DNA of 64,000 nt from a virus, in IMG/VR virus record IMGVR_UViG_3300032770_000014, positions 1 to 64,000 of that record; one strand, given 5' to 3'. Below, piece by piece: positions 1-64,000 of the stretch (position 1 is its first letter; every line of letters starts with the position of its first letter). The position numbers were made by a program, and so were the translations under genes. A model generated the notes under the pieces. The model did no database searches and was not told where the DNA came from. It saw only the letters and a program-made list of their open reading frames with translations.

Positions 1-1
1 T

Positions 2-757
2 GCTGAAGCCGATCGCCCTGCCGCGCGCGACCTTATCACTCGCAATGCTGCGGCGCAATCCCATCTGACCTCGCGTGAGACTGTCTATCGCGCGTTTGTG
101 GACAATGATCCGGTGAAGCTGCAACAGGCTGCGGCTGGGGCGGCAGGTAGCCAGAATCCTCCGGTCGTAGCAGCCCAGCCCAATCCTGCCAATCCCGCTA
201 ATCCCCCCGCCTCTCCTCTCAGCGTCTCCCTCGATCAAGTCTCCGCCCTCTTCAACGAGAAGGTGAAGTCTGTCTATACCTCTCCTGAATTCACCGCCGC
301 CGTCGAGACCCTCGCTGAGAAGAAGGCTCAGGCCAAATTCGAGGCCGAGCGCGCTAACGTGATCGGAGCCGGTGCTGAAATCTCTGATACCATCTCCTCC
401 ATCCGCGAGAACCACCTGCGCGAGTTCAACGAGCCGTTGGATTCGGCCAAGTTCCGCGAGTACTACGCGGCAGAAGGCCCGAAGCATGGCAACCGTCTGC
501 TCGACACCTACAATGCCTATGTCTCGGAGAAGCGCACTGAGAAGAAAATCGCCGACGGGATTGCTGCCGGACTCGCCGCGCAAGCCACCGCCTCCGTCCC
601 CGGTTCCGCGGTTCCCGGCGTTGGCAACCCTCTGGCCCCCAACTTCGTGGACCACAACATGAAGGTGATCTCCCCGGCTGGAACGGCCGCGCCCTCGGCC
701 GACGCCGACAAAGCCGCGCAGGCCTTCGCGCAGATGCGGCAGGGATGGACGCAGTAG
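2..757 (+). CDS. Probable capsid scaffolding protein (5' partial; frame open to window edge)
   Basis: Frame of ORF 98..757 is open from position 2; helical Ala/Glu/Lys-rich with Pro-rich linkers; immediately upstream of the major capsid gene. Confidence 0.55.
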   Translation, partial: AEADRPAARDLITRNAAAQSHLTSRETVYRAFVDNDPVKLQQAAAGAAGSQNPPVVAAQPNPANPANPPASPLSVSLDQVSALFNEKVKSVYTSPEFTAAVETLAEKKAQAKFEAERANVIGAGAEISDTISSIRENHLREFNEPLDSAKFREYYAAEGPKHGNRLLDTYNAYVSEKRTEKKIADGIAAGLAAQATASVPGSAVPGVGNPLAPNFVDHNMKVISPAGTAAPSADADKAAQAFAQMRQGWTQ

Positions 758-781
758 CCGTCTGATCCTGAGCTAGGAATG

Positions 782-814
782 AACTGGGGGACCGGAGACG
801 TCCCCCAGTTTTTT
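782..814 (+). terminator. Rho-independent terminator
   Basis: AACTGGGGGAC-loop-GTCCCCCAGTT perfect stem followed by T run. Confidence 0.75.
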
Positions 815-1012
815 GTCTGCGTCTGTTGTGCAGGATGGACCAAACGACGCTCTCGAACAAGCCCTCACAGTATCCAAAATGCCGAAGCAGGGGATGGGAT
901 TATTCCGTTCATCAATCCGATCCGCTGTTGCAGGTTGAAGCAGCAACCTGCCCTACCCATCCCCTCCCTCCACCCTCCCCCATCTTGACCTCCTCCCCGC
1001 GGAAACTTTACA

Positions 1013-1035
1013 TACCGAAATTCTTGTGATTGACT
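1013..1035 (+). promoter_or_regulatory. Putative late promoter (TACCG-N12-TTGACT)
   Basis: Variant of motif repeated with identical spacing upstream of five other late genes. Confidence 0.5.
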
Positions 1036-1084
1036 TTCTTCGAGTCGGGTGGTAATTCCCGAAACCTGAAGGAGGGCATACTTC

Positions 1085-2071
1085 ATGCCGCCAAGTGGTA
1101 ATCAGACAATCTACAACGATTTGACTTCTTTCACCTACCAGTGGATCGTGCCGCGGGTGCAGGATGTTTACTTCAAGGTCTCGACGATCTTCCCGATCCT
1201 GTTCCGGCCCGACAACTTCAAGACCTTCTCGGGCTTCCAGATCCAAGTGCCGATCCAGTACGCTCCTCTCAAGGGCGGGCCTACTGTGGACGGCGGCGTG
1301 TTCGACATCTCCTCGTTCGAGACCGACACGGCGATGATCTTCGTGCCCAAGGAGTACTACACCAACGTTACCCTCTCCAGACAGCGGATTGCCCTCAACC
1401 AAGGCAGCCAAGCCGCGATGTCCTATGTGCAGGTGAAGGTGACCAATCTCTACCAGTCGATGATGCAGTATCTCGCGCAGGACACCTTCCGCGACGGACA
1501 GGGAACGGTCTCGGGCTTGAACGCGCTGGACGGCCTGCTGGCCGCCAACGATTCCGGCGCCAACTACCCTCAGTACGGCCAACTGGCCCGCGCCGCGATC
1601 GGCACCGGCGCCAACGCCGGAATCGCCGGTTACTACCAGTCCTTGAACACGCCCCTCTCCACTCAGATTCTCCAGTTCGCCTTCGGCGCGGCTTCCTTCG
1701 GCAACACCCAGCCGAACCTGGCCTTCATGACGCAGCCGATCTGGGACACGATGTGGCTGAGGATGTTCCCGGCACAGCGCGTGATGGACGACGACCCAGG
1801 CGTGATCTCCTTCGGCGCGACCTCGCTGAAGTTCTATGGGAATAAGCGGCTGTTGGTTGACCAGTATGTTCCGACCGGCGACGTTTTCCTGAACCGTGAC
1901 GAGTTCCTCCAGTGCTACGTGACCGAGGACAAGCTCTTCCAGTTCGGGTTCACCGGATTCAAGGAACTGCCTGACTCTCTCGACGGTGCCGGCCAAACCG
2001 TGTTCCTTGGCGACATCGTTAACGCCCAGCCTCGTGTCTCGGGCGTCCTTGTCAACGTGCAGAACACATAA
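1085..2071 (+). CDS. Major capsid protein (HK97-fold, inferred)
   Basis: 328 aa, strong GAAGGAGG RBS, strongly biased codons, GFQIQVPIQY and LDGL-type motifs typical of phage MCPs, position after scaffold. Confidence 0.8.
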   Translation: MPPSGNQTIYNDLTSFTYQWIVPRVQDVYFKVSTIFPILFRPDNFKTFSGFQIQVPIQYAPLKGGPTVDGGVFDISSFETDTAMIFVPKEYYTNVTLSRQRIALNQGSQAAMSYVQVKVTNLYQSMMQYLAQDTFRDGQGTVSGLNALDGLLAANDSGANYPQYGQLARAAIGTGANAGIAGYYQSLNTPLSTQILQFAFGAASFGNTQPNLAFMTQPIWDTMWLRMFPAQRVMDDDPGVISFGATSLKFYGNKRLLVDQYVPTGDVFLNRDEFLQCYVTEDKLFQFGFTGFKELPDSLDGAGQTVFLGDIVNAQPRVSGVLVNVQNT

Positions 2072-2198
2072 CGCGCGCTGACGTAAACCGGGGCCGCACA
2101 GCATGCCTGACGGCCCTCCGCAACGTAACAGGTTTGCCCCCACCATATCGGGGCCAGCAGGAAGGTCAGCAGGAGCTTCCTGAACGGAGGAAACTCAG

Positions 2199-2852
2199 AT
2201 GTACGGTCCTTATGCCCGTTTTGCCAATCCAACCACCCAGCTCGACTCCACGGCCAAGAATCCTCTCGGCCTCGTCTATTCGCCGCCTTGGGGAACCTAC
2301 TCCAATGTGTCCGGGGTTTCCAGCCCGGTCTTCTCGACCACTGCCAGTGCTTCTACCGCTGGCTACGGTGCGCCAGGCATCTTCAAGTATGTCTATTTCT
2401 ACGACGCTTCAGCCCTGACCGGCACGGCGCAGTCCGCGCCAGCTCCGGTCTACTGGATCGACGAGTCGTTTACCACCGTCACCTCAAACGCGGCCGATGC
2501 TTATTTCACGACCAATGGTAACTGCGTGGCCGGCTACTGGATGCCGAACACTACAGCCCTCGGTTCCTCTTACACCGCGGCTCAGTGGTATGCGCAGTTC
2601 GTTCAGTCTTATGGCTGGATTCAGGTCGGCGGATTCCTCTCCCAAGCCTACGTGTCCACGGTGACCGCTGCAGCCTTGGGTAATCCGATCTACGGCGCAA
2701 ATACCGGCTCATGGGCTTCCATTGTCGCTGCTGCTTCGACGGCAAGTTCGGCTGGTGTCTCGCGATACCTAGGCGTTCAGTGGTCTGCCGCCACTGCTAC
2801 CAACTACTTCGACGTGCTAGTCAATGGCGACGCGATGTTCTGGGGCAGCTAA
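2199..2852 (+). CDS. Probable capsid decoration/cement protein
   Basis: 217 aa Ala/Thr/Ser/Gly-rich beta protein with YGWIQVGG motif, directly after MCP, GGAGG RBS. Confidence 0.55.
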   Translation: MYGPYARFANPTTQLDSTAKNPLGLVYSPPWGTYSNVSGVSSPVFSTTASASTAGYGAPGIFKYVYFYDASALTGTAQSAPAPVYWIDESFTTVTSNAADAYFTTNGNCVAGYWMPNTTALGSSYTAAQWYAQFVQSYGWIQVGGFLSQAYVSTVTAAALGNPIYGANTGSWASIVAAASTASSAGVSRYLGVQWSAATATNYFDVLVNGDAMFWGS

Positions 2853-2891
2853 GATCCACGGACTCGAATCTTCAGGAAGGAGACTTAGAAA

Positions 2892-3266
2892 ATGTCGATT
2901 ACGTGGACTGAAAATGCCGATTCTCGTGCCGTGCTGGCGCCGTCGGTCATCATGCAGCAGAACAAGGCCTCGTTCGGCGCGTCGGATTACGTCAATGGTG
3001 GCTATGCTGTCTATCCCTCGGCCTTCGGGCTGTCGTCTATCCGCGCGCTGATCCCGGTTGCATTCAGCGCGTCGGGAGCGGGAAATCCGGGCGGATATGT
3101 GTGGGAGGCTATTGCACCTGCCACCGCCGGGCCAGCCGCGACGTACCCGTGGTATCTGAGGGCGTTCCAGCAGACTTCTGCAACCGGACCGCTGGTCGAG
3201 CCAGCCACCTCCGCGTCGTGTAACTTCAACGGCGGGACGATGGATTGGATGGCTATCGGCTACTGA
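2892..3266 (+). CDS. Virion structural protein (minor head/decoration-like)
   Basis: 124 aa, DYVNGGY motif and C-terminal AIGY, head-gene context, GGAG RBS. Confidence 0.5.
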   Translation: MSITWTENADSRAVLAPSVIMQQNKASFGASDYVNGGYAVYPSAFGLSSIRALIPVAFSASGAGNPGGYVWEAIAPATAGPAATYPWYLRAFQQTSATGPLVEPATSASCNFNGGTMDWMAIGY

Positions 3267-3339
3267 TGGCAGAATTTGTAGTGTGATTGTTTGTTGCCGC
3301 CGTTGCTCGCTGCCCGTTGCCTTGCTGGTTGTTTGGCCT

Positions 3340-3408
3340 GCCCGCTGTCTTGCCGCTTCGCTTGTGACTCCTTGGGGGAGTGCGGGGCAGGACGGCGGGC
3401 TTTTTCTT
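3340..3408 (+). terminator. Long hairpin plus U-tract closing the capsid unit
   Basis: GCCCGCTGTCTTGCC pairs with GGCAGGACGGCGGGC (G-U allowed), inner ACTCC/GGAGT stem, followed by TTTTTCTT. Confidence 0.6.
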
Positions 3409-3416
3409 GAGGTGGA

Positions 3417-4454
3417 TTGATGAGTTCTTGGTCTAACGCGCCGATAGCAAACGCAGCCAACCAGGTTCTTCCCACGCCGGGCGTGAACCCGTGGCGCAAC
3501 CAGATGAACTTCGCGCAGATGGTGGGCGCGATCTCCAGCGAGAATCCCGACATCGACCCCAGCGACGTTCAGGTTCAGATCAACTCGATCGTCCGCGACA
3601 TCTATGACCGGCGAACTTGGTCCGGCCTGTTCATTCGTGGCCAGATCGCTACCACCGGCTTCACCGTTGGCGGCTCGGTCAACGTTACGCAAGGCTCGAA
3701 CCTCATTCAAGGAGTCGGTACCTCGTGGACCCCTGCCGTCGTCGGCCAGCAGTTCCGCCTCGGCTACAACACTCCTCCCTACAACATCACCGCCGTTGAT
3801 CCCTTCGCGCAAGTTCTCACCATCGAGATGCCGTGGGCCTCGAACAGTTACTCGACGGCTGGCTACTACATCGCACAGTATTATTACACGCTGGGGTCGA
3901 ACATCAAGTACGTGCACACCGCCAAGAACATGCTGATGGCGTGGCGGCTGCGGCTGGACTACACGCAGCAGACTCTGGACTCCCGCGACCCGTGGCGCGC
4001 AACCGTGTTCACGCCTACCGCCCTCGTGCAGATGCCGCCTGACCCCAACGGGAATTACCAAGTGGAGCTGTGGCCTGTACCTTCCATTGTTCAAGCCCTC
4101 CCATGGATTGCCTACTGTCAGCCTCCCAATCTTGTGAACGACCCTGACGCGCTGCCCCCTGCTATTCGCGCTGACATCGTAGTGGACTTCGGGCGCGCAT
4201 GGGCCAAGACCTACAAAGGGCCGAAGTGGAACAAGTACTACGACAAGCCGGAGGCAGACCGGTTACGACAGGAGGCGGAGTACAAATTGCTGTACATGGC
4301 CAAGGCTGATGAAGATCTCTACCGCCAATCGATCCTTTTCCGCAACGAGGATATTCGCGTGGCCCCAGACCTGCTCTCCGGCTACCGCAACGCGATCTGG
4401 GATTTCAATCACGGCGTTCCGGCCGGGGAAGGCAATTCGGAATGGTCTTGGTAG
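3417..4454 (+). CDS. Head-tail adaptor-like protein with inserted beta domain
   Basis: N-terminal helix pair (NFAQMV..INSIVRDIY), VELWPVP motif, inserted GSVNVTQGSNLIQGVGTSW segment. Confidence 0.55.
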   Translation: MMSSWSNAPIANAANQVLPTPGVNPWRNQMNFAQMVGAISSENPDIDPSDVQVQINSIVRDIYDRRTWSGLFIRGQIATTGFTVGGSVNVTQGSNLIQGVGTSWTPAVVGQQFRLGYNTPPYNITAVDPFAQVLTIEMPWASNSYSTAGYYIAQYYYTLGSNIKYVHTAKNMLMAWRLRLDYTQQTLDSRDPWRATVFTPTALVQMPPDPNGNYQVELWPVPSIVQALPWIAYCQPPNLVNDPDALPPAIRADIVVDFGRAWAKTYKGPKWNKYYDKPEADRLRQEAEYKLLYMAKADEDLYRQSILFRNEDIRVAPDLLSGYRNAIWDFNHGVPAGEGNSEWSW

Positions 4455-4479
4455 CTTGGCTCTCAGAAAGGACAGTACG

Positions 4480-4674
4480 ATGCGCTCTACATCCATGAAG
4501 CACGAAGAGGCGCGGGAAACTCCGCGTCAGGAAGCTCGTTATCATTCGCCAGCCTTCTTGCGTAAGGCGGCTCGCCTGGCCGAGGGCAAGCGCAGGGGCA
4601 AGCGAGCCAGCGCGAGGGGAGCAAGCGCGAGGGGAGCCAGCATGCGTACCTCTCGGCGCCGGAGCCGCGGATGA
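4480..4674 (+). CDS. Small Arg-rich basic protein (64 aa)
   Basis: AGAAAGGA RBS before ATG 4480, ATGA overlap with next gene, ASARG repeat and RRRSRG tail. Confidence 0.6.
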   Translation: MRSTSMKHEEARETPRQEARYHSPAFLRKAARLAEGKRRGKRASARGASARGASMRTSRRRSRG

Positions 4675-5051
4675 TCTGCACCTGTGGGCACGACTCGCCG
4701 TCTTACTCAGTCAGGCTGTCTCCCGCTGGTCCGCGAACGGTCTGCCGGCACTGTACGTCGTCGCATCCGCGCGCGTCTGTGACCAATCCGTTTGCCACGC
4801 TGAAGCTCGATCACGCTCACGACGAACTAGGCAACCCGGTAGAAGTCTCCTCCCTGCGCCAGCTCCAACAAGCCGAGAAACGCTACAAGTTCAAAAGTCT
4901 TGTGGCCAACGAGCGCGAGGCCGATTTCGACAAGCCGCCGCAGCATCGGCAGAAAGACCTGTTCGAGGCCACCAGCGAGGCGGGCGGATGGCTCTACCCA
5001 GAGGTGGCCGAGTCGATGATCCAAGAATTGCGCGAGGCCGGGGAGATTTAA
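4671..5051 (+). CDS. Hypothetical protein with N-terminal zinc ribbon
   Basis: CTCGH..CRHC motifs; translationally coupled. Confidence 0.6.
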   Translation: MICTCGHDSPSYSVRLSPAGPRTVCRHCTSSHPRASVTNPFATLKLDHAHDELGNPVEVSSLRQLQQAEKRYKFKSLVANEREADFDKPPQHRQKDLFEATSEAGGWLYPEVAESMIQELREAGEI

Positions 5052-5069
5052 CCCTCTAGTCCCTAGCCT

Positions 5070-5092
5070 TACCGCTTGACCTCGTATAAACT
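5070..5092 (+). promoter_or_regulatory. Putative late promoter (TACCG-N12-TAAACT)
   Basis: Repeated fixed-spacing motif in intergenic gap before GGAGG RBS. Confidence 0.6.
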
Positions 5093-5113
5093 GCCCCCCG
5101 ACGGAGGTTCCTT

Positions 5114-5494
5114 ATGGCCGAGATGTTTCGCAAGTGCGTTGACCAGAATGGCGTCGAGATTAGCGGCAACTCTCATCCTGTGACCGATTACGGCCACTCC
5201 GCCAATGAGCAACGTCCGTCGCAACCGCACTGGATGGCTGGCTATGACGGATTCGGCGGTTACACGGAACCACCTGCCGAGACCATCGTCCACAAGACCA
5301 AGGACCGCGTGATTGGGGGACAGAGAAGTCGGGCCGGTGCCATGATTTTCGAGGGCGACCTTCTTCCCCGCTCAGAGCGCGTCCCTCGCGAGGAAGCGGG
5401 GCGACCCATTGAGAAGCACGACCCGTCCTGCTGGTGCGATCTGTGTCATCCACCGCAGCCGCCCACAGAGCCAGTCAAAGCATACCGGAGGTAA
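5114..5494 (+). CDS. Hypothetical protein (C-terminal HDxxCWCxxC motif)
   Basis: GGAGG RBS, 126 aa. Confidence 0.6.
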   Translation: MAEMFRKCVDQNGVEISGNSHPVTDYGHSANEQRPSQPHWMAGYDGFGGYTEPPAETIVHKTKDRVIGGQRSRAGAMIFEGDLLPRSERVPREEAGRPIEKHDPSCWCDLCHPPQPPTEPVKAYRR

Positions 5495-5514
5495 GGAAGG
5501 CAAGGAGGTAGTAG

Positions 5515-6099
5515 ATGTCTCTTCGCGGATTCGGAAACCAAACTCTCACAGGCTCGCCGCAGCCGCTGATCGGCTCGCAACTTCAGTCTGCTGTCACTCC
5601 CTCTCCTGACTTCTATACCGGCCGGCTCGATCCCGGTTCCCAGTCCTCCTCCTCTCTGCTCTCCGTCTATGCTCCTTCCCTCTTCCGTCAGGGCGATCAC
5701 GTCATGGTGGGAGCGTCCAACTCCTTCAACCAAGGCTCCACTACCTCGGTCGATGGCGGCACGGTCCAAGCCGTCAACGCCTCGGCCTCGAACATCCTCG
5801 TCACCGGCTTGATGCGCAGGCACTCCGCTGGGGAGTGGGTGATCCTGGCCGTCCCTGTCTCTCAAGCCCTGATCCAGGTTCCTAGTGGGAACTCGGGCGC
5901 GCAGGTTTACTTGGGAGAGGACGCGACGGTAGCGTCTACCTCCCAGACCCTGATCGCAGCAATTCCGAAAAACACCGTCCAGCCGCCCTTCAGCGTCCCG
6001 ACATCGGCGGGCGGAACCTTCAACACCTTCGAGTCGCAGAAGATGTGGGTGCAGGGAACAGCAAGCGACACGTACCTGCCCAGCCTGTTCATACCATAG
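5515..6099 (+). CDS. Virion structural protein
   Basis: 194 aa Ser/Thr/Gly-rich beta protein, AAGGAGG RBS, shares HxxGE beta module with other virion genes. Confidence 0.55.
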   Translation: MSLRGFGNQTLTGSPQPLIGSQLQSAVTPSPDFYTGRLDPGSQSSSSLLSVYAPSLFRQGDHVMVGASNSFNQGSTTSVDGGTVQAVNASASNILVTGLMRRHSAGEWVILAVPVSQALIQVPSGNSGAQVYLGEDATVASTSQTLIAAIPKNTVQPPFSVPTSAGGTFNTFESQKMWVQGTASDTYLPSLFIP

Positions 6100-6112
6100 G
6101 ATTCGCGCGGCA

Positions 6113-6802
6113 ATGGCTCTGACCTCGACAATCGCGGAGATGGCTCCAGCCGTAGGTGAGCGGTTGCAAGATCCTACGTTTGTTTTCTGGAATCAGACAT
6201 ACGAGGTGAACGCGGCCTTGGCCGAGGCCATCTCTGAGCTTCTCCTTATCGTCGGTAGACCGACCGCGATCTTCAATCAGCCTGTCACCATCCAGCCCAA
6301 CGTCGTCTGGCAGCAGATGCCTTCTGGCCTTCTCGCGGTCACTGACATCTACCTCTCCGGCAAACGGCTGGCCAAGACCACCCTGCGCTCGCTCGACAAT
6401 CTCTGCGCTTCCTGGTCGTCGTCATGGGAATCAGACCGTGCCGCACAGCCGGCGCGCTGGGCTCCCGTTGGCCTGTCGATGTTCGTTGTTCATCCCGCGC
6501 CACTGGCGCCGGTGCAGGCGAGCGTGACTGGGATCGCTTACCCGCTGACGGATAGCTGGCCACCGAACGGGACGGAGACGAGTCCATTCCACAAGGAAGT
6601 GGATCAAGCCTTAGAAATGTTTGCAGCTAGTTATTGCAGGGTTAAAGAGGTCGGACAGGATTTCCAAGAAGGGCTTGCGCTCTATACACAATTTCTTGAA
6701 ATCGGTCAGCGTCTCTCCGCCATTGAGGACCGTCGCGATTCCCTTGCATGGACCCGCTCTCTCGGCGCTCCGACCGCGCCCTCCCAAGTCTCTCATCGAT
6801 AA
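6113..6802 (+). CDS. Head-tail adaptor-like protein
   Basis: ERLQDP..FW..EVNAALAEA N-terminus and FVVHPAP motif typical of podoviral adaptor/ring proteins. Confidence 0.6.
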   Translation: MALTSTIAEMAPAVGERLQDPTFVFWNQTYEVNAALAEAISELLLIVGRPTAIFNQPVTIQPNVVWQQMPSGLLAVTDIYLSGKRLAKTTLRSLDNLCASWSSSWESDRAAQPARWAPVGLSMFVVHPAPLAPVQASVTGIAYPLTDSWPPNGTETSPFHKEVDQALEMFAASYCRVKEVGQDFQEGLALYTQFLEIGQRLSAIEDRRDSLAWTRSLGAPTAPSQVSHR

Positions 6803-6806
6803 TCCC

Positions 6807-6835
6807 TTTACACGCTCCCCTGTAAGTCGTATCCT
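6807..6835 (+). promoter_or_regulatory. Sigma70-type promoter TTTACA-N17-TATCCT
   Basis: Near-consensus -35/-10 with 17-nt spacer in intergenic gap. Confidence 0.55.
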
Positions 6836-6853
6836 TCTTAGGCAGGAGAACCT

Positions 6854-7684
6854 GTGCCCATGCTAACCGACACTGCCCCCTCCCCCGCCTCGGAATCGAC
6901 CACAAATCCTGACCCTGCCGTGATCGAAGCTGCCGAAGCCGTTGCTGAAGAAGCCACCGAAATCGTCGCCGAGGCCACCGGCGAGGCCGCCGAAGCCACC
7001 ACTGAAAAAACCTTTGACCGTAAAGCCTACTGGACCCCGGAGCGACGAGCGGCCCTGTCCGAGAAGATGAAGCGGAAACACGAGCCTTCAGCCTTCGCCT
7101 TGACTGACGAACATGAGTTCCCGACCTCGCCATCGCCCCCTCCGCCTGTGGACCTCCAACATAACCGGGGAATCCTCAGCACGGTACCTGCTCCAGACAA
7201 CCTCATTGCCGCGCCTCCCCCCCCTCCCGGCACACCCTCCTCTCCCTACCGCCGTTGTCCCTGCCTTGCCGTCCTCCCCGGCCGCGTCTGCACCTTCTGC
7301 TACGGGACCAAGTGGACGAAGCTCTGTCCCAAATGCTCGGGGGAAGGCCGGATCAATCTTGTCGTGCGCAAGGGAGCGGAGCGGTCGATGCCCTGCGGGA
7401 ATTGTGGTGGGAGAGGAACCCTGCCAGCCAACACGGCGGAGATCACGGAAGCTGCCCGGCTGGCGGAGGAGTTCGCTGCGGGGCCGGAGGGCCAGGCCGC
7501 GCTTGCTGCCGCTGCCGTTGATGACCTGCCTGACTTCCGCCGCGCTGTCAGGCTACCGGGAATCGGCGTCACTGCCACCAAGCGAGGAGGGACGCTGGCC
7601 GCGAAACGGCGAGAACAGGAGCGATACGCGAAGCGCAGGCAGGCGCGCGCGAAGGCCAAGGCGAAGGCTGGAGCAACAAATTAG
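6854..7684 (+). CDS. DnaJ-type zinc finger protein with acidic N-terminus and basic tail
   Basis: CTFCYG, CPKCSGEG, CGNCGGRG repeats; WTPERRAA motif; GGAG RBS. Confidence 0.65.
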   Translation: MPMLTDTAPSPASESTTNPDPAVIEAAEAVAEEATEIVAEATGEAAEATTEKTFDRKAYWTPERRAALSEKMKRKHEPSAFALTDEHEFPTSPSPPPPVDLQHNRGILSTVPAPDNLIAAPPPPPGTPSSPYRRCPCLAVLPGRVCTFCYGTKWTKLCPKCSGEGRINLVVRKGAERSMPCGNCGGRGTLPANTAEITEAARLAEEFAAGPEGQAALAAAAVDDLPDFRRAVRLPGIGVTATKRGGTLAAKRREQERYAKRRQARAKAKAKAGATN

Positions 7685-7690
7685 CAGACT

Positions 7691-7713
7691 TACCGCTGAA
7701 TCGCTGCTATCCT
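7691..7713 (+). promoter_or_regulatory. Putative late promoter (TACCG-N12-TATCCT)
   Basis: Repeated motif; ATG 10 nt downstream without SD. Confidence 0.6.
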
Positions 7714-7723
7714 GTCCCGCGAG

Positions 7724-8905
7724 ATGCCACTTGGACTGAGAACGGTAGCGGACCTCAGTTGCGAAATTGGCTTGCACCTCCTAGAGCCATTCGTAAACCA
7801 AACCCTTGCCTCCTCCGTCAGTTCTGGCAGCGCGGTTACAATCGTCCTCAACCCCACTACCCCTCTCCCCGCTACCTCCTATCTCTATCCCGGCGCGCAG
7901 GTCGTCATAGGCTGGCAGACCAGTCCGTCCGACGCCGAGGTGGTTACTGTTCTGACCGTGGCTGCCGACGGCGTGACCTTCACGGCGAACCTGGTCAACG
8001 ATCATGCTGCAGGAGAGACGGTCTTCGGCGCCACGTTTCCTACCCAAGCCTTAACCGACCCCATTTTCACCCAATCCGAGATCGTTGGCTACATCGCTCA
8101 GGCCCAGAACGAGTTCCTGACCAAAGTCCCACTGATCCTCCAGCTATTCCCCAACCTCGAAGTCCTGATCGGCCAGTCCAACCAGACCCTCCCCGCGACC
8201 GCGATCGAGCTGGAGCGCGTGGCTGTGCAGTCCAACCCGGCCGCGACCCAGTTCGCTATCTCGTCTATCACGCGCAGCGGAGGTACGGTCACCTGCCTAC
8301 TGACCAGTTCCGTCAATTCCGACCAATGGACCGCAGACCTCCCTATCCAAGTCTTCGACGTGACTGACTCCACGTTCAACTCCACCGCGAACTCGACCTT
8401 CCTGCTCGCCTCGGTCTCGTCGGATGGCTTGACGCTGACCTGGCCGCAGGCAGTAGCGGATTCCTCCAGCAGCGGCGGCGTGGTCTCCCGGCCTATTCTG
8501 ACCCGGCTGTACGAGTCTGCGCAGGAGCAGATCGCGCTGAACCAGCCGTGGGGATTAACCAGTCCGGTACCGACGAACTGGTGGGAAGATCGTTCAGGAA
8601 TTTACGGATGGGGCGTCTCGCCAGTACCACAAAGCAATAACTGGATGGAGTTGCTGGCGAGCGTCAGGGCGAGCGAGAGCCTGACCCTGCTGTCGGGATT
8701 CCTTGTGCCGGATGTGTTCGTGTACGCGATCAAATGGCGCGCGCTGGCCTACTGCTGGGCGAAGAATGGCGTCCAACGCAGCCCGACGATGGAGAAGTTC
8801 GCCAAGGGTAAATTCGACTTCTACTGCCTCCTCGCTGATCGCTTCCTGCGCAACACGATCCAGAAAGTCGGTCAAGCCGGTGCCGCTGCGGGAGGGAACT
8901 TCTGA
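7724..8905 (+). CDS. Head-tail adaptor-like protein with two inserted beta domains
   Basis: FTQSEIVGYIAQAQNEF and WGVSPVP motifs; inserted HAAGE and SITRSGG modules. Confidence 0.55.
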   Translation: MPLGLRTVADLSCEIGLHLLEPFVNQTLASSVSSGSAVTIVLNPTTPLPATSYLYPGAQVVIGWQTSPSDAEVVTVLTVAADGVTFTANLVNDHAAGETVFGATFPTQALTDPIFTQSEIVGYIAQAQNEFLTKVPLILQLFPNLEVLIGQSNQTLPATAIELERVAVQSNPAATQFAISSITRSGGTVTCLLTSSVNSDQWTADLPIQVFDVTDSTFNSTANSTFLLASVSSDGLTLTWPQAVADSSSSGGVVSRPILTRLYESAQEQIALNQPWGLTSPVPTNWWEDRSGIYGWGVSPVPQSNNWMELLASVRASESLTLLSGFLVPDVFVYAIKWRALAYCWAKNGVQRSPTMEKFAKGKFDFYCLLADRFLRNTIQKVGQAGAAAGGNF

Positions 8906-9360
8906 TGCCCGCCCTCGCCTCCAACCCGCTCCCGATCCAGTTCACCCCCTTTACCAAAAAGCACTTTGAGACGGACGCCGGGATAGCATTTGTTAACCAG
9001 ACCTTGAGCCAGTTGACGACTACCATTAACGCCCTCCTCGGCTCTGGCGGCCCGACCCTACTCCCCTCCGGCATCGACGTCCAAGGCGCGAAGGTCACTG
9101 GCTTGGCAGCGCCAGAAAGCGAATCAGATGCCGTCTCCCTTAGTCACGCGCAGGGGAACTACTCCGCGCCTGCCGTGGCCCCGCAACTGGACCTCGGCGG
9201 CAAGAACACCCTCAAAGGGCTGGCGGCGGTTTACTCTGTGGTGCAGCCGGGGATTGGGACATCGACTACGCTGACCCTGGCGAAACTCACTGGGGGCGGC
9301 AGCAGCGGATCGATCACGATCAAGAACGGCGTGGTGACAGCTTTCACGCCGCCGAGCTAG
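8905..9360 (+). CDS. Virion structural protein (short fibre/needle-like)
   Basis: KVTGLAAPESESDAV fibre-type motif and GSITIKNGVVT C-terminus; coupled to upstream gene. Confidence 0.5.
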   Translation: MPALASNPLPIQFTPFTKKHFETDAGIAFVNQTLSQLTTTINALLGSGGPTLLPSGIDVQGAKVTGLAAPESESDAVSLSHAQGNYSAPAVAPQLDLGGKNTLKGLAAVYSVVQPGIGTSTTLTLAKLTGGGSSGSITIKNGVVTAFTPPS

Positions 9361-9370
9361 GGAGGAACAG

Positions 9371-9418
9371 ATGGCCGAGCAGAAGCAATATGAATCCAAG
9401 CCGTTCCTGCTTATTTGA
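9371..9418 (+). pseudogene. Orphaned original 5' end of the 10362..14531 tail gene
   Basis: GGAGG RBS then MAEQKQYESKPFLLI-stop, 10/12 identical to MAENKNYESKPF at 10362. Confidence 0.8.
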
Positions 9419-10256
9419 ACCGGGAGGCTTGTTGGAAAAAGTAGGCGAGTAGGTCTTGTAGGCCAAGTGCCTTGAATGAATCTACTACGGCTTGGTATTT
9501 GGAAGCATTTTCAGGAAAGTTCAATCTAGAAAACTCTCTAAAGTGCAGGACAGTAACAATGTCTCTAACTATGGCTGCGGTCTCCTTTTCCTTATATCTG
9601 CCAAGGAACATCTTCTTTCCGTCAACACAAATCTGTGCTTTCCACTTTCTAGTCAGTGTTTTACCTTTTTTGGATAGTATCCATCTATCATTGTTGCGTA
9701 GCTGCGATACACCAATGAACCCCGAAGTGCTATCCTTTCGCAATCCTCTATTTCTGGAATTTTCCTTGGCGTTTGCAAACCTCAGATTGCTCATGCAGTT
9801 GTTGAGTCCATTGCCATCGATGTGATCGACTTGGCGAGTCTCAGTACCCATCAGGAACTGGTGAAGTGTGATGTGGCTTTGCCCTGTCTTGGAATATGGT
9901 CTATAGCTACCAGATGCCGCGTAGAACCCGCACTTTGTATTGTTTTTTACTGCGTACCAGTTTAGAGCGATCGCTTCTGCATATCGGGACTTGTCTACAA
10001 CAGTGACTTGGTTTTGGGTAAGAGCGATAAGACGAATATCTGGATCGTCTGGCTGAACTATTGCGGGTCGAAGAACTGCTCTCGTAGTCACCACTCGTCG
10101 AACTGGCCTTGGTAGTCTTTTGTGGCAATCAAGGCAATGTAGCGCGTGTGGGCTTTTGCGGTTGTGACACGCAGGGCAATAAGAAATTTCACATGGATAT
10201 GCATGAGTTGTATACTTGCGTTGCGGCTGGGCTGTCTGTTCTCGCAGACTGCTCAT
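9411..10256 (-). mobile_element. Free-standing HNH-AP2 homing endonuclease gene
   Basis: VDHIDGNGLNNCMSNLR HNH motif, AP2 domain SGFIGVS..WKAQI..LGRY, AT-rich, antisense to operon. Confidence 0.9.
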
Positions 10257-10308
10257 CGGTCACCTCCGATGGGCGCGGGTCTGGCCGCGCTTCCTTTTAT
10301 TCTATACC

Positions 10309-10331
10309 TACCGTTGGACTTGCGCTAGACT
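10309..10331 (+). promoter_or_regulatory. Putative late promoter (TACCG-N12-TAGACT)
   Basis: Repeated motif between HNH gene and tail gene. Confidence 0.55.
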
Positions 10332-10361
10332 GTTGCCGATTCATGCAGGATGGAGGCGAGA

Positions 10362-13300
10362 GTGGCTGAGAACAAGAATTACGAGTCTAAGCCATTTGTT
10401 TATAGTTCTAGGGGATTGGGTGCCCGCTGGGAGGTTGATAGAGTTCCGGAGGGATATTATTTACAGAATCTGAATTGTTTTGAGCGCAGCGAGAATTCCC
10501 TCAGCAGTCGGTATGGAACTTCTATCATTGATCGCGATCCGTATGGTACGCCAAACCCCCAAAATTACTTTTTCTCGGCAGAGGTAACATCTCTTGCACG
10601 ACTTGTATACCAGTCGAACTCGTTCCGCTATGCTGGTCTTGCCGATGGCACGTTGTGGCGGCGTACAGGGGATGCTCAAGGGCCGTACACGCAAATTTAT
10701 TCAGGACTCTCTGGTAATTCTTTTGAAACAATTGTGTCTAGTTGTTATGAGACATCTCAGGCGTTTATTTTTATAGCTGATGCTCTAGCCTCTATTAAGG
10801 ACATGGGAACCGGAACTCCGCAACTCTGGGGGATTGATCCTCCTTCCTACACTCTGAACGTTCAGCCATACGCGCCGCTGCTGACCATGATCGACTCGTT
10901 CTCAGCCTCTAACACCTATGCCACGACAGGGGTGACAAGCTGGGAGTGGGTGGACATCGAAACGCTGACTGTCAACTCTGGGCAACTCGTGACGGATTTC
11001 AGCGAGTTCTTCAGCCTTGGGTACGGCGGGGGGTCGCCATCGACGCGGTATCCGACCAGTGGAAGTCTGGGAACAGGCACAATAACCGCTGCTGCTCTTC
11101 CAGGCGAGGTGACCACAAAATACTCAAGCGCGATCAGCGGGTTCGCCTCTGTGCCTCTGAGCGCAGTGGATGAAGTCACTCTGTATGTGACGCTGGAAGG
11201 CAGCTTGTCCTTTCCCATACCCGGTGTGCCGCCCCCCTACGGATCAGGATTCATTGGATTTCAGTACAGCGTGGATGGCGGGGTCACTTGGCAACCGCCT
11301 TCAGGGGATGGCTACACTTTCGTAAGCAAGGACAACACTACTACCCAGACGCTTTCCCCGACAGTGGTCACATTCGCTGTTCAGACGTCGAATCTCAGCT
11401 TGGTGCAATTGAGATCAATGGCTATCGCGACGAACCCAGCAACAGCATTCGCTGTCAACGCTACCAGCACCATTGCTTCCGTTTATGCCGTGGTCTCTAC
11501 GCAGGGCGGCACTGGGTCCGTAGCGGCGGGTATGGTCTCGCTCTTGAACAGCAACGTTCCCGTCTACGTCCCTATCGCGCAAGTGACCGCGACCAACTAT
11601 GTCGGCGACCTGTACACCGCCCTGCTAGTACAGACCACCGCGCCTCACAACCTCTCTGCCTCGGACACGATGGCGATCTACGCCTCCTCGAACGATCTGG
11701 TGGACGGGTTCTACCAAGTCTCCTCCATAACTGCTTCCAACTCCTTCCTCATTCCATTTGAGTCCGCGGTCGAGATTGGAGCGACAGGAGGCTATCTTAC
11801 CTACGCGACCTCGGCCAGCAACACTTACTCTTCCATTCCCAATGCCTGCGTAGTAAACAATTTCTACAGCCTTTCAATCTCGCAGATGTCGGCATGGGGA
11901 TTCAATGAGTGGGTTCCACCAACCGTGACCTCCTTCCCGTTCGGCTGCTGGAGCGGCGAGGTCACTGGGGCCAGTGCGACCGGGACGGTTGGCAACACCG
12001 TTGCGCTCGACCTGAGCCTGAACGACCAAGTAACCGACAGCGACCTTATTGTTCTCACTCTCGCTGTCTCGGAGCCGCAGAACGTCGAGCAGATCCAGTT
12101 ACAATTTTTTGTTGGAGATGGAACAGACAATTATTATTCCGCGTTCATTTCTCCAGCCTATTACCAAGGCTCACTGGTCGGGCAAGAGACTGCTTACGAC
12201 GCAACGCAGAACCAGATTCTCGCCGATGCGCTGGGCCTGATCACCGGTCAGACTCCGGGCACCACCGCTGCCCAACTTCAGCCTACGAACATCTCTACCG
12301 GCGCTGGATCGTGGCAGGCCTGTCTAATTCCCCGCGGCAATTTCCTGCCTGTGGGACTGGCGGGCACGGCGGGCCTCGACTGGTCGAACATCACCAGTTG
12401 GCAACTGACGGTCACGACCAACGCCAATACCACTCCCTCGGCCGGAGTCACATTCTCCTGCAACGGCCTCTACCTGCAGTGGGGCTACGGACCGTCCTCC
12501 TTTGCTGGCGTGGGCTACGACTGGCGACAGACTTACTACAACGCTAACACCGGGACCGAATCGTCTCCTTCACCTGAGATGCAGTACAACCAGCAATACG
12601 GCTATCTCGCTTCCACCACCGCGCCGTTCTTCCTGCGCCAGGCTGCGCAGGTCACTGGCCAGTACTCCTCCGATCCCCAAGTCACCCATGTCCGGCTGTA
12701 TCGCCGCGGGGGGATTCTGGCCTCGAACTGGTTCCAGTCAGTTCAAGCGCCGAACATAACCGGGGGCGGTCAGTTCCTCCTCAAGGATGTAATCGGGGAT
12801 GCCTATCTTGAACAGGCCCAACCTCTAGCTCTGGATAACGATCCTCCGGTCACGTCGAACCTCGTTACGCCGATCCAGACTACTCTAGCGGCCGGGACCA
12901 CGCTCTCCAGCCTTAGCTCGATCTACTCAACCTTCTTCCCGCAGATTGTGACCGTCACCCAGTCCGACGCCGTGTTTGTGCCGAACATGCTGGCCGAGAT
13001 CGGCAACGCGAACAATCTGGAAGTGGTGGCGGTTATTGTCGGTGGGACAGGCCAGTTCACTGCCATTCTTCGTCTCGAACATAATCAGGGTGAGCCGGTC
13101 AGCGTTCAGGCTACCCCCCGCCAAGCCTGCTCCCTCTGCGCGCTCTCGAACCAGGGCGGCGTGACCCAAGTCTGGCTGGCGGGCGACCCGAACAATCCGC
13201 ACTATCTCTACTACTCGAAGCCGGGCTACCCGGAGAATTTCTCTCCTGCCAATTACATTGCTGTCTCCGCGCCCGACGATCCGATTATGGCCGTCATTAA

Positions 13301-14531
13301 CTGGCGCGGGACGATCGTGGTCGGGACGACGAAGACTTGGTACATCATCGTTGGAGGCGCGAAACCGTACCCGCAGCCAACTGGCGCCGCGCACGGAATG
13401 GCATCCTCCTCATGGACTCTGGTCGAGGGCGAGATTATCTATCTTTCCCAAGACGGTCTCCGTGCCTTCTCCGGTGCCGACGGCCAGTACATGACCCTCC
13501 CTGTCGAGTGGATGTTCCGTGCCAGCCCGGCGACGATCGTGCCCAAGCTGAATCCTGACAGCTACTCCTCGACGGTCCTTTGCCAGTACCAGAACCAAGT
13601 CTACTTCGGGTTCACCTCAGCCTCAAACTCAGTCAGCACGGGCAACGGCGCGATCTATCGTCTGCGCTTCGACTCTGAGTACAAGCGGTTCGGCCTCGAT
13701 GACGTTCCCGCGACGGCGATGCTCTGGGAGCAGGATACCAACGCCTTACTAGTCGGGAAACAGATCAGTGCGACCGCTTATGCCGTCGTCCAAGACTGGG
13801 TAGGCGACTATGACGACGGCGGCTGGAACGCAGAAGGGACCGCGCTGATCCAGACTCCGATTCACCTCATCTCGCAGACTCCTTATCATGACCTCGGCAA
13901 GCCGCACTTTCCGAAGCAGTGGAACATGCTGGAGGGGGACTACAACACCGAGGGCCAGGACATCACGACAACCCTCTGGTTCAACACGGAGCCGACGACC
14001 TCGCTTGCTCTGCCCTCAGCCAACACGGGAACGCAGCGGCAGAAGGTCCAGTACCAGATCCCCTCCACCACCGCCTCCAACTCTCAAGGCGTTCAAGCCT
14101 ACGCAATGTCCATCCAGCACGACATGTACGTGACCGTGGCACCGACCTTCTATCAGGAGGACATGTATGCGGTCGTGCTGGCGGATTATCGGACCTCGTG
14201 GGACACCTACTGGCAGGGCACAGAGGGCGACCTGCTCGGCATCGAGCCCAAGAACGTCTACTGCGACTACACGGCTACTGCGCAACTGGTTGTCTCGATC
14301 TTCGCCGACGGCAACGACGCGACCCCTTACTATATCGACGACTTCACGCTGATCCCGCAGGCGAACCGGTCGGTGGTCCGGGTCCAGCTTCCAGCGCGGA
14401 AGGGACGCCTGTGGCGGATTATCATCACCAGCAGTCAGCCGTTCCAGCTCTGGGCACCGGTTCGGGTAGAGGTCAAGCAACTCCAAGAAGGTTCCGGGTT
14501 TGAGGAAAGGGCATTCCCGGTCTACCAATAG
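10362..14531 (+). CDS. Large tail protein (nozzle/stabilisation protein-like) with inserted domains
   Basis: GTG start after GGAGG; beta-propeller-type motifs (YLYYSKPGYPENF, IIYLSQDGLRAFSG), TESSPSP motif; position between adaptors and ejection genes. Confidence 0.65.
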   Translation: MAENKNYESKPFVYSSRGLGARWEVDRVPEGYYLQNLNCFERSENSLSSRYGTSIIDRDPYGTPNPQNYFFSAEVTSLARLVYQSNSFRYAGLADGTLWRRTGDAQGPYTQIYSGLSGNSFETIVSSCYETSQAFIFIADALASIKDMGTGTPQLWGIDPPSYTLNVQPYAPLLTMIDSFSASNTYATTGVTSWEWVDIETLTVNSGQLVTDFSEFFSLGYGGGSPSTRYPTSGSLGTGTITAAALPGEVTTKYSSAISGFASVPLSAVDEVTLYVTLEGSLSFPIPGVPPPYGSGFIGFQYSVDGGVTWQPPSGDGYTFVSKDNTTTQTLSPTVVTFAVQTSNLSLVQLRSMAIATNPATAFAVNATSTIASVYAVVSTQGGTGSVAAGMVSLLNSNVPVYVPIAQVTATNYVGDLYTALLVQTTAPHNLSASDTMAIYASSNDLVDGFYQVSSITASNSFLIPFESAVEIGATGGYLTYATSASNTYSSIPNACVVNNFYSLSISQMSAWGFNEWVPPTVTSFPFGCWSGEVTGASATGTVGNTVALDLSLNDQVTDSDLIVLTLAVSEPQNVEQIQLQFFVGDGTDNYYSAFISPAYYQGSLVGQETAYDATQNQILADALGLITGQTPGTTAAQLQPTNISTGAGSWQACLIPRGNFLPVGLAGTAGLDWSNITSWQLTVTTNANTTPSAGVTFSCNGLYLQWGYGPSSFAGVGYDWRQTYYNANTGTESSPSPEMQYNQQYGYLASTTAPFFLRQAAQVTGQYSSDPQVTHVRLYRRGGILASNWFQSVQAPNITGGGQFLLKDVIGDAYLEQAQPLALDNDPPVTSNLVTPIQTTLAAGTTLSSLSSIYSTFFPQIVTVTQSDAVFVPNMLAEIGNANNLEVVAVIVGGTGQFTAILRLEHNQGEPVSVQATPRQACSLCALSNQGGVTQVWLAGDPNNPHYLYYSKPGYPENFSPANYIAVSAPDDPIMAVINWRGTIVVGTTKTWYIIVGGAKPYPQPTGAAHGMASSSWTLVEGEIIYLSQDGLRAFSGADGQYMTLPVEWMFRASPATIVPKLNPDSYSSTVLCQYQNQVYFGFTSASNSVSTGNGAIYRLRFDSEYKRFGLDDVPATAMLWEQDTNALLVGKQISATAYAVVQDWVGDYDDGGWNAEGTALIQTPIHLISQTPYHDLGKPHFPKQWNMLEGDYNTEGQDITTTLWFNTEPTTSLALPSANTGTQRQKVQYQIPSTTASNSQGVQAYAMSIQHDMYVTVAPTFYQEDMYAVVLADYRTSWDTYWQGTEGDLLGIEPKNVYCDYTATAQLVVSIFADGNDATPYYIDDFTLIPQANRSVVRVQLPARKGRLWRIIITSSQPFQLWAPVRVEVKQLQEGSGFEERAFPVYQ

Positions 14532-14533
14532 CC

Positions 14534-14857
14534 ATGAGCGCCTCTCTTACTCTCGTCACCTCAGTTCACGCCACGGTCACTCGGCGGCGGCTGGCTTACT
14601 CTCTCCCGCTGAGGCTTTCTCCCCTGCTGCGGCATGTCCTCGCTACCGCCTCCCCCCGGCTCGACGGGCAACCCAATCTCCTGCCTGACTTCATTCCAGA
14701 ACGCTGTTGCGGAAATCTGTTCTCCTGCCACTCGGCGGTCAGGTGGCGGGTGGGGGACGGGAGGAACAAGGTGTTCTTCTGTCAGGATTGCTTCGAGCGG
14801 CTGTGGGAGGCAGGGTTCGATGTGCAGGATTTCGTTGTGGAGCGGTACCGGCTCTAA
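14534..14857 (+). CDS. Hypothetical protein, Cys-rich
   Basis: ORF directly after tail gene; CC..C..CQDC. Confidence 0.45.
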   Translation: MSASLTLVTSVHATVTRRRLAYSLPLRLSPLLRHVLATASPRLDGQPNLLPDFIPERCCGNLFSCHSAVRWRVGDGRNKVFFCQDCFERLWEAGFDVQDFVVERYRL

Positions 14858-14944
14858 CCCCCAAAGATTTCTCTTGCTTTTCCTAAATGATTTCATGTAA
14901 TCTTCCATCGTGTACCTAGGCACCAACCCCCAAGGAGATTTCCG

Positions 14945-15325
14945 ATGTCCGAGCCCGACCAGAATGAAGAGAACAAGCCAGTAGCCGTCATGCCTGCCCC
15001 CACCCCCACTCCTGCCGCAGCCTCCCCCCGTAAATCCCTGCTGACGGAAACCTTCGAGATCATGCCTAACCCGTCCGTTGACGAGATCATCCGTACGATG
15101 GCACGGATGGCCAACTTCTGCAATCTCTACGCCGCCGAGGCTCTGCGCGCACGGGTCGTGACTGCCGCCAACCCCTGCGTGATGGCCCTGATGAACGTAG
15201 CGGCCAACCTCGAACAAGGAGCGCAGGCACAGCGGCAGCAACTGGCAATGGCTGCGGCCGGGCAGTTCGTCGGCGGACCGCCGCCGGGCGGAGGCATGCC
15301 GGGGACGCCGTTCAGGATGAATTGA
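14945..15325 (+). CDS. Hypothetical protein
   Basis: AAGGAG RBS, 126 aa. Confidence 0.6.
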   Translation: MSEPDQNEENKPVAVMPAPTPTPAAASPRKSLLTETFEIMPNPSVDEIIRTMARMANFCNLYAAEALRARVVTAANPCVMALMNVAANLEQGAQAQRQQLAMAAAGQFVGGPPPGGGMPGTPFRMN

Positions 15326-15336
15326 AGGAAGGGCAA

Positions 15337-15471
15337 ATGATTTCTGATCGTACTGCCACCGATCTTTTTGTTATCTTTGCGGCAATATATTGCTTGTTTT
15401 GTGGTTACTTACTCGGCTGGGTGTGTTGCTTGGAAGCCATTAGGAGTGGTAAATGGAAGATGAGGAAGTAG
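15337..15471 (+). CDS. Small membrane protein (44 aa)
   Basis: MISDRTATDLFVIFAAIYCLFCGYLLGWVCC.. one hydrophobic helix, AT-rich. Confidence 0.45.
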   Translation: MISDRTATDLFVIFAAIYCLFCGYLLGWVCCLEAIRSGKWKMRK

Positions 15472-15689
15472 TTAATATGAAACCTGATCGTACACCAACA
15501 GAGGTTTTGGTACAAATGATGGAAGAGTTCGGCAAGGACGAGCCGGCCGAACTTCTCATTTGTTACAGAGGGCATGCCGGGCAATTTTGCTGGGACTGTT
15601 CAAGCTCAAACTATGTGTCACAGTTGGGACTGGCTCACATGACTATTATAGCCATTGAAAATGATCTCAAGAAGGCGCAGAGGGCTTGA
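15453..15689 (+). CDS. Hypothetical protein
   Basis: AGGAG RBS, AT-rich 78 aa ORF. Confidence 0.55.
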   Translation: MEDEEVVNMKPDRTPTEVLVQMMEEFGKDEPAELLICYRGHAGQFCWDCSSSNYVSQLGLAHMTIIAIENDLKKAQRA

Positions 15690-15699
15690 ATTGAGGCAG

Positions 15700-15978
15700 A
15701 TGGGAACTATGCCAGATCGCAGAAATAAACATCCCAAGCGCACCCCAATACCGGCGAAAAAAGACGACGATGATCTGCGTAATTTTGTAGAGGGGACGAT
15801 TAGAGGATATGCCGTACAGGGTTTTGACAGGTTTCTTGTCAGGATCACGAAAAAGATCAAAGATGGCGTGTTCCCTGTAGGCGTCAAGCACGATCCTACC
15901 CTAGAAGTCAAAATAGAGATAGTGGACTTCGTGGATGGGGAGGTTGACATTCTTGTGGGTAAGTCATCCAAACAGTAA
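15700..15978 (+). CDS. Hypothetical protein
   Basis: GAGG RBS, AT-rich ORF. Confidence 0.5.
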   Translation: MGTMPDRRNKHPKRTPIPAKKDDDDLRNFVEGTIRGYAVQGFDRFLVRITKKIKDGVFPVGVKHDPTLEVKIEIVDFVDGEVDILVGKSSKQ

Positions 15979-16002
15979 TGCCGATGTATTTCCAGACGGC
16001 CA

Positions 16003-16806
16003 ATGACTATCGACGAGATTCTCTTGCAACCCGATGCGACCTTAGATGATCCAGTTGGGTTATGCGCAAGGGGAGAGTTCCGCTGGGGTCCGCTGCAAGC
16101 TATCCTCTACGACCCACACCGTGCCGACATCTTCCCGCAACCTTTCATCTACACGCTCTATGAACGCAGTCGGCTCTCCGGCCAACGCCATCCCAAGCCG
16201 CTGGACCTCGACAATCGCGCCACCTTGGGATCACTCATCCCACTGTTCTGCGGTATGACCAATCTCGGACCAGATGCCGTCTGCAAGTACTTGGCCGAGC
16301 GTGCGGTCTGTGTCGTGGGAGAGTGGCGCAAGGAATCAGCCATCGAGTACGTCGGGGAGGAGAGTCGTCTGGAAGCCACCGTAGTCGATAAGGACGTCTT
16401 CTGGCCTCTTGGCTACTGCTTCCCCTCCACCCCTGTCACCATCTCCCCCCTCTCCCTGACTGGCATCCCCTCCAACTCAGTCTTCGCCGGCTACACCATC
16501 TTCTCGGAAATCTGGCGCAAGCCTCAGCAGACCGTCCTGATGTATCTGGGCTTGGCTTGGCTGTTCCATACCTTCAAGCTGGTCGCGCTGCACGGGAGCC
16601 GGTACGTCACGAATCATCTGACCGCCCGGTGGACCCAGCAATTCGGATTCCGCGATTGTGGTACGCTGCCTTGCTGCATGAACGGCGAACCGGGTGGGGA
16701 GCTGGTGCCGGGGGTGTTCTCGACGTTGCTGCGGAAGGACTTCGAGGAGAAATTGCGGGAAGTGCTGGCGAGGGCGAGGGAGATGGCTATCCCGACTTCC
16801 TTCTAG
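16003..16806 (+). CDS. GNAT-fold protein (RimJ/RimL-like pattern; podoviral assembly-factor position)
   Basis: EIWRK..LAWLFHTFKLVALHG..NHLTARWTQQFGFRDCG pattern; precedes ejection proteins as T7 gp13/P22 gp14 do. Confidence 0.6.
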   Translation: MTIDEILLQPDATLDDPVGLCARGEFRWGPLQAILYDPHRADIFPQPFIYTLYERSRLSGQRHPKPLDLDNRATLGSLIPLFCGMTNLGPDAVCKYLAERAVCVVGEWRKESAIEYVGEESRLEATVVDKDVFWPLGYCFPSTPVTISPLSLTGIPSNSVFAGYTIFSEIWRKPQQTVLMYLGLAWLFHTFKLVALHGSRYVTNHLTARWTQQFGFRDCGTLPCCMNGEPGGELVPGVFSTLLRKDFEEKLREVLARAREMAIPTSF

Positions 16807-16809
16807 CCT

Positions 16810-16832
16810 TACCGCCCCGATTGGTATACCCT
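16810..16832 (+). promoter_or_regulatory. Putative late promoter (TACCG-N12-TACCCT)
   Basis: Repeated motif; shares CTAGCCTTACCGC with the copy near 5063. Confidence 0.6.
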
Positions 16833-16840
16833 TGTCGCCG

Positions 16841-17869
16841 ATGGGCTCCCTTTCCCAAATCGTGCCGGTTCCCCTCTGGCTGTCGCCTTCGGCGGTACGA
16901 ATGCTTCCTGCTGAATCCACGAAGGTTCGGCCTTATGGGGTGATCTACAAGATTACGAATCTGGTGAATGGGAAGATTTATGTGGGAAAGACGAAACGGA
17001 AGTATCCTACAGCACGCTGGCAGGAACACAAAAAGTGTGCGATAGAATACAACGGCCACCCGCGAGGAAAGACCTACTTCTATAATGCTCTTCGTAAGTA
17101 CGGTGTTGAAAACTTTCGTTTCGAGGTCATCGACCAAGCCTTTGCTAATTCTGAACTTCTTGCTAAGGAGATGTACTGGATAGCTACCCTACAAAGTACG
17201 AATCGTTGCGTTGGTTATAACAGTACCTACGGCGGCGAGAGCGGCATTCCAACTCCTGAGACGCTGGAAAAGATGCGCGGACGCCCTTGTCGCCCTGAAA
17301 CTAGGGCCAAGATCAGCGCAGCGCAAAAAGGCAAGAAGCAGCCTGTCACTGAAGCTGTACTCGCAGCATGGGCGGCACGTAAAGGTAAGACCCCAACTCC
17401 AAAGATGGCAGAACACTTTGCTCGGATGCGGACACATCCTATTGGCCTCGGAACCAAACGCACAGAAGAACAAAGGCAGCATATGCGCGAAGGTATTTGT
17501 CGATCATGGACCTCTGAGCGTCGCGCAAAAGCATCAGAAAAAGCCAAGATAAGGATGGCAGGAAAACCTTGTCCCTATATCCCAACTACTGAAGAGCGAA
17601 AACGGTTGGGCGCACTTCAAAGACTACGTTGGGAGTCCATGTCTCCAGAACAAAAGACAGCAGAAAAGCTTAAGATGTCCCTTGCACGAAAAGGGAAGAA
17701 GCAGAAACCAGAAGCTGTAGCAAAGCGCGCAGCGTCAATTAAGGCTATATGGACTCCAGAACGTCGCGCAGCATGGGCAGAACGTATGCGTCAAAGCGGC
17801 GTGGTTAAGAACATTCGACAAGCAGGACGTGCACCTTGGTCACGTCGTTTTGAGAAGGAGGTTGCATAA
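16841..17869 (+). mobile_element. Free-standing GIY-YIG homing endonuclease with NUMOD3 repeats
   Basis: GVIYKITNLVNGKIYVG..R..EH..KYG..GYN motif; ETRAKISAAQKGK repeats; AT-rich; start codon uncertain. Confidence 0.9.
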
Positions 17870-18432
17870 TGGGCGGCGGATCAAAGGGTGGAAACGCTAC
17901 AGCCGAGAATGCCCAGACAGGCTTAGCTCAGCAACTTACTACCTTACTTGGACAACAACAAGGGGAAAGCTCTCAACTTTTTAATTTAGCCTTCCCTGCG
18001 ATGTCCCAAGCGACCGATTTTTATTCGGGATTGGCAAGTGGTTCCCCCGACATCATCTCCCGGCTCATCGCCCCCGCCGCACAGCAGGTCAGCCAAGCCA
18101 CGGCCGGGGCCAAGCAGAACATCCTCCAGACCTCGCCAGCGGGAGGGGAGCGGAACTTGGCTCTCAGTCAGGCAGATGTCAACCAGGGAGCGCAACTGGG
18201 CGCGCTGGCCAGCCAAGGCTTCACTAGCGCGTTCAATAATTTGGCGCAGCTTGGCACTTCCGGTGTGGGACAGGGAATGAGCGCGGCAGGCACGGCCATC
18301 GGTGCGGGTCAGGCAGCCGGCAACCAGTGGTCCCAGATCGTGCAGGAAAACATCGCGCAGAAGGGTGCCAGCCTCGGAGCGTTCGGACAGTTGGCCGGAG
18401 CAGGGGCATACTTAGGAGCGGCGTTTGTGTAA
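17869..18432 (+). CDS. Internal virion/DNA ejection protein (small)
   Basis: MGGGSKGG start, Gln/Ala/Gly-rich, hydrophobic Gly-rich C-terminus, AAGGAGG RBS. Confidence 0.6.
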   Translation: MGGGSKGGNATAENAQTGLAQQLTTLLGQQQGESSQLFNLAFPAMSQATDFYSGLASGSPDIISRLIAPAAQQVSQATAGAKQNILQTSPAGGERNLALSQADVNQGAQLGALASQGFTSAFNNLAQLGTSGVGQGMSAAGTAIGAGQAAGNQWSQIVQENIAQKGASLGAFGQLAGAGAYLGAAFV

Positions 18433-18464
18433 CGGATAGGGCAGGGGGCAGGAGAATAGACAGC

Positions 18465-20735
18465 ATGGCAGGAGAAACCCAGCAACAGGCAACATCCAGT
18501 ACGGATTCTACCGCCGCCGCGCCGCCACCGGGGATGCCAGCACTCCCCTCCCTGAATCCGGCCGACTCGCCTTACCAGCCGTTGACCCTACCTGAAGTCA
18601 GGACTCCGACCCAGCACCAACTTCCTGAGCAGGAACCTGTGCAGAACCTCGGCGCCGTCAACAAGGCCGGGGCTTTCGCTTATATGGCGAATCAGGTTAT
18701 CCGCGGAGCAGTTCAGGGTTACGACGATTCCCGTCTGCAGCACGCTCAACAGGTCAACAAGAAATTGCAGGCCTTGGGGACATTGGAGCAGCAACTGGGC
18801 CAGCAGTACCAGCGAGCCTATAACGAGGTCGGGTCGAGCAAGCCGGGGATGACGCCGGAGCAGATTCTGGATGATCCCACGGTAAAGCAGTTGCACAACC
18901 AGTTGCTATCGGTCCATCAGGCTACCTTGGATGCGATTGGGAAGTATTTGCCGCAGTTGCAGGAGAGCGGAGCAGGTGGGAGCAAGGGAAAGGGAAAGGG
19001 CAAGGGACAGGGACAGGGAAATCTGTTGCAGCAGCTCAGCGGCGAACCAGACGAGCAACTTCGTGCCTACGCCGAGGCCGCGCAGAAACTTGGTCCGACT
19101 GCCTTCTATCAGGTGGCGAGTCCGCAGCAGTTGCAGGCGATGTACCAGCAGCGGCAGACGGCGGGGATTGGGGGACAGACCGCGGCCACCACAGCCGATA
19201 CGCAAGCCGCCGTAGCTCAGATCAACAACAAGCTGGCTCACGCCGTAGCTTCCGGTGCGCCGCAGGACCAGATCAATGCACTCATCAAGCAGCGAGACGA
19301 ACTGCTACCGCAGCCGAAGTTTCCTGTGGGTGGGGAGACCAGAACCGGAAAAGGAAGCGATGGAGTCTGGTACGAGTGGAAGGTGGATCAGGAGGGGAAC
19401 GAGATTTCGGATACTCGCCGCCCTCTTTCAACTGCCGGACTGAACTCCAGTGCGCCGAAGGTCGGGTCGCTTGGAGAGTTTACGATAGCACTGTTTGGTC
19501 CTCGTCCGACCCCTAAGCAGGAACTTGAGGCGAAGAGGCTGTGGACGCCGGAGGTCCAGACAGTAGGCACGCACACGGTCATGGTCTGGAACGGACTGCA
19601 GGAAGTGCCAGTGCAGGTGGAGACCACGAGCACGAGGGGAGCTGGAGGGTCGGTTGCTGCGGTACCTAACGTGCGCGCGGATCAGGAAGGGCAATCTGCT
19701 GGAGTCATGCCAGCAGCGGCACCGGCAGCGCCAACAACAACAACAACCATCCCTGCTGCAAGCAAGCCTCTCAATCCCTATCGCAATCCAGAGGATCAGC
19801 CAGCGGACGTTTCCTACACATTCAACAAATCGTGGGCGAAACCGGGGCCGTATGTTACCAAGCTCTCGCCTACGGATGAAGCCGAGTTCAGAAAGTGGGC
19901 AGCAGCCAATCTGTCTCAGAACGAATTGCGAAACCTCGACAATCCACAGACGGACTACGACACTCGCGGCTGGTGGTTAGCTGGAAAGCACGGCGACCCG
20001 GACGCGAAACTCGTTCGTAGTGCATGGGACGGAAAGATGCACGGCAACGACAAGTGGAAGACTCCTTACAACGGGACGTTTTCCAACGAGTCGATCTATG
20101 CAACGCCTGACGCGCCGCACTGGGAAGGTGAAGGAAAGTTAGTAGCCAAGGACGGACGGCTGGTGGCGGACGAGACTCCAGCGGCGAAGTCTGCCAAGAA
20201 GGCACAACCTGCTACTGCTCCTCACGCTGCCGCTCCTACTCCCCGCTCTAACGCCGGCGTCATCTCCACCGGCACTCCCGTGGGCCAGAAGCTCTCTCCC
20301 GCCGTCGCCAAGGCCCAAGGCGAATTGAACGACGCGCTTGCCGTCGTATCCGTTGGAAAAGACGCAATAGCACGTCCCAACGGCTCAACTCAGTACACCC
20401 TCTTAACCACTCTTCTCCATAGTTCCATTGGCCGGGTCAACATGGTGGAAATCACCAATATGATGAAGTCGGCTGGACTGGGAGCAGAGATCGAAGGCTG
20501 GTACACGAAGGCCAAAAACGGCCAACTTCCCCCTGCCTTGGTGCAGCAACTGCGGGACACGGCTATGACTTGGGCGCGAGGTAAGGCGGCAGCGTTGGAC
20601 GCAGCGATCAAGGAACAGGGGGTGATCGGCGGACAAGGATCAGCGCAGAATATAGTCAATCCCCCATCCGGCGGCGTGGCCTCTCCCTCTAGCATGACCG
20701 ACGACGAGTTCCTAATGCAGATTCCCAAGAAGTAA
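18465..20735 (+). CDS. Internal virion/DNA ejection protein (middle)
   Basis: Gln/Ala/Pro-rich helical protein after small ejection protein; AGGAG RBS; contains an inserted globular domain. Confidence 0.55.
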   Translation: MAGETQQQATSSTDSTAAAPPPGMPALPSLNPADSPYQPLTLPEVRTPTQHQLPEQEPVQNLGAVNKAGAFAYMANQVIRGAVQGYDDSRLQHAQQVNKKLQALGTLEQQLGQQYQRAYNEVGSSKPGMTPEQILDDPTVKQLHNQLLSVHQATLDAIGKYLPQLQESGAGGSKGKGKGKGQGQGNLLQQLSGEPDEQLRAYAEAAQKLGPTAFYQVASPQQLQAMYQQRQTAGIGGQTAATTADTQAAVAQINNKLAHAVASGAPQDQINALIKQRDELLPQPKFPVGGETRTGKGSDGVWYEWKVDQEGNEISDTRRPLSTAGLNSSAPKVGSLGEFTIALFGPRPTPKQELEAKRLWTPEVQTVGTHTVMVWNGLQEVPVQVETTSTRGAGGSVAAVPNVRADQEGQSAGVMPAAAPAAPTTTTTIPAASKPLNPYRNPEDQPADVSYTFNKSWAKPGPYVTKLSPTDEAEFRKWAAANLSQNELRNLDNPQTDYDTRGWWLAGKHGDPDAKLVRSAWDGKMHGNDKWKTPYNGTFSNESIYATPDAPHWEGEGKLVAKDGRLVADETPAAKSAKKAQPATAPHAAAPTPRSNAGVISTGTPVGQKLSPAVAKAQGELNDALAVVSVGKDAIARPNGSTQYTLLTTLLHSSIGRVNMVEITNMMKSAGLGAEIEGWYTKAKNGQLPPALVQQLRDTAMTWARGKAAALDAAIKEQGVIGGQGSAQNIVNPPSGGVASPSSMTDDEFLMQIPKK

Positions 20736-20739
20736 GCCT

Positions 20740-23724
20740 ATGGCGGACCAGACTCCCAACCCGGATTCTTCTTCTCCAGCCTCTCCAGACTATTCTCATC
20801 TCGCACAGGCTTGGCAGAGCTTCTCGGATGATCGCCGGGCTGGGCTGCTCAAGAAGATGTCTCCAGAGCAGAAGAGGGGGTTGCGTAGTGTGCTGGAGAC
20901 GCATCTGGGAAGCTCTACTGCGCCTACTGCCGACCTTACCTCTAATCCCAAGGGTGAGGGACTCTACCGTCTCTTGCCTGAAGCTCAACAGGGTTACACC
21001 GACACCTCTCAGCAAATCCTGGTTCCATTCAGCAAAGTTCCTCAAGCTCAGTCCAGCGGCTATCACCTACATTTCGATGAGGAGGCGAGATACCAAAAGG
21101 ACTTTGCCCATCAAGGCGAGGGTCCAACGGTGTTGGAGCGATTCAGGAATTATCTGTCAACTCCCAATGCGCCGGTACAACGCATAATGCCCGACGGTCG
21201 AGCCATCAAGATCGACACGAACGTCCTGAGCGACAAGGACAAGGCGGCGCTGCGCACGGTCTTGGGTGCTCCTGGCTATCTCAAGGAGGTTCTCAACGCA
21301 GCGATCCATGGCAAGGAGGACAACAACGCGGCGTTGATGGACCTGATAGATCCGGGTTATATGCCAAAGAACCTTTACGACTCCTACCAGTCGGACCTCA
21401 AGACTTACGGTCCTGATGTTGCGCGGGATCGTCTGACCGGGAACCTGCTTGGTATGGGGATTACTGCTGCTGCAACGCACGGTACGGTCAGAGCTACTGG
21501 TGCGTTGGCTGAGGGCTTAGGAGAGAAGATTCTGAGCGCCAAGGGGGTAATACAGGAGGTTGCGGGAGTCCGCCCGAGGGTGGCGACGGAACTTGTCAAG
21601 AAGACAGCCGAAGAGAACAAGGTAGAGGTCGAGAGGGCAACTGGGGCTGCACATGAGCAGGTAGGCCGTGAATTAGGCCATCAGCAAGCGGTACGCACCA
21701 AGGCTGAGGAGATTCGGACCAAGGAGGCAACTGAAGCTGCGAAGCAGCAGGCAGCGCATCAGAAAGCCGTGACCAAAACTGAGCAGGCCAACGAGGCCGA
21801 ACGGCAGCGCGTCGAGGCGGAAACCTCCGAGGCTCAAAAGGAATACTTCCGCAAGCAAGCCGAGCATCAGCAGCAGGTTCAAGCCACTGAGGCCGAGAAC
21901 GCACGGTTACAGGCCGAGTATCAGCGCGCTGTAGCGGAGCAGGAAGGATTGCAGACCCGGCTGAATGAGACCGACCGCGGCGCGAAGGTTGGATTGACCG
22001 CGCTAGAGAACCGGCTTCATGAAGAAGCCAGCGCGAAGTATGAAGCTCTCATGCCGAAGCTCAAGTCCTACGAGGCCGACCCTGAGAACATTGAGGCTAT
22101 GGTGAATAAGGCACTCGATGAAATTGATCCTGCTGTGGGGAAGCCTCCCTTGCTTAATAAGCTTGAGACTCTTTCCGCAGACAATGCCTTGAACTATGAA
22201 AACCTCAACGATTTTCGCAGTGCCATTGATTCTACTCTGCGCAAGACCCAAGTCCCCGGCAGCACTTATCACATCTACCGAGACATCATGGAGCCGGTCA
22301 TCATCGACGAGATGAACCGGATCGCTGGTGAGCATGATCTGACCGCTGAGGCCGATGAAGCTCGCGCCTTCTTTCGTGCCTATGCAGAAGCCTTCCGCGA
22401 CCGTACATCTCCCCTACGCAAGATCGTGAAGAGCCCCGAGGCACACGGTGCCTTGAACGCAATGCGAGGGAGGCAAAGTTTCTTGGCCCGCTTACGCGCG
22501 TTCGGGCCGGACGGAGAGAAGCTGGCAGGCCAGATCGAGAACGCGATCTACGACGCCCAGCAGAACAAGGCGCAGTTTACGAAGTATGGAGACATTAGGG
22601 TAGCGGCGCCGAAGGCTCCTACCTTGGGAAAGATTCCTGAGTTCAAGGAGGAGCCACCTGAGCCAGCGAGGCCAGAGATTACGCCTCCACCTGCGCCGTC
22701 ACAGCCGCAACTGACCGCTGGCAGTCCCGAGGAACGGGCCGCGCAACAAATAGCGCCTCCCGAGAGGGTGCCGGGAACGGAGCCGGAACTCAAACAGGTC
22801 GGCTCCGAAGAGTTGACAGAAGCAAACCGCAACGCTTACAAGAAGGCGGTTGAATCACTGCGCAATCGTGGCGTGTGGGTATTTGCCGGACTTCCTTGGT
22901 TGTGGGTAGCGCGGGATCTGCTCAGGTTCAATTTCAGTGCCGCCGGTTTGAATTCCGTTGGGGCTGCGATCTCTTCAGTAGGCGCGGTAGCTGGGCTTAC
23001 TATGCTCACCGACTACTTGGAGAGGCCGGAGATTGTGGATTTCTTCTCTTCTCCTTCTGAGGCTCAGATAAAAGCACTAGGAAAGCTTTCTCCAGAGCAG
23101 CGAAGTCTAGTTGCCGACGGTTTTGAGAATGTCATCAAGGTCGCCAAGGACAAGGGGATTAAGATCAGTCCTTTAATCGCTGCCTATGCGGCAGTGAATG
23201 CAAGCGCAGGAAAGCCGGGAGCCACGCTAACAGGACAGCAAGGACAACAACCTTCGCAGCAGCCACGGCAGGAACGGCAACAGGAGACAGCACCAGCGAT
23301 GCCGGAGCCACAGTCCAAAGTCGTGTCTCCTGCTGCCACCTCCCCCTCCGACCGCGCCGCCCGCGCCCAAGTCCTCCAGACCTACGCCCAAGCCGTCGGC
23401 CAGTTCGACCGCGCGGTCAGCGGCAAGGGACTCGTGGCCAGCCTCGCGCAGTTCCTCTCTCTTCCCACTCCCAGCAACCAGCCAGGCATCCCGGCGCATG
23501 TGGCTCCCCGGCTGGCCTCACAGATCGCTACTGTTGCCGCCCTATCCCGACCATCGCGCACGGACCTTGCTACCCTATCCACCTTGCCACAGGACCAACG
23601 GAAACAGGTGGAGGAAGCTATCGGACAACTGGCCGAGGAAGCACACCGGCAGGGAAAGTTGCCGAAACCGAGTCCGTGGCTGGGGATCATCAAGCATGAA
23701 GGAAGCGAGGAGGTCGCCGCGTGA
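20740..23724 (+). CDS. Internal virion/DNA ejection protein (large)
   Basis: 994 aa coiled-coil-rich with hydrophobic segments near the C-terminus; third of ejection trio. Confidence 0.55.
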   Translation: MADQTPNPDSSSPASPDYSHLAQAWQSFSDDRRAGLLKKMSPEQKRGLRSVLETHLGSSTAPTADLTSNPKGEGLYRLLPEAQQGYTDTSQQILVPFSKVPQAQSSGYHLHFDEEARYQKDFAHQGEGPTVLERFRNYLSTPNAPVQRIMPDGRAIKIDTNVLSDKDKAALRTVLGAPGYLKEVLNAAIHGKEDNNAALMDLIDPGYMPKNLYDSYQSDLKTYGPDVARDRLTGNLLGMGITAAATHGTVRATGALAEGLGEKILSAKGVIQEVAGVRPRVATELVKKTAEENKVEVERATGAAHEQVGRELGHQQAVRTKAEEIRTKEATEAAKQQAAHQKAVTKTEQANEAERQRVEAETSEAQKEYFRKQAEHQQQVQATEAENARLQAEYQRAVAEQEGLQTRLNETDRGAKVGLTALENRLHEEASAKYEALMPKLKSYEADPENIEAMVNKALDEIDPAVGKPPLLNKLETLSADNALNYENLNDFRSAIDSTLRKTQVPGSTYHIYRDIMEPVIIDEMNRIAGEHDLTAEADEARAFFRAYAEAFRDRTSPLRKIVKSPEAHGALNAMRGRQSFLARLRAFGPDGEKLAGQIENAIYDAQQNKAQFTKYGDIRVAAPKAPTLGKIPEFKEEPPEPARPEITPPPAPSQPQLTAGSPEERAAQQIAPPERVPGTEPELKQVGSEELTEANRNAYKKAVESLRNRGVWVFAGLPWLWVARDLLRFNFSAAGLNSVGAAISSVGAVAGLTMLTDYLERPEIVDFFSSPSEAQIKALGKLSPEQRSLVADGFENVIKVAKDKGIKISPLIAAYAAVNASAGKPGATLTGQQGQQPSQQPRQERQQETAPAMPEPQSKVVSPAATSPSDRAARAQVLQTYAQAVGQFDRAVSGKGLVASLAQFLSLPTPSNQPGIPAHVAPRLASQIATVAALSRPSRTDLATLSTLPQDQRKQVEEAIGQLAEEAHRQGKLPKPSPWLGIIKHEGSEEVAA

Positions 23725-23972
23725 GCCAGCCTCTCTATCGCCTGATCGACATCTCGCCTGACCTTGCCGTCTGCCCCTGCCCCGGCATGATCGTGAAGCG
23801 TGTCGGCGAGGACCAGTGTGCCCTGTTTACGCCGGGCCAGGATGCGACCAGCGGAGGATTCCTGATCGACCGGCCGTGGGATGAGGTGGTGGGAGATTTG
23901 AACGACGAACTGGAACGTGCTGCGGAAGAGAACGAGTACGACGAGGATGAAGTCATACCAGAGGAGGACTGA
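23721..23972 (+). CDS. Small acidic hypothetical protein
   Basis: GAGGAGG RBS, GTGA overlap. Confidence 0.6.
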   Translation: MSQPLYRLIDISPDLAVCPCPGMIVKRVGEDQCALFTPGQDATSGGFLIDRPWDEVVGDLNDELERAAEENEYDEDEVIPEED

Positions 23973-23973
23973 G

Positions 23974-24183
23974 ATGGCGAGAGACAAGAAGCACTGGATG
24001 CAGGAGGCCTTTGCGAACGCGCACGGCCAATTGCGGAAGAAAACCCGCACTAAAAAAGGTCGCAACATTTCCAAGCGTGCGCTCAATCGCTCGGCTCACT
24101 CGCGTAACCTGAAGACGAAGCGGCAAGCGGTGCTGGCTCGCACGGCGCGCAAGATCGCGGAGCGGAGAAGTAGTCGAAGCTGA
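23974..24183 (+). CDS. Small basic protein (probable nucleic-acid binding)
   Basis: MARDKKHWMQEAF..KRQAVLART, Lys/Arg-rich, GAGGAGG RBS. Confidence 0.65.
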   Translation: MARDKKHWMQEAFANAHGQLRKKTRTKKGRNISKRALNRSAHSRNLKTKRQAVLARTARKIAERRSSRS

Positions 24184-24404
24184 TGCCCCACATCAGAGTC
24201 CCTCTCCGCCCCAGCACCAACATCGCCGACGCCAGCTACGATGCCTCGGCCAAGACTCTCCTTGTCACCTTCATCCGGCAGGGCAGGCAGTACCGGGTGC
24301 ATAACATAACCGCTGATGTGGTGGAGGATTTCAGCCACGCGCCGAGCGCAGGGATCTACTACAATACTTTTATCAAGAATCTGTATTTCATCGAGGAAGT
24401 GTGA
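24183..24404 (+). CDS. KTSC domain protein
   Basis: STNIADASYD..LLVTF..G.QY..APSAGIYYNTFIK matches KTSC pattern. Confidence 0.85.
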   Translation: MPHIRVPLRPSTNIADASYDASAKTLLVTFIRQGRQYRVHNITADVVEDFSHAPSAGIYYNTFIKNLYFIEEV

Positions 24405-24764
24405 TCAGGCAACGATCACGCAGTAGAGGTTTGGGTCGTATAGTTCAGGCATTCCATTTTCTAAAGTTCCGTAAACGGCACGTTGGCAGTAGGAACAAGC
24501 CGCACAAGCAAGCAACTGAACCGGCTGATCCAAATCAAAGTCATATTCTTGGATGATGTCATATTCGTGAATTGGGTGTCCGCAGCCTGGCATGATCCAA
24601 GGGCCATACGCGAAGACCATCGACTCCGCTCCGGGCCAATCTTCCCACGGTTCTCCTTGAGTCAGCGCAGGCAGCACAGCCGTAAATGGACCGCCCGGCT
24701 GGCTGAAGATGCTATAAGGGCCGGTCTTGTAGTAGGTGGTTCCTAGCTGCCAACTATTCTGCAC
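24405..24764 (-). CDS. Hypothetical protein, zinc-ribbon-like
   Basis: GCGH..CAAC; AGGAGG RBS. Confidence 0.6.
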   Translation of the reverse strand: MQNSWQLGTTYYKTGPYSIFSQPGGPFTAVLPALTQGEPWEDWPGAESMVFAYGPWIMPGCGHPIHEYDIIQEYDFDLDQPVQLLACAACSYCQRAVYGTLENGMPELYDPNLYCVIVA

Positions 24765-24773
24765 TGACCCCTC

Positions 24774-25061
24774 CTACCTCCCCAGCAAATCTCTCAGCCC
24801 ATCATTCACCATCTGGTTCAGCCACTCCGGCCAGCGTTCACGCCAGCGCGATCCTTCGGCGGCCATGCATTGATCTTCCAGAGCCAATCTGAGATCCGGG
24901 TCCAGCCGGAATGTCTCCTGCCCGGCGAACGAGCGGAGGGCGCTGGCGAGGTTAGTAGAGGATGGAGTAGAGCTGGTTGGCTGGCCGGCTGGGGGAGTGG
25001 TTGGCGCGACTGGCGGCCTTAAATTGGCCGGCATCGGAAACTCGTTCGTAGCTTGGGGCAT
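24774..25061 (-). CDS. Hypothetical protein with RHH-like C-terminus
   Basis: AGGAG RBS; TFRLDPDLRLALE..WLNQMVNDGL. Confidence 0.5.
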   Translation of the reverse strand: MPQATNEFPMPANLRPPVAPTTPPAGQPTSSTPSSTNLASALRSFAGQETFRLDPDLRLALEDQCMAAEGSRWRERWPEWLNQMVNDGLRDLLGR

Positions 25062-25114
25062 GACAGGGACTCCTCGCCTACATCCTACACCCAATCCTGT
25101 CAATGCGGTAGACG

Positions 25115-25137
25115 TACCGCCCGAAATCCCATATCCT
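25115..25137 (+). promoter_or_regulatory. Putative late promoter (TACCG-N12-TATCCT)
   Basis: Repeated motif heading the fibre/lysis block; part of GCGGTA-gacg-TACCGC inverted repeat. Confidence 0.6.
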
Positions 25138-25144
25138 GCTTCCG

Positions 25145-25525
25145 ATGCGCTATGCCCGTCGCCATCCTCGACCTCGGGAGTCAGAATCGTCGGGGAGTGC
25201 TTCGGCGGTCAGGCGGTTCGACGATGGGCGGGAAGTCTGCCTGAACAATCCCGCTGGCCGGGCCGAGTACGTGCGCAGGAAGCAACTCCTCTGGGAGCAG
25301 CAGCGCGGGATATGCGCCTACGAGCCGTGCAGTCGGAGGATGTCATTGGCCGCCTGCCGCATGACCGGAGGGAGCTGGGAGCCGACCGGACAGCTCCGCG
25401 ACGACAGGTTGGTGGATCGGGAAGGAAGGAAACTCAATGAGCTGGTCTGCAAAGGTTGCCTGCGCGATTGGCATGATGCTCAGCGTGGTGCTCGCACCGC
25501 TGAGTCTGTGGGGACAGGCCAGTAA
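25145..25525 (+). CDS. Small zinc-binding HNH-like (degenerate) protein
   Basis: LWEQQRGICAYEPC and LVCKGC motifs; catalytic DH not evident. Confidence 0.45.
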   Translation: MRYARRHPRPRESESSGSASAVRRFDDGREVCLNNPAGRAEYVRRKQLLWEQQRGICAYEPCSRRMSLAACRMTGGSWEPTGQLRDDRLVDREGRKLNELVCKGCLRDWHDAQRGARTAESVGTGQ

Positions 25526-28500
25526 CGCCGCCGCGGTCTCCTTTGGCCCGGTCCTGACTCCCTACACGACGATCGCCGCCAATGCGCCTTACCGGGTCTG
25601 CGCGATTACGTCAACCGGGACTCCCTGCGACACTACGGGAGTCTCTATCTATTCTGATGCCGATCTTACTCAGCCCTTGACGAACCCTGGCGCCGCAAAC
25701 TCGCAGGGGATTATCAAGTTTTTTGTTGCGGCTGGGTACTACACGATTCAGGTCACGCCTACTCCCGGCAGCACGTATGTTTACTATACGTCGTCGGCGT
25801 CTGGCGGCGGCAGTGGCAGCGTAACCGAGGTCATTGCTCCGCCTGCCTCATGGCCCTCGTGGCTCGTGCCTACCGTCACCAATCCTACAACCGTGCCGTC
25901 GTTGGCTGTGGCAGCGAGCACTATTCCCCTAGCAGCGGGTGGTACTGCTGGAACTACAGCATCCAACGCCCTCTACAATCTGCTCGGCCAGCCTTCGCCG
26001 GGCACCTACACAGCGGTGTGCAGCGGGACCGGATGTTCGCCGACGGCGGTGGTTCCTAGTGTCACCAGCATCAACACGTCGAGCTACGCGGTGACGACGC
26101 CGGGAGCAGACGCCATCGGGAAGATCACTCCCTATATCGATATTCGGTCCTTGGGCGCGGTCATTGACGGAGCGACGCCAATCAACACGGCGGTTTACGC
26201 TGCTAGCGCGATCTGTCCGCTCTACAATGTCGGTCAATCGAACGGCGCGAGTTGCGTCCTGTTGATTCCGGGCGGCGGCGCGGGTGCGCTTCTGGGGCCG
26301 ACTTCGACGCCGCTGACCTATTCGGGCAACGGAGGAAATGGAGGAATCAGCCGGATTAAGATTCAGGGCGCACTCCAACTGAGTTCGACGCTTGTGTTAG
26401 GGAACAGCCCTATCGAGGGCGACGGCGGAGAGCCTAACGCAAGTGGCGGATTCGTAAACATCGGGCCTACCGCACAGATTATCGGCCCTAACGTCAACGG
26501 CTCGTTTGCCTCGGCGATCACGACGCCGAATGCGACTACCGCCGCAGTGCCCACGTTCATCAATGGCAGCTTTAATAATTTTCCAATAGGCTCCGCGATC
26601 ACGATTGCTGATACCATTCCTTGCACGGCATCGATCACGCGGTCGAGCGCCTATGGTTCGGTGGACTATTACGTTGCGACCTGCAACGCTCGCACGGACA
26701 TCCCACCTCAAGCAGTCATCACGGTTACTGGCTGCTCGGATTCTTCGTTCAACTCGCCATCAAACGGCGTGGCTGTCAACGCGGTCGATTGGCCGAATTA
26801 CATGTTGGGTTACTACGGGCCTGTTGGTTCTGCTGGAACCGCGACCGGCTGCACCATCACCGGCTTGAACTACGACACCTTTGAAAGCGTAGCGATCATC
26901 GGCGCGAACGGGACCAACTGCGCGTCGGGTTCGCTTTGCTTTGTTCCGGGGCACGCACACCCGGCAGGGGCGCTCTGGGGCGAGGTTGCGATCCGGAATC
27001 CGTATAACAACTTCACCAAAGCCGATCTGGAGAACCTGCAAGTTACAAAGTGCCATGGAGCTTGCCTTTGGGCTGAGGGGGGAACCGGCGTAACGCTGCG
27101 CGGGGTGACGCTCGCGCCGGCCGGAATTGCGTCCATCACGAGAATCGCAGAAGAGAGTTCCTCTTCGGCATACGAAGGTGCGTCCATCAGGGACTCGGAA
27201 TTGGATTCAGCGATCAACTTCAACGCTGCTTGTGGCGTTACAAATTCGTGTGCTGCGACTGACTTCCCGGCTGGCTTGCTTTGCGACGGTCTGCCCTCGA
27301 ACGCTGAAGGTGGTAACAACGGCAACGGTTGTCCAAGCACCATCGAAAAGACGACGATTGTCGGCGCGATCTATGATCGCTCAGTTCCATACAACTCTTC
27401 TGGTACAGCCATTCCCGACATGGACAACGTAACCATCGAGCGATCAAATGGGTGCGGTGTCGTTCTCGATCAGAGATACGGTGGTTATCTTTATAATCCG
27501 GCCACGATCAAGAGTATGGCGCTATCCGATCCGAGCGGATCAGGATTCAGTGGCGCGGCCTACAATTCCTCACTGTTCTATCTTTGCTCAACAGACTCCT
27601 ACAGCCCCGGAACCGCCGAGATTCGCATTCAGTCTCCGAGTTCCGGAGGAACGTATAACGTAGGTCCAGCAAGCAAATACTTCGCTAATCCCTACGTGAT
27701 GGACGCGGCGGCGGGATCGACGCTGGCTTACGGGCGCGGCCTTCCGGTTGGTCCTACCACAGACGGAACAGCTATCCTTGGCGAACTGCGCGGCGAAGGT
27801 GCGAGCCTCGCGCCAAGCGTCGTACCGTTCGCGCTGCTGCCAACAATCACGTTATCAGGGTGCAGCAATTGCACGATCACAACGGGAAAACTGTTTGAGG
27901 ATGGGACGGCGAGCGCGGTAGAGATCGACACCACCAGTTCGGGAGCAAGCGGAGTCTATGCAGGGAACACGCCCATTGCGACCTACCCCGGCGATCATTT
28001 CCTCGTCTGGTCGTGGGTGCGCCCCGGAGCCAATAACACGACGCAACCCGGCAGCGTACAGGGAGCCAACATCTATTTTGGGTTGTCTAGTGTAGACACC
28101 TTCAACACTAGCACTGGCGCGTATGGCATGTCGCTGACCAACGACGGCTGGCACCCGCAGGTTGCGCAACTCGACGTTGTGACCGGAAACTCGACTTCGC
28201 ACTATGTGGCCTTCTATCTGTTTGGCGGCTCGAACGCAGGCGAAGGCAACCAGTTTGCCTATTGGGGCTGGTCGTTTATCCCCGGTCCGAACAATCCCGC
28301 CTATACCGGCGTGACGGCTGACATGGTGGATCAGTGGCGGCGCGAGCTTTACCACGGCGCGATCCCTGAAAACTATGCTGGCGGGGCAACGGGCCACGCT
28401 GTTACCGTTGCTCCCATCGATGCGCCAAGCTACAACGTCGTCAACCTGTCAACAGGCGCGGTCACTCCGTTTGGGACGAGTAACCTTGCCGACTGGACCG

Positions 28501-37773: not shown

Positions 37774-38516
37774 GTAGAGCGAAAATTCATTCCGGCGTTT
37801 GCCTTGCCTGTTGTTGCTCTTTCCCATCCGAGAGAACCAAGACACAATTTTGTAGTCGAAGCTGTGCATCGAAGGCTACGCAGCGTATGCGCAAGGAACG
37901 CGGAGACTTTAAAAACAAAATCTTGGATCATGTAATTCTTCGCGCAGTGAATTTAATTAACTCAGGTATGACTTGGAAGAACGCGGCCAAAGCTATAGGG
38001 TTGGACCATACGACCTTGCGCAAAAGAGTTAGACTCCTTGGTTGTCCTGTTCGCCGTGGACTCCGTGGCAGCAGACTACCAAGGACTTTGAATGTTCCCA
38101 CCGATGACGCTACTCTAGCCTATATTGCAGCGATGATTGATGGAGAGGGATCAGTCCAAATGTGTAGGGGGAAACGGCTCTCGCTTTGCGTCTACATTTA
38201 CAACACTAGTCTTGATTTGATGAAATGGCTTGCTTTGGTTGGCGGCGTGTATGTGCCTCGGCACACGTTGCCGCATCGTAAGCAGGGCTATGAGTGGCGA
38301 GTAAAAGGCAGGGAAGACGCCCTTGCTTTGCTCATGGCCGTTGAGCCTTTCATGATTATTAAAAAGAAACAGGCCCACGAAGCTATTGAATTTTTGCAAA
38401 GGGAAATCGGAAAGAACTATTTCAACGCGCAAAACGTATCACCAACGGGCTTGAATCTCAACAGCCTTGTCGCCGCCATGCAAGCGGCCAAGCGCAACAG
38501 ACCACCTGCAATTTGA
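37770..38516 (+). mobile_element. Free-standing LAGLIDADG homing endonuclease fused to displaced peptidase C-terminus
   Basis: YIAAMIDGEGSV motif, FCSRSC zinc motif, HTH segment, PFMIIKKKQA; AT-rich. Confidence 0.85.
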
Positions 38517-38531
38517 AAAGGAGCTAACCAC

Positions 38532-39098
38532 ATGAAATCGCTTTTCGCAGCACTCGCAGCACTCATCCTGCTCATGCTCGTGATCCCTGGGTACGCGCAA
38601 GTCACCACGCAAGCTACCGCCTCAGCGATCCACTACGACGGCGCTTGGACCGCCGGAACCGAAGAGACGGAGAGCCTGCCGGTGGTCTACCTCGGCGCAG
38701 CGAAGAACAACATCGTATCGCTCGGCGCACGGGAGATCATTAATCCGGGCTACTGGAACATGTATGGCGCTCTCGGCAACTACCAGCCTGACCTGACGTG
38801 GCTATTCAAGCACACGGCGCTCGATCCGTCGCAGTTCACGCTTTCCTTCGATGTGGATGGTGGGATAGCTACGCTGACAGATGGCGGGACAAAACCGGCA
38901 GTCGAGGGCCGCGCTAACTTCCAGTACGCGCTGACGGCCAACACCGCGCTCACAGGCGGCTACGCTGGCGGCGGCATGATTGGCGGCAAGCCATTTGGCG
39001 TGGTCAGCGTGGGATTCGCGTACCTGTTTGGTGATCCTAACTCGACGCAGAGCATGAGCCGGAAACGGTTTCTGCTCAGGCAAGCAATCAAGAAGTAA
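38532..39098 (+). CDS. Secreted beta-barrel-like protein
   Basis: Signal peptide ending GYAQ; amphipathic strands ending SVGFAYLFG, then basic tail. Confidence 0.6.
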   Translation: MKSLFAALAALILLMLVIPGYAQVTTQATASAIHYDGAWTAGTEETESLPVVYLGAAKNNIVSLGAREIINPGYWNMYGALGNYQPDLTWLFKHTALDPSQFTLSFDVDGGIATLTDGGTKPAVEGRANFQYALTANTALTGGYAGGGMIGGKPFGVVSVGFAYLFGDPNSTQSMSRKRFLLRQAIKK

Positions 39099-39101
39099 GC
39101 C

Positions 39102-39416
39102 ATGCCCTCCATAACCCCACTCACGCCCGCCGAGTGCCGCCAGATCGACTGGGAAGTCTCGCACTACCCGTGGTGGCGCAAGCGGCTTATCGAACTGGAC
39201 ATCTTCATCAATGTCTGGTTCCTCAATGGCCTGCTCGGCGAAACAATCTCAGCCCGCGCCGGCCGGATGGCCTACCGGCACCGGTGGTGGGCCGAGTGGC
39301 TCTGCGACTTTCTGGACCTGATCGAGAATAACCATGGCCCAAAGGCGGTAGAGGCTGATCGCTACCGCGCCTGGCTGGTCGAGCAGGCCGAGCTTAATTC
39401 GGGGTTGCTGACATGA
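39102..39416 (+). CDS. Hypothetical lysis-cassette protein
   Basis: LD..IN..NG..GETISARAG..CDFLD..NH pattern common beside phage lysis genes. Confidence 0.6.
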   Translation: MPSITPLTPAECRQIDWEVSHYPWWRKRLIELDIFINVWFLNGLLGETISARAGRMAYRHRWWAEWLCDFLDLIENNHGPKAVEADRYRAWLVEQAELNSGLLT

Positions 39417-39787
39417 CCATCATGCAAGGAATCGCGCGAGAAGAGGGATTCTACGTTGAGGACAGCCGGTCCCTAAGGAACTTTAACCCCGGAAACCTCG
39501 ACCTCGAACCATGGCTTGAGCGTCCCCCCTACAACGCCGTCCTTGAGACGATCCCACACGGCTACCACGAGACGCCGCGCTTTGCCAGCTTCCCGTCCGC
39601 TAACGCTGGCTGGAGCGCCATGCGCGACCTGCTCACGAAGGACTATATCGGCATGAACGTGGCCGCAGCAATGAACAAGTGGGCGCCGCCGAGCGACGGC
39701 AACGACACTTCAGCCTACACGGAGACGATCTGCAAACTGTGCAGCGTCACGCCAGAGACGATCCTGACGGCTGAGTTGATCGGGTAG
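39413..39787 (+). CDS. Lysozyme-fold endolysin-like protein (RNxNPGN family)
   Basis: AREEG..RNFNPGNL..FASF..KWAPPSDGNDTSAY motifs. Confidence 0.7.
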   Translation: MTIMQGIAREEGFYVEDSRSLRNFNPGNLDLEPWLERPPYNAVLETIPHGYHETPRFASFPSANAGWSAMRDLLTKDYIGMNVAAAMNKWAPPSDGNDTSAYTETICKLCSVTPETILTAELIG

Positions 39788-39845
39788 AGCTTCACTGCAA
39801 GGGGAAGAGAAAGGAGGCGGAGCAGAGCCGTACAAACCGCATTGC

Positions 39846-39878
39846 ACGCGAGGGCCGGAGCAATCCGGCCTTTCGCGT
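39846..39878. terminator. Hairpin at convergence of late and early transcription
   Basis: GGCCGGA-GCAA-TCCGGCC stem extended by ACGCGA/TCGCGT. Confidence 0.6.
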
Positions 39879-39886
39879 CGGTGGGG

Positions 39887-40249
39887 TCACTTCTTCGCCG
39901 GTTCTTCCTTCGATGTCACCGATGGCTGTAGCGGCTTTGCTACGCACGCCGGGTCGCCGCTTCCATCAAGCTGCGGTATAAGATTCTCGCCACACGCTTT
40001 CACTAGCTCTTGGATTACGCCCTGAAGGGCAACAGACGTATCCTGTAGCTTTTTCTGTGCCGCCTGAAATTCGGCCTGCGCCTGCCGGTTCAGGTCATCA
40101 ACCTTGAAATACTTGGCCTTCAATTCAAGGGAGATAGTGGGAGCTTCCGGAGCCTTCGCTGGCGGCGATGTAGGCGGCTGCTGTGCGGTTGCGGCGTAGG
40201 CAGCGAGGCAGAGCGCGGTGAGGGCGATGAGGCGGATGAACAACTTCAT
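39887..40249 (-). CDS. Secreted coiled-coil protein
   Basis: Signal peptide ending ATAQ; one Cys pair. Confidence 0.65.
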   Translation of the reverse strand: MKLFIRLIALTALCLAAYAATAQQPPTSPPAKAPEAPTISLELKAKYFKVDDLNRQAQAEFQAAQKKLQDTSVALQGVIQELVKACGENLIPQLDGSGDPACVAKPLQPSVTSKEEPAKK

Positions 40250-40722
40250 TTCGATTTCTCCTTTTTGGATGGTTGATCTTGGTCTGAAAAGTACCAGTCT
40301 GCATCGCCTGTGATGTAGCCGCAGGGCATATCCTTCTTTGGCGATGCTGTGGTTTTCCTAGATGTGAGTATCTTATCGATCTCACACAAGTCTCTCTCAT
40401 GAGCGTCTAGCTCCTTACGGAAAGCATCGTATATCTGATCGCGGTTTGCGGACACTTCGTCGTATCGCCGCTGGAGATCAGCAATGTACGCCGCCACATC
40501 ATCGAGGGTGCGACCTTCGGGTAAAGTGCATTTGGTCAAATCACCCCTCGCACAGATGATTAGCACGCCCCCATCTGAGGGCAATGCTGGACTGATGGTG
40601 GTGTAGTACGTTTCTACTGATGGGAGAGGTGCCCGCGAGGAGCCGTCATAGGTTGTTGCTGGTACGCTCTGCCCCAGGACCGGCAACGCCGCGAGCAAAA
40701 GTGACGCGATGAGATGTTTCAT
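40246..40722 (-). CDS. Secreted hypothetical protein
   Basis: Signal peptide MKHLIASLLLAALPVLGQ; AAGGAG RBS. Confidence 0.65.
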   Translation of the reverse strand: MKHLIASLLLAALPVLGQSVPATTYDGSSRAPLPSVETYYTTISPALPSDGGVLIICARGDLTKCTLPEGRTLDDVAAYIADLQRRYDEVSANRDQIYDAFRKELDAHERDLCEIDKILTSRKTTASPKKDMPCGYITGDADWYFSDQDQPSKKEKSK

Positions 40723-40751
40723 GTTTCTCCTTCCCAGTCCTGGTCGCGGTT

Positions 40752-41153
40752 CTAGTCGTCGGTGGCCTTCATGCCGCGCTGCAAGTCGTCTAAGGCTGCA
40801 CGCTCGCGAATAAGGATTGCTGTGCCGTGCTGGCTCCATGTTGCGCGGACTCGCCCAACGCGAAATAACCACACAATATCTTTTTTGCGCTCTGCGATCT
40901 GGCGCTCCCGCTCCACGGTGAAGAGGTAGGCGGCGTGGATAGCTTTCGCTCTTCCTTCAGGGCTATCATCCTCCTGCCATTCTTTAAAAGAATTGTCATG
41001 CCACTTGGCGTCTGCTGGCATGAGGAATATGCCGATATGAAATTGGTCAGTTCCATAGGAATCAAGATCACGAACCCACGTTCTGACGTATTTCCACCGC
41101 GCTTTTATGTACTTCCGCTCCTGCTGCTCGGTAAGTGGCTGCTGCTCAATCAT
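40752..41153 (-). CDS. Hypothetical protein
   Basis: Coupled ORF in early gene array. Confidence 0.55.
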   Translation of the reverse strand: MIEQQPLTEQQERKYIKARWKYVRTWVRDLDSYGTDQFHIGIFLMPADAKWHDNSFKEWQEDDSPEGRAKAIHAAYLFTVERERQIAERKKDIVWLFRVGRVRATWSQHGTAILIRERAALDDLQRGMKATDD

Positions 41154-41289
41154 CGTCTTTCCCTACCTTTCTTATAGCCGCCTTCAAGTCCTGAAGATAG
41201 CAGATAATCACGAACGCGAGTACGCCGCTCCATACAAATAGGAGCACGAACGAGCAAAAGATAACATTCGCCAATCTATCCAGCGTCAT
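41146..41289 (-). CDS. Small membrane protein
   Basis: One TM helix; GGAG RBS. Confidence 0.5.
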   Translation of the reverse strand: MTLDRLANVIFCSFVLLFVWSGVLAFVIICYLQDLKAAIRKVGKDDD

Positions 41290-41701
41290 GCTCGGCTCCC
41301 TTCGCTTGCACGGAACGGGGGCTGTAAGAAGTGCGTGGATTACAGCAATTTGCCGCATTAATGGAATCCACGATAGACTGCGGATCGTTCTCTTCATACC
41401 ATTTGCGATCTCGCTCCTGTTCGACTTCTTGGAATCCGCCAGATTCCCCTAAAAATTTTTCGCCTCGTGGTTGGTCATCACCCTCTATCACATCTTTCTC
41501 GCTGACCGGCGCTTTCAGCCGCGCGTTCTCAGCCTCTAGCTCGGTGATGCGCAACCGTAAATCAGCGATGCCCTTGGTATGTTCGATAAGTTCGCCTATC
41601 TCTTCATGGTTAATTCTTATCGAAACACACTCATCTTCACGAGCAAACTTACTCCTCAATTCAAGGGCTTCCAAGATAGTCTCAATCGGCGTCTCAGTCA
41701 T
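41276..41701 (-). CDS. Hypothetical protein
   Basis: ITELEAENARLK coiled coil; overlap-coupled. Confidence 0.55.
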   Translation of the reverse strand: MTETPIETILEALELRSKFAREDECVSIRINHEEIGELIEHTKGIADLRLRITELEAENARLKAPVSEKDVIEGDDQPRGEKFLGESGGFQEVEQERDRKWYEENDPQSIVDSINAANCCNPRTSYSPRSVQAKGAEHDAG

Positions 41702-41882
41702 GCTTCCCTTCCTTCTGCTTCTGGATGTTCCGCCATGCGTCGGCCCATGCTTGTCGATCCTGTCGATTGTATCCAACGCGTTCGCCTAAGAGCCTACCAC
41801 CGGAAAACACACAGATGGATCGAATGCTATATTCAAGACGGGCATCCGGGTAGACCTGCTTCACTCTCTGCTCTGAAGTCAC
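41694..41882 (-). CDS. Hypothetical protein
   Basis: VKQVYPDA..AWADAW motif; coupled. Confidence 0.6.
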   Translation of the reverse strand: MTSEQRVKQVYPDARLEYSIRSICVFSGGRLLGERVGYNRQDRQAWADAWRNIQKQKEGKHD

Positions 41883-42319
41883 TTCCGTTCTCCCTTCTGC
41901 CCTAGCAGGCGAGTGCTAACCCTAGCAATCTCTGCTGCTATCCACGCTGGTGATTCTTTTCGCAGCCGCTCATCGTAGTGGCGCAGAGCGGCGAGCATCC
42001 CCGCTTCACCACTGCGTCCGGATGGGCCAATCTGCTGCTCAAAAGTATCCAGACACTCGCTCACCATATCCTGCTCGATCACGCGATGCAAAAAAGCAGG
42101 CGCGACGAGCGGCTCAGCGGGCGATTCATACTTTTTACGCGCTTCGCCAAAAGTGCGCGGCTCGGTAGCGAGCGCGGTCTGGCTGCATAGCTCTAAATCT
42201 TTAATTCGTTTCGCAAGGTTGATTACCGCCCCTGCGATAATCTCTGGCTCATTTGTATGGTTAAGTATTTCCCTCACCACATCCAAGTCGCCATACATCA
42301 CTTCACTGAGTTGACTCAT
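41879..42319 (-). CDS. Hypothetical protein
   Basis: Coupled ORF, 146 aa. Confidence 0.55.
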   Translation of the reverse strand: MSQLSEVMYGDLDVVREILNHTNEPEIIAGAVINLAKRIKDLELCSQTALATEPRTFGEARKKYESPAEPLVAPAFLHRVIEQDMVSECLDTFEQQIGPSGRSGEAGMLAALRHYDERLRKESPAWIAAEIARVSTRLLGQKGERK

Positions 42320-42320
42320 A

Positions 42321-42491
42321 TTATTTTCCCTTCTCCACCAGCCTCTCGCCGTCCCACACCAGCCGCCGTTCCGCTGCTACCTCGCCATACTTCGTGCTCC
42401 GCCGCTCCCACGTCACTCGACTTACCCTGCACCGGCAGACCTCAACGCCGTCGATCACGCGCGGGGCCTGGTTGCAGATGGGGCAGGTCAC
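42321..42491 (-). CDS. Small zinc-ribbon protein (56 aa)
   Basis: GTG start overlapping upstream stop; CPIC..CRC. Confidence 0.5.
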   Translation of the reverse strand: MTCPICNQAPRVIDGVEVCRCRVSRVTWERRSTKYGEVAAERRLVWDGERLVEKGK

Positions 42492-42787
42492 TTCAACGCC
42501 TCAGAGATTTCTTCTCGCATGATTTCGCGTATTACTTCTTCCAGTGTCGGTGGAATAACTGGCGCGGTTTCTTTTGGTAAACCAAAACTGCCGGGGTGCA
42601 TGATACCCATCGCTACAATGCACTCCTCGCACCAGTGCCGCGTGGGAATCGCCGCGTCAACCCACCCATCCCGGCTCCATGACGCCCCTATTCTCACTGT
42701 GATAGGTTTCAAGAACCTGTCATTATCAACTGCCGACTTGCCGCATCGATCACATGTGTACGTTGTTGTTTTTGCCATCACGTTCAC
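42488..42787 (-). CDS. Zinc-finger hypothetical protein
   Basis: YTCDRCG..WCEEC. Confidence 0.6.
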   Translation of the reverse strand: MNVMAKTTTYTCDRCGKSAVDNDRFLKPITVRIGASWSRDGWVDAAIPTRHWCEECIVAMGIMHPGSFGLPKETAPVIPPTLEEVIREIMREEISEALK

Positions 42788-43101
42788 TCTCCTCTCTGCT
42801 CCCTGTCAGATGGTCTTACCTTCTCCCGCCCCCCTGTCCCCTCTGCCTCTTCTGCCTCGTCCTCATCTTCTTCCTCATCCTCGCCCTCTCCCTCCTCCTC
42901 TTCCTCGCCTCCATGAAACTCGTCGCAGCAATCCTGCCCACAGAACACGTTCCCTTCCTCGTCCCACACCACCATAGCCTCGTCCCAGAATTCGTCCTCG
43001 GGGGGGTCATATCCGTTGTAGCCACCACTACCATTAGGCAAGGCAGGATAGGCCCGGCCGATCGCATCGCCGCAGTTCGAGCATTCAATCAACTGGCTCA
43101 T
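42784..43101 (-). CDS. Zinc-finger protein with acidic tail
   Basis: CSNC..FCGQDCC, poly-Glu tail; GGAG RBS. Confidence 0.6.
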   Translation of the reverse strand: MSQLIECSNCGDAIGRAYPALPNGSGGYNGYDPPEDEFWDEAMVVWDEEGNVFCGQDCCDEFHGGEEEEEGEGEDEEEDEDEAEEAEGTGGREKVRPSDREQRGE

Positions 43102-43553
43102 AGGATCTCTCCGGCGGAGGCCGCTGCTTGCTGCGCATGCTTCTGGGTTAGATCGTCCACAGTGGCCAGTGCGCGCTCGGTAAAGGTGACGTCCTGCCCC
43201 AGCTCCCTTCCCGGCTCCCGCTCCCCCTCCTTCCCGCATCCCCTTGCCTGCAAACTAGCCGCGTCCTCGATCATCACCTGGGCGCCATCCAGCGAGCGGA
43301 ACTCCAGCTCGGCCACCGGCACGATCTCATAGCGATCCGGCTTGTAGGTCCAGCCCCAGAGAGCGATCATCTCGGCGTTCTTTCTCTCCCACGACTCTTT
43401 CCGCGCCCGCTCGCGCCGACCGATCGCCTTCTCAGCATCCTCGCGCGACAACCACAACCCCACCAGCTGCGCGTCTGCCTCTTCGATCTCCCCACGCTCG
43501 TCGCGCTCGATCTCAACCGTGCAGACGGCGTAACATGCGAAGTTAAATCTCAT
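43098..43553 (-). CDS. Hypothetical protein
   Basis: GGAGG RBS; coupled. Confidence 0.55.
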   Translation of the reverse strand: MRFNFACYAVCTVEIERDERGEIEEADAQLVGLWLSREDAEKAIGRRERARKESWERKNAEMIALWGWTYKPDRYEIVPVAELEFRSLDGAQVMIEDAASLQARGCGKEGEREPGRELGQDVTFTERALATVDDLTQKHAQQAAASAGEIL

Positions 43554-43813
43554 GACCGCGACCTCCCCCCTCCCTCACGTCCGCCTCCAGTTCCTCCTCT
43601 ACTTCCCCCTCTACCCTTCCTGCTCGCCAGCGCCTCTCGGACCAGCACCCGGATCGTCGCCAGGACCGTCCGGTCCTCTGCCGCAGCCAGCCGCTCGATC
43701 TCTGTCATGGTCTCGGCGTCGAAATATACGTGGGCGTCGCGCTTGGGTTCAGACTTGCTGTCAGCCCCCTCAGCCCTCCCTTGCTTGCTCTCGCTCCTGC
43801 TTCCTGTCTTCAT
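43550..43813 (-). CDS. Ribbon-helix-helix transcription regulator
   Basis: HVYFDAETMTEIERLAAAEDRTVLATIRVLVREAL. Confidence 0.7.
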   Translation of the reverse strand: MKTGSRSESKQGRAEGADSKSEPKRDAHVYFDAETMTEIERLAAAEDRTVLATIRVLVREALASRKGRGGSRGGTGGGREGGGRSRS

Positions 43814-43819
43814 AAGCCA

Positions 43820-43847
43820 ATACTAGACCTTTCTTTAGGATTGTCAA
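43820..43847 (-). promoter_or_regulatory. Sigma70-type promoter TTGACA-N16-TAGTAT (leaderless)
   Basis: Perfect -35; ATG 6 nt after the -10. Confidence 0.65.
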
Positions 43848-43861
43848 GGATAAAATGGGAA

Positions 43862-46800
43862 TTATCTTTTCAGGTCCACTTCTGCCATCTCGGCCCAGTT
43901 CTTGCCCACGGCGCAATCGACCCCGATCCACAATCCCCCTGGCGCCGCCGGGCCGCGCAATACCTTGCTGGGAGACTCCAGAATCGGCCGTACCCGCGCC
44001 AAGTGTTCCTCCAGCAGCGCCTCGTCGAAGTGGAACAGGAAACTGTCGTGAATGTTATCGCAGAGCCCGTACCTGTCCACTAGCCCTTCCCGGTCCAGCT
44101 CCTTCATCTTCTCTCTGATATGCCCGAACGCGATATTGCTCAACCAGAACGAAATGGCCTCCTCGCCTTGATCGCCGTGGCCCCACTCCGACTTCCTAGC
44201 GTCCCAGCGGAACACCTCGTAGTAATGCCGCAAGTGTCCAAACTCGGTCTGTAGGAAGTTCTGCTTATGAGCTAACTCCTGTACCCACTCCTGCCACGCA
44301 AACACCTTGGGGAAAACCTCCTTATAAGATTCCAGAATGGATGTCGCCTCGAAGAGTCCAGAGAAAAATTCTATATACCTCGTATACAATCCGTTGTCCT
44401 TGAGCCCGTTGCCTATTCCCAAGCCGGCGTGCTTGACCTTGGAGTCGCGTATCTCCCTGAACTTCTCATTCGACTTCAGCCACTTGCATCGCTCCTTCAG
44501 TTCCTCATCGGACTCGTGTAGGATTTCTTGCACACGCCACAACTTCAGGAAGTGCCCGGTCATGATGCTGTGCATGTCGATGCGTGCGAGGCGGATATAA
44601 TTCGGGTCGTTGGCGAGGTAACCCAGGGTCAGGACGTGGCAGGACTTGAAATCCCATTCGCTCAGGAGTTTCCCCGGCTCGGCTGCGATCATGGATCGCG
44701 TAGCCTTGGCCAGCCGCCCATGCTTGGGAAAGTTCTGAATGTTGGGATTGCGACTGCTCAACTGTCCAATAGCTGTGGCAAACGTGAAAGTCGTATGCAC
44801 TCGACCATCTGCGTGCGGCCTGAACCCTTCCACGTAAGTTCCCTTGGCCTTTCCAATTTCACGGCACTCGATCACCTTGACGTAGAAATTGTCCTTATAG
44901 CGCGCAGATAACCGCATCAACTCCTTCTTCCCGGTCGTCTTCTTGCCATCCTTGGACTGAGGGATCTTGTGCCGTCGAGCGGTCATGTAGGCCATCAATT
45001 GAGGAGATGAGTTGGGCGAGAACTCGTAGACCCGGCACCAGCGGCGGTCAGTCGAACCAGTCGAGCCCTCCGAGCCCTCCGAGAACGGACGGAGGTCGTA
45101 GAAGTACCTCTCGCCCTCTTCCAGTTCGCCGTCCTCGTTCTTGGTCGGCGGCTCTTGGAACCGCTCCTGCCTGACTTGGGTCAGCTCGTTCTCCGTGATG
45201 GCCTGCCAGCGAGCCAGCTTCCCTGCCCTCTCTGCCTTCTCGCGCTGGGCCTTGGTCAGGGGCCTCTCTGTAGGCCCAGTGGCAGGAAGGGGCAATTCCG
45301 GGGCAGCAATGACCCTCTCCAGCACCTCCTTCAGCCCCGCAGGGACCGTCTTGTACCCGCCCTTGGGATGGATCTTCCGGGCCTCGTCAGGGAACTTCTG
45401 GTCCAGCTCCGCCCTGGCCTCCCGCTCCGCCTGCTCGAACTCTGCCCCCAACGCCATTCGCTTCTGGTCGTTTATCGGCAACCCCTGATCCTCCATCTTC
45501 GCCAAGATTGGCCGTACCTGCTCGACCTGAGCGACATAACCAGCTGACTGCCGACCGGGAACCGAGTCCCACCAAATCTTGCGGTCCTCCATCGTCTTGC
45601 GCGTGGTCCGGTAAACGCGCAAGGAAGCGTCCGTATCCACAATTCCATAGAATTCCAGACACTGATCGTTGTAGTGCTTCCACGGAAAGGGGAACGAGGA
45701 GAAGGAGGCCGAGAACTGAAGGTGGGCTGGCAGGTCCGGCTGTGCGAAGTGGTGCTGCTGGAGGGTATCATGGACCGTACCAGTAGGCAGGAAATAAGAG
45801 GGATCTGAGAAGTCACGCTCCCCGACCGCGCGCAAGACCTTCTGGTCGAACAGCCAGTAGTTATGACCGCACTTGGGCAGCGATAGTCGCAGCAGCCACC
45901 TCGTCGCTGCAATCCCGTCCTGGTCCCACTGCAAGGCAATCCCTTGACCCGGCTCGATCGAGAACTGACTCAGCCTGACTTGCGTGTCCGTGAACCCGTC
46001 CGTCGCGTCCTCGTCCAAGGAGGCCGATTCGTAGGTCTCGATGTCATGGCTCAGGCACAGGTACGACCTCTCCCGTTCGTCAGGGCTCAGGGCCAGCCAG
46101 GCGTCCGACCGCGCTTTGACGTCCCGGCAGAACAGGTCGATCTCGCGGCGGGTCGGGTGGAGCTGGTAGCGGAGGGAGTGACGCCGGAGCCAGCAGGTTA
46201 AGTCAGCCTGCACTTGCTGCTTCCGCTTCTGCTCCCAGTCCGAGTAGTTCGCGTCCCAAGCATCCGGGTTATCCACTGGATCATAAGGACCGTCGTAGTT
46301 CTTCAGTGAGAGGTCCGGCAGGTCCAGTATGAACTGCTGATCCCTCCCCGCCGCCACGTTCACGGCCCGAGCGATATCCCTGGCCAGCACCCCCGTAAGG
46401 TGAATGGCGCCGCGGCGGAGGAAAGCTGGGTGGTAAGTTGGGACAACCAGCAGGGGGTCGGCCTCGTGGTCCCTCCCGGCTGCCTGCTCGTAGACCTCCA
46501 GCGCGCGTAAGACATATCCCCGGAGATGCCCTACCCCTCGGTGCTCTCCTGACAGCCCGGTCATTGTCCGCGTCGGCACGTTCCCCAGAGTCAGCACGAC
46601 CTTGGGCTTGAACTTTCTCAAGAAATCCAATACGTTCTGTTCGCAATGCTGGATCGCCTCGTACTCGTAGCTGGCTCCATCGAGCGCGTTCCCAAAGGGG
46701 CGGCAGAAGATTGTGTTGGCGATAGCGAACTGGTCGCGAGCCAGCCCTATCCGGCGGATAGTACGTTCGAGCACCGATCCGCTGGCTGCGTATGGCCGGA

Positions 46801-46954
46801 AGGGGAGCTGGTCGCGGGCTTCGTTTTCTCCGCTGGCCTCCCCCAAGATGGCTACCTTGAGTGTGCCAAATCCTTCAGGAGAGAGGAAATCGGAGCCAGC
46901 GGACTCCAGCGGACAGCCGTAGCACGTGAGACATTCTTTCTTCCGAGGGGTCAT
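43862..46954 (-). CDS. Family A DNA polymerase with N-terminal uracil-DNA glycosylase-like and 3'-5' exonuclease domains
   Basis: UDG family-4 motifs (CxxC, GEASG, CRP, TYHPA); exo HDIET; GQLSSRNPNIQN, motif A WDFKSCH, motif C IHDS. Confidence 0.9.
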   Translation of the reverse strand: MTPRKKECLTCYGCPLESAGSDFLSPEGFGTLKVAILGEASGENEARDQLPFRPYAASGSVLERTIRRIGLARDQFAIANTIFCRPFGNALDGASYEYEAIQHCEQNVLDFLRKFKPKVVLTLGNVPTRTMTGLSGEHRGVGHLRGYVLRALEVYEQAAGRDHEADPLLVVPTYHPAFLRRGAIHLTGVLARDIARAVNVAAGRDQQFILDLPDLSLKNYDGPYDPVDNPDAWDANYSDWEQKRKQQVQADLTCWLRRHSLRYQLHPTRREIDLFCRDVKARSDAWLALSPDERERSYLCLSHDIETYESASLDEDATDGFTDTQVRLSQFSIEPGQGIALQWDQDGIAATRWLLRLSLPKCGHNYWLFDQKVLRAVGERDFSDPSYFLPTGTVHDTLQQHHFAQPDLPAHLQFSASFSSFPFPWKHYNDQCLEFYGIVDTDASLRVYRTTRKTMEDRKIWWDSVPGRQSAGYVAQVEQVRPILAKMEDQGLPINDQKRMALGAEFEQAEREARAELDQKFPDEARKIHPKGGYKTVPAGLKEVLERVIAAPELPLPATGPTERPLTKAQREKAERAGKLARWQAITENELTQVRQERFQEPPTKNEDGELEEGERYFYDLRPFSEGSEGSTGSTDRRWCRVYEFSPNSSPQLMAYMTARRHKIPQSKDGKKTTGKKELMRLSARYKDNFYVKVIECREIGKAKGTYVEGFRPHADGRVHTTFTFATAIGQLSSRNPNIQNFPKHGRLAKATRSMIAAEPGKLLSEWDFKSCHVLTLGYLANDPNYIRLARIDMHSIMTGHFLKLWRVQEILHESDEELKERCKWLKSNEKFREIRDSKVKHAGLGIGNGLKDNGLYTRYIEFFSGLFEATSILESYKEVFPKVFAWQEWVQELAHKQNFLQTEFGHLRHYYEVFRWDARKSEWGHGDQGEEAISFWLSNIAFGHIREKMKELDREGLVDRYGLCDNIHDSFLFHFDEALLEEHLARVRPILESPSKVLRGPAAPGGLWIGVDCAVGKNWAEMAEVDLKR

Positions 46955-46955
46955 C

Positions 46956-48524
46956 TTAGAGCCACCTCAACGCCAACGGGTCAACCTTGCATCTCTCCGC
47001 CAGCATGTCCATCGGCCCCACGAGCCGCAACCCTTCCAGACTCCTGGCACGACTAAGCGCGACATATAGCATAGCGTGCTGCCGGGCGAACATCCACCCA
47101 CGGAAATCGACCTGCACCCGGTCCAGACTCAGCCCCTGCGCGCGATGAACCGTACTCGCATAGGCCAGCCTCAGCGGGAAATACTCGATCTGGCCTACCA
47201 CCCATCTCCGCTTTGACTTACGGTAGTAGGGCTGGGCTAGGAATCTCCCGTCCCCCTCGCCTCCCTGATCGATCCACGCCCCGTTGTACCAGTCCGGCTT
47301 GTCCCCGAAGTCCATTGCGCGAACCAAGCTCTCTACTCCCACGACCTCTCCGGTGCGCACCAGCTCGACCAGCACAGTCGGCGCCATGCCACCTTCCCGG
47401 CTTGACTGAATCCCCCGGACCCATCCACAATCCCCATTCGCGTAGACGATCTGCCGGTCCTCGTACTTGTTGGCCAGGATCATCACGTAGCAGCCCTCAC
47501 GCAAGATGGTCCGCTCGGGGATGATCTGCCACTCTTTCCTGATCCTTCCTCCTGCGGCCCAGCGGCGGCTCGGCAACTGGATCAGCCTCCCCCGCTCCCG
47601 GTCCAGCCTCAGTTGGTTGATCCGGTCCACCTCGTCGTTCTTGCCCACGATCGTTGTCCCGCGAAACTCGTTATCGACGAAGCTCTCAAACCTCTGGCCG
47701 CAGGACTGGAACACCTGCAGGCAGTCCTGCCCCCGGCCGGCGCGCGCGAAGTTCAGCGCGGCCAGAAATCTCTGATCGGCTTGGCGCCAGACCTTGGTCA
47801 GGCGGGTCTCGTTCTTGGCGAAGCGGTCCCAGAACTGGGAGAGGAAGGCCCACGGGATAGGCTGGGCAGCACGGCGTCGGCCTCCGTTCGTGCTCCCCGC
47901 TGGCCGATCTGCGATTGCCGGCAGCTGCATGAAATCTCCAACCAGAATCAGTCCTACCGGCCTAGCTCCATCCTCGGCCCGGTGTAGGTTTACGTCGTCG
48001 AACACCCGAACCAGCAGGTCCAGTGTCTCCCTCGAAACCATTGAGCACTCGTCGAGCACGACATTCCGGTATCCCTCTTCAGCCAGCTTCTTCAGCCGAC
48101 GTTGCGCCGTCCCCTGAATATAGGCGTCGCGCAGGGAGTCGGTGTCGAAGAATCCCAGCAGGGAGTGGATCGTGATCGTGTTCAGGTTAACGGCTGAGAT
48201 CCCGGTCGAAGAGGAAAGTGCTGCATAGCGAGGGTCCGAGGCACAGCGTTCGCGGCACAGGAAAGTCTTCCCACTCCCGGCGATCCCGGTCACGAAAGCG
48301 CAGGGGGTGGGGGCGTCGGAATCAAGCGGGATGTCGTGCAGGGAAGAGAGAGACTCGGCAAGACCGGCTTCGTCGGCGACTTGGCTGTGCTGCAGGTGGC
48401 CGGTGGAGATTTCCAGCTGGTCGAGAAAGGCGTCGGCGGCAGCGGCAGCAGAAGCAGCGGCGGAGGCCGGTTCCACAATCTCGTCATTGGTCTTGGTCTT
48501 GGTCTCGGTCTCGGTCTCGCTCAT
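46956..48524 (-). CDS. Pif1/RecD-like SF1B DNA helicase
   Basis: GIAGSGKT, TIHSLLG, LDECSM, GDFMQLP, LTKVWRQ, YASTVHRAQGLSL, YVALSRA. Confidence 0.9.
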   Translation of the reverse strand: MSETETETKTKTNDEIVEPASAAASAAAAADAFLDQLEISTGHLQHSQVADEAGLAESLSSLHDIPLDSDAPTPCAFVTGIAGSGKTFLCRERCASDPRYAALSSSTGISAVNLNTITIHSLLGFFDTDSLRDAYIQGTAQRRLKKLAEEGYRNVVLDECSMVSRETLDLLVRVFDDVNLHRAEDGARPVGLILVGDFMQLPAIADRPAGSTNGGRRRAAQPIPWAFLSQFWDRFAKNETRLTKVWRQADQRFLAALNFARAGRGQDCLQVFQSCGQRFESFVDNEFRGTTIVGKNDEVDRINQLRLDRERGRLIQLPSRRWAAGGRIRKEWQIIPERTILREGCYVMILANKYEDRQIVYANGDCGWVRGIQSSREGGMAPTVLVELVRTGEVVGVESLVRAMDFGDKPDWYNGAWIDQGGEGDGRFLAQPYYRKSKRRWVVGQIEYFPLRLAYASTVHRAQGLSLDRVQVDFRGWMFARQHAMLYVALSRARSLEGLRLVGPMDMLAERCKVDPLALRWL

Positions 48525-48756
48525 CCCTCTCCCCCTTCTCTACCTTCCCCGCCTCCGCGCGCCTGACCCACCTCAACTCGAATCCTAGTCCCGCGGCGAC
48601 CTTCTGGTTGATCGGCTCCGTTCCTGACTTGATCGCACGGAGGCGGCCAGCCTCCACGCCCAGCCGCCTTGCCAGCCGCGCACCGTTCCCATAGCCGAGC
48701 ATCCGCCGGTCGAGTTCTTGGAGGACCAGATCGGGATTGACGGGACGGAGAGACAT
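48484..48756 (-). CDS. Cro/XRE-like HTH protein
   Basis: ARLARRLGVEAGRLRAIKSG..I..KVAAGLG. Confidence 0.65.
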   Translation of the reverse strand: MSLRPVNPDLVLQELDRRMLGYGNGARLARRLGVEAGRLRAIKSGTEPINQKVAAGLGFELRWVRRAEAGKVEKGERDERDRDRDQDQDQ

Positions 48757-48776
48757 GACAACCGAATCAGATTGAA

Positions 48777-48956
48777 CTAAAACCACGCGCCCCAGCGGGC
48801 CATTTCCGTGGGCACTCGATGAATGCAACCCAGATGCACAAGAAGCTCCGCCACCAGATCACCATTGTACTGGCGAGCCGCATTGGAGTCAGAGATGGCT
48901 TGGGTCAACCGAGCTAGTTCCGCGTCGTACTCCTTCTTCTGCTTTGTTGTCACCAT
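48777..48956 (-). CDS. Small hypothetical protein (59 aa)
   Basis: GAGG RBS; MVTTKQKKEYDAELARL.. Confidence 0.5.
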   Translation of the reverse strand: MVTTKQKKEYDAELARLTQAISDSNAARQYNGDLVAELLVHLGCIHRVPTEMARWGAWF

Positions 48957-49009
48957 GACTTACCTCTCTTAATCGAATTTCTATTTTAAACAAGCCACCT
49001 CGCTCCCTC

Positions 49010-49232
49010 TCAATCAAGAAGGCCGCCACGCAGACTCTCGCCCCGTGGCGGCCTTCGTTGCAGCCTCGGCCCAGAGTGAAGGAGGCCGTCACAATCCCCG
49101 GACCTTGTAACCTCTCTCAGGAAGGGGCGAAGAAACTGAGAGAGGGCGGCTGCAAAGTCAAACGCGCAAGGATCAGGCCGGTGCAGGTCTCTCTGCTGTA
49201 AGTGATTTGCCCGTCTCACCGATCCTTGCGCG
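49010..49232 (-). ncRNA. Candidate structured non-coding RNA ending in terminator-like hairpin
   Basis: Three consecutive folded domains with 14-, 8-, 10- and 13-bp stems fill the intergenic gap; strand inferred from context. Confidence 0.5.
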
Positions 49233-49237
49233 ACCTG

Positions 49238-50050
49238 TTAGCGCCCTTTCGGCCCGTACTCCACTCCACTGGCCTTGGCTGACCCGACCGCGAAATACCC
49301 GTTGATCCTCGGTCTGGCATGCAAATGGACCTTCCCGAGCTTGGTATCCACGTCCATATCCGGAATTGAGTTGCCCTTGGAGTCCGGTGGGAACCGGTGC
49401 TGGCCCAGCACTCTCGGCAACCGCTCCCCGGCCGTGTCGAACCGCTCCTGGGTGTCCTGATCCGGACTCCCTTCCCAGACCGTCTCGACTTCCAGCATGG
49501 GCTCGGCGGCCGTGGCCTTGAAGAACTCGTCGAGGAGGGTCCGGGCCGTGATCCTGGCTGGCAACTGGACCTTCAACTGGGCCAAGATCCAAGCCAGCGG
49601 AATCGCCCCGCCCTTTCTGGAGTCAGCTCGGGTCGAGACAAAGTAGTCAGTCAGCGAAATCCCGTCCCACTTGCCACTCGCGTCCACGACCGTCGCATCC
49701 AGGGCCGTGAATGCATAGACCTGGCCCCCCTTGTCGGTCGCGACCTTGTACCGCGCCGGCTGTCCGTCCTGACCCTTGACGTCGCGCTGCTTGATCTTGA
49801 CCAGCCACCGTCCGTCCGGTAGCGGCGGAGGCGCGGCATACGGGTCCACGTCCGCGTGTGTGTCCATCTCCTGCATGAGCAGGTTCGGATCGTCGAGGTT
49901 GAGGACCGGCGCGTCGAGGCCCGAGGCAGCAGACCCTCCGCCGCCAGCGCCGTCCACCTGCTGGTCCATGTAAATCGGCTGGGCGAAGTCGTCGGCGGTG
50001 CTGACCGTCGAGGGCTGGCCGGAGCCGGGTACTGCTGTCGAAGTTGCCAT
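49238..50050 (-). CDS. Putative single-stranded DNA-binding protein (DUF669-like)
   Basis: PPLPDGRWLVKI motif, OB-like pattern, downstream of AAA and nuclease genes. Confidence 0.55.
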   Translation of the reverse strand: MATSTAVPGSGQPSTVSTADDFAQPIYMDQQVDGAGGGGSAASGLDAPVLNLDDPNLLMQEMDTHADVDPYAAPPPLPDGRWLVKIKQRDVKGQDGQPARYKVATDKGGQVYAFTALDATVVDASGKWDGISLTDYFVSTRADSRKGGAIPLAWILAQLKVQLPARITARTLLDEFFKATAAEPMLEVETVWEGSPDQDTQERFDTAGERLPRVLGQHRFPPDSKGNSIPDMDVDTKLGKVHLHARPRINGYFAVGSAKASGVEYGPKGR

Positions 50051-50112
50051 ATCAGTAAATCTCCTTTGATATCGTTTCGATGGTGCTTGGTTAACGTCAG
50101 ATTCGCTGCGAA

Positions 50113-50418
50113 CTAGAATTTCATTCGCTCGAACTTCTCTACTGCTGCTATAGCATCTGCGGTCTCAGCGAACAGAACAGCTTGCATTGCCGAATGAAAT
50201 GCCGAATCTACAGCATCCGTCACTTGATCCCTTAACTTGTCGCAATGCCTATTCCAGTCTGCCAATATCTTCTTTGCTTTCTCCATCTGTGCATTGGCCC
50301 GCTTTACCTTGGGAGGGATAGGCGGAATAGGAATTTTCTTATCGCCGTATCGGCTTGGTTTAGCCCGTTTAGCTTCATCGAGTCGGTTTAACAAAAACCG
50401 TTTTTGAGATGAATTCAC
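50113..50418 (-). CDS. Hypothetical protein
   Basis: AAGGAG RBS, AT-rich ORF. Confidence 0.6.
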   Translation of the reverse strand: MNSSQKRFLLNRLDEAKRAKPSRYGDKKIPIPPIPPKVKRANAQMEKAKKILADWNRHCDKLRDQVTDAVDSAFHSAMQAVLFAETADAIAAVEKFERMKF

Positions 50419-50523
50419 GGCTGAGTACTCCTTTCTTGTGGCCTAGCTTCTGGCATACTGTGTTGCTCTGTTGCCAGTCGCCGCCGTTGTTTGCGTCGTT
50501 ACCGCCTCCGTTACCGCCCTCCA

Positions 50524-50958
50524 CTATTGCTGCTCGACGACTCTATCGGTGACCCTGACTTCCGGGTACTCAAAGCTCTGTATCCGGTTCTGCTGTTGCG
50601 CTATAGACGACTCTGGCATCTGGCGACTGGCCTGACTAGCCGTCATCTGCTGTCGCAGTTGCCTGAGCTGCCATGCCACGTACTTCTGCACGCTGGGCTC
50701 ATACGGCGCCTGACTGGCCTGCTGCTCGTACCACTCGACAACATCCTTGGGTAGGGTGATGGTGATGGTCCGCGAGTTAGAATCGGCGTCGTTGCTGGCT
50801 GCCGGCTTCGCCTTGCCTGGGCGATGCGTCCGACGGCCAGAGGTCCGGGCCGGAGCTGGCGTCTCGGCCGAGGCCTGCGAAGCCAGCGATGACCCTGCAG
50901 CGCCGCTGACCTGGTTGCCGATTCCCGCTCCGGGGAGCGTTCCTGTTACTGTAGACAT
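50524..50958 (-). CDS. Hypothetical protein with RHH/BrnA-like segment
   Basis: TITITLPKDVVEWYEQQA; AGGAGG RBS. Confidence 0.55.
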   Translation of the reverse strand: MSTVTGTLPGAGIGNQVSGAAGSSLASQASAETPAPARTSGRRTHRPGKAKPAASNDADSNSRTITITLPKDVVEWYEQQASQAPYEPSVQKYVAWQLRQLRQQMTASQASRQMPESSIAQQQNRIQSFEYPEVRVTDRVVEQQ

Positions 50959-51023
50959 GAGATAGGTTTCCTCCTTTCTTGAGAGATGATGGTGCTTTAG
51001 AAACTCAACTCGTCCACGCGACC

Positions 51024-51599
51024 CTATCGCAGACGTCCTTCAAACTTCGGCTCGTCCCACGCTTCGACGTAATAAGCCTCGACATCCTCAGAATACTTAT
51101 ACGCCCCCGATTCCCTTTGAGTCTGAGTACAGACAACCAAGAAGGGATCTGGTGACTCATTCAACCACTCAACAAAAATCGCCACGTCTGGTACAGCCTT
51201 CTTGATCTGAATGGCCTTGTCCAACACAAACTCAGGGATGGGTTCTTTGTACTCGTCGATCTTGGTACGCATCCAAGTCGGGATCGAGTACCAGGAAGAA
51301 TCGGAAGTCATCCATGCCGCAAAGGTTCGTGCAGCCACTTCCTTCAGATGTTCCTTCTTGTATTTCTCCACGTCGGCCTTGTCAAGCACGTCCATTTCCA
51401 GCCGGGCCAGGGCGCTCGCCAAGGGCATCTCGGCAACTTCCTCGCCGTTCTTGATCAGAGCCTTCTTTGCTGAATAGCCGAGGACTTCTTCAGCCTCTGT
51501 CAGTAATCCTGCCACCAGTGAATCGGAACTCAACACGGCCAAGGAACTGCGCTTGATTTCCGCGTGGGTCATTGTCGTTGTCATTGTTGTCGTTGCCAT
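51024..51599 (-). CDS. Hypothetical protein
   Basis: DPFLVV..YYVEAWDEP motif; 191 aa. Confidence 0.6.
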   Translation of the reverse strand: MATTTMTTTMTHAEIKRSSLAVLSSDSLVAGLLTEAEEVLGYSAKKALIKNGEEVAEMPLASALARLEMDVLDKADVEKYKKEHLKEVAARTFAAWMTSDSSWYSIPTWMRTKIDEYKEPIPEFVLDKAIQIKKAVPDVAIFVEWLNESPDPFLVVCTQTQRESGAYKYSEDVEAYYVEAWDEPKFEGRLR

Positions 51600-51639
51600 T
51601 CTGATTCCCCCTTCTTCGCAACCCCTCCGTTGCCGTCTG

Positions 51640-52722
51640 TTACTTCGTTGCTGTTGAGGTCAGTACAGGTACGGACTCAGGCCTAACCGCTTGCTGCCCT
51701 GCCTGTCCAACCTGCCCGGCCTGACCCCCTACCGCCTGCTTCCCCCTGAACCTCTCATCGACCTTCTTCCGCCATTCGTCCATAGCGTTCCCTTGTTCTG
51801 ACTGTAACTTGTCAACTGTGTGCAGGAACTCGTCGAACCCCCCCTCCAGCGTTGGTACAAAGTACCCACCGGGATACTTTTTTAACAAATCCGGCAGCTT
51901 CGCCGACACAACCCGAGGATTTGCGGGATAAAGTATGTTCGTGACTGGATCAGGGTGCTTCATAAAATACATTCTGACAACATTTTCGATCTCGTCCACT
52001 ACCATCTTCTTCTTCGGATCGGCGGGATCAGGAACCTCTACAGGCTTGCGAACCATGTAATCCTGCGCGTGAATGCAGTGACCGACCCAAGTAGGAACCT
52101 TTGCCGTAGCTTTCTTGCCTGCCACATCAGGGCCATAGATCGGTGTTCGGTCCTCTTCCTCTGACTTCGAGGAATGCGCCGTCCACAACACGTACTCTAC
52201 CGGCCACGAAGCAAACTTCATCACTAGAGAATAAAGATGATTTTGTGTAAATCCGTAGTGCCCACGTGAATTACCGGCAAACTTGACCATTGTTTCTCTG
52301 CCGTTAACCCAGACATTGAGTCCGAATTGATTGGTCGCGTCCTCGCCCGTCTTGACTCCGTTATCAGCCAGGTAGCGCAACACAGTCTGCGAAACCGAGG
52401 ACAATCCTTCGATTGCCAAGCCCCCGTATTCATCCCAGTTTGTAGGAATGAGATTAGTATGGGAGCTTGAGTCCTCTGGATGCTCAGGCCAGTAACCCTC
52501 CGCGATCTTGTAAAGGAATGGGAGAGGAACCTGAACATTACAGCGATGTGGCACAAGCAAGCCTCCACGAATCTCTCCCTCGATGGGGTCAAGTCCACCG
52601 CCATCCGTAGTCAACAGTAGCGTCCTCTTATGGGTTTTCTCGTAGATATACTTTGAGAAATGTCCCACTGCCGTTGATTTGTAAGTGTTTGTGTCACCGT
52701 AGATGAGTCCTGTCCTTGCCAT
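51640..52722 (-). CDS. AAA_24/Sak4-like P-loop ATPase
   Basis: [12 protein letters not shown] Walker A, AIEGLS Walker B, WTAH, YGP motifs. Confidence 0.7.
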
Positions 52723-52755
52723 TGCCAATCCCCCCTTCACATAGTTGCTTTGTAT

Positions 52756-52914
52756 TTACTTGCTCCAGCTCCGGCTCCAGCTCCGGCTCCCGCTCCGGCT
52801 CCAGCTCCGGCTCCCGCTCCCGCTCCCGCTCCCGCTCCGGCTCCGGCTCCGGCTCCGGCTCCAGCTCCAGCTCCGGCTCCTTACCCACCCAATGAACAAG
52901 ACGGCTTGATTCAT
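52756..52914 (-). CDS. Ser-Arg/Trp/Gly repeat peptide (52 aa)
   Basis: AGGAGG RBS; [11 protein letters not shown] followed by (SR/SW/SG)n. Confidence 0.6.
52761..52880. repeat. 6-bp tandem repeat (GCTCCN)n
   Basis: About 20 copies of gctccg/gctcca/gctccc. Confidence 0.9.
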
Positions 52915-52924
52915 GCCCAGCCTC

Positions 52925-53266
52925 CTACTTCTGTTTTCTAGGCAGGTTGGCGATTTGCACCGCGTCAATTACAGAACCGCGACCGACGATAACCCTTCCC
53001 TCAGGAAAAGGCTCAACTTCATTGAATTCACATGAGGTAAGCGAACCAGAAAATCGTCCAGTGTCTGCGACCCACGCCGCTGACTCCAGAACCAATTCCC
53101 GTGGTCCAACTGCAACCAGTTTTCCGGTGTCAATCATGGTCACTGTACGAATGAGGTAGTTCTTACCAATCTCCCAAGGCCCAAGCGTATCGGTCGGGAT
53201 TGTCTGCGTTGAAAACATTGAGGCCAATTGCCGCGCTTCGCCGATTGTTAGTTCATCGAGTTTCAT
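52925..53266 (-). CDS. Small beta-barrel (Sm-like, DUF6948-like) phage protein
   Basis: [28 protein letters not shown] motif. Confidence 0.65.
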
Positions 53267-53324
53267 CTGACTCCCCTTAATCCCTCAGTTAATGTTGCTG
53301 CTCATCTTTCTCTTCCTGCGTAGC

Positions 53325-53579
53325 CTATCCGTGCCTGCGCACCCACCCGTCCAGCACATCCCTGACCAAGGCCGCCGTGCTCCAGCCCCGCGCCTTGGCC
53401 GCCTTCTCCAGCCGCTCGACCGTGCTCCTCTTCAGCTTGTAAGTCTGATAGTTGACCAAAGGCTCCTCGTCGGTTGACCGTAGCCTCGCGGGAGGAGTCC
53501 TAGCAGTGGGAGGGCGGCGTAGACCATCCGGCCTGCCATTCTTGCTACCTGAAATATCGTTGTGGCTTCTCGTCCTCAT
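53325..53579 (-). CDS. Ribbon-helix-helix transcription regulator
   Basis: QTYKLKRSTVERLEKAAKARGWSTAALVRDVL. Confidence 0.7.
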   Translation of the reverse strand: MRTRSHNDISGSKNGRPDGLRRPPTARTPPARLRSTDEEPLVNYQTYKLKRSTVERLEKAAKARGWSTAALVRDVLDGWVRRHG

Positions 53580-53612
53580 GTGCTGCTCTCCACTCTTTAC
53601 TGAGATTTGTTG

Positions 53613-53641
53613 ATACTAGACCCAGGCCGGGGCGATGTCAA
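53613..53641 (-). promoter_or_regulatory. Sigma70-type promoter TTGACA-N17-TAGTAT
   Basis: Perfect -35, 17-nt spacer. Confidence 0.7.
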
Positions 53642-53874
53642 GAGGAAAACGGGGGAGGAGGGAGATTATTTTTCTCTGCTGTCTGCTCTCTGGCCTGTTC
53701 CTCCGCCCGCTCCTCTTCCCACTCCCTGACCGCCGCTTCGCACTCCTGTCGGGCCTCGTCCTCGGTCCGCCCCCAGCCATAGAACCGGGTCTCCTCCTCG
53801 CGGTCGGCGAGAAAGGCCAGCCAGTCGTGCGAACGGTCAGGGATGGGCGGGAAGACGGGGCAAAGAGTAATCAC
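53638..53874 (-). CDS. Hypothetical protein
   Basis: PPIPDRSHDW..GWGRTEDEA motif; GTGA coupling. Confidence 0.6.
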   Translation of the reverse strand: MITLCPVFPPIPDRSHDWLAFLADREEETRFYGWGRTEDEARQECEAAVREWEEERAEEQAREQTAEKNNLPPPPFSS

Positions 53875-54113
53875 TTGACTGACTCCTCGGCCGGCTCCCC
53901 CGCCTGTCCCAGCTCCCCCAGATTCTGCGTCAGCCACTTATGCAGACACCCCTCCCCGCACAGGATATCCCCGCCCTCGTGCGCCTCACTGAGCGAGTAA
54001 CTCAGAATGACAAGGGACTGGCGCCCGCCTCCGTGCCGCCCGAGGAACCAGTGATTGCAGGCCTGCCTGACCGCTCCGCAGAGGTCGCACTTGGCTATGG
54101 TTTCAATGGCCAT
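53871..54113 (-). CDS. Zinc-finger hypothetical protein
   Basis: CDLCG..NHWF..LCGEGC. Confidence 0.65.
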   Translation of the reverse strand: MAIETIAKCDLCGAVRQACNHWFLGRHGGGRQSLVILSYSLSEAHEGGDILCGEGCLHKWLTQNLGELGQAGEPAEESVK

Positions 54114-54828
54114 CGATCTCGACCAGCCCTTCCTTCGGGTGGTTAGGCCTTTCTGACTCAGGCCACAAAATTTCGTTAATGATCCTACTCACATGCGCTG
54201 GATGGCAACCAAACATCTTGCCTAACTCCTTTTGGTTGGCCTGCTTTTCACGGTAGAGAGTTCTCATCCGACCTACATCCTCCCAAGTCAAGTGGCGCTC
54301 GTAAGGATTCGTCCGTCCATTGCGGTGCGCAGCTCGCCATATCTCACAAACGCTCCTCACCTTCTTCCGCTTGCGCCGCATTTCTGCCACGTCGTCAGGA
54401 GTTGCGGTAAGAAGCCACGCAATCTCAGTTTGGGAGCGCCCTTCATCAAAAAACCATACAGCAATCTGATCCATTTGCTCAGGAGTAAAATGATGTTTTC
54501 GGTTACCAATTTTGAACGCATGGTGTTGGTTGCCTTGAACTGTGACGTATTCCAGATTCTCTGGGTTATTGTGTGTATGTACAGCATCAAGGTGGTTGAC
54601 TTGGTAGCCTATTGGACGCGGACCAATAAACGCCGCTGCAACCAAAAAGTGAACATAAGCTCGTGCTTGGTCGCGCTGCTTACCGCCTGGTAGATGAACT
54701 ACTGGATAACCGTTTCCTGTAGCAGGACTAGCCTTCAACACTCTCAGTGATCGGACTCGTCCAAGTGAACTCACCTGTAACCTTCCTTCAAATCCAGGAA
54801 CATCCCTCCAAACCTCTTGATTGTCCAT
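54103..54828 (-). mobile_element. Free-standing NUMOD4-HNH homing endonuclease fused to displaced nuclease C-terminus
   Basis: EVWRDVPGFEG..VSSLGRVRS (NUMOD4), VNHLD..NNPENLEYVT (HNH), C-terminal HTHs; AT-rich. Confidence 0.9.
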
Positions 54829-54840
54829 AAAGCAACTGTA

Positions 54841-56823
54841 CTACTTTTCCTGAATCTGGACAAGTACATTTTCTTTTGGGTGGTTTGGAACTCTCGTCCT
54901 GAAGTGTTCTAATACAGCAGGATCATGCTCTGGGTCGGGGGGACCAAAACAAAATCCTGGCTGAGTTGGCATACTTCTGAAATTACAAACTCCAGGATAT
55001 GAACAGGCGGTCCGCGTCTGTGGAAAATATTTGTTTAACGCACTCCTTTTGGAGGAATAGCCGCCTTCACGTTCGGCCTGTCTGACCTTCTCTACATCTT
55101 GCGCGACTTGCGTTTCGGCGCTTGCGAGTTGCTCCAGCAGGTCTAGGGTCTCGTCCCGGTTGCGATATTGCACGAGCACCGGCACCAGTTGCTCGGCCAG
55201 CGCGTCCAGCTCCTCGCCATCCTCTCCGAGCGCGCCTTCTTGAACCTTACCCTGATCCAAGAGGTCGATCCACTCGGCCACCTTCATCGTCCTCCACACG
55301 GGACTCTTCTGCCACGACCGGTAATCCAACCTTCTCCCCCTCCCCGACTCGTCCTTCCACTCGTAGGTCCAGGCCCAGCGCCGGTCGTCCGAGGTGATCC
55401 CTTCCTGCTTGTAGGCGCGGACCAGCACCGACTCCTGATTCCAGCGCGGCTCTCCGGGCTGCGCCTTCTTGTTTTCCTTCCGGCTGCCCTTGAGGAGGTA
55501 TTCGTAGCGGACGCCGAGGACGGTGGGGGGGTCAGGAAGGGAGGAGAGCCAATCAGCAGTACGGTCTGAGACCAGCTCGCCGATTCTTGTTTGTAAGATA
55601 TTTACTTTCGCTGACAATTCCTCCATGCGGGAATGATCAAAGTCCGAAGCGCCAGCAGAGTCAATACAAGTACACTCTTCCCGATACTTTCCGCACACGC
55701 GACACTCGTGGTCTTCTCCCAACTCATCATAATGAGCGTCTTCTTGCATCTCAGATGCGTGCTGCTCGGCTACTTCCTTCAATTCCCGCTGTAGATCCCA
55801 CGCCCCTTCCAGCCTCTTCTCCACGTCCACCGCCTCGCTCAGACCCTGCATATCGACCTGCGCGTCCAGTTCCTTCCTGCGGTCCCACGAACCGGTGGTC
55901 TTGAACGACTGTAGATAGAGATAGCCGGTCGATCGTTCGTGCAGCAGAGCGTCGTGGCGGGAGAGGAAATGCAACTCGAACTCTACACCACTCCCCCCAC
56001 ATTTGGGACAAGTCAGCTTAACGGAGTGGTCAAACGTAGAGTCAAACTGCAGCTTACCGCCAGCACAGAATTTGCAAGGCTCCTCTGCCAATTTCCAACA
56101 GCCCTCTCTTTCCACTTCCAAAATGGTGAACGCCTCGTGGATTCCACGCCATCGCCTTCTCGCCCAGCACCTCACCATCGCCTCGACCAGCGCGGCCATC
56201 TCTTCCTTCAACCACTGGTCCTGATCGAACGGCTGATACTGTGCCACTCCCCCCGCGGTCGATTCCATGTTGCACGCAACCGCGACAGGTGGTACCGCTC
56301 CTGGCGCCAGATCCCCAAACTCCACCACGATCGGCGACTCGGCCGCCGGGCCACCCCTTGCAATCGGATTCGCCATCAGATCCGCGAAGTCATTGACCAC
56401 CTCGGGCTGACCCCCGGCGACCGCTGCCGCTGCCTGCCTCTGCCTAGCCTCTTCAGGGTCTAACTCGACTCCCTCGGACCACTCGGCGGTGAAGTCGGCA
56501 AGGGCCGCAGCGACAGCGCGATCCTCGATCTGGCGCGCAGCAGTTTGGCCGTCACCATAGCGGTAATCGAACAGTGCAATCAACTGGTCGGCTAGGGACA
56601 GCTCTGGATACTTTTTGGAAATGTTGTCGAGACCCTGTTGGCCATCGCGCAACAGGATTTCCATGCCGCTGTGCACCGCCGACCCCACGACCAAGTGACT
56701 CGACTTCCTCGCCGGCACGAGTCCGACCCCAGCAGCGCCCTCGTGATACTCTAGCCATCTAAGACGGCGGCATCTCTGGGCAGCCTGTACTCTCGACCGA
56801 TCCGTGAATATCGTCTGTGTCAT
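54841..56823 (-). CDS. PD-(D/E)XK exonuclease-like protein (RecB/Cas4-type) with insertions
   Basis: RCRR.RWLEY, GSAVH, EVE, RHDALL, FKT, C-terminal C..C..C cluster. Confidence 0.7.
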   Translation of the reverse strand: MTQTIFTDRSRVQAAQRCRRLRWLEYHEGAAGVGLVPARKSSHLVVGSAVHSGMEILLRDGQQGLDNISKKYPELSLADQLIALFDYRYGDGQTAARQIEDRAVAAALADFTAEWSEGVELDPEEARQRQAAAAVAGGQPEVVNDFADLMANPIARGGPAAESPIVVEFGDLAPGAVPPVAVACNMESTAGGVAQYQPFDQDQWLKEEMAALVEAMVRCWARRRWRGIHEAFTILEVEREGCWKLAEEPCKFCAGGKLQFDSTFDHSVKLTCPKCGGSGVEFELHFLSRHDALLHERSTGYLYLQSFKTTGSWDRRKELDAQVDMQGLSEAVDVEKRLEGAWDLQRELKEVAEQHASEMQEDAHYDELGEDHECRVCGKYREECTCIDSAGASDFDHSRMEELSAKVNILQTRIGELVSDRTADWLSSLPDPPTVLGVRYEYLLKGSRKENKKAQPGEPRWNQESVLVRAYKQEGITSDDRRWAWTYEWKDESGRGRRLDYRSWQKSPVWRTMKVAEWIDLLDQGKVQEGALGEDGEELDALAEQLVPVLVQYRNRDETLDLLEQLASAETQVAQDVEKVRQAEREGGYSSKRSALNKYFPQTRTACSYPGVCNFRSMPTQPGFCFGPPDPEHDPAVLEHFRTRVPNHPKENVLVQIQEK

Positions 56824-57041
56824 CTCTCCTGTTCCCCCTTCTCCTCTTCTTGCTCCCCCTCCGCTTCCCTCCACTCGGCCTCCCGCGCCGCCTTCTCTTC
56901 TCTCTCCTGGGCCAGCTTCCCTTGGATCATCCCCACCGTCCGGCAGACCTGCTCCCAGTTCGTCGCCGGCCGGATGCCTGGCTGGTCGAGGGGTTGGGGC
57001 GGAGGGAGAGAGGAATCAGAACCATTTTCACAACCATTCAT
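56820..57041 (-). CDS. Hypothetical protein
   Basis: First ORF after promoter; ATGA coupled to nuclease. Confidence 0.5.
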   Translation of the reverse strand: MNGCENGSDSSLPPPQPLDQPGIRPATNWEQVCRTVGMIQGKLAQEREEKAAREAEWREAEGEQEEEKGEQER

Positions 57042-57056
57042 ATATCACCAAACTGA

Positions 57057-57086
57057 ACCCTACCACCCCTCTTCACTACTTGTCAA
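57057..57086 (-). promoter_or_regulatory. Sigma70-type promoter TTGACA-N18-TAGGGT with TG extension
   Basis: Perfect -35 in divergent AT-rich intergenic region. Confidence 0.5.
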
Positions 57087-57434
57087 TACCAAAATTACCA
57101 TAATCTTCAGTTTGTCTGCAGACCTTCTATAGTTGGCAACCTTCCCAACCCCCTCCGCCCCCTTCCACCCCCCCCCCTCCTCCAAGAATCCCCTTGCGTT
57201 CCCGCCGCTCCCGGTCTACAATTCCTTTCGTCCGGGTCGATCTGGCCAGGAAAAGCCCAGACAGCCTGCCCTAACAGGTCGCGTGAATGGGATCGGGCCG
57301 GTCCCCCAAGGCCGGCCCAGTCACCTTCCAAGACCTCGGTCAGGCAAATTCACGCGATTATCCACGCCGTCAGATTCCCCCACCGACGCCACGGGATATT
57401 TGTGCTCATGCAACTCCAGAAAAGGAGCACGCTG

Positions 57435-58655
57435 ATGTACGACGACGAGTATGACGACCATCATGACAATGACTATTCTGGTGACTATTCTGATGACTAT
57501 TCTGGTGATCCTACAGACTTTAGAAATTTTGATACCGCGTCAATCTATAATCCCGAGGAGCCGGACACCTCCCCGGCTCCGGCAGCGGCCTTACCCCCTC
57601 CTCTCCCCCTCTCCACCCGCGCCCCTGCCCCCGTCCCGGCCCCAGCTCTAGCCCCTCCTCCCTCCCTCCTCTATTCCCTTGACGCGACCGTGCCCGGCCT
57701 GTTCGCGCGCCGATCGATCAATATCATCGTGGGAGACGCCAAGACCGGCCGACTGCGCTTCGCCCTGACTCACCTCAATACCTATGCCGATCCTGAGAAT
57801 CCACTCTTCCTTGACCACCCCGTATCCAGACCCGTCCAGCTTGGCTGCCTTCTCTGCCTCCGCGATGATAGCCGCACCTTCAACGACATCCGCGGCATGG
57901 CGCTTTCCAACCTTGAGCGGCCAGGAGTCTTCCCTACGGAGCGCTGGTACCCCTCCAAAGTCGATGAGAGCGAGCCGCTGCACTTCCTGAAACAGCCATA
58001 CGATCTGCTCTCCAACTCACATAAAGGACGCATTCGCAACGGCCCTCCGCACTTCATCCTTATCGAGAACCTGCAGCTCCTCCTCCACGGCGACACGACC
58101 AAAGAGAAGGATGTGGTCGTGTTTCTGGATCTTCTGCGCGAGTTCTGCAACGACAAGGACGTGACCATACTGGGGACTGTTGGCACTCCCAAGATGCAGA
58201 AAGGCACATCCTATTCTTCCCACTGCCAGCGCATCCGCGGCGCTTCAGTGTGGGCCGAAGGCGCCGACACGGTAATCAGTATCGAAGAGGCGCGCGCCAG
58301 TTCCAAGACTGGCCTGACGCCTATGGATGCCGAACTCTATCGCCGGGTGACCTTAATCCCACCAGGCCAGCCCCGCTCTTACCTATGGACCCGGTTCACC
58401 CTCGACGGCCAGCTCCCTCTTGTCAGCGCACCCCAGGCCGAGATGATCACGGGACAGGGACTCATGGACCAGATGCTCGACCTGGTTGAACCCAACGCCG
58501 TGCTCAGTCGGTCAGATTTCATGTCGTGGGGAGCCAAAGCAGGGTCCAGCGGTCGAACGGTAGACAGGTGGATCGCGGCGTGCGTCAGGTTCAATCTGCT
58601 ACAGAAAAACGGCAGCGGACCAGCCACAACGTACACCAAATCGGTGCCAAATTAG
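57435..58655 (+). CDS. RecA/AAA_25-like protein with degenerate Walker motifs and C-terminal winged helix
   Basis: IIVGDAKTGRL, FILIENL, RIRGASVW..ADTVI; AAAGGAG RBS; SGRTVDRW..LLQK wHTH. Confidence 0.65.
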   Translation: MYDDEYDDHHDNDYSGDYSDDYSGDPTDFRNFDTASIYNPEEPDTSPAPAAALPPPLPLSTRAPAPVPAPALAPPPSLLYSLDATVPGLFARRSINIIVGDAKTGRLRFALTHLNTYADPENPLFLDHPVSRPVQLGCLLCLRDDSRTFNDIRGMALSNLERPGVFPTERWYPSKVDESEPLHFLKQPYDLLSNSHKGRIRNGPPHFILIENLQLLLHGDTTKEKDVVVFLDLLREFCNDKDVTILGTVGTPKMQKGTSYSSHCQRIRGASVWAEGADTVISIEEARASSKTGLTPMDAELYRRVTLIPPGQPRSYLWTRFTLDGQLPLVSAPQAEMITGQGLMDQMLDLVEPNAVLSRSDFMSWGAKAGSSGRTVDRWIAACVRFNLLQKNGSGPATTYTKSVPN

Positions 58656-58721
58656 CGCACCACAATATACGACGCCATCCCACATAATGAAACGTGCTCT
58701 ATACACTAGATAGATATAGGG

Positions 58722-58892
58722 TGGCAACATGTCAACATAGACTTAACTTCAATCCCACCACAGAGTTAATGTTGCCACGGGCTTGGCAACATATGGCTGT
58801 ATTCGTAGCCACCTCGCCTAATCTTGCCAACCCAATTGGCAACATTAAACCGCACATTACACTAGACTTAACCCTATGTTGCCATCTTGCCA
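58722..58892. repeat. Iteron-like TGGCAACAT repeats; candidate replication origin
   Basis: TGGCAACAT at 58722, 58784, 58837; inverted at 58769, 58876; TAGACTTAAC twice; AT-rich. Confidence 0.65.
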
Positions 58893-59063
58893 CTATATTG
58901 CCCCGTTACACTTTAGTACCTTTCCATTTCCTTCGCCTTCACCATCACCTCTTCACTGCCTCCCTGCCACCTCCCCCGCCACCTCTAGCTTGCACTCCGC
59001 CGCCGTCTTCCAGACCGCTCCCCGCTCCCCTCCGACCCCTCGGAACTGCCAGCCTCCCAGGAC

Positions 59064-59801
59064 TTGCTGAATCCGTCCGGCCAGCCGTCCCTGCTGCCTG
59101 ACTTCGATAACGATTCGCACCCGGCCATTGGGCAACGGCTTAACAATACGGCGGAAATCGATCCCCTGATCTGTCATACTGGACTTGTGACCCTCGCCGT
59201 TGAGTCCGTCCCGCTTGTTCTGACCCCTCGACTTTTGCATCTTCCTCCTCGTGCCTCTACTGGCACTACCACCACCACCACTGCCACCGCTACCACCGTC
59301 GAACCACCCGCCTGCGCGATCCGCTGGCCTTCGCTCGGCGTCCAGCTCCGATTCCAGGTCTCCCTCTCTGGCGACGGCGTGCCCAGTTCCCTCGTCCTCC
59401 CTCGCCAGCCCATCAGCATCAGCCCCCCGCGGTGGATTCCCAGCCAGACCATTCGCCTCTGCTCCGACCTCATCCCTCCCTACCCCCCGCGCCAACTCCC
59501 CTCTCGCCGACTGTGGTTCTGCTGCCCGAGCCGCGGCTGCCATCGCCGCTGCTCCCGGCTCTACCTGCCCGACCGCGCTGGCCGCTTCCGCTGCCGCCTC
59601 TGCTACCACCTCCAGCATGCCTCCCTGCTCCAGCATCGTCACCGGCTGGTCGCCGCAGCCCGAGCCCCCCTGCCCCCCTCTACTCTTCGCCTCCTGCCGG
59701 CCCTCCCGCTCTGGTACCGTTGGCACACGAACGGGAAATGGTGGAAGAATTGCTGGCGCGGCGCGGAGTGGGAAGTCGTTATGGAGCAGCCGTTGCCCTA
59801 A
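59064..59801 (+). CDS. Zinc-binding hypothetical protein (WFxCP..C.RR..LY..F.CR.C family)
   Basis: RRLWFCCPSRGCHRRCSRLYLP..FRCRLCYHL; start uncertain. Confidence 0.6.
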   Translation: MLNPSGQPSLLPDFDNDSHPAIGQRLNNTAEIDPLICHTGLVTLAVESVPLVLTPRLLHLPPRASTGTTTTTTATATTVEPPACAIRWPSLGVQLRFQVSLSGDGVPSSLVLPRQPISISPPRWIPSQTIRLCSDLIPPYPPRQLPSRRLWFCCPSRGCHRRCSRLYLPDRAGRFRCRLCYHLQHASLLQHRHRLVAAARAPLPPSTLRLLPALPLWYRWHTNGKWWKNCWRGAEWEVVMEQPLP

Positions 59802-60093
59802 GAGGAACACTGGCCAGGATGGTTGTCGGCTGACCCTCTTCCTTCCTGCTCCCTCCCCGGCCCTCCCGCAGGATCTCTAGGCAGACCTGCGCGGTCCATT
59901 CCGCGCACTCCAGAGTCCCACGCAAGAACTTCTCTTCCTCTCGATCGTGCTCTTGGGCTAGCTTGGCACGGCAGTCGGCCGCTTGGGCCAGCGAGTCCCT
60001 CCGGACCCGGCGCGCCAAGGCCAGGTCGCGGCTGTAAAGGGAATAGTCGGCAGACTGATGCGCCGGACGAGTGCACTGCTTTGGTGATTTCAT
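59779..60093 (-). CDS. Hypothetical protein
   Basis: GGAGGAGG RBS. Confidence 0.55.
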   Translation of the reverse strand: MKSPKQCTRPAHQSADYSLYSRDLALARRVRRDSLAQAADCRAKLAQEHDREEEKFLRGTLECAEWTAQVCLEILREGRGGSRKEEGQPTTILASVPLRATAAP

Positions 60094-60337
60094 TCCAAAA
60101 TTCCTCCTCCTCCGTTGATGTTGCAAACCCTAGTTCCTCCCTCCCTTGCCTGCCCACTTGCCCACCCCCCTCCCCTCGACCAAGGCGGGAGGGAGGCCGG
60201 CCGGGCCAATCCCCAGCGGCCTCCCCTCTTGGCGGGCGCCCGTGAGAGCTGCCGTTCGCCATTCCTGGTGAACCTCTCCGGGCGGGTGCAGGTGGGCGGT
60301 GGTGCGAGAGGTTGAGTGAGGATTCCGCTGGGCGCGG

Positions 60338-60490
60338 TTAGTCTTCGTCTTCTTTCATTTTGACGTGGAGTTCTTCCAGCGTTTCTCTCAACTGGTCGCA
60401 CTCGTAGATGATTTGCCCGATTCCAATGTCAGTGAGTTCTTCCGGTTCAACGAATTTGTCTTCCAAGTCGATGATCTTTAGGCGTACCAT
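60338..60490 (-). CDS. Small acidic protein (50 aa)
   Basis: GGAGGAG RBS; MVRLKIIDLEDKF.. Confidence 0.55.
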   Translation of the reverse strand: MVRLKIIDLEDKFVEPEELTDIGIGQIIYECDQLRETLEELHVKMKEDED

Positions 60491-60509
60491 CTTTTCTCCT
60501 CCCCCTCAA

Positions 60510-60767
60510 TTAGGAAGCCAAAATCACCCCAGCCAGCAAAACCCCTGCCAGCCAGACCCAGACCCAGGCCGGCACCCTGCCCCAGCTCCTGCCCCAGCTC
60601 CGCCATATCCCCGGCCGGCAATAAACCACCCCGGCCAGCCGGTACGGCCGTTGCTCGCGGATCTCGGCCAGCAAAACCGCTTCCCGGTCGGGCCGATGCT
60701 GCCCTGCCTGCTCTGTCTGGCCTGCCTGCCCGGCCTGCCATAGCGCATTACATCGATCTTGCGTCAT
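60510..60767 (-). CDS. Small membrane protein
   Basis: C-terminal TM helix. Confidence 0.5.
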   Translation of the reverse strand: MTQDRCNALWQAGQAGQTEQAGQHRPDREAVLLAEIREQRPYRLAGVVYCRPGIWRSWGRSWGRVPAWVWVWLAGVLLAGVILAS

Positions 60768-60768
60768 T

Positions 60769-61458
60769 TCACCGTACCCCCACCGATAAATCATGCCCAA
60801 AGTAGTCAATTCCTAACTTCTCCTCGATTCCATAAGGCAAGAATGGGTTATACACCCGCGGATTGACCCCACGGCCCCAACACGCTTTCATCCAATCCTT
60901 GAGACTTTGCGCCGGCCTGCGCTTCAACAGTTCCCATCCTGCGGTGCTGCAATCGACAAACACACCCCAGTCTTGATAGGTAATACCCCACTTGTCTCTA
61001 AATGGAGTGCCAACCTTCCGCAGTTCAGCCTTGAATCCGTTAAACCTCGCTCGCTCTGCCTGGTGCTCTGCAGCCTCCCGCGTGTACTTCTCGCACCCAT
61101 ACCCCTGTGAGGCATAAGATCCTGAATAGACAGTAGAGACGTGGTTTAGCTCCAGCGTGTGATCTGGGAGGCACTCTCGTGCAATAGCGTCTAGTTTCTC
61201 CTCTAGTGCCTTCTCTGCCGGCCGGTATACTTCTTTCAGCCATACGTCCGCGCGCGCCCTGAAGTCAGCGTCAATGGCTACCCCGTTTGGGCACTGCGAA
61301 AATTTTTCTCGTGAATACCGGCGCCGCGGAAAAGCTGTCTTGTAATCCGCTGCCAGTGCTGCGGTCAGCTCTCCGTTCATCTCGTCTGACTTTTGCCGCA
61401 GTGTAGGCCATAATGCCTGCAGTTCTGTTAGTGTTTTCTCAAAGTCTTGAAAGTTCAT
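60769..61458 (-). CDS. Hypothetical protein
   Basis: AAGGAGG RBS; 229 aa. Confidence 0.65.
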   Translation of the reverse strand: MNFQDFEKTLTELQALWPTLRQKSDEMNGELTAALAADYKTAFPRRRYSREKFSQCPNGVAIDADFRARADVWLKEVYRPAEKALEEKLDAIARECLPDHTLELNHVSTVYSGSYASQGYGCEKYTREAAEHQAERARFNGFKAELRKVGTPFRDKWGITYQDWGVFVDCSTAGWELLKRRPAQSLKDWMKACWGRGVNPRVYNPFLPYGIEEKLGIDYFGHDLSVGVR

Positions 61459-61494
61459 CTTACAATCCTCCTTCGCGTGTGATCTCTCTCTGTC

Positions 61495-61782
61495 TCACAG
61501 CATCCCCCAGACTCGCGCCCACCACCACGGCGCCAGAATCACCCCCCAAGCCACGACGGCCAGCGCGAGCAGGATCAGCAGCACTCCCCACGGCGGGAGA
61601 GCAAACTTAGGCCTGCCCTCCTCGACCTCGACCTCGACCTCTGCCTGCGCTCCTGCCCCTATCCCTCCCCGCGCCCTCTCTCCCGCGCGCGCCATTGCCT
61701 GCATCTCTGCCAGCTCCGCCGGCCGTGGCATGATCCCGTACCGCGCCAGCACTCGTAACGTCACTAACTGAGTCTCTGTCAT
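61495..61782 (-). CDS. Small membrane protein
   Basis: C-terminal TM helix; GGAGG RBS. Confidence 0.55.
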   Translation of the reverse strand: MTETQLVTLRVLARYGIMPRPAELAEMQAMARAGERARGGIGAGAQAEVEVEVEEGRPKFALPPWGVLLILLALAVVAWGVILAPWWWARVWGML

Positions 61783-61785
61783 CTC

Positions 61786-61977
61786 TCATCGCCTCCATTC
61801 TGCCTGCTCGGCGTACCACTCGGACCTCGGCCGCTCCGCTGGCCCGAACTCTCCCCGGACCCACTCAACCCGGCGCAGATACTTGCGACCCCGCCGGGTC
61901 AGCACAAGCGGAATACTCTCTGCGACTATCCAGCTGATAGTGATAGTCCAAGGAATCCAATGCATTAGATCGTACAT
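61786..61977 (-). CDS. Small membrane protein
   Basis: N-terminal hydrophobic helix; GAGG RBS. Confidence 0.5.
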   Translation of the reverse strand: MYDLMHWIPWTITISWIVAESIPLVLTRRGRKYLRRVEWVRGEFGPAERPRSEWYAEQAEWRR

Positions 61978-62073
61978 GGTCTAACCTCTCGCTCGCCAGC
62001 TCTCGCCTGCGCACATTTCCTGTATGCGGGGGATTCGCGCCCCCCCCCCTCGCCTGCCCTTCCCTTAACCCCG

Positions 62074-62703
62074 CTAACTCATCTCTCTAACCGCTGCCGC
62101 AATGGCTCTCTTGTTGAATCCCATCTCGTACAAGATCCTCCTCAGCTCGCTCAACTGATTCCGTTCCTCTTCGCGGATGTAGGACTCTTCAGAGTCAGAC
62201 TCGATCCCCCAGAGTCCGCCCGAGGTCACTTTCTGACAGACTCCGCCGATAACCACTTCGGCCTTGGCGCCGATGCCAATGAATACCCAGTTTCCCCTCT
62301 GCAAACCTTCCATCCGCGCGTAGTCCTGCGCGACATACTTCCGGATCTCTTCCGGAGTGTTGCCGTCAATCGGCTGCCCTTTTTCGTCAACGTAATTGAA
62401 AGAGGGATTGAAATAACGATACTCGCGGTGATTCCATTCCCCACACTCGCACTCATATTCTGGACATACTTCGCTGCAGTCGGTTGCCTCACATTTCAAG
62501 CAACGTCCCTCTGCCTCACTCCAATCGTGCGTGTTCGTGTAATCGCCCTGAGACGTGCGTAGTGGGCAATCCTCCTCGTGCGCGCGGTCAATCGAGAATT
62601 CGCTTGTCCGCCGATTCGAGTACTCCCCCAACCAACTCGTGTCAGGGTCTGTGTCGTCCATCCGCTCTAGTTCGATCTTGAGAATGCGTTTCGTCTGTTT
62701 CAT
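62074..62703 (-). CDS. Hypothetical early protein
   Basis: DTDPDTSWLGEY and SGGLWGIESDS motifs; GAGGAG RBS. Confidence 0.65.
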   Translation of the reverse strand: MKQTKRILKIELERMDDTDPDTSWLGEYSNRRTSEFSIDRAHEEDCPLRTSQGDYTNTHDWSEAEGRCLKCEATDCSEVCPEYECECGEWNHREYRYFNPSFNYVDEKGQPIDGNTPEEIRKYVAQDYARMEGLQRGNWVFIGIGAKAEVVIGGVCQKVTSGGLWGIESDSEESYIREEERNQLSELRRILYEMGFNKRAIAAAVREMS

Positions 62704-62753
62704 GGCGTCTTTTCTCCTCTTCGTCGGCACCTCCGCCGGCCGGTTTACCTGCG

Positions 62754-63002
62754 TTACGCTTTGACCCACATGTGAAACGGACCGTCAAACCTGTATTCTT
62801 GTCCGTTTGGCGCCATGGCGCGCAATGTAGGCAGATTCCCGTTATACCCTTGCTCATCCATCCACATGGCGAATCCCCAGTCTTGCAAAGATTCGCCACA
62901 CCAGAACTTGACCGTGCAGGAGATCCGGTTAATGTCCGTGCGCATCGCAACCTGAATGCGCGCCAAGCGTGCAGCTGATGTATCGCTGTAGGCCATTGTC
63001 AT
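62754..63002 (-). CDS. Hypothetical protein
   Basis: AAGGAGG RBS. Confidence 0.6.
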   Translation of the reverse strand: MTMAYSDTSAARLARIQVAMRTDINRISCTVKFWCGESLQDWGFAMWMDEQGYNGNLPTLRAMAPNGQEYRFDGPFHMWVKA

Positions 63003-63009
63003 TTCCTCC

Positions 63010-63105
63010 TTACCTGCGAGTCTGAATCCGTGCCAGCGCAACGGCCAGCACGAGGAAAACTGCGGGTATTGCGTACACGGGGCAGACAGTCATAACTTGC
63101 GTCAT
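63010..63105 (-). CDS. Very small hydrophobic peptide (31 aa)
   Basis: Fills gap between neighbours; hydrophobic core then basic tail. Confidence 0.35.
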   Translation of the reverse strand: MTQVMTVCPVYAIPAVFLVLAVALARIQTRR

Positions 63106-63107
63106 TT

Positions 63108-63239
63108 CTACTTGCTCCACGTCTGGTACTCGTCCATGGTCGCAAACACCGCGTATCCTCCACACACCTTGACGATCTTCGCGGCATCGCGGTACCAGTC
63201 TTTAATCTGTTTCAGTGTGTACCCAGTTATCAGTCTCAT
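63108..63239 (-). CDS. Small hypothetical protein (43 aa)
   Basis: Strong RBS; AAKIVKVCGGYAVF..EY..W motif. Confidence 0.55.
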   Translation of the reverse strand: MRLITGYTLKQIKDWYRDAAKIVKVCGGYAVFATMDEYQTWSK

Positions 63240-63351
63240 CTCACTCCCTCCTCCTCTGCTACCCATACCCCCCAAGCATGACCCCTACTCCATCCATACT
63301 TCTCACATCTCCCAGCCATCCCCTAGCCCCCCCCCCGGCCCTCTTGTTGAT

Positions 63352-63924
63352 TTAGTCCGCTCCAACCGCAACCTCTTTAGAATCAGCAAGATACTTATAC
63401 AAACTCTGTCTACTGACTCCCATCTCTCTCGAAACACGAGACTTAGACACCCCCGCTGCCAGTTTCCCTCGAATCTCGTCTATATCCTGTTGATTTAAAA
63501 CGGGTTTGCGCCCTTTATACTTCCCAGCCAATTTTGCCAGTGCTATTCCCTCGCGCTGCCTCTCAAGAATCAAACTGCGCTCAAATTCGGCTACCGCTCC
63601 GAGTAAGTTCAACAATAATATAGACATAGGCGAATCTTGTCCGGTGAATTGGACATTCTCTTTTACAAACTCGACTCGGACTCCCTTGACGATCAACTGG
63701 TCTACAATTTTCCGTAGATCGATCAAATTGCGCGCCAGGCGGTCCATCGAATGCACCAGGACGGTATCGCCGGCGCGCGCAAACTCTATCATTTCCAGTA
63801 ACTTAGGACGCGCACAGTCTTTGCCTGAGGCTTTGTCTTCGAAGATCCGGTCAACCTGGGCGCCCTCGAGCTGGCGCGCTGTGTTCTGGTCGATCGTTGA
63901 GACGCGGCGGTATCCGATGCGCAT
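63352..63924 (-). CDS. Small serine recombinase (resolvase/invertase family)
   Basis: GYRRVSTIDQ, DKASG..RP, DRLAR, AEFER..ERQREG, C-terminal HTH GVSRQSLY. Confidence 0.95.
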   Translation of the reverse strand: MRIGYRRVSTIDQNTARQLEGAQVDRIFEDKASGKDCARPKLLEMIEFARAGDTVLVHSMDRLARNLIDLRKIVDQLIVKGVRVEFVKENVQFTGQDSPMSILLLNLLGAVAEFERSLILERQREGIALAKLAGKYKGRKPVLNQQDIDEIRGKLAAGVSKSRVSREMGVSRQSLYKYLADSKEVAVGAD

Positions 63925-63945
63925 GACGGTGACTCGACTCTCTGG

Positions 63946-63972
63946 TAAGTTAGTCTAAGTTGGACTAACTTA
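63946..63972. promoter_or_regulatory. Inverted repeat, probable res-type binding site
   Basis: TAAGTTAGTC-N7-GACTAACTTA perfect 10-bp inverted repeat just upstream of resolvase. Confidence 0.6.
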
Positions 63973-64000
63973 GGTAGTTATGCTGCCAAGTTATCCGCGT

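Follow-up and report, generated by a model that had tools for sequence, protein, structure and literature searches.

Why should a phage carry the beginning of one gene twice, once as a stub of a dozen codons and again, in a different spelling, at the head of the intact gene beyond an antisense endonuclease gene? We addressed this question for a window of 64,000 nt (positions 1 to 64,000 of IMG/VR record IMGVR_UViG_3300032770_000014), for which the original prediction held that an HNH-AP2 endonuclease had split off the 5′ end of a tail gene and supplied a replacement promoter, ribosome-binding site (RBS) and recoded N-terminus. The stub ORF (9371–9418, + strand) consists of 12 resident tail codons from the ATG at 9371 (9371–9406; MAEQKQYESKPF), three junction codons (LLI) and a TGA stop codon (9416–9418), and it shares 8 nt with the 3′ end of the HNH gene. 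The GGAGG RBS and the short ORF ending in LLI-stop had both been predicted and are both present, with the RBS at 9362–9366 and the ATG at 9371, not at 9361. The working start (10352–10364, + strand) comprises a Shine–Dalgarno (SD) sequence GGAGG at 10352–10356 and a GTG at 10362, the residue at which the homolog alignment starts; this GTG opens VAENKNYESKPF and an ORF of 1389 aa that ends at 14531. Counted by hand, the N-termini of the stub and the working gene are identical at 10 of 12 residues and at 25 of 36 nt, in line with the predicted restart of the tail gene in other codons.

The gene upstream of the stub (8905–9360, + strand) is a small resident gene of the structural module that encodes 151 aa of no family, has a GC3 of 0.776 and ends in a TAG at 9358–9360; a search of viral contigs with its protein gave no confirmed match. 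In 16 related contigs lacking the HNH gene, the stop codon of the upstream gene lies 0–15 nt 5′ of the tail ATG, and we therefore regard the stub as the ancestral start of the tail gene. Homologs of the upstream gene are found directly 5′ of the tail gene in L004, L090, L093, L100, L102, L109, L110, L123, L128, L130, L169, L170 and others. The GGAGG at 9362–9366 (+ strand) is the resident SD of the original start, with the same order of stop codon, SD and ATG in L004 and L090. Thus, relatives without the HNH gene have the tail start contiguous with the upstream gene, as had been expected of them, and the position of the stub matches their tail start, as it should if the stub is the split-off resident start. 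None of the six other carriers searched has a stub beside the HNH gene, which makes the left junction a single instance.

The working gene itself (10362–14531, + strand) encodes a large tail-complex protein and is intact, with codons 1 to ~161 of donor and the remainder of resident origin. An SU10-type adaptor gene precedes the tail gene, and relatives align with its protein over 100% of the length, from residue 1. The protein had no match in Pfam, in PHROG or, searched as a profile, in PDB, and a comparison with the atlas gave weak, sub-threshold leads to phage tail proteins only. Its closest relatives are P0005 (81% identity over a partial length) and P0002 (70%), and the nearest HNH-less relative with DNA context has a tail protein that is 58–68% identical. 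Searching positions 8900–11900 against 50,697 phage records by blastn returned no match.

Composition sets the start of this gene apart. The GC content is 0.39–0.53 from about 9400 to 10800 and ∼0.60 on either side, which delimits a foreign low-GC tract of ∼1.44 kb (9407–10845) comprising the HNH gene, its leader, a spacer and the first ∼161 tail codons. Within the tail gene, a single GC3 change point was placed at codon 161 (nt ∼10845; log-likelihood gain 29), with a GC3 of 0.416 up to this codon and 0.724 beyond it; the GC3 of the HNH gene is 0.445 and that of the upstream genes 0.75–0.78. The AT-rich first ∼450 nt of the restarted gene noted earlier are thus confirmed, and the composition supports the proposal that the tail gene now begins with a foreign allele in another spelling, which takes in the working start, its RBS and ∼160 codons. 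An AT-rich start is not a general trait of the tail gene: in 29 HNH-less relatives, the GC3 of the first 450 nt minus that of the next 2550 nt averaged +0.01 (sd 0.054; range −0.116 to +0.093), compared with −0.273 in the window, −0.253 in L134, −0.193 in L133 and −0.106 in L106. Low-GC3 tail starts occur mostly in carriers (Mann–Whitney p = 0.001 for carriers versus the 29 HNH-less loci, a value softened by the fact that related loci are not independent samples). The exceptions are L101, with a low-GC3 start and no adjoining HNH gene, and L145 and L156, with an HNH gene and no low-GC3 start.

The two parts of the protein also have incongruent histories. In a tree of tail residues 161–1389, the window protein groups with P0005 (support 99) and P0002 (82), and in a tree of residues 1–160 it falls outside the P0002 clade (97/98). 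Mosaicism runs through the entire length of the tail gene family, the identity of segments shifting from relative to relative, so that tree incongruence alone says little here. Comparing the left junction (9407–9530) and the spacer with all fetched loci by blastn and tblastx yielded nothing informative.

Between the two starts lies the endonuclease gene (9411–10256, − strand; stop codon 9411–9413), an intact, free-standing ORF of 281 aa. Its protein matched PHROG 99 ‘HNH endonuclease’ at 8e-31 and Pfam HNH_3 at 3e-5 (23.9 bits, just below the curated cut-off of 24.8). Used alone, it also matched I-HmuI and the AP2 domain of WRI1 (the latter at 1.2e-3) and did not reach the threshold for Pfam AP2; the family profile matched AP2/WRI1 at 1.4e-22, ERF1 at 1e-7 and I-HmuI at 4e-4. 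Among cassette family members, Pfam found AP2 in 8 of 12 and HNH_3 in 10 of 12. The DH...N...N motif of the HNH domain aligns with I-HmuI, and the family alignment (A2) shows little or no variation at H145, N153 and N157. With the predicted domain order Zn-ribbon, HNH, AP2, an intact catalytic motif and AP2 placed C-terminal to HNH, the protein has the make-up of the HNH-AP2 homing endonuclease family (Magnani et al. 2004, as cited in PMC10448857). The gene lies outside any intron or intein; its ORF is read from the opposite strand, with an SD and a putative promoter of its own. No donor or close copy (>40% identity) of the HNH gene was found, and the insertion event therefore cannot be reconstructed.

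Homologous HNH-AP2 genes (27–33% identity, full length) stand antisense, immediately 5′ of the tail ATG, in L106, L132, L133, L134, L145 and L156. All 13 HNH matches in relatives run opposite to the tail gene, and filled and empty sites were both seen in each of two synteny contexts. The related phages are soil phages, probably acidobacterial. In total, ∼42 distinct loci have the tail-gene start in full, and the cassette directly precedes it at 7 of them; the family also occupies a few other nearby slots, and some carriers have an adaptor gene on the left flank of the cassette. These data agree with the predicted intron-less homing cassette, a free-standing HNH-AP2 gene that occupies its locus in some relatives and not in others and matches no intron model. 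They do not agree with a replacement N-terminus built into the mobile unit: the conserved cassette of the relatives ends at the promoter of the HNH gene, abutting the resident ATG, and the low-GC tract inside the tail gene ranges from none to ∼450 nt across carriers. Such a variable length is expected of a co-converted donor flank, and the replacement start is best read as exactly that and not as a fixed part of the cassette.

We consider it highly probable that the locus arose by intronless homing of the HNH-AP2 cassette with co-conversion of the 5′ end of the tail gene. Judged by sequence, it combines the features of such homing, namely a catalytic motif, no intron, presence or absence at one site and co-conversion of a flank. 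In a mixed infection, the enzyme would cut a resident genome that lacked the cassette, within or close to the first tail-gene codons, and the break would be repaired by copying a cassette-bearing donor. To the right, the exchange would be resolved by homology ∼480 nt into the tail gene, with the donor spacer, RBS, GTG and first ∼160 codons replacing those of the resident. To the left, the junction would have formed directly after resident codon 12, 4 nt from the HNH stop codon, leaving behind the resident RBS, ATG and 12 codons, which could yield at most a 15-residue peptide. The stub could stem from an illegitimate join at the break if the left flank of the donor was non-homologous, as it may have been given the adaptor gene found there in some carriers; alternatively, the donor may already have had a stub and used it as a left homology arm. 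Since the tail gene is whole and, as we propose, expressed from donor signals, the insertion would be close to neutral. The old target, interrupted and re-spelled, probably shields the genome from its own enzyme, as the original prediction of a cleavage-resistant allele would have it.

Other explanations account for less of the evidence. It appears unlikely that the HNH gene is a dead gene or a passenger and that ordinary illegitimate or homologous phage recombination brought in the tract, with the duplication as a by-product. The illegitimate look of the left junction and the mosaic tail family fit such an origin; however, the low-GC tract starts 4 nt past the HNH stop codon and spans gene and flank together, low-GC tail starts go with an adjoining HNH gene across relatives, and the ORF is intact and conserved, as are its HNH residues, its promoter and its leader. 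HNH proteins serve packaging in some phages, and one could therefore regard the HNH-AP2 protein as a domesticated packaging function or tail-gene regulator and the low-GC start as the product of selection on translation initiation. Co-option of AP2 domains for regulation is on record (PMC10448857), and the slot before the tail gene recurs. Domestication is nevertheless very unlikely in view of the patchy presence of the gene, its foreign composition, neighbours that are structural genes and not terminase, and the lack of any low-GC start in HNH-less relatives.

Least probable of all, to the point of being hardly credible, is a group I or other intron with an antisense endonuclease, in which a 12-codon first exon would be spliced to the gene body. 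Phage introns often house HNH genes, and joining codon 12 to the downstream codon 13 would indeed give a near-identical protein. Splicing is unnecessary, however, because the downstream copy comes with an SD, a start and a complete N-terminus, and six cassette-bearing relatives do without any upstream exon. An Rfam search of 8800–11200 on both strands (E ≤ 1) gave no intron model and a single chance microRNA match, and neither a ribozyme core nor ORF-restoring junctions were seen.

Intronless homing, our preferred reading, has close parallels in T4-like phages, where it entails co-conversion of flanks and where endonuclease genes have hairpins that sequester the RBS (PMC2988022). As with the free-standing enzymes SegF, SegG, SegE and MobE (PMC2988022), the nuclease gene lies between or at the edge of genes, is free of introns, is present or absent at one locus among relatives and goes with flank co-conversion (marker exclusion). 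Unlike those, the window enzyme combines HNH with AP2, belongs to a soil phage of acidobacterial type, is encoded antisense to the late operon under what appears to be its own promoter, and has a left junction inside the target gene that leaves a 12-codon stub. Known HNH-AP2 enzymes (Magnani et al. 2004; the ‘IPA-HNH’ of ICP1 phages, PMC10448857) likewise have HNH followed by a C-terminal AP2, and their genes, too, lie beside essential phage genes at the borders of exchanged sequence. The window protein differs from them in being ≤40% identical to anything retrieved and in having an extra N-terminal zinc ribbon and a conserved two-hairpin leader. Free-standing HNH genes within essential coding regions are represented by mobE in Aeh1 nrdA and mobA in the T4 topoisomerase gene (PMC2988022); there, both halves are needed and reassemble, whereas here nothing but a 12-codon relic is left upstream and the downstream gene suffices by itself.

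The layout also resembles the ‘gene hybrids’ of fungal mitochondria (Allomyces macrogynus atp6; Glomus atp6, atp9, cox2 and nad3; PMC3630166), in which an endonuclease ORF (mORF) enters with a foreign, diverged gene copy, the gene remains complete, and what was native persists as an unused duplicate. The fungal elements insert at the 3′ end, mostly in frame and in the orientation of the gene, and their enzymes are of the LAGLIDADG or GIY-YIG type, in contrast to the 5′ position, HNH-AP2 enzyme, antisense orientation and phage host found here. The window therefore shows the fungal layout in mirror image at the 5′ end, with foreign sequence from 10362 to ∼10845 and a native relic at 9371–9406. 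A literature search for a phage gene start duplicated or replaced beside an endonuclease gene returned fungal and organelle papers only, and the layout may still have been described.

We view the start replacement with the HNH gene as a clear but fairly ordinary case of an element spreading while sparing an essential gene. It would provide a well-controlled natural example of a homing endonuclease carrying a portion of an essential structural gene from phage to phage, seen against ∼40 loci, empty and filled, with a chimeric tail protein as the outcome whose function, to judge from the intact gene, was kept. It also adds a new HNH-AP2 cassette family from uncultured soil phages, in which the stub fixes the likely break or join point to a few bases. 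For annotation, a short orphan ORF that repeats the beginning of the gene behind it may be a mark of endonuclease-driven replacement.

Expression of the endonuclease gene may be controlled from its leader. The putative −10 box of its own promoter (TATAGAAT; 10299–10306, − strand) has counterparts in nine cassettes of relatives, where a TATAAT, TAAAAT or TAGAAT box lies 7–9 nt before hairpin 1, in six with a TGn extension; box and leader are kept wherever the cassette sits. Hairpin 1 (GCGCGG-N6-CCGCGC; 10273–10290, − strand) is conserved in the cassette family, with six pairs in RNAalifold, two of them with compensatory changes. Read on the + strand together with the T-rich run that follows, this region (10271–10292) has a terminator-like score. 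Hairpin 2 (CAUCGG / AGGUGA / CCGAUG; 10254–10271, − strand) pairs part of the SD (GGAGGU, 10262–10267) and the AUG, and is predicted to hide the RBS and start codon of the HNH gene. Nine of ten cassette leaders folded into a hairpin at this place, with differing sequences, and L106 folded differently; hairpin 2 rests on such per-sequence folds, the MAFFT register differing between sequences. Scans for the family hairpin pattern recovered two known relatives, three chance matches without an HNH gene and nothing else, and exact-pattern scans for the leader of the window cassette found no close copy. In T4, I-TevI, I-TevII, I-TevIII, segB and mobE have a leader hairpin that pairs with the RBS and holds back translation. 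The window leader is predicted to act alike, which by analogy would extend this logic of delayed endonuclease translation far beyond T4-like phages.

The late-promoter motif predicted at 10309 is present as a sequence, though only as a 14-mer (10300–10313) with one other copy at 16801. On the other strand, this 14-mer overlaps the −10 box of the HNH gene, whose reverse complement forms part of it, and the only promoter-like sites on the + strand are weak consensus matches; a replacement promoter at 10309 is therefore at best a candidate. The second copy also adjoins an endonuclease gene, and the two cassette-side regions align only loosely. In the late-promoter search, TTGCGCTAGA was not enriched with one mismatch allowed and TTCTAnnCnTACCG had two exact copies; no recurring motif emerged when the entire 93.6-kb genome was searched for words.

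Two candidate sites on the + strand could nonetheless serve the tail gene. A σ70-like TTCACA-17-TATACT (10188–10216) inside the antisense 5′ coding region of the HNH gene is a candidate outward promoter, with 10 of 12 consensus matches and a site count no higher than in shuffles. A TA[GT]A[AC]T hexamer at −43 to −46 was found in all six tail-adjacent cassettes examined and in two of six elsewhere, over differing codons. It is conceivable, if rather doubtful, that stub and spare start together are a design that is competent for homing and widespread among HNH-AP2 elements. Such elements would enter ∼10–12 codons into a gene, use the stub as left homology arm and give the downstream gene a start together with an outward promoter (the hexamer) within the endonuclease 5′ coding region; they would then do at phage gene starts what the mORF system does in fungal mitochondria. 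The other candidate, TTGGAC-TTGCGC-TAGACT (10314–10331), is a possible donor-derived tail-gene promoter, of which a 10-mer is not enriched in the window. It resembles TTGACA-g-TTTGCGC-TAGAAT in the HNH-less L096, which lies about as far from the tail ATG (24–30 nt against 36–42 nt).

The coordinates of the original prediction, which had placed an antisense HNH-AP2 gene between two versions of a tail-gene start, proved correct within a few bases upon direct reading of the sequence. The upstream gene ends with a TAG stop codon (9358–9360, +), and the resident GGAGG (9362–9366, +) precedes an ATG at 9371, which opens a stub ORF of 12 tail-gene codons, MAEQKQYESKPF (9371–9406, +), followed by LLI and a stop codon at 9416–9418. 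On the opposite strand, the intact nuclease ORF of 281 aa runs from 10256 down to 9414, its stop codon (9411–9413, −) lying only 4 nt past codon 12 of the stub. A spacer of 105 nt separates this ORF from the GGAGG (10352–10356, +) of the tail gene, whose GTG at 10362 opens VAENKNYESKPFVYSSRGL... and a 1389-aa ORF ending at 14531. Both this new RBS and the GTG start are clear. The two dodecapeptides are identical at 10 of 12 residues and their DNA, by our own count, at 25 of 36 positions.

Between ∼9400 and ∼10800, GC drops from about 0.60 to 0.39–0.53. Third-position GC (GC3) of the tail gene changes strongly at a single point, codon 161 (nt ∼10845; 0.416 before versus 0.724 after), and GC3 is 0.445 in the antisense nuclease ORF and 0.75–0.78 in the two upstream genes. 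The foreign-looking tract therefore spans about 9407–10845, taking in the nuclease gene as well as the tail gene's first ∼160 codons. Other 1-kb bins of the window with a GC of 0.50–0.54 (genome ∼0.59) are 15001–16000, 17001–18000, 41001–42000, 44001–45000, 50001–52000 and 54001–55000.

The window belongs to a 93.6-kb IMG/VR virus record, and its sequence had no match among deposited phage genomes. Scanning with the tail protein returned >80 loci from viral contigs, metagenomes and GTDB genomes. Two of the four GTDB relatives (L169, L170) are in MAGs labelled Acidobacteria or Acidobacteriaceae, a weak hint at Acidobacteria as the host phylum. The expectation that HNH-less relatives would have a tail-gene start contiguous with the upstream gene was borne out at 16 nuclease-less loci (L004, L090, L093, L100, L102, L109, L110, L123, L128, L130, L092, L101, L103, L112, L169 and L170), where the upstream-gene homolog stops 0–15 nt ahead of the tail ATG; L004 and L090 also share the stop-GGAGG-ATG layout found at the stub. 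This places the stub exactly at the ancestral tail-gene start.

HNH-AP2 homologs that are 27–33% identical along their full length lie in antisense orientation immediately ahead of the tail ATG in L106, L132, L133, L134, L145 and L156, and further homologs occupy other module positions in L101, L110, L121, L122, L141 and L162; the nuclease was antisense to the tail gene in 13 out of 13 hits. In L106, the cassette sits between the stop codon of the upstream gene and the tail ATG, whereas in the L132 group an adaptor gene is the left neighbour and the small gene follows the tail gene, so that two synteny contexts have filled as well as empty sites. None of the nuclease-carrying relatives has an N-terminal stub. 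In L134 (3946–4004), L133 (1100–1158) and L145 (3940–3998), the TG of the extended −10 box of the nuclease is the complement of the tail ATG (CATGTTAAAAT and similar); no SD precedes this ATG, and the start signals of the two genes overlap back to back.

On its own, the window nuclease gave a weak Pfam HNH_3 match (23.9 bits, just below the 24.8 cut-off), a strong PHROG match to 'HNH endonuclease' (8e-31) and sequence similarity to I-HmuI and to the AP2 domain of WRI1. It aligned end to end with 11 homologs from related contigs, and the profile of this alignment matched plant AP2/ERF domains at 1.4e-22 to 1e-7 and I-HmuI at 4e-4; in Pfam, AP2 was matched by 8 of the 12 family members and HNH_3 by 10. 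The protein consists of a zinc ribbon at the N-terminus, an HNH domain that retains its His/Asn residues and an AP2 domain at the C-terminus, which places it in the family of HNH-AP2 homing endonucleases (Magnani et al. 2004, cited in PMC10448857). A second, weak HNH-like match lies elsewhere in the genome (G000:C1:74636-74809).

The order of elements on the nuclease strand is constant in every cassette, whatever its position: a −10 box (TATAAT, TAAAAT or TAGAAT, in most cases extended by TGn), 7–9 nt, hairpin 1, hairpin 2 and the ATG. Leaders matching that of the window (10254–10306, −) came from L106, L110, L121, L132, L133, L134, L141, L145 and L162. Hairpin 1 is conserved as GTGCGG-N5-6-CCGCAC, of which the window has a compensatory variant (GCGCGG...CCGCGC), and RNAalifold recovered it with two covarying pairs. 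Hairpin 2 varies in sequence but keeps its position, covering the SD and start codon in single-sequence folds of 9 out of 10 leaders (L106 folds differently); in the window it is CAUCGG / AGGUGA / CCGAUG (10254–10271, −). The predicted structure matches hairpins known to sequester the RBS of I-TevI, II, III, segB and mobE (PMC2988022). The conserved unit stops at the nuclease promoter, usually abutting the resident ATG, which makes the replacement N-terminus a piece of donor flank rather than part of the element.

As a measure of the co-conversion footprint, we took the GC3 of the first 450 nt of the tail gene minus that of the 2550 nt that follow. At 29 nuclease-less loci the difference averaged +0.01 (sd 0.054, range −0.116 to +0.093), as compared to −0.273 (window, 5.3 sd from that mean), −0.253, −0.193, −0.106, −0.077, −0.015 and +0.014 at seven cassette-adjacent loci (Mann-Whitney p = 0.001, a generous value as the loci are related). 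Clearly, the low-GC start goes with the cassette and is not a general property of the tail gene. Its length differs among carriers, as expected of a co-converted flank. In a tree of residues 161–1389, the window protein is sister to the related tail proteins P0005 (99) and P0002 (82), whereas for residues 1–160 it falls outside the well-supported P0002 clade (97/98); the trees agree with co-conversion, in a supporting role only because the tail gene is mosaic in general. The tail-gene start of L101, which no HNH gene adjoins, has a low GC3 (3992–4441, difference −0.207); the HNH homolog of this relative lies ∼1.2 kb beyond the tail gene (9334–10128), and the low GC3 may be the trace of an earlier conversion or of a cassette that has since moved.

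The late promoter originally proposed at 10309 could not be established, as it overlaps the reverse complement of the nuclease −10 box and no recurring promoter motif emerged genome-wide. The 14-mer TTCTAnnCnTACCG has exactly two copies in the window (10300–10313 and 16801–16814), both adjoining endonuclease genes (HNH-AP2 here, GIY-YIG at about 16.8–17.9 kb); the left part of the first copy is the reverse complement of the −10 box (10299–10306). Candidate + strand promoters are TTGGAC-TTGCGC-TAGACT (10314–10331), resembling the sequence ahead of the tail ATG in the nuclease-less L096, and TTCACA-17-TATACT (10188–10216) inside the 5′ coding region of the nuclease. A TA[GT]A[AC]T hexamer (10211–10216), running antisense to the HNH gene 43–46 nt into its coding region, recurs at that offset in every one of the six tail-adjacent cassettes examined (window, L106, L132, L133, L134, L145) and is present in two of six non-tail-adjacent ones (L110, L141). 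The codons beneath it differ (DSS, YST, HST, KYT, QST), yet the hexamer is kept; it may act as a promoter that reads outward into the downstream gene. Hairpin 1 of the window, with its T-rich run, scores as a + strand terminator. As tail-gene signals, these promoter candidates, the hexamer and the terminator-like hairpin are suggestive only.

Intronless homing is the best-supported reading of the locus. The resident tail gene would have been broken within or close to its first codons and repaired from a cassette-bearing donor, with resolution through homology near codon 161 on the right and a left junction after codon 12. This left junction could be an illegitimate join to a donor with a different left flank, or the donor could already have had a stub that served as a homology arm; our search for the donor did not find it. 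We infer that the genome is protected from self-cleavage, its old site being interrupted and its new one spelled differently. Splicing of an intron is very unlikely, given that no ribozyme model matched, the downstream tail gene is complete and other cassette carriers are without an upstream exon. A domesticated HNH gene, or selection on codons at the start of the tail gene, is at odds with how patchily the nuclease is distributed and with the nuclease-less controls. That passive recombination created the locus, with the nuclease a dead passenger, strikes us as improbable.

The element would work in the manner of the Seg and Mob endonucleases known from T4-like phages. Our literature search turned up no account of a stub with a spare start in a phage; this locus mirrors, at a gene start, the mORF 'gene hybrids' of fungal mitochondria (PMC3630166). 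A tail-gene homolog ∼1.1 kb longer (L123:2089-7341, L124:3057-8309; protein P0018) has precomputed Pfam matches to an intein splicing domain and a LAGLIDADG endonuclease, so that in other phages the tail gene also harbours selfish DNA of a second, unrelated kind.
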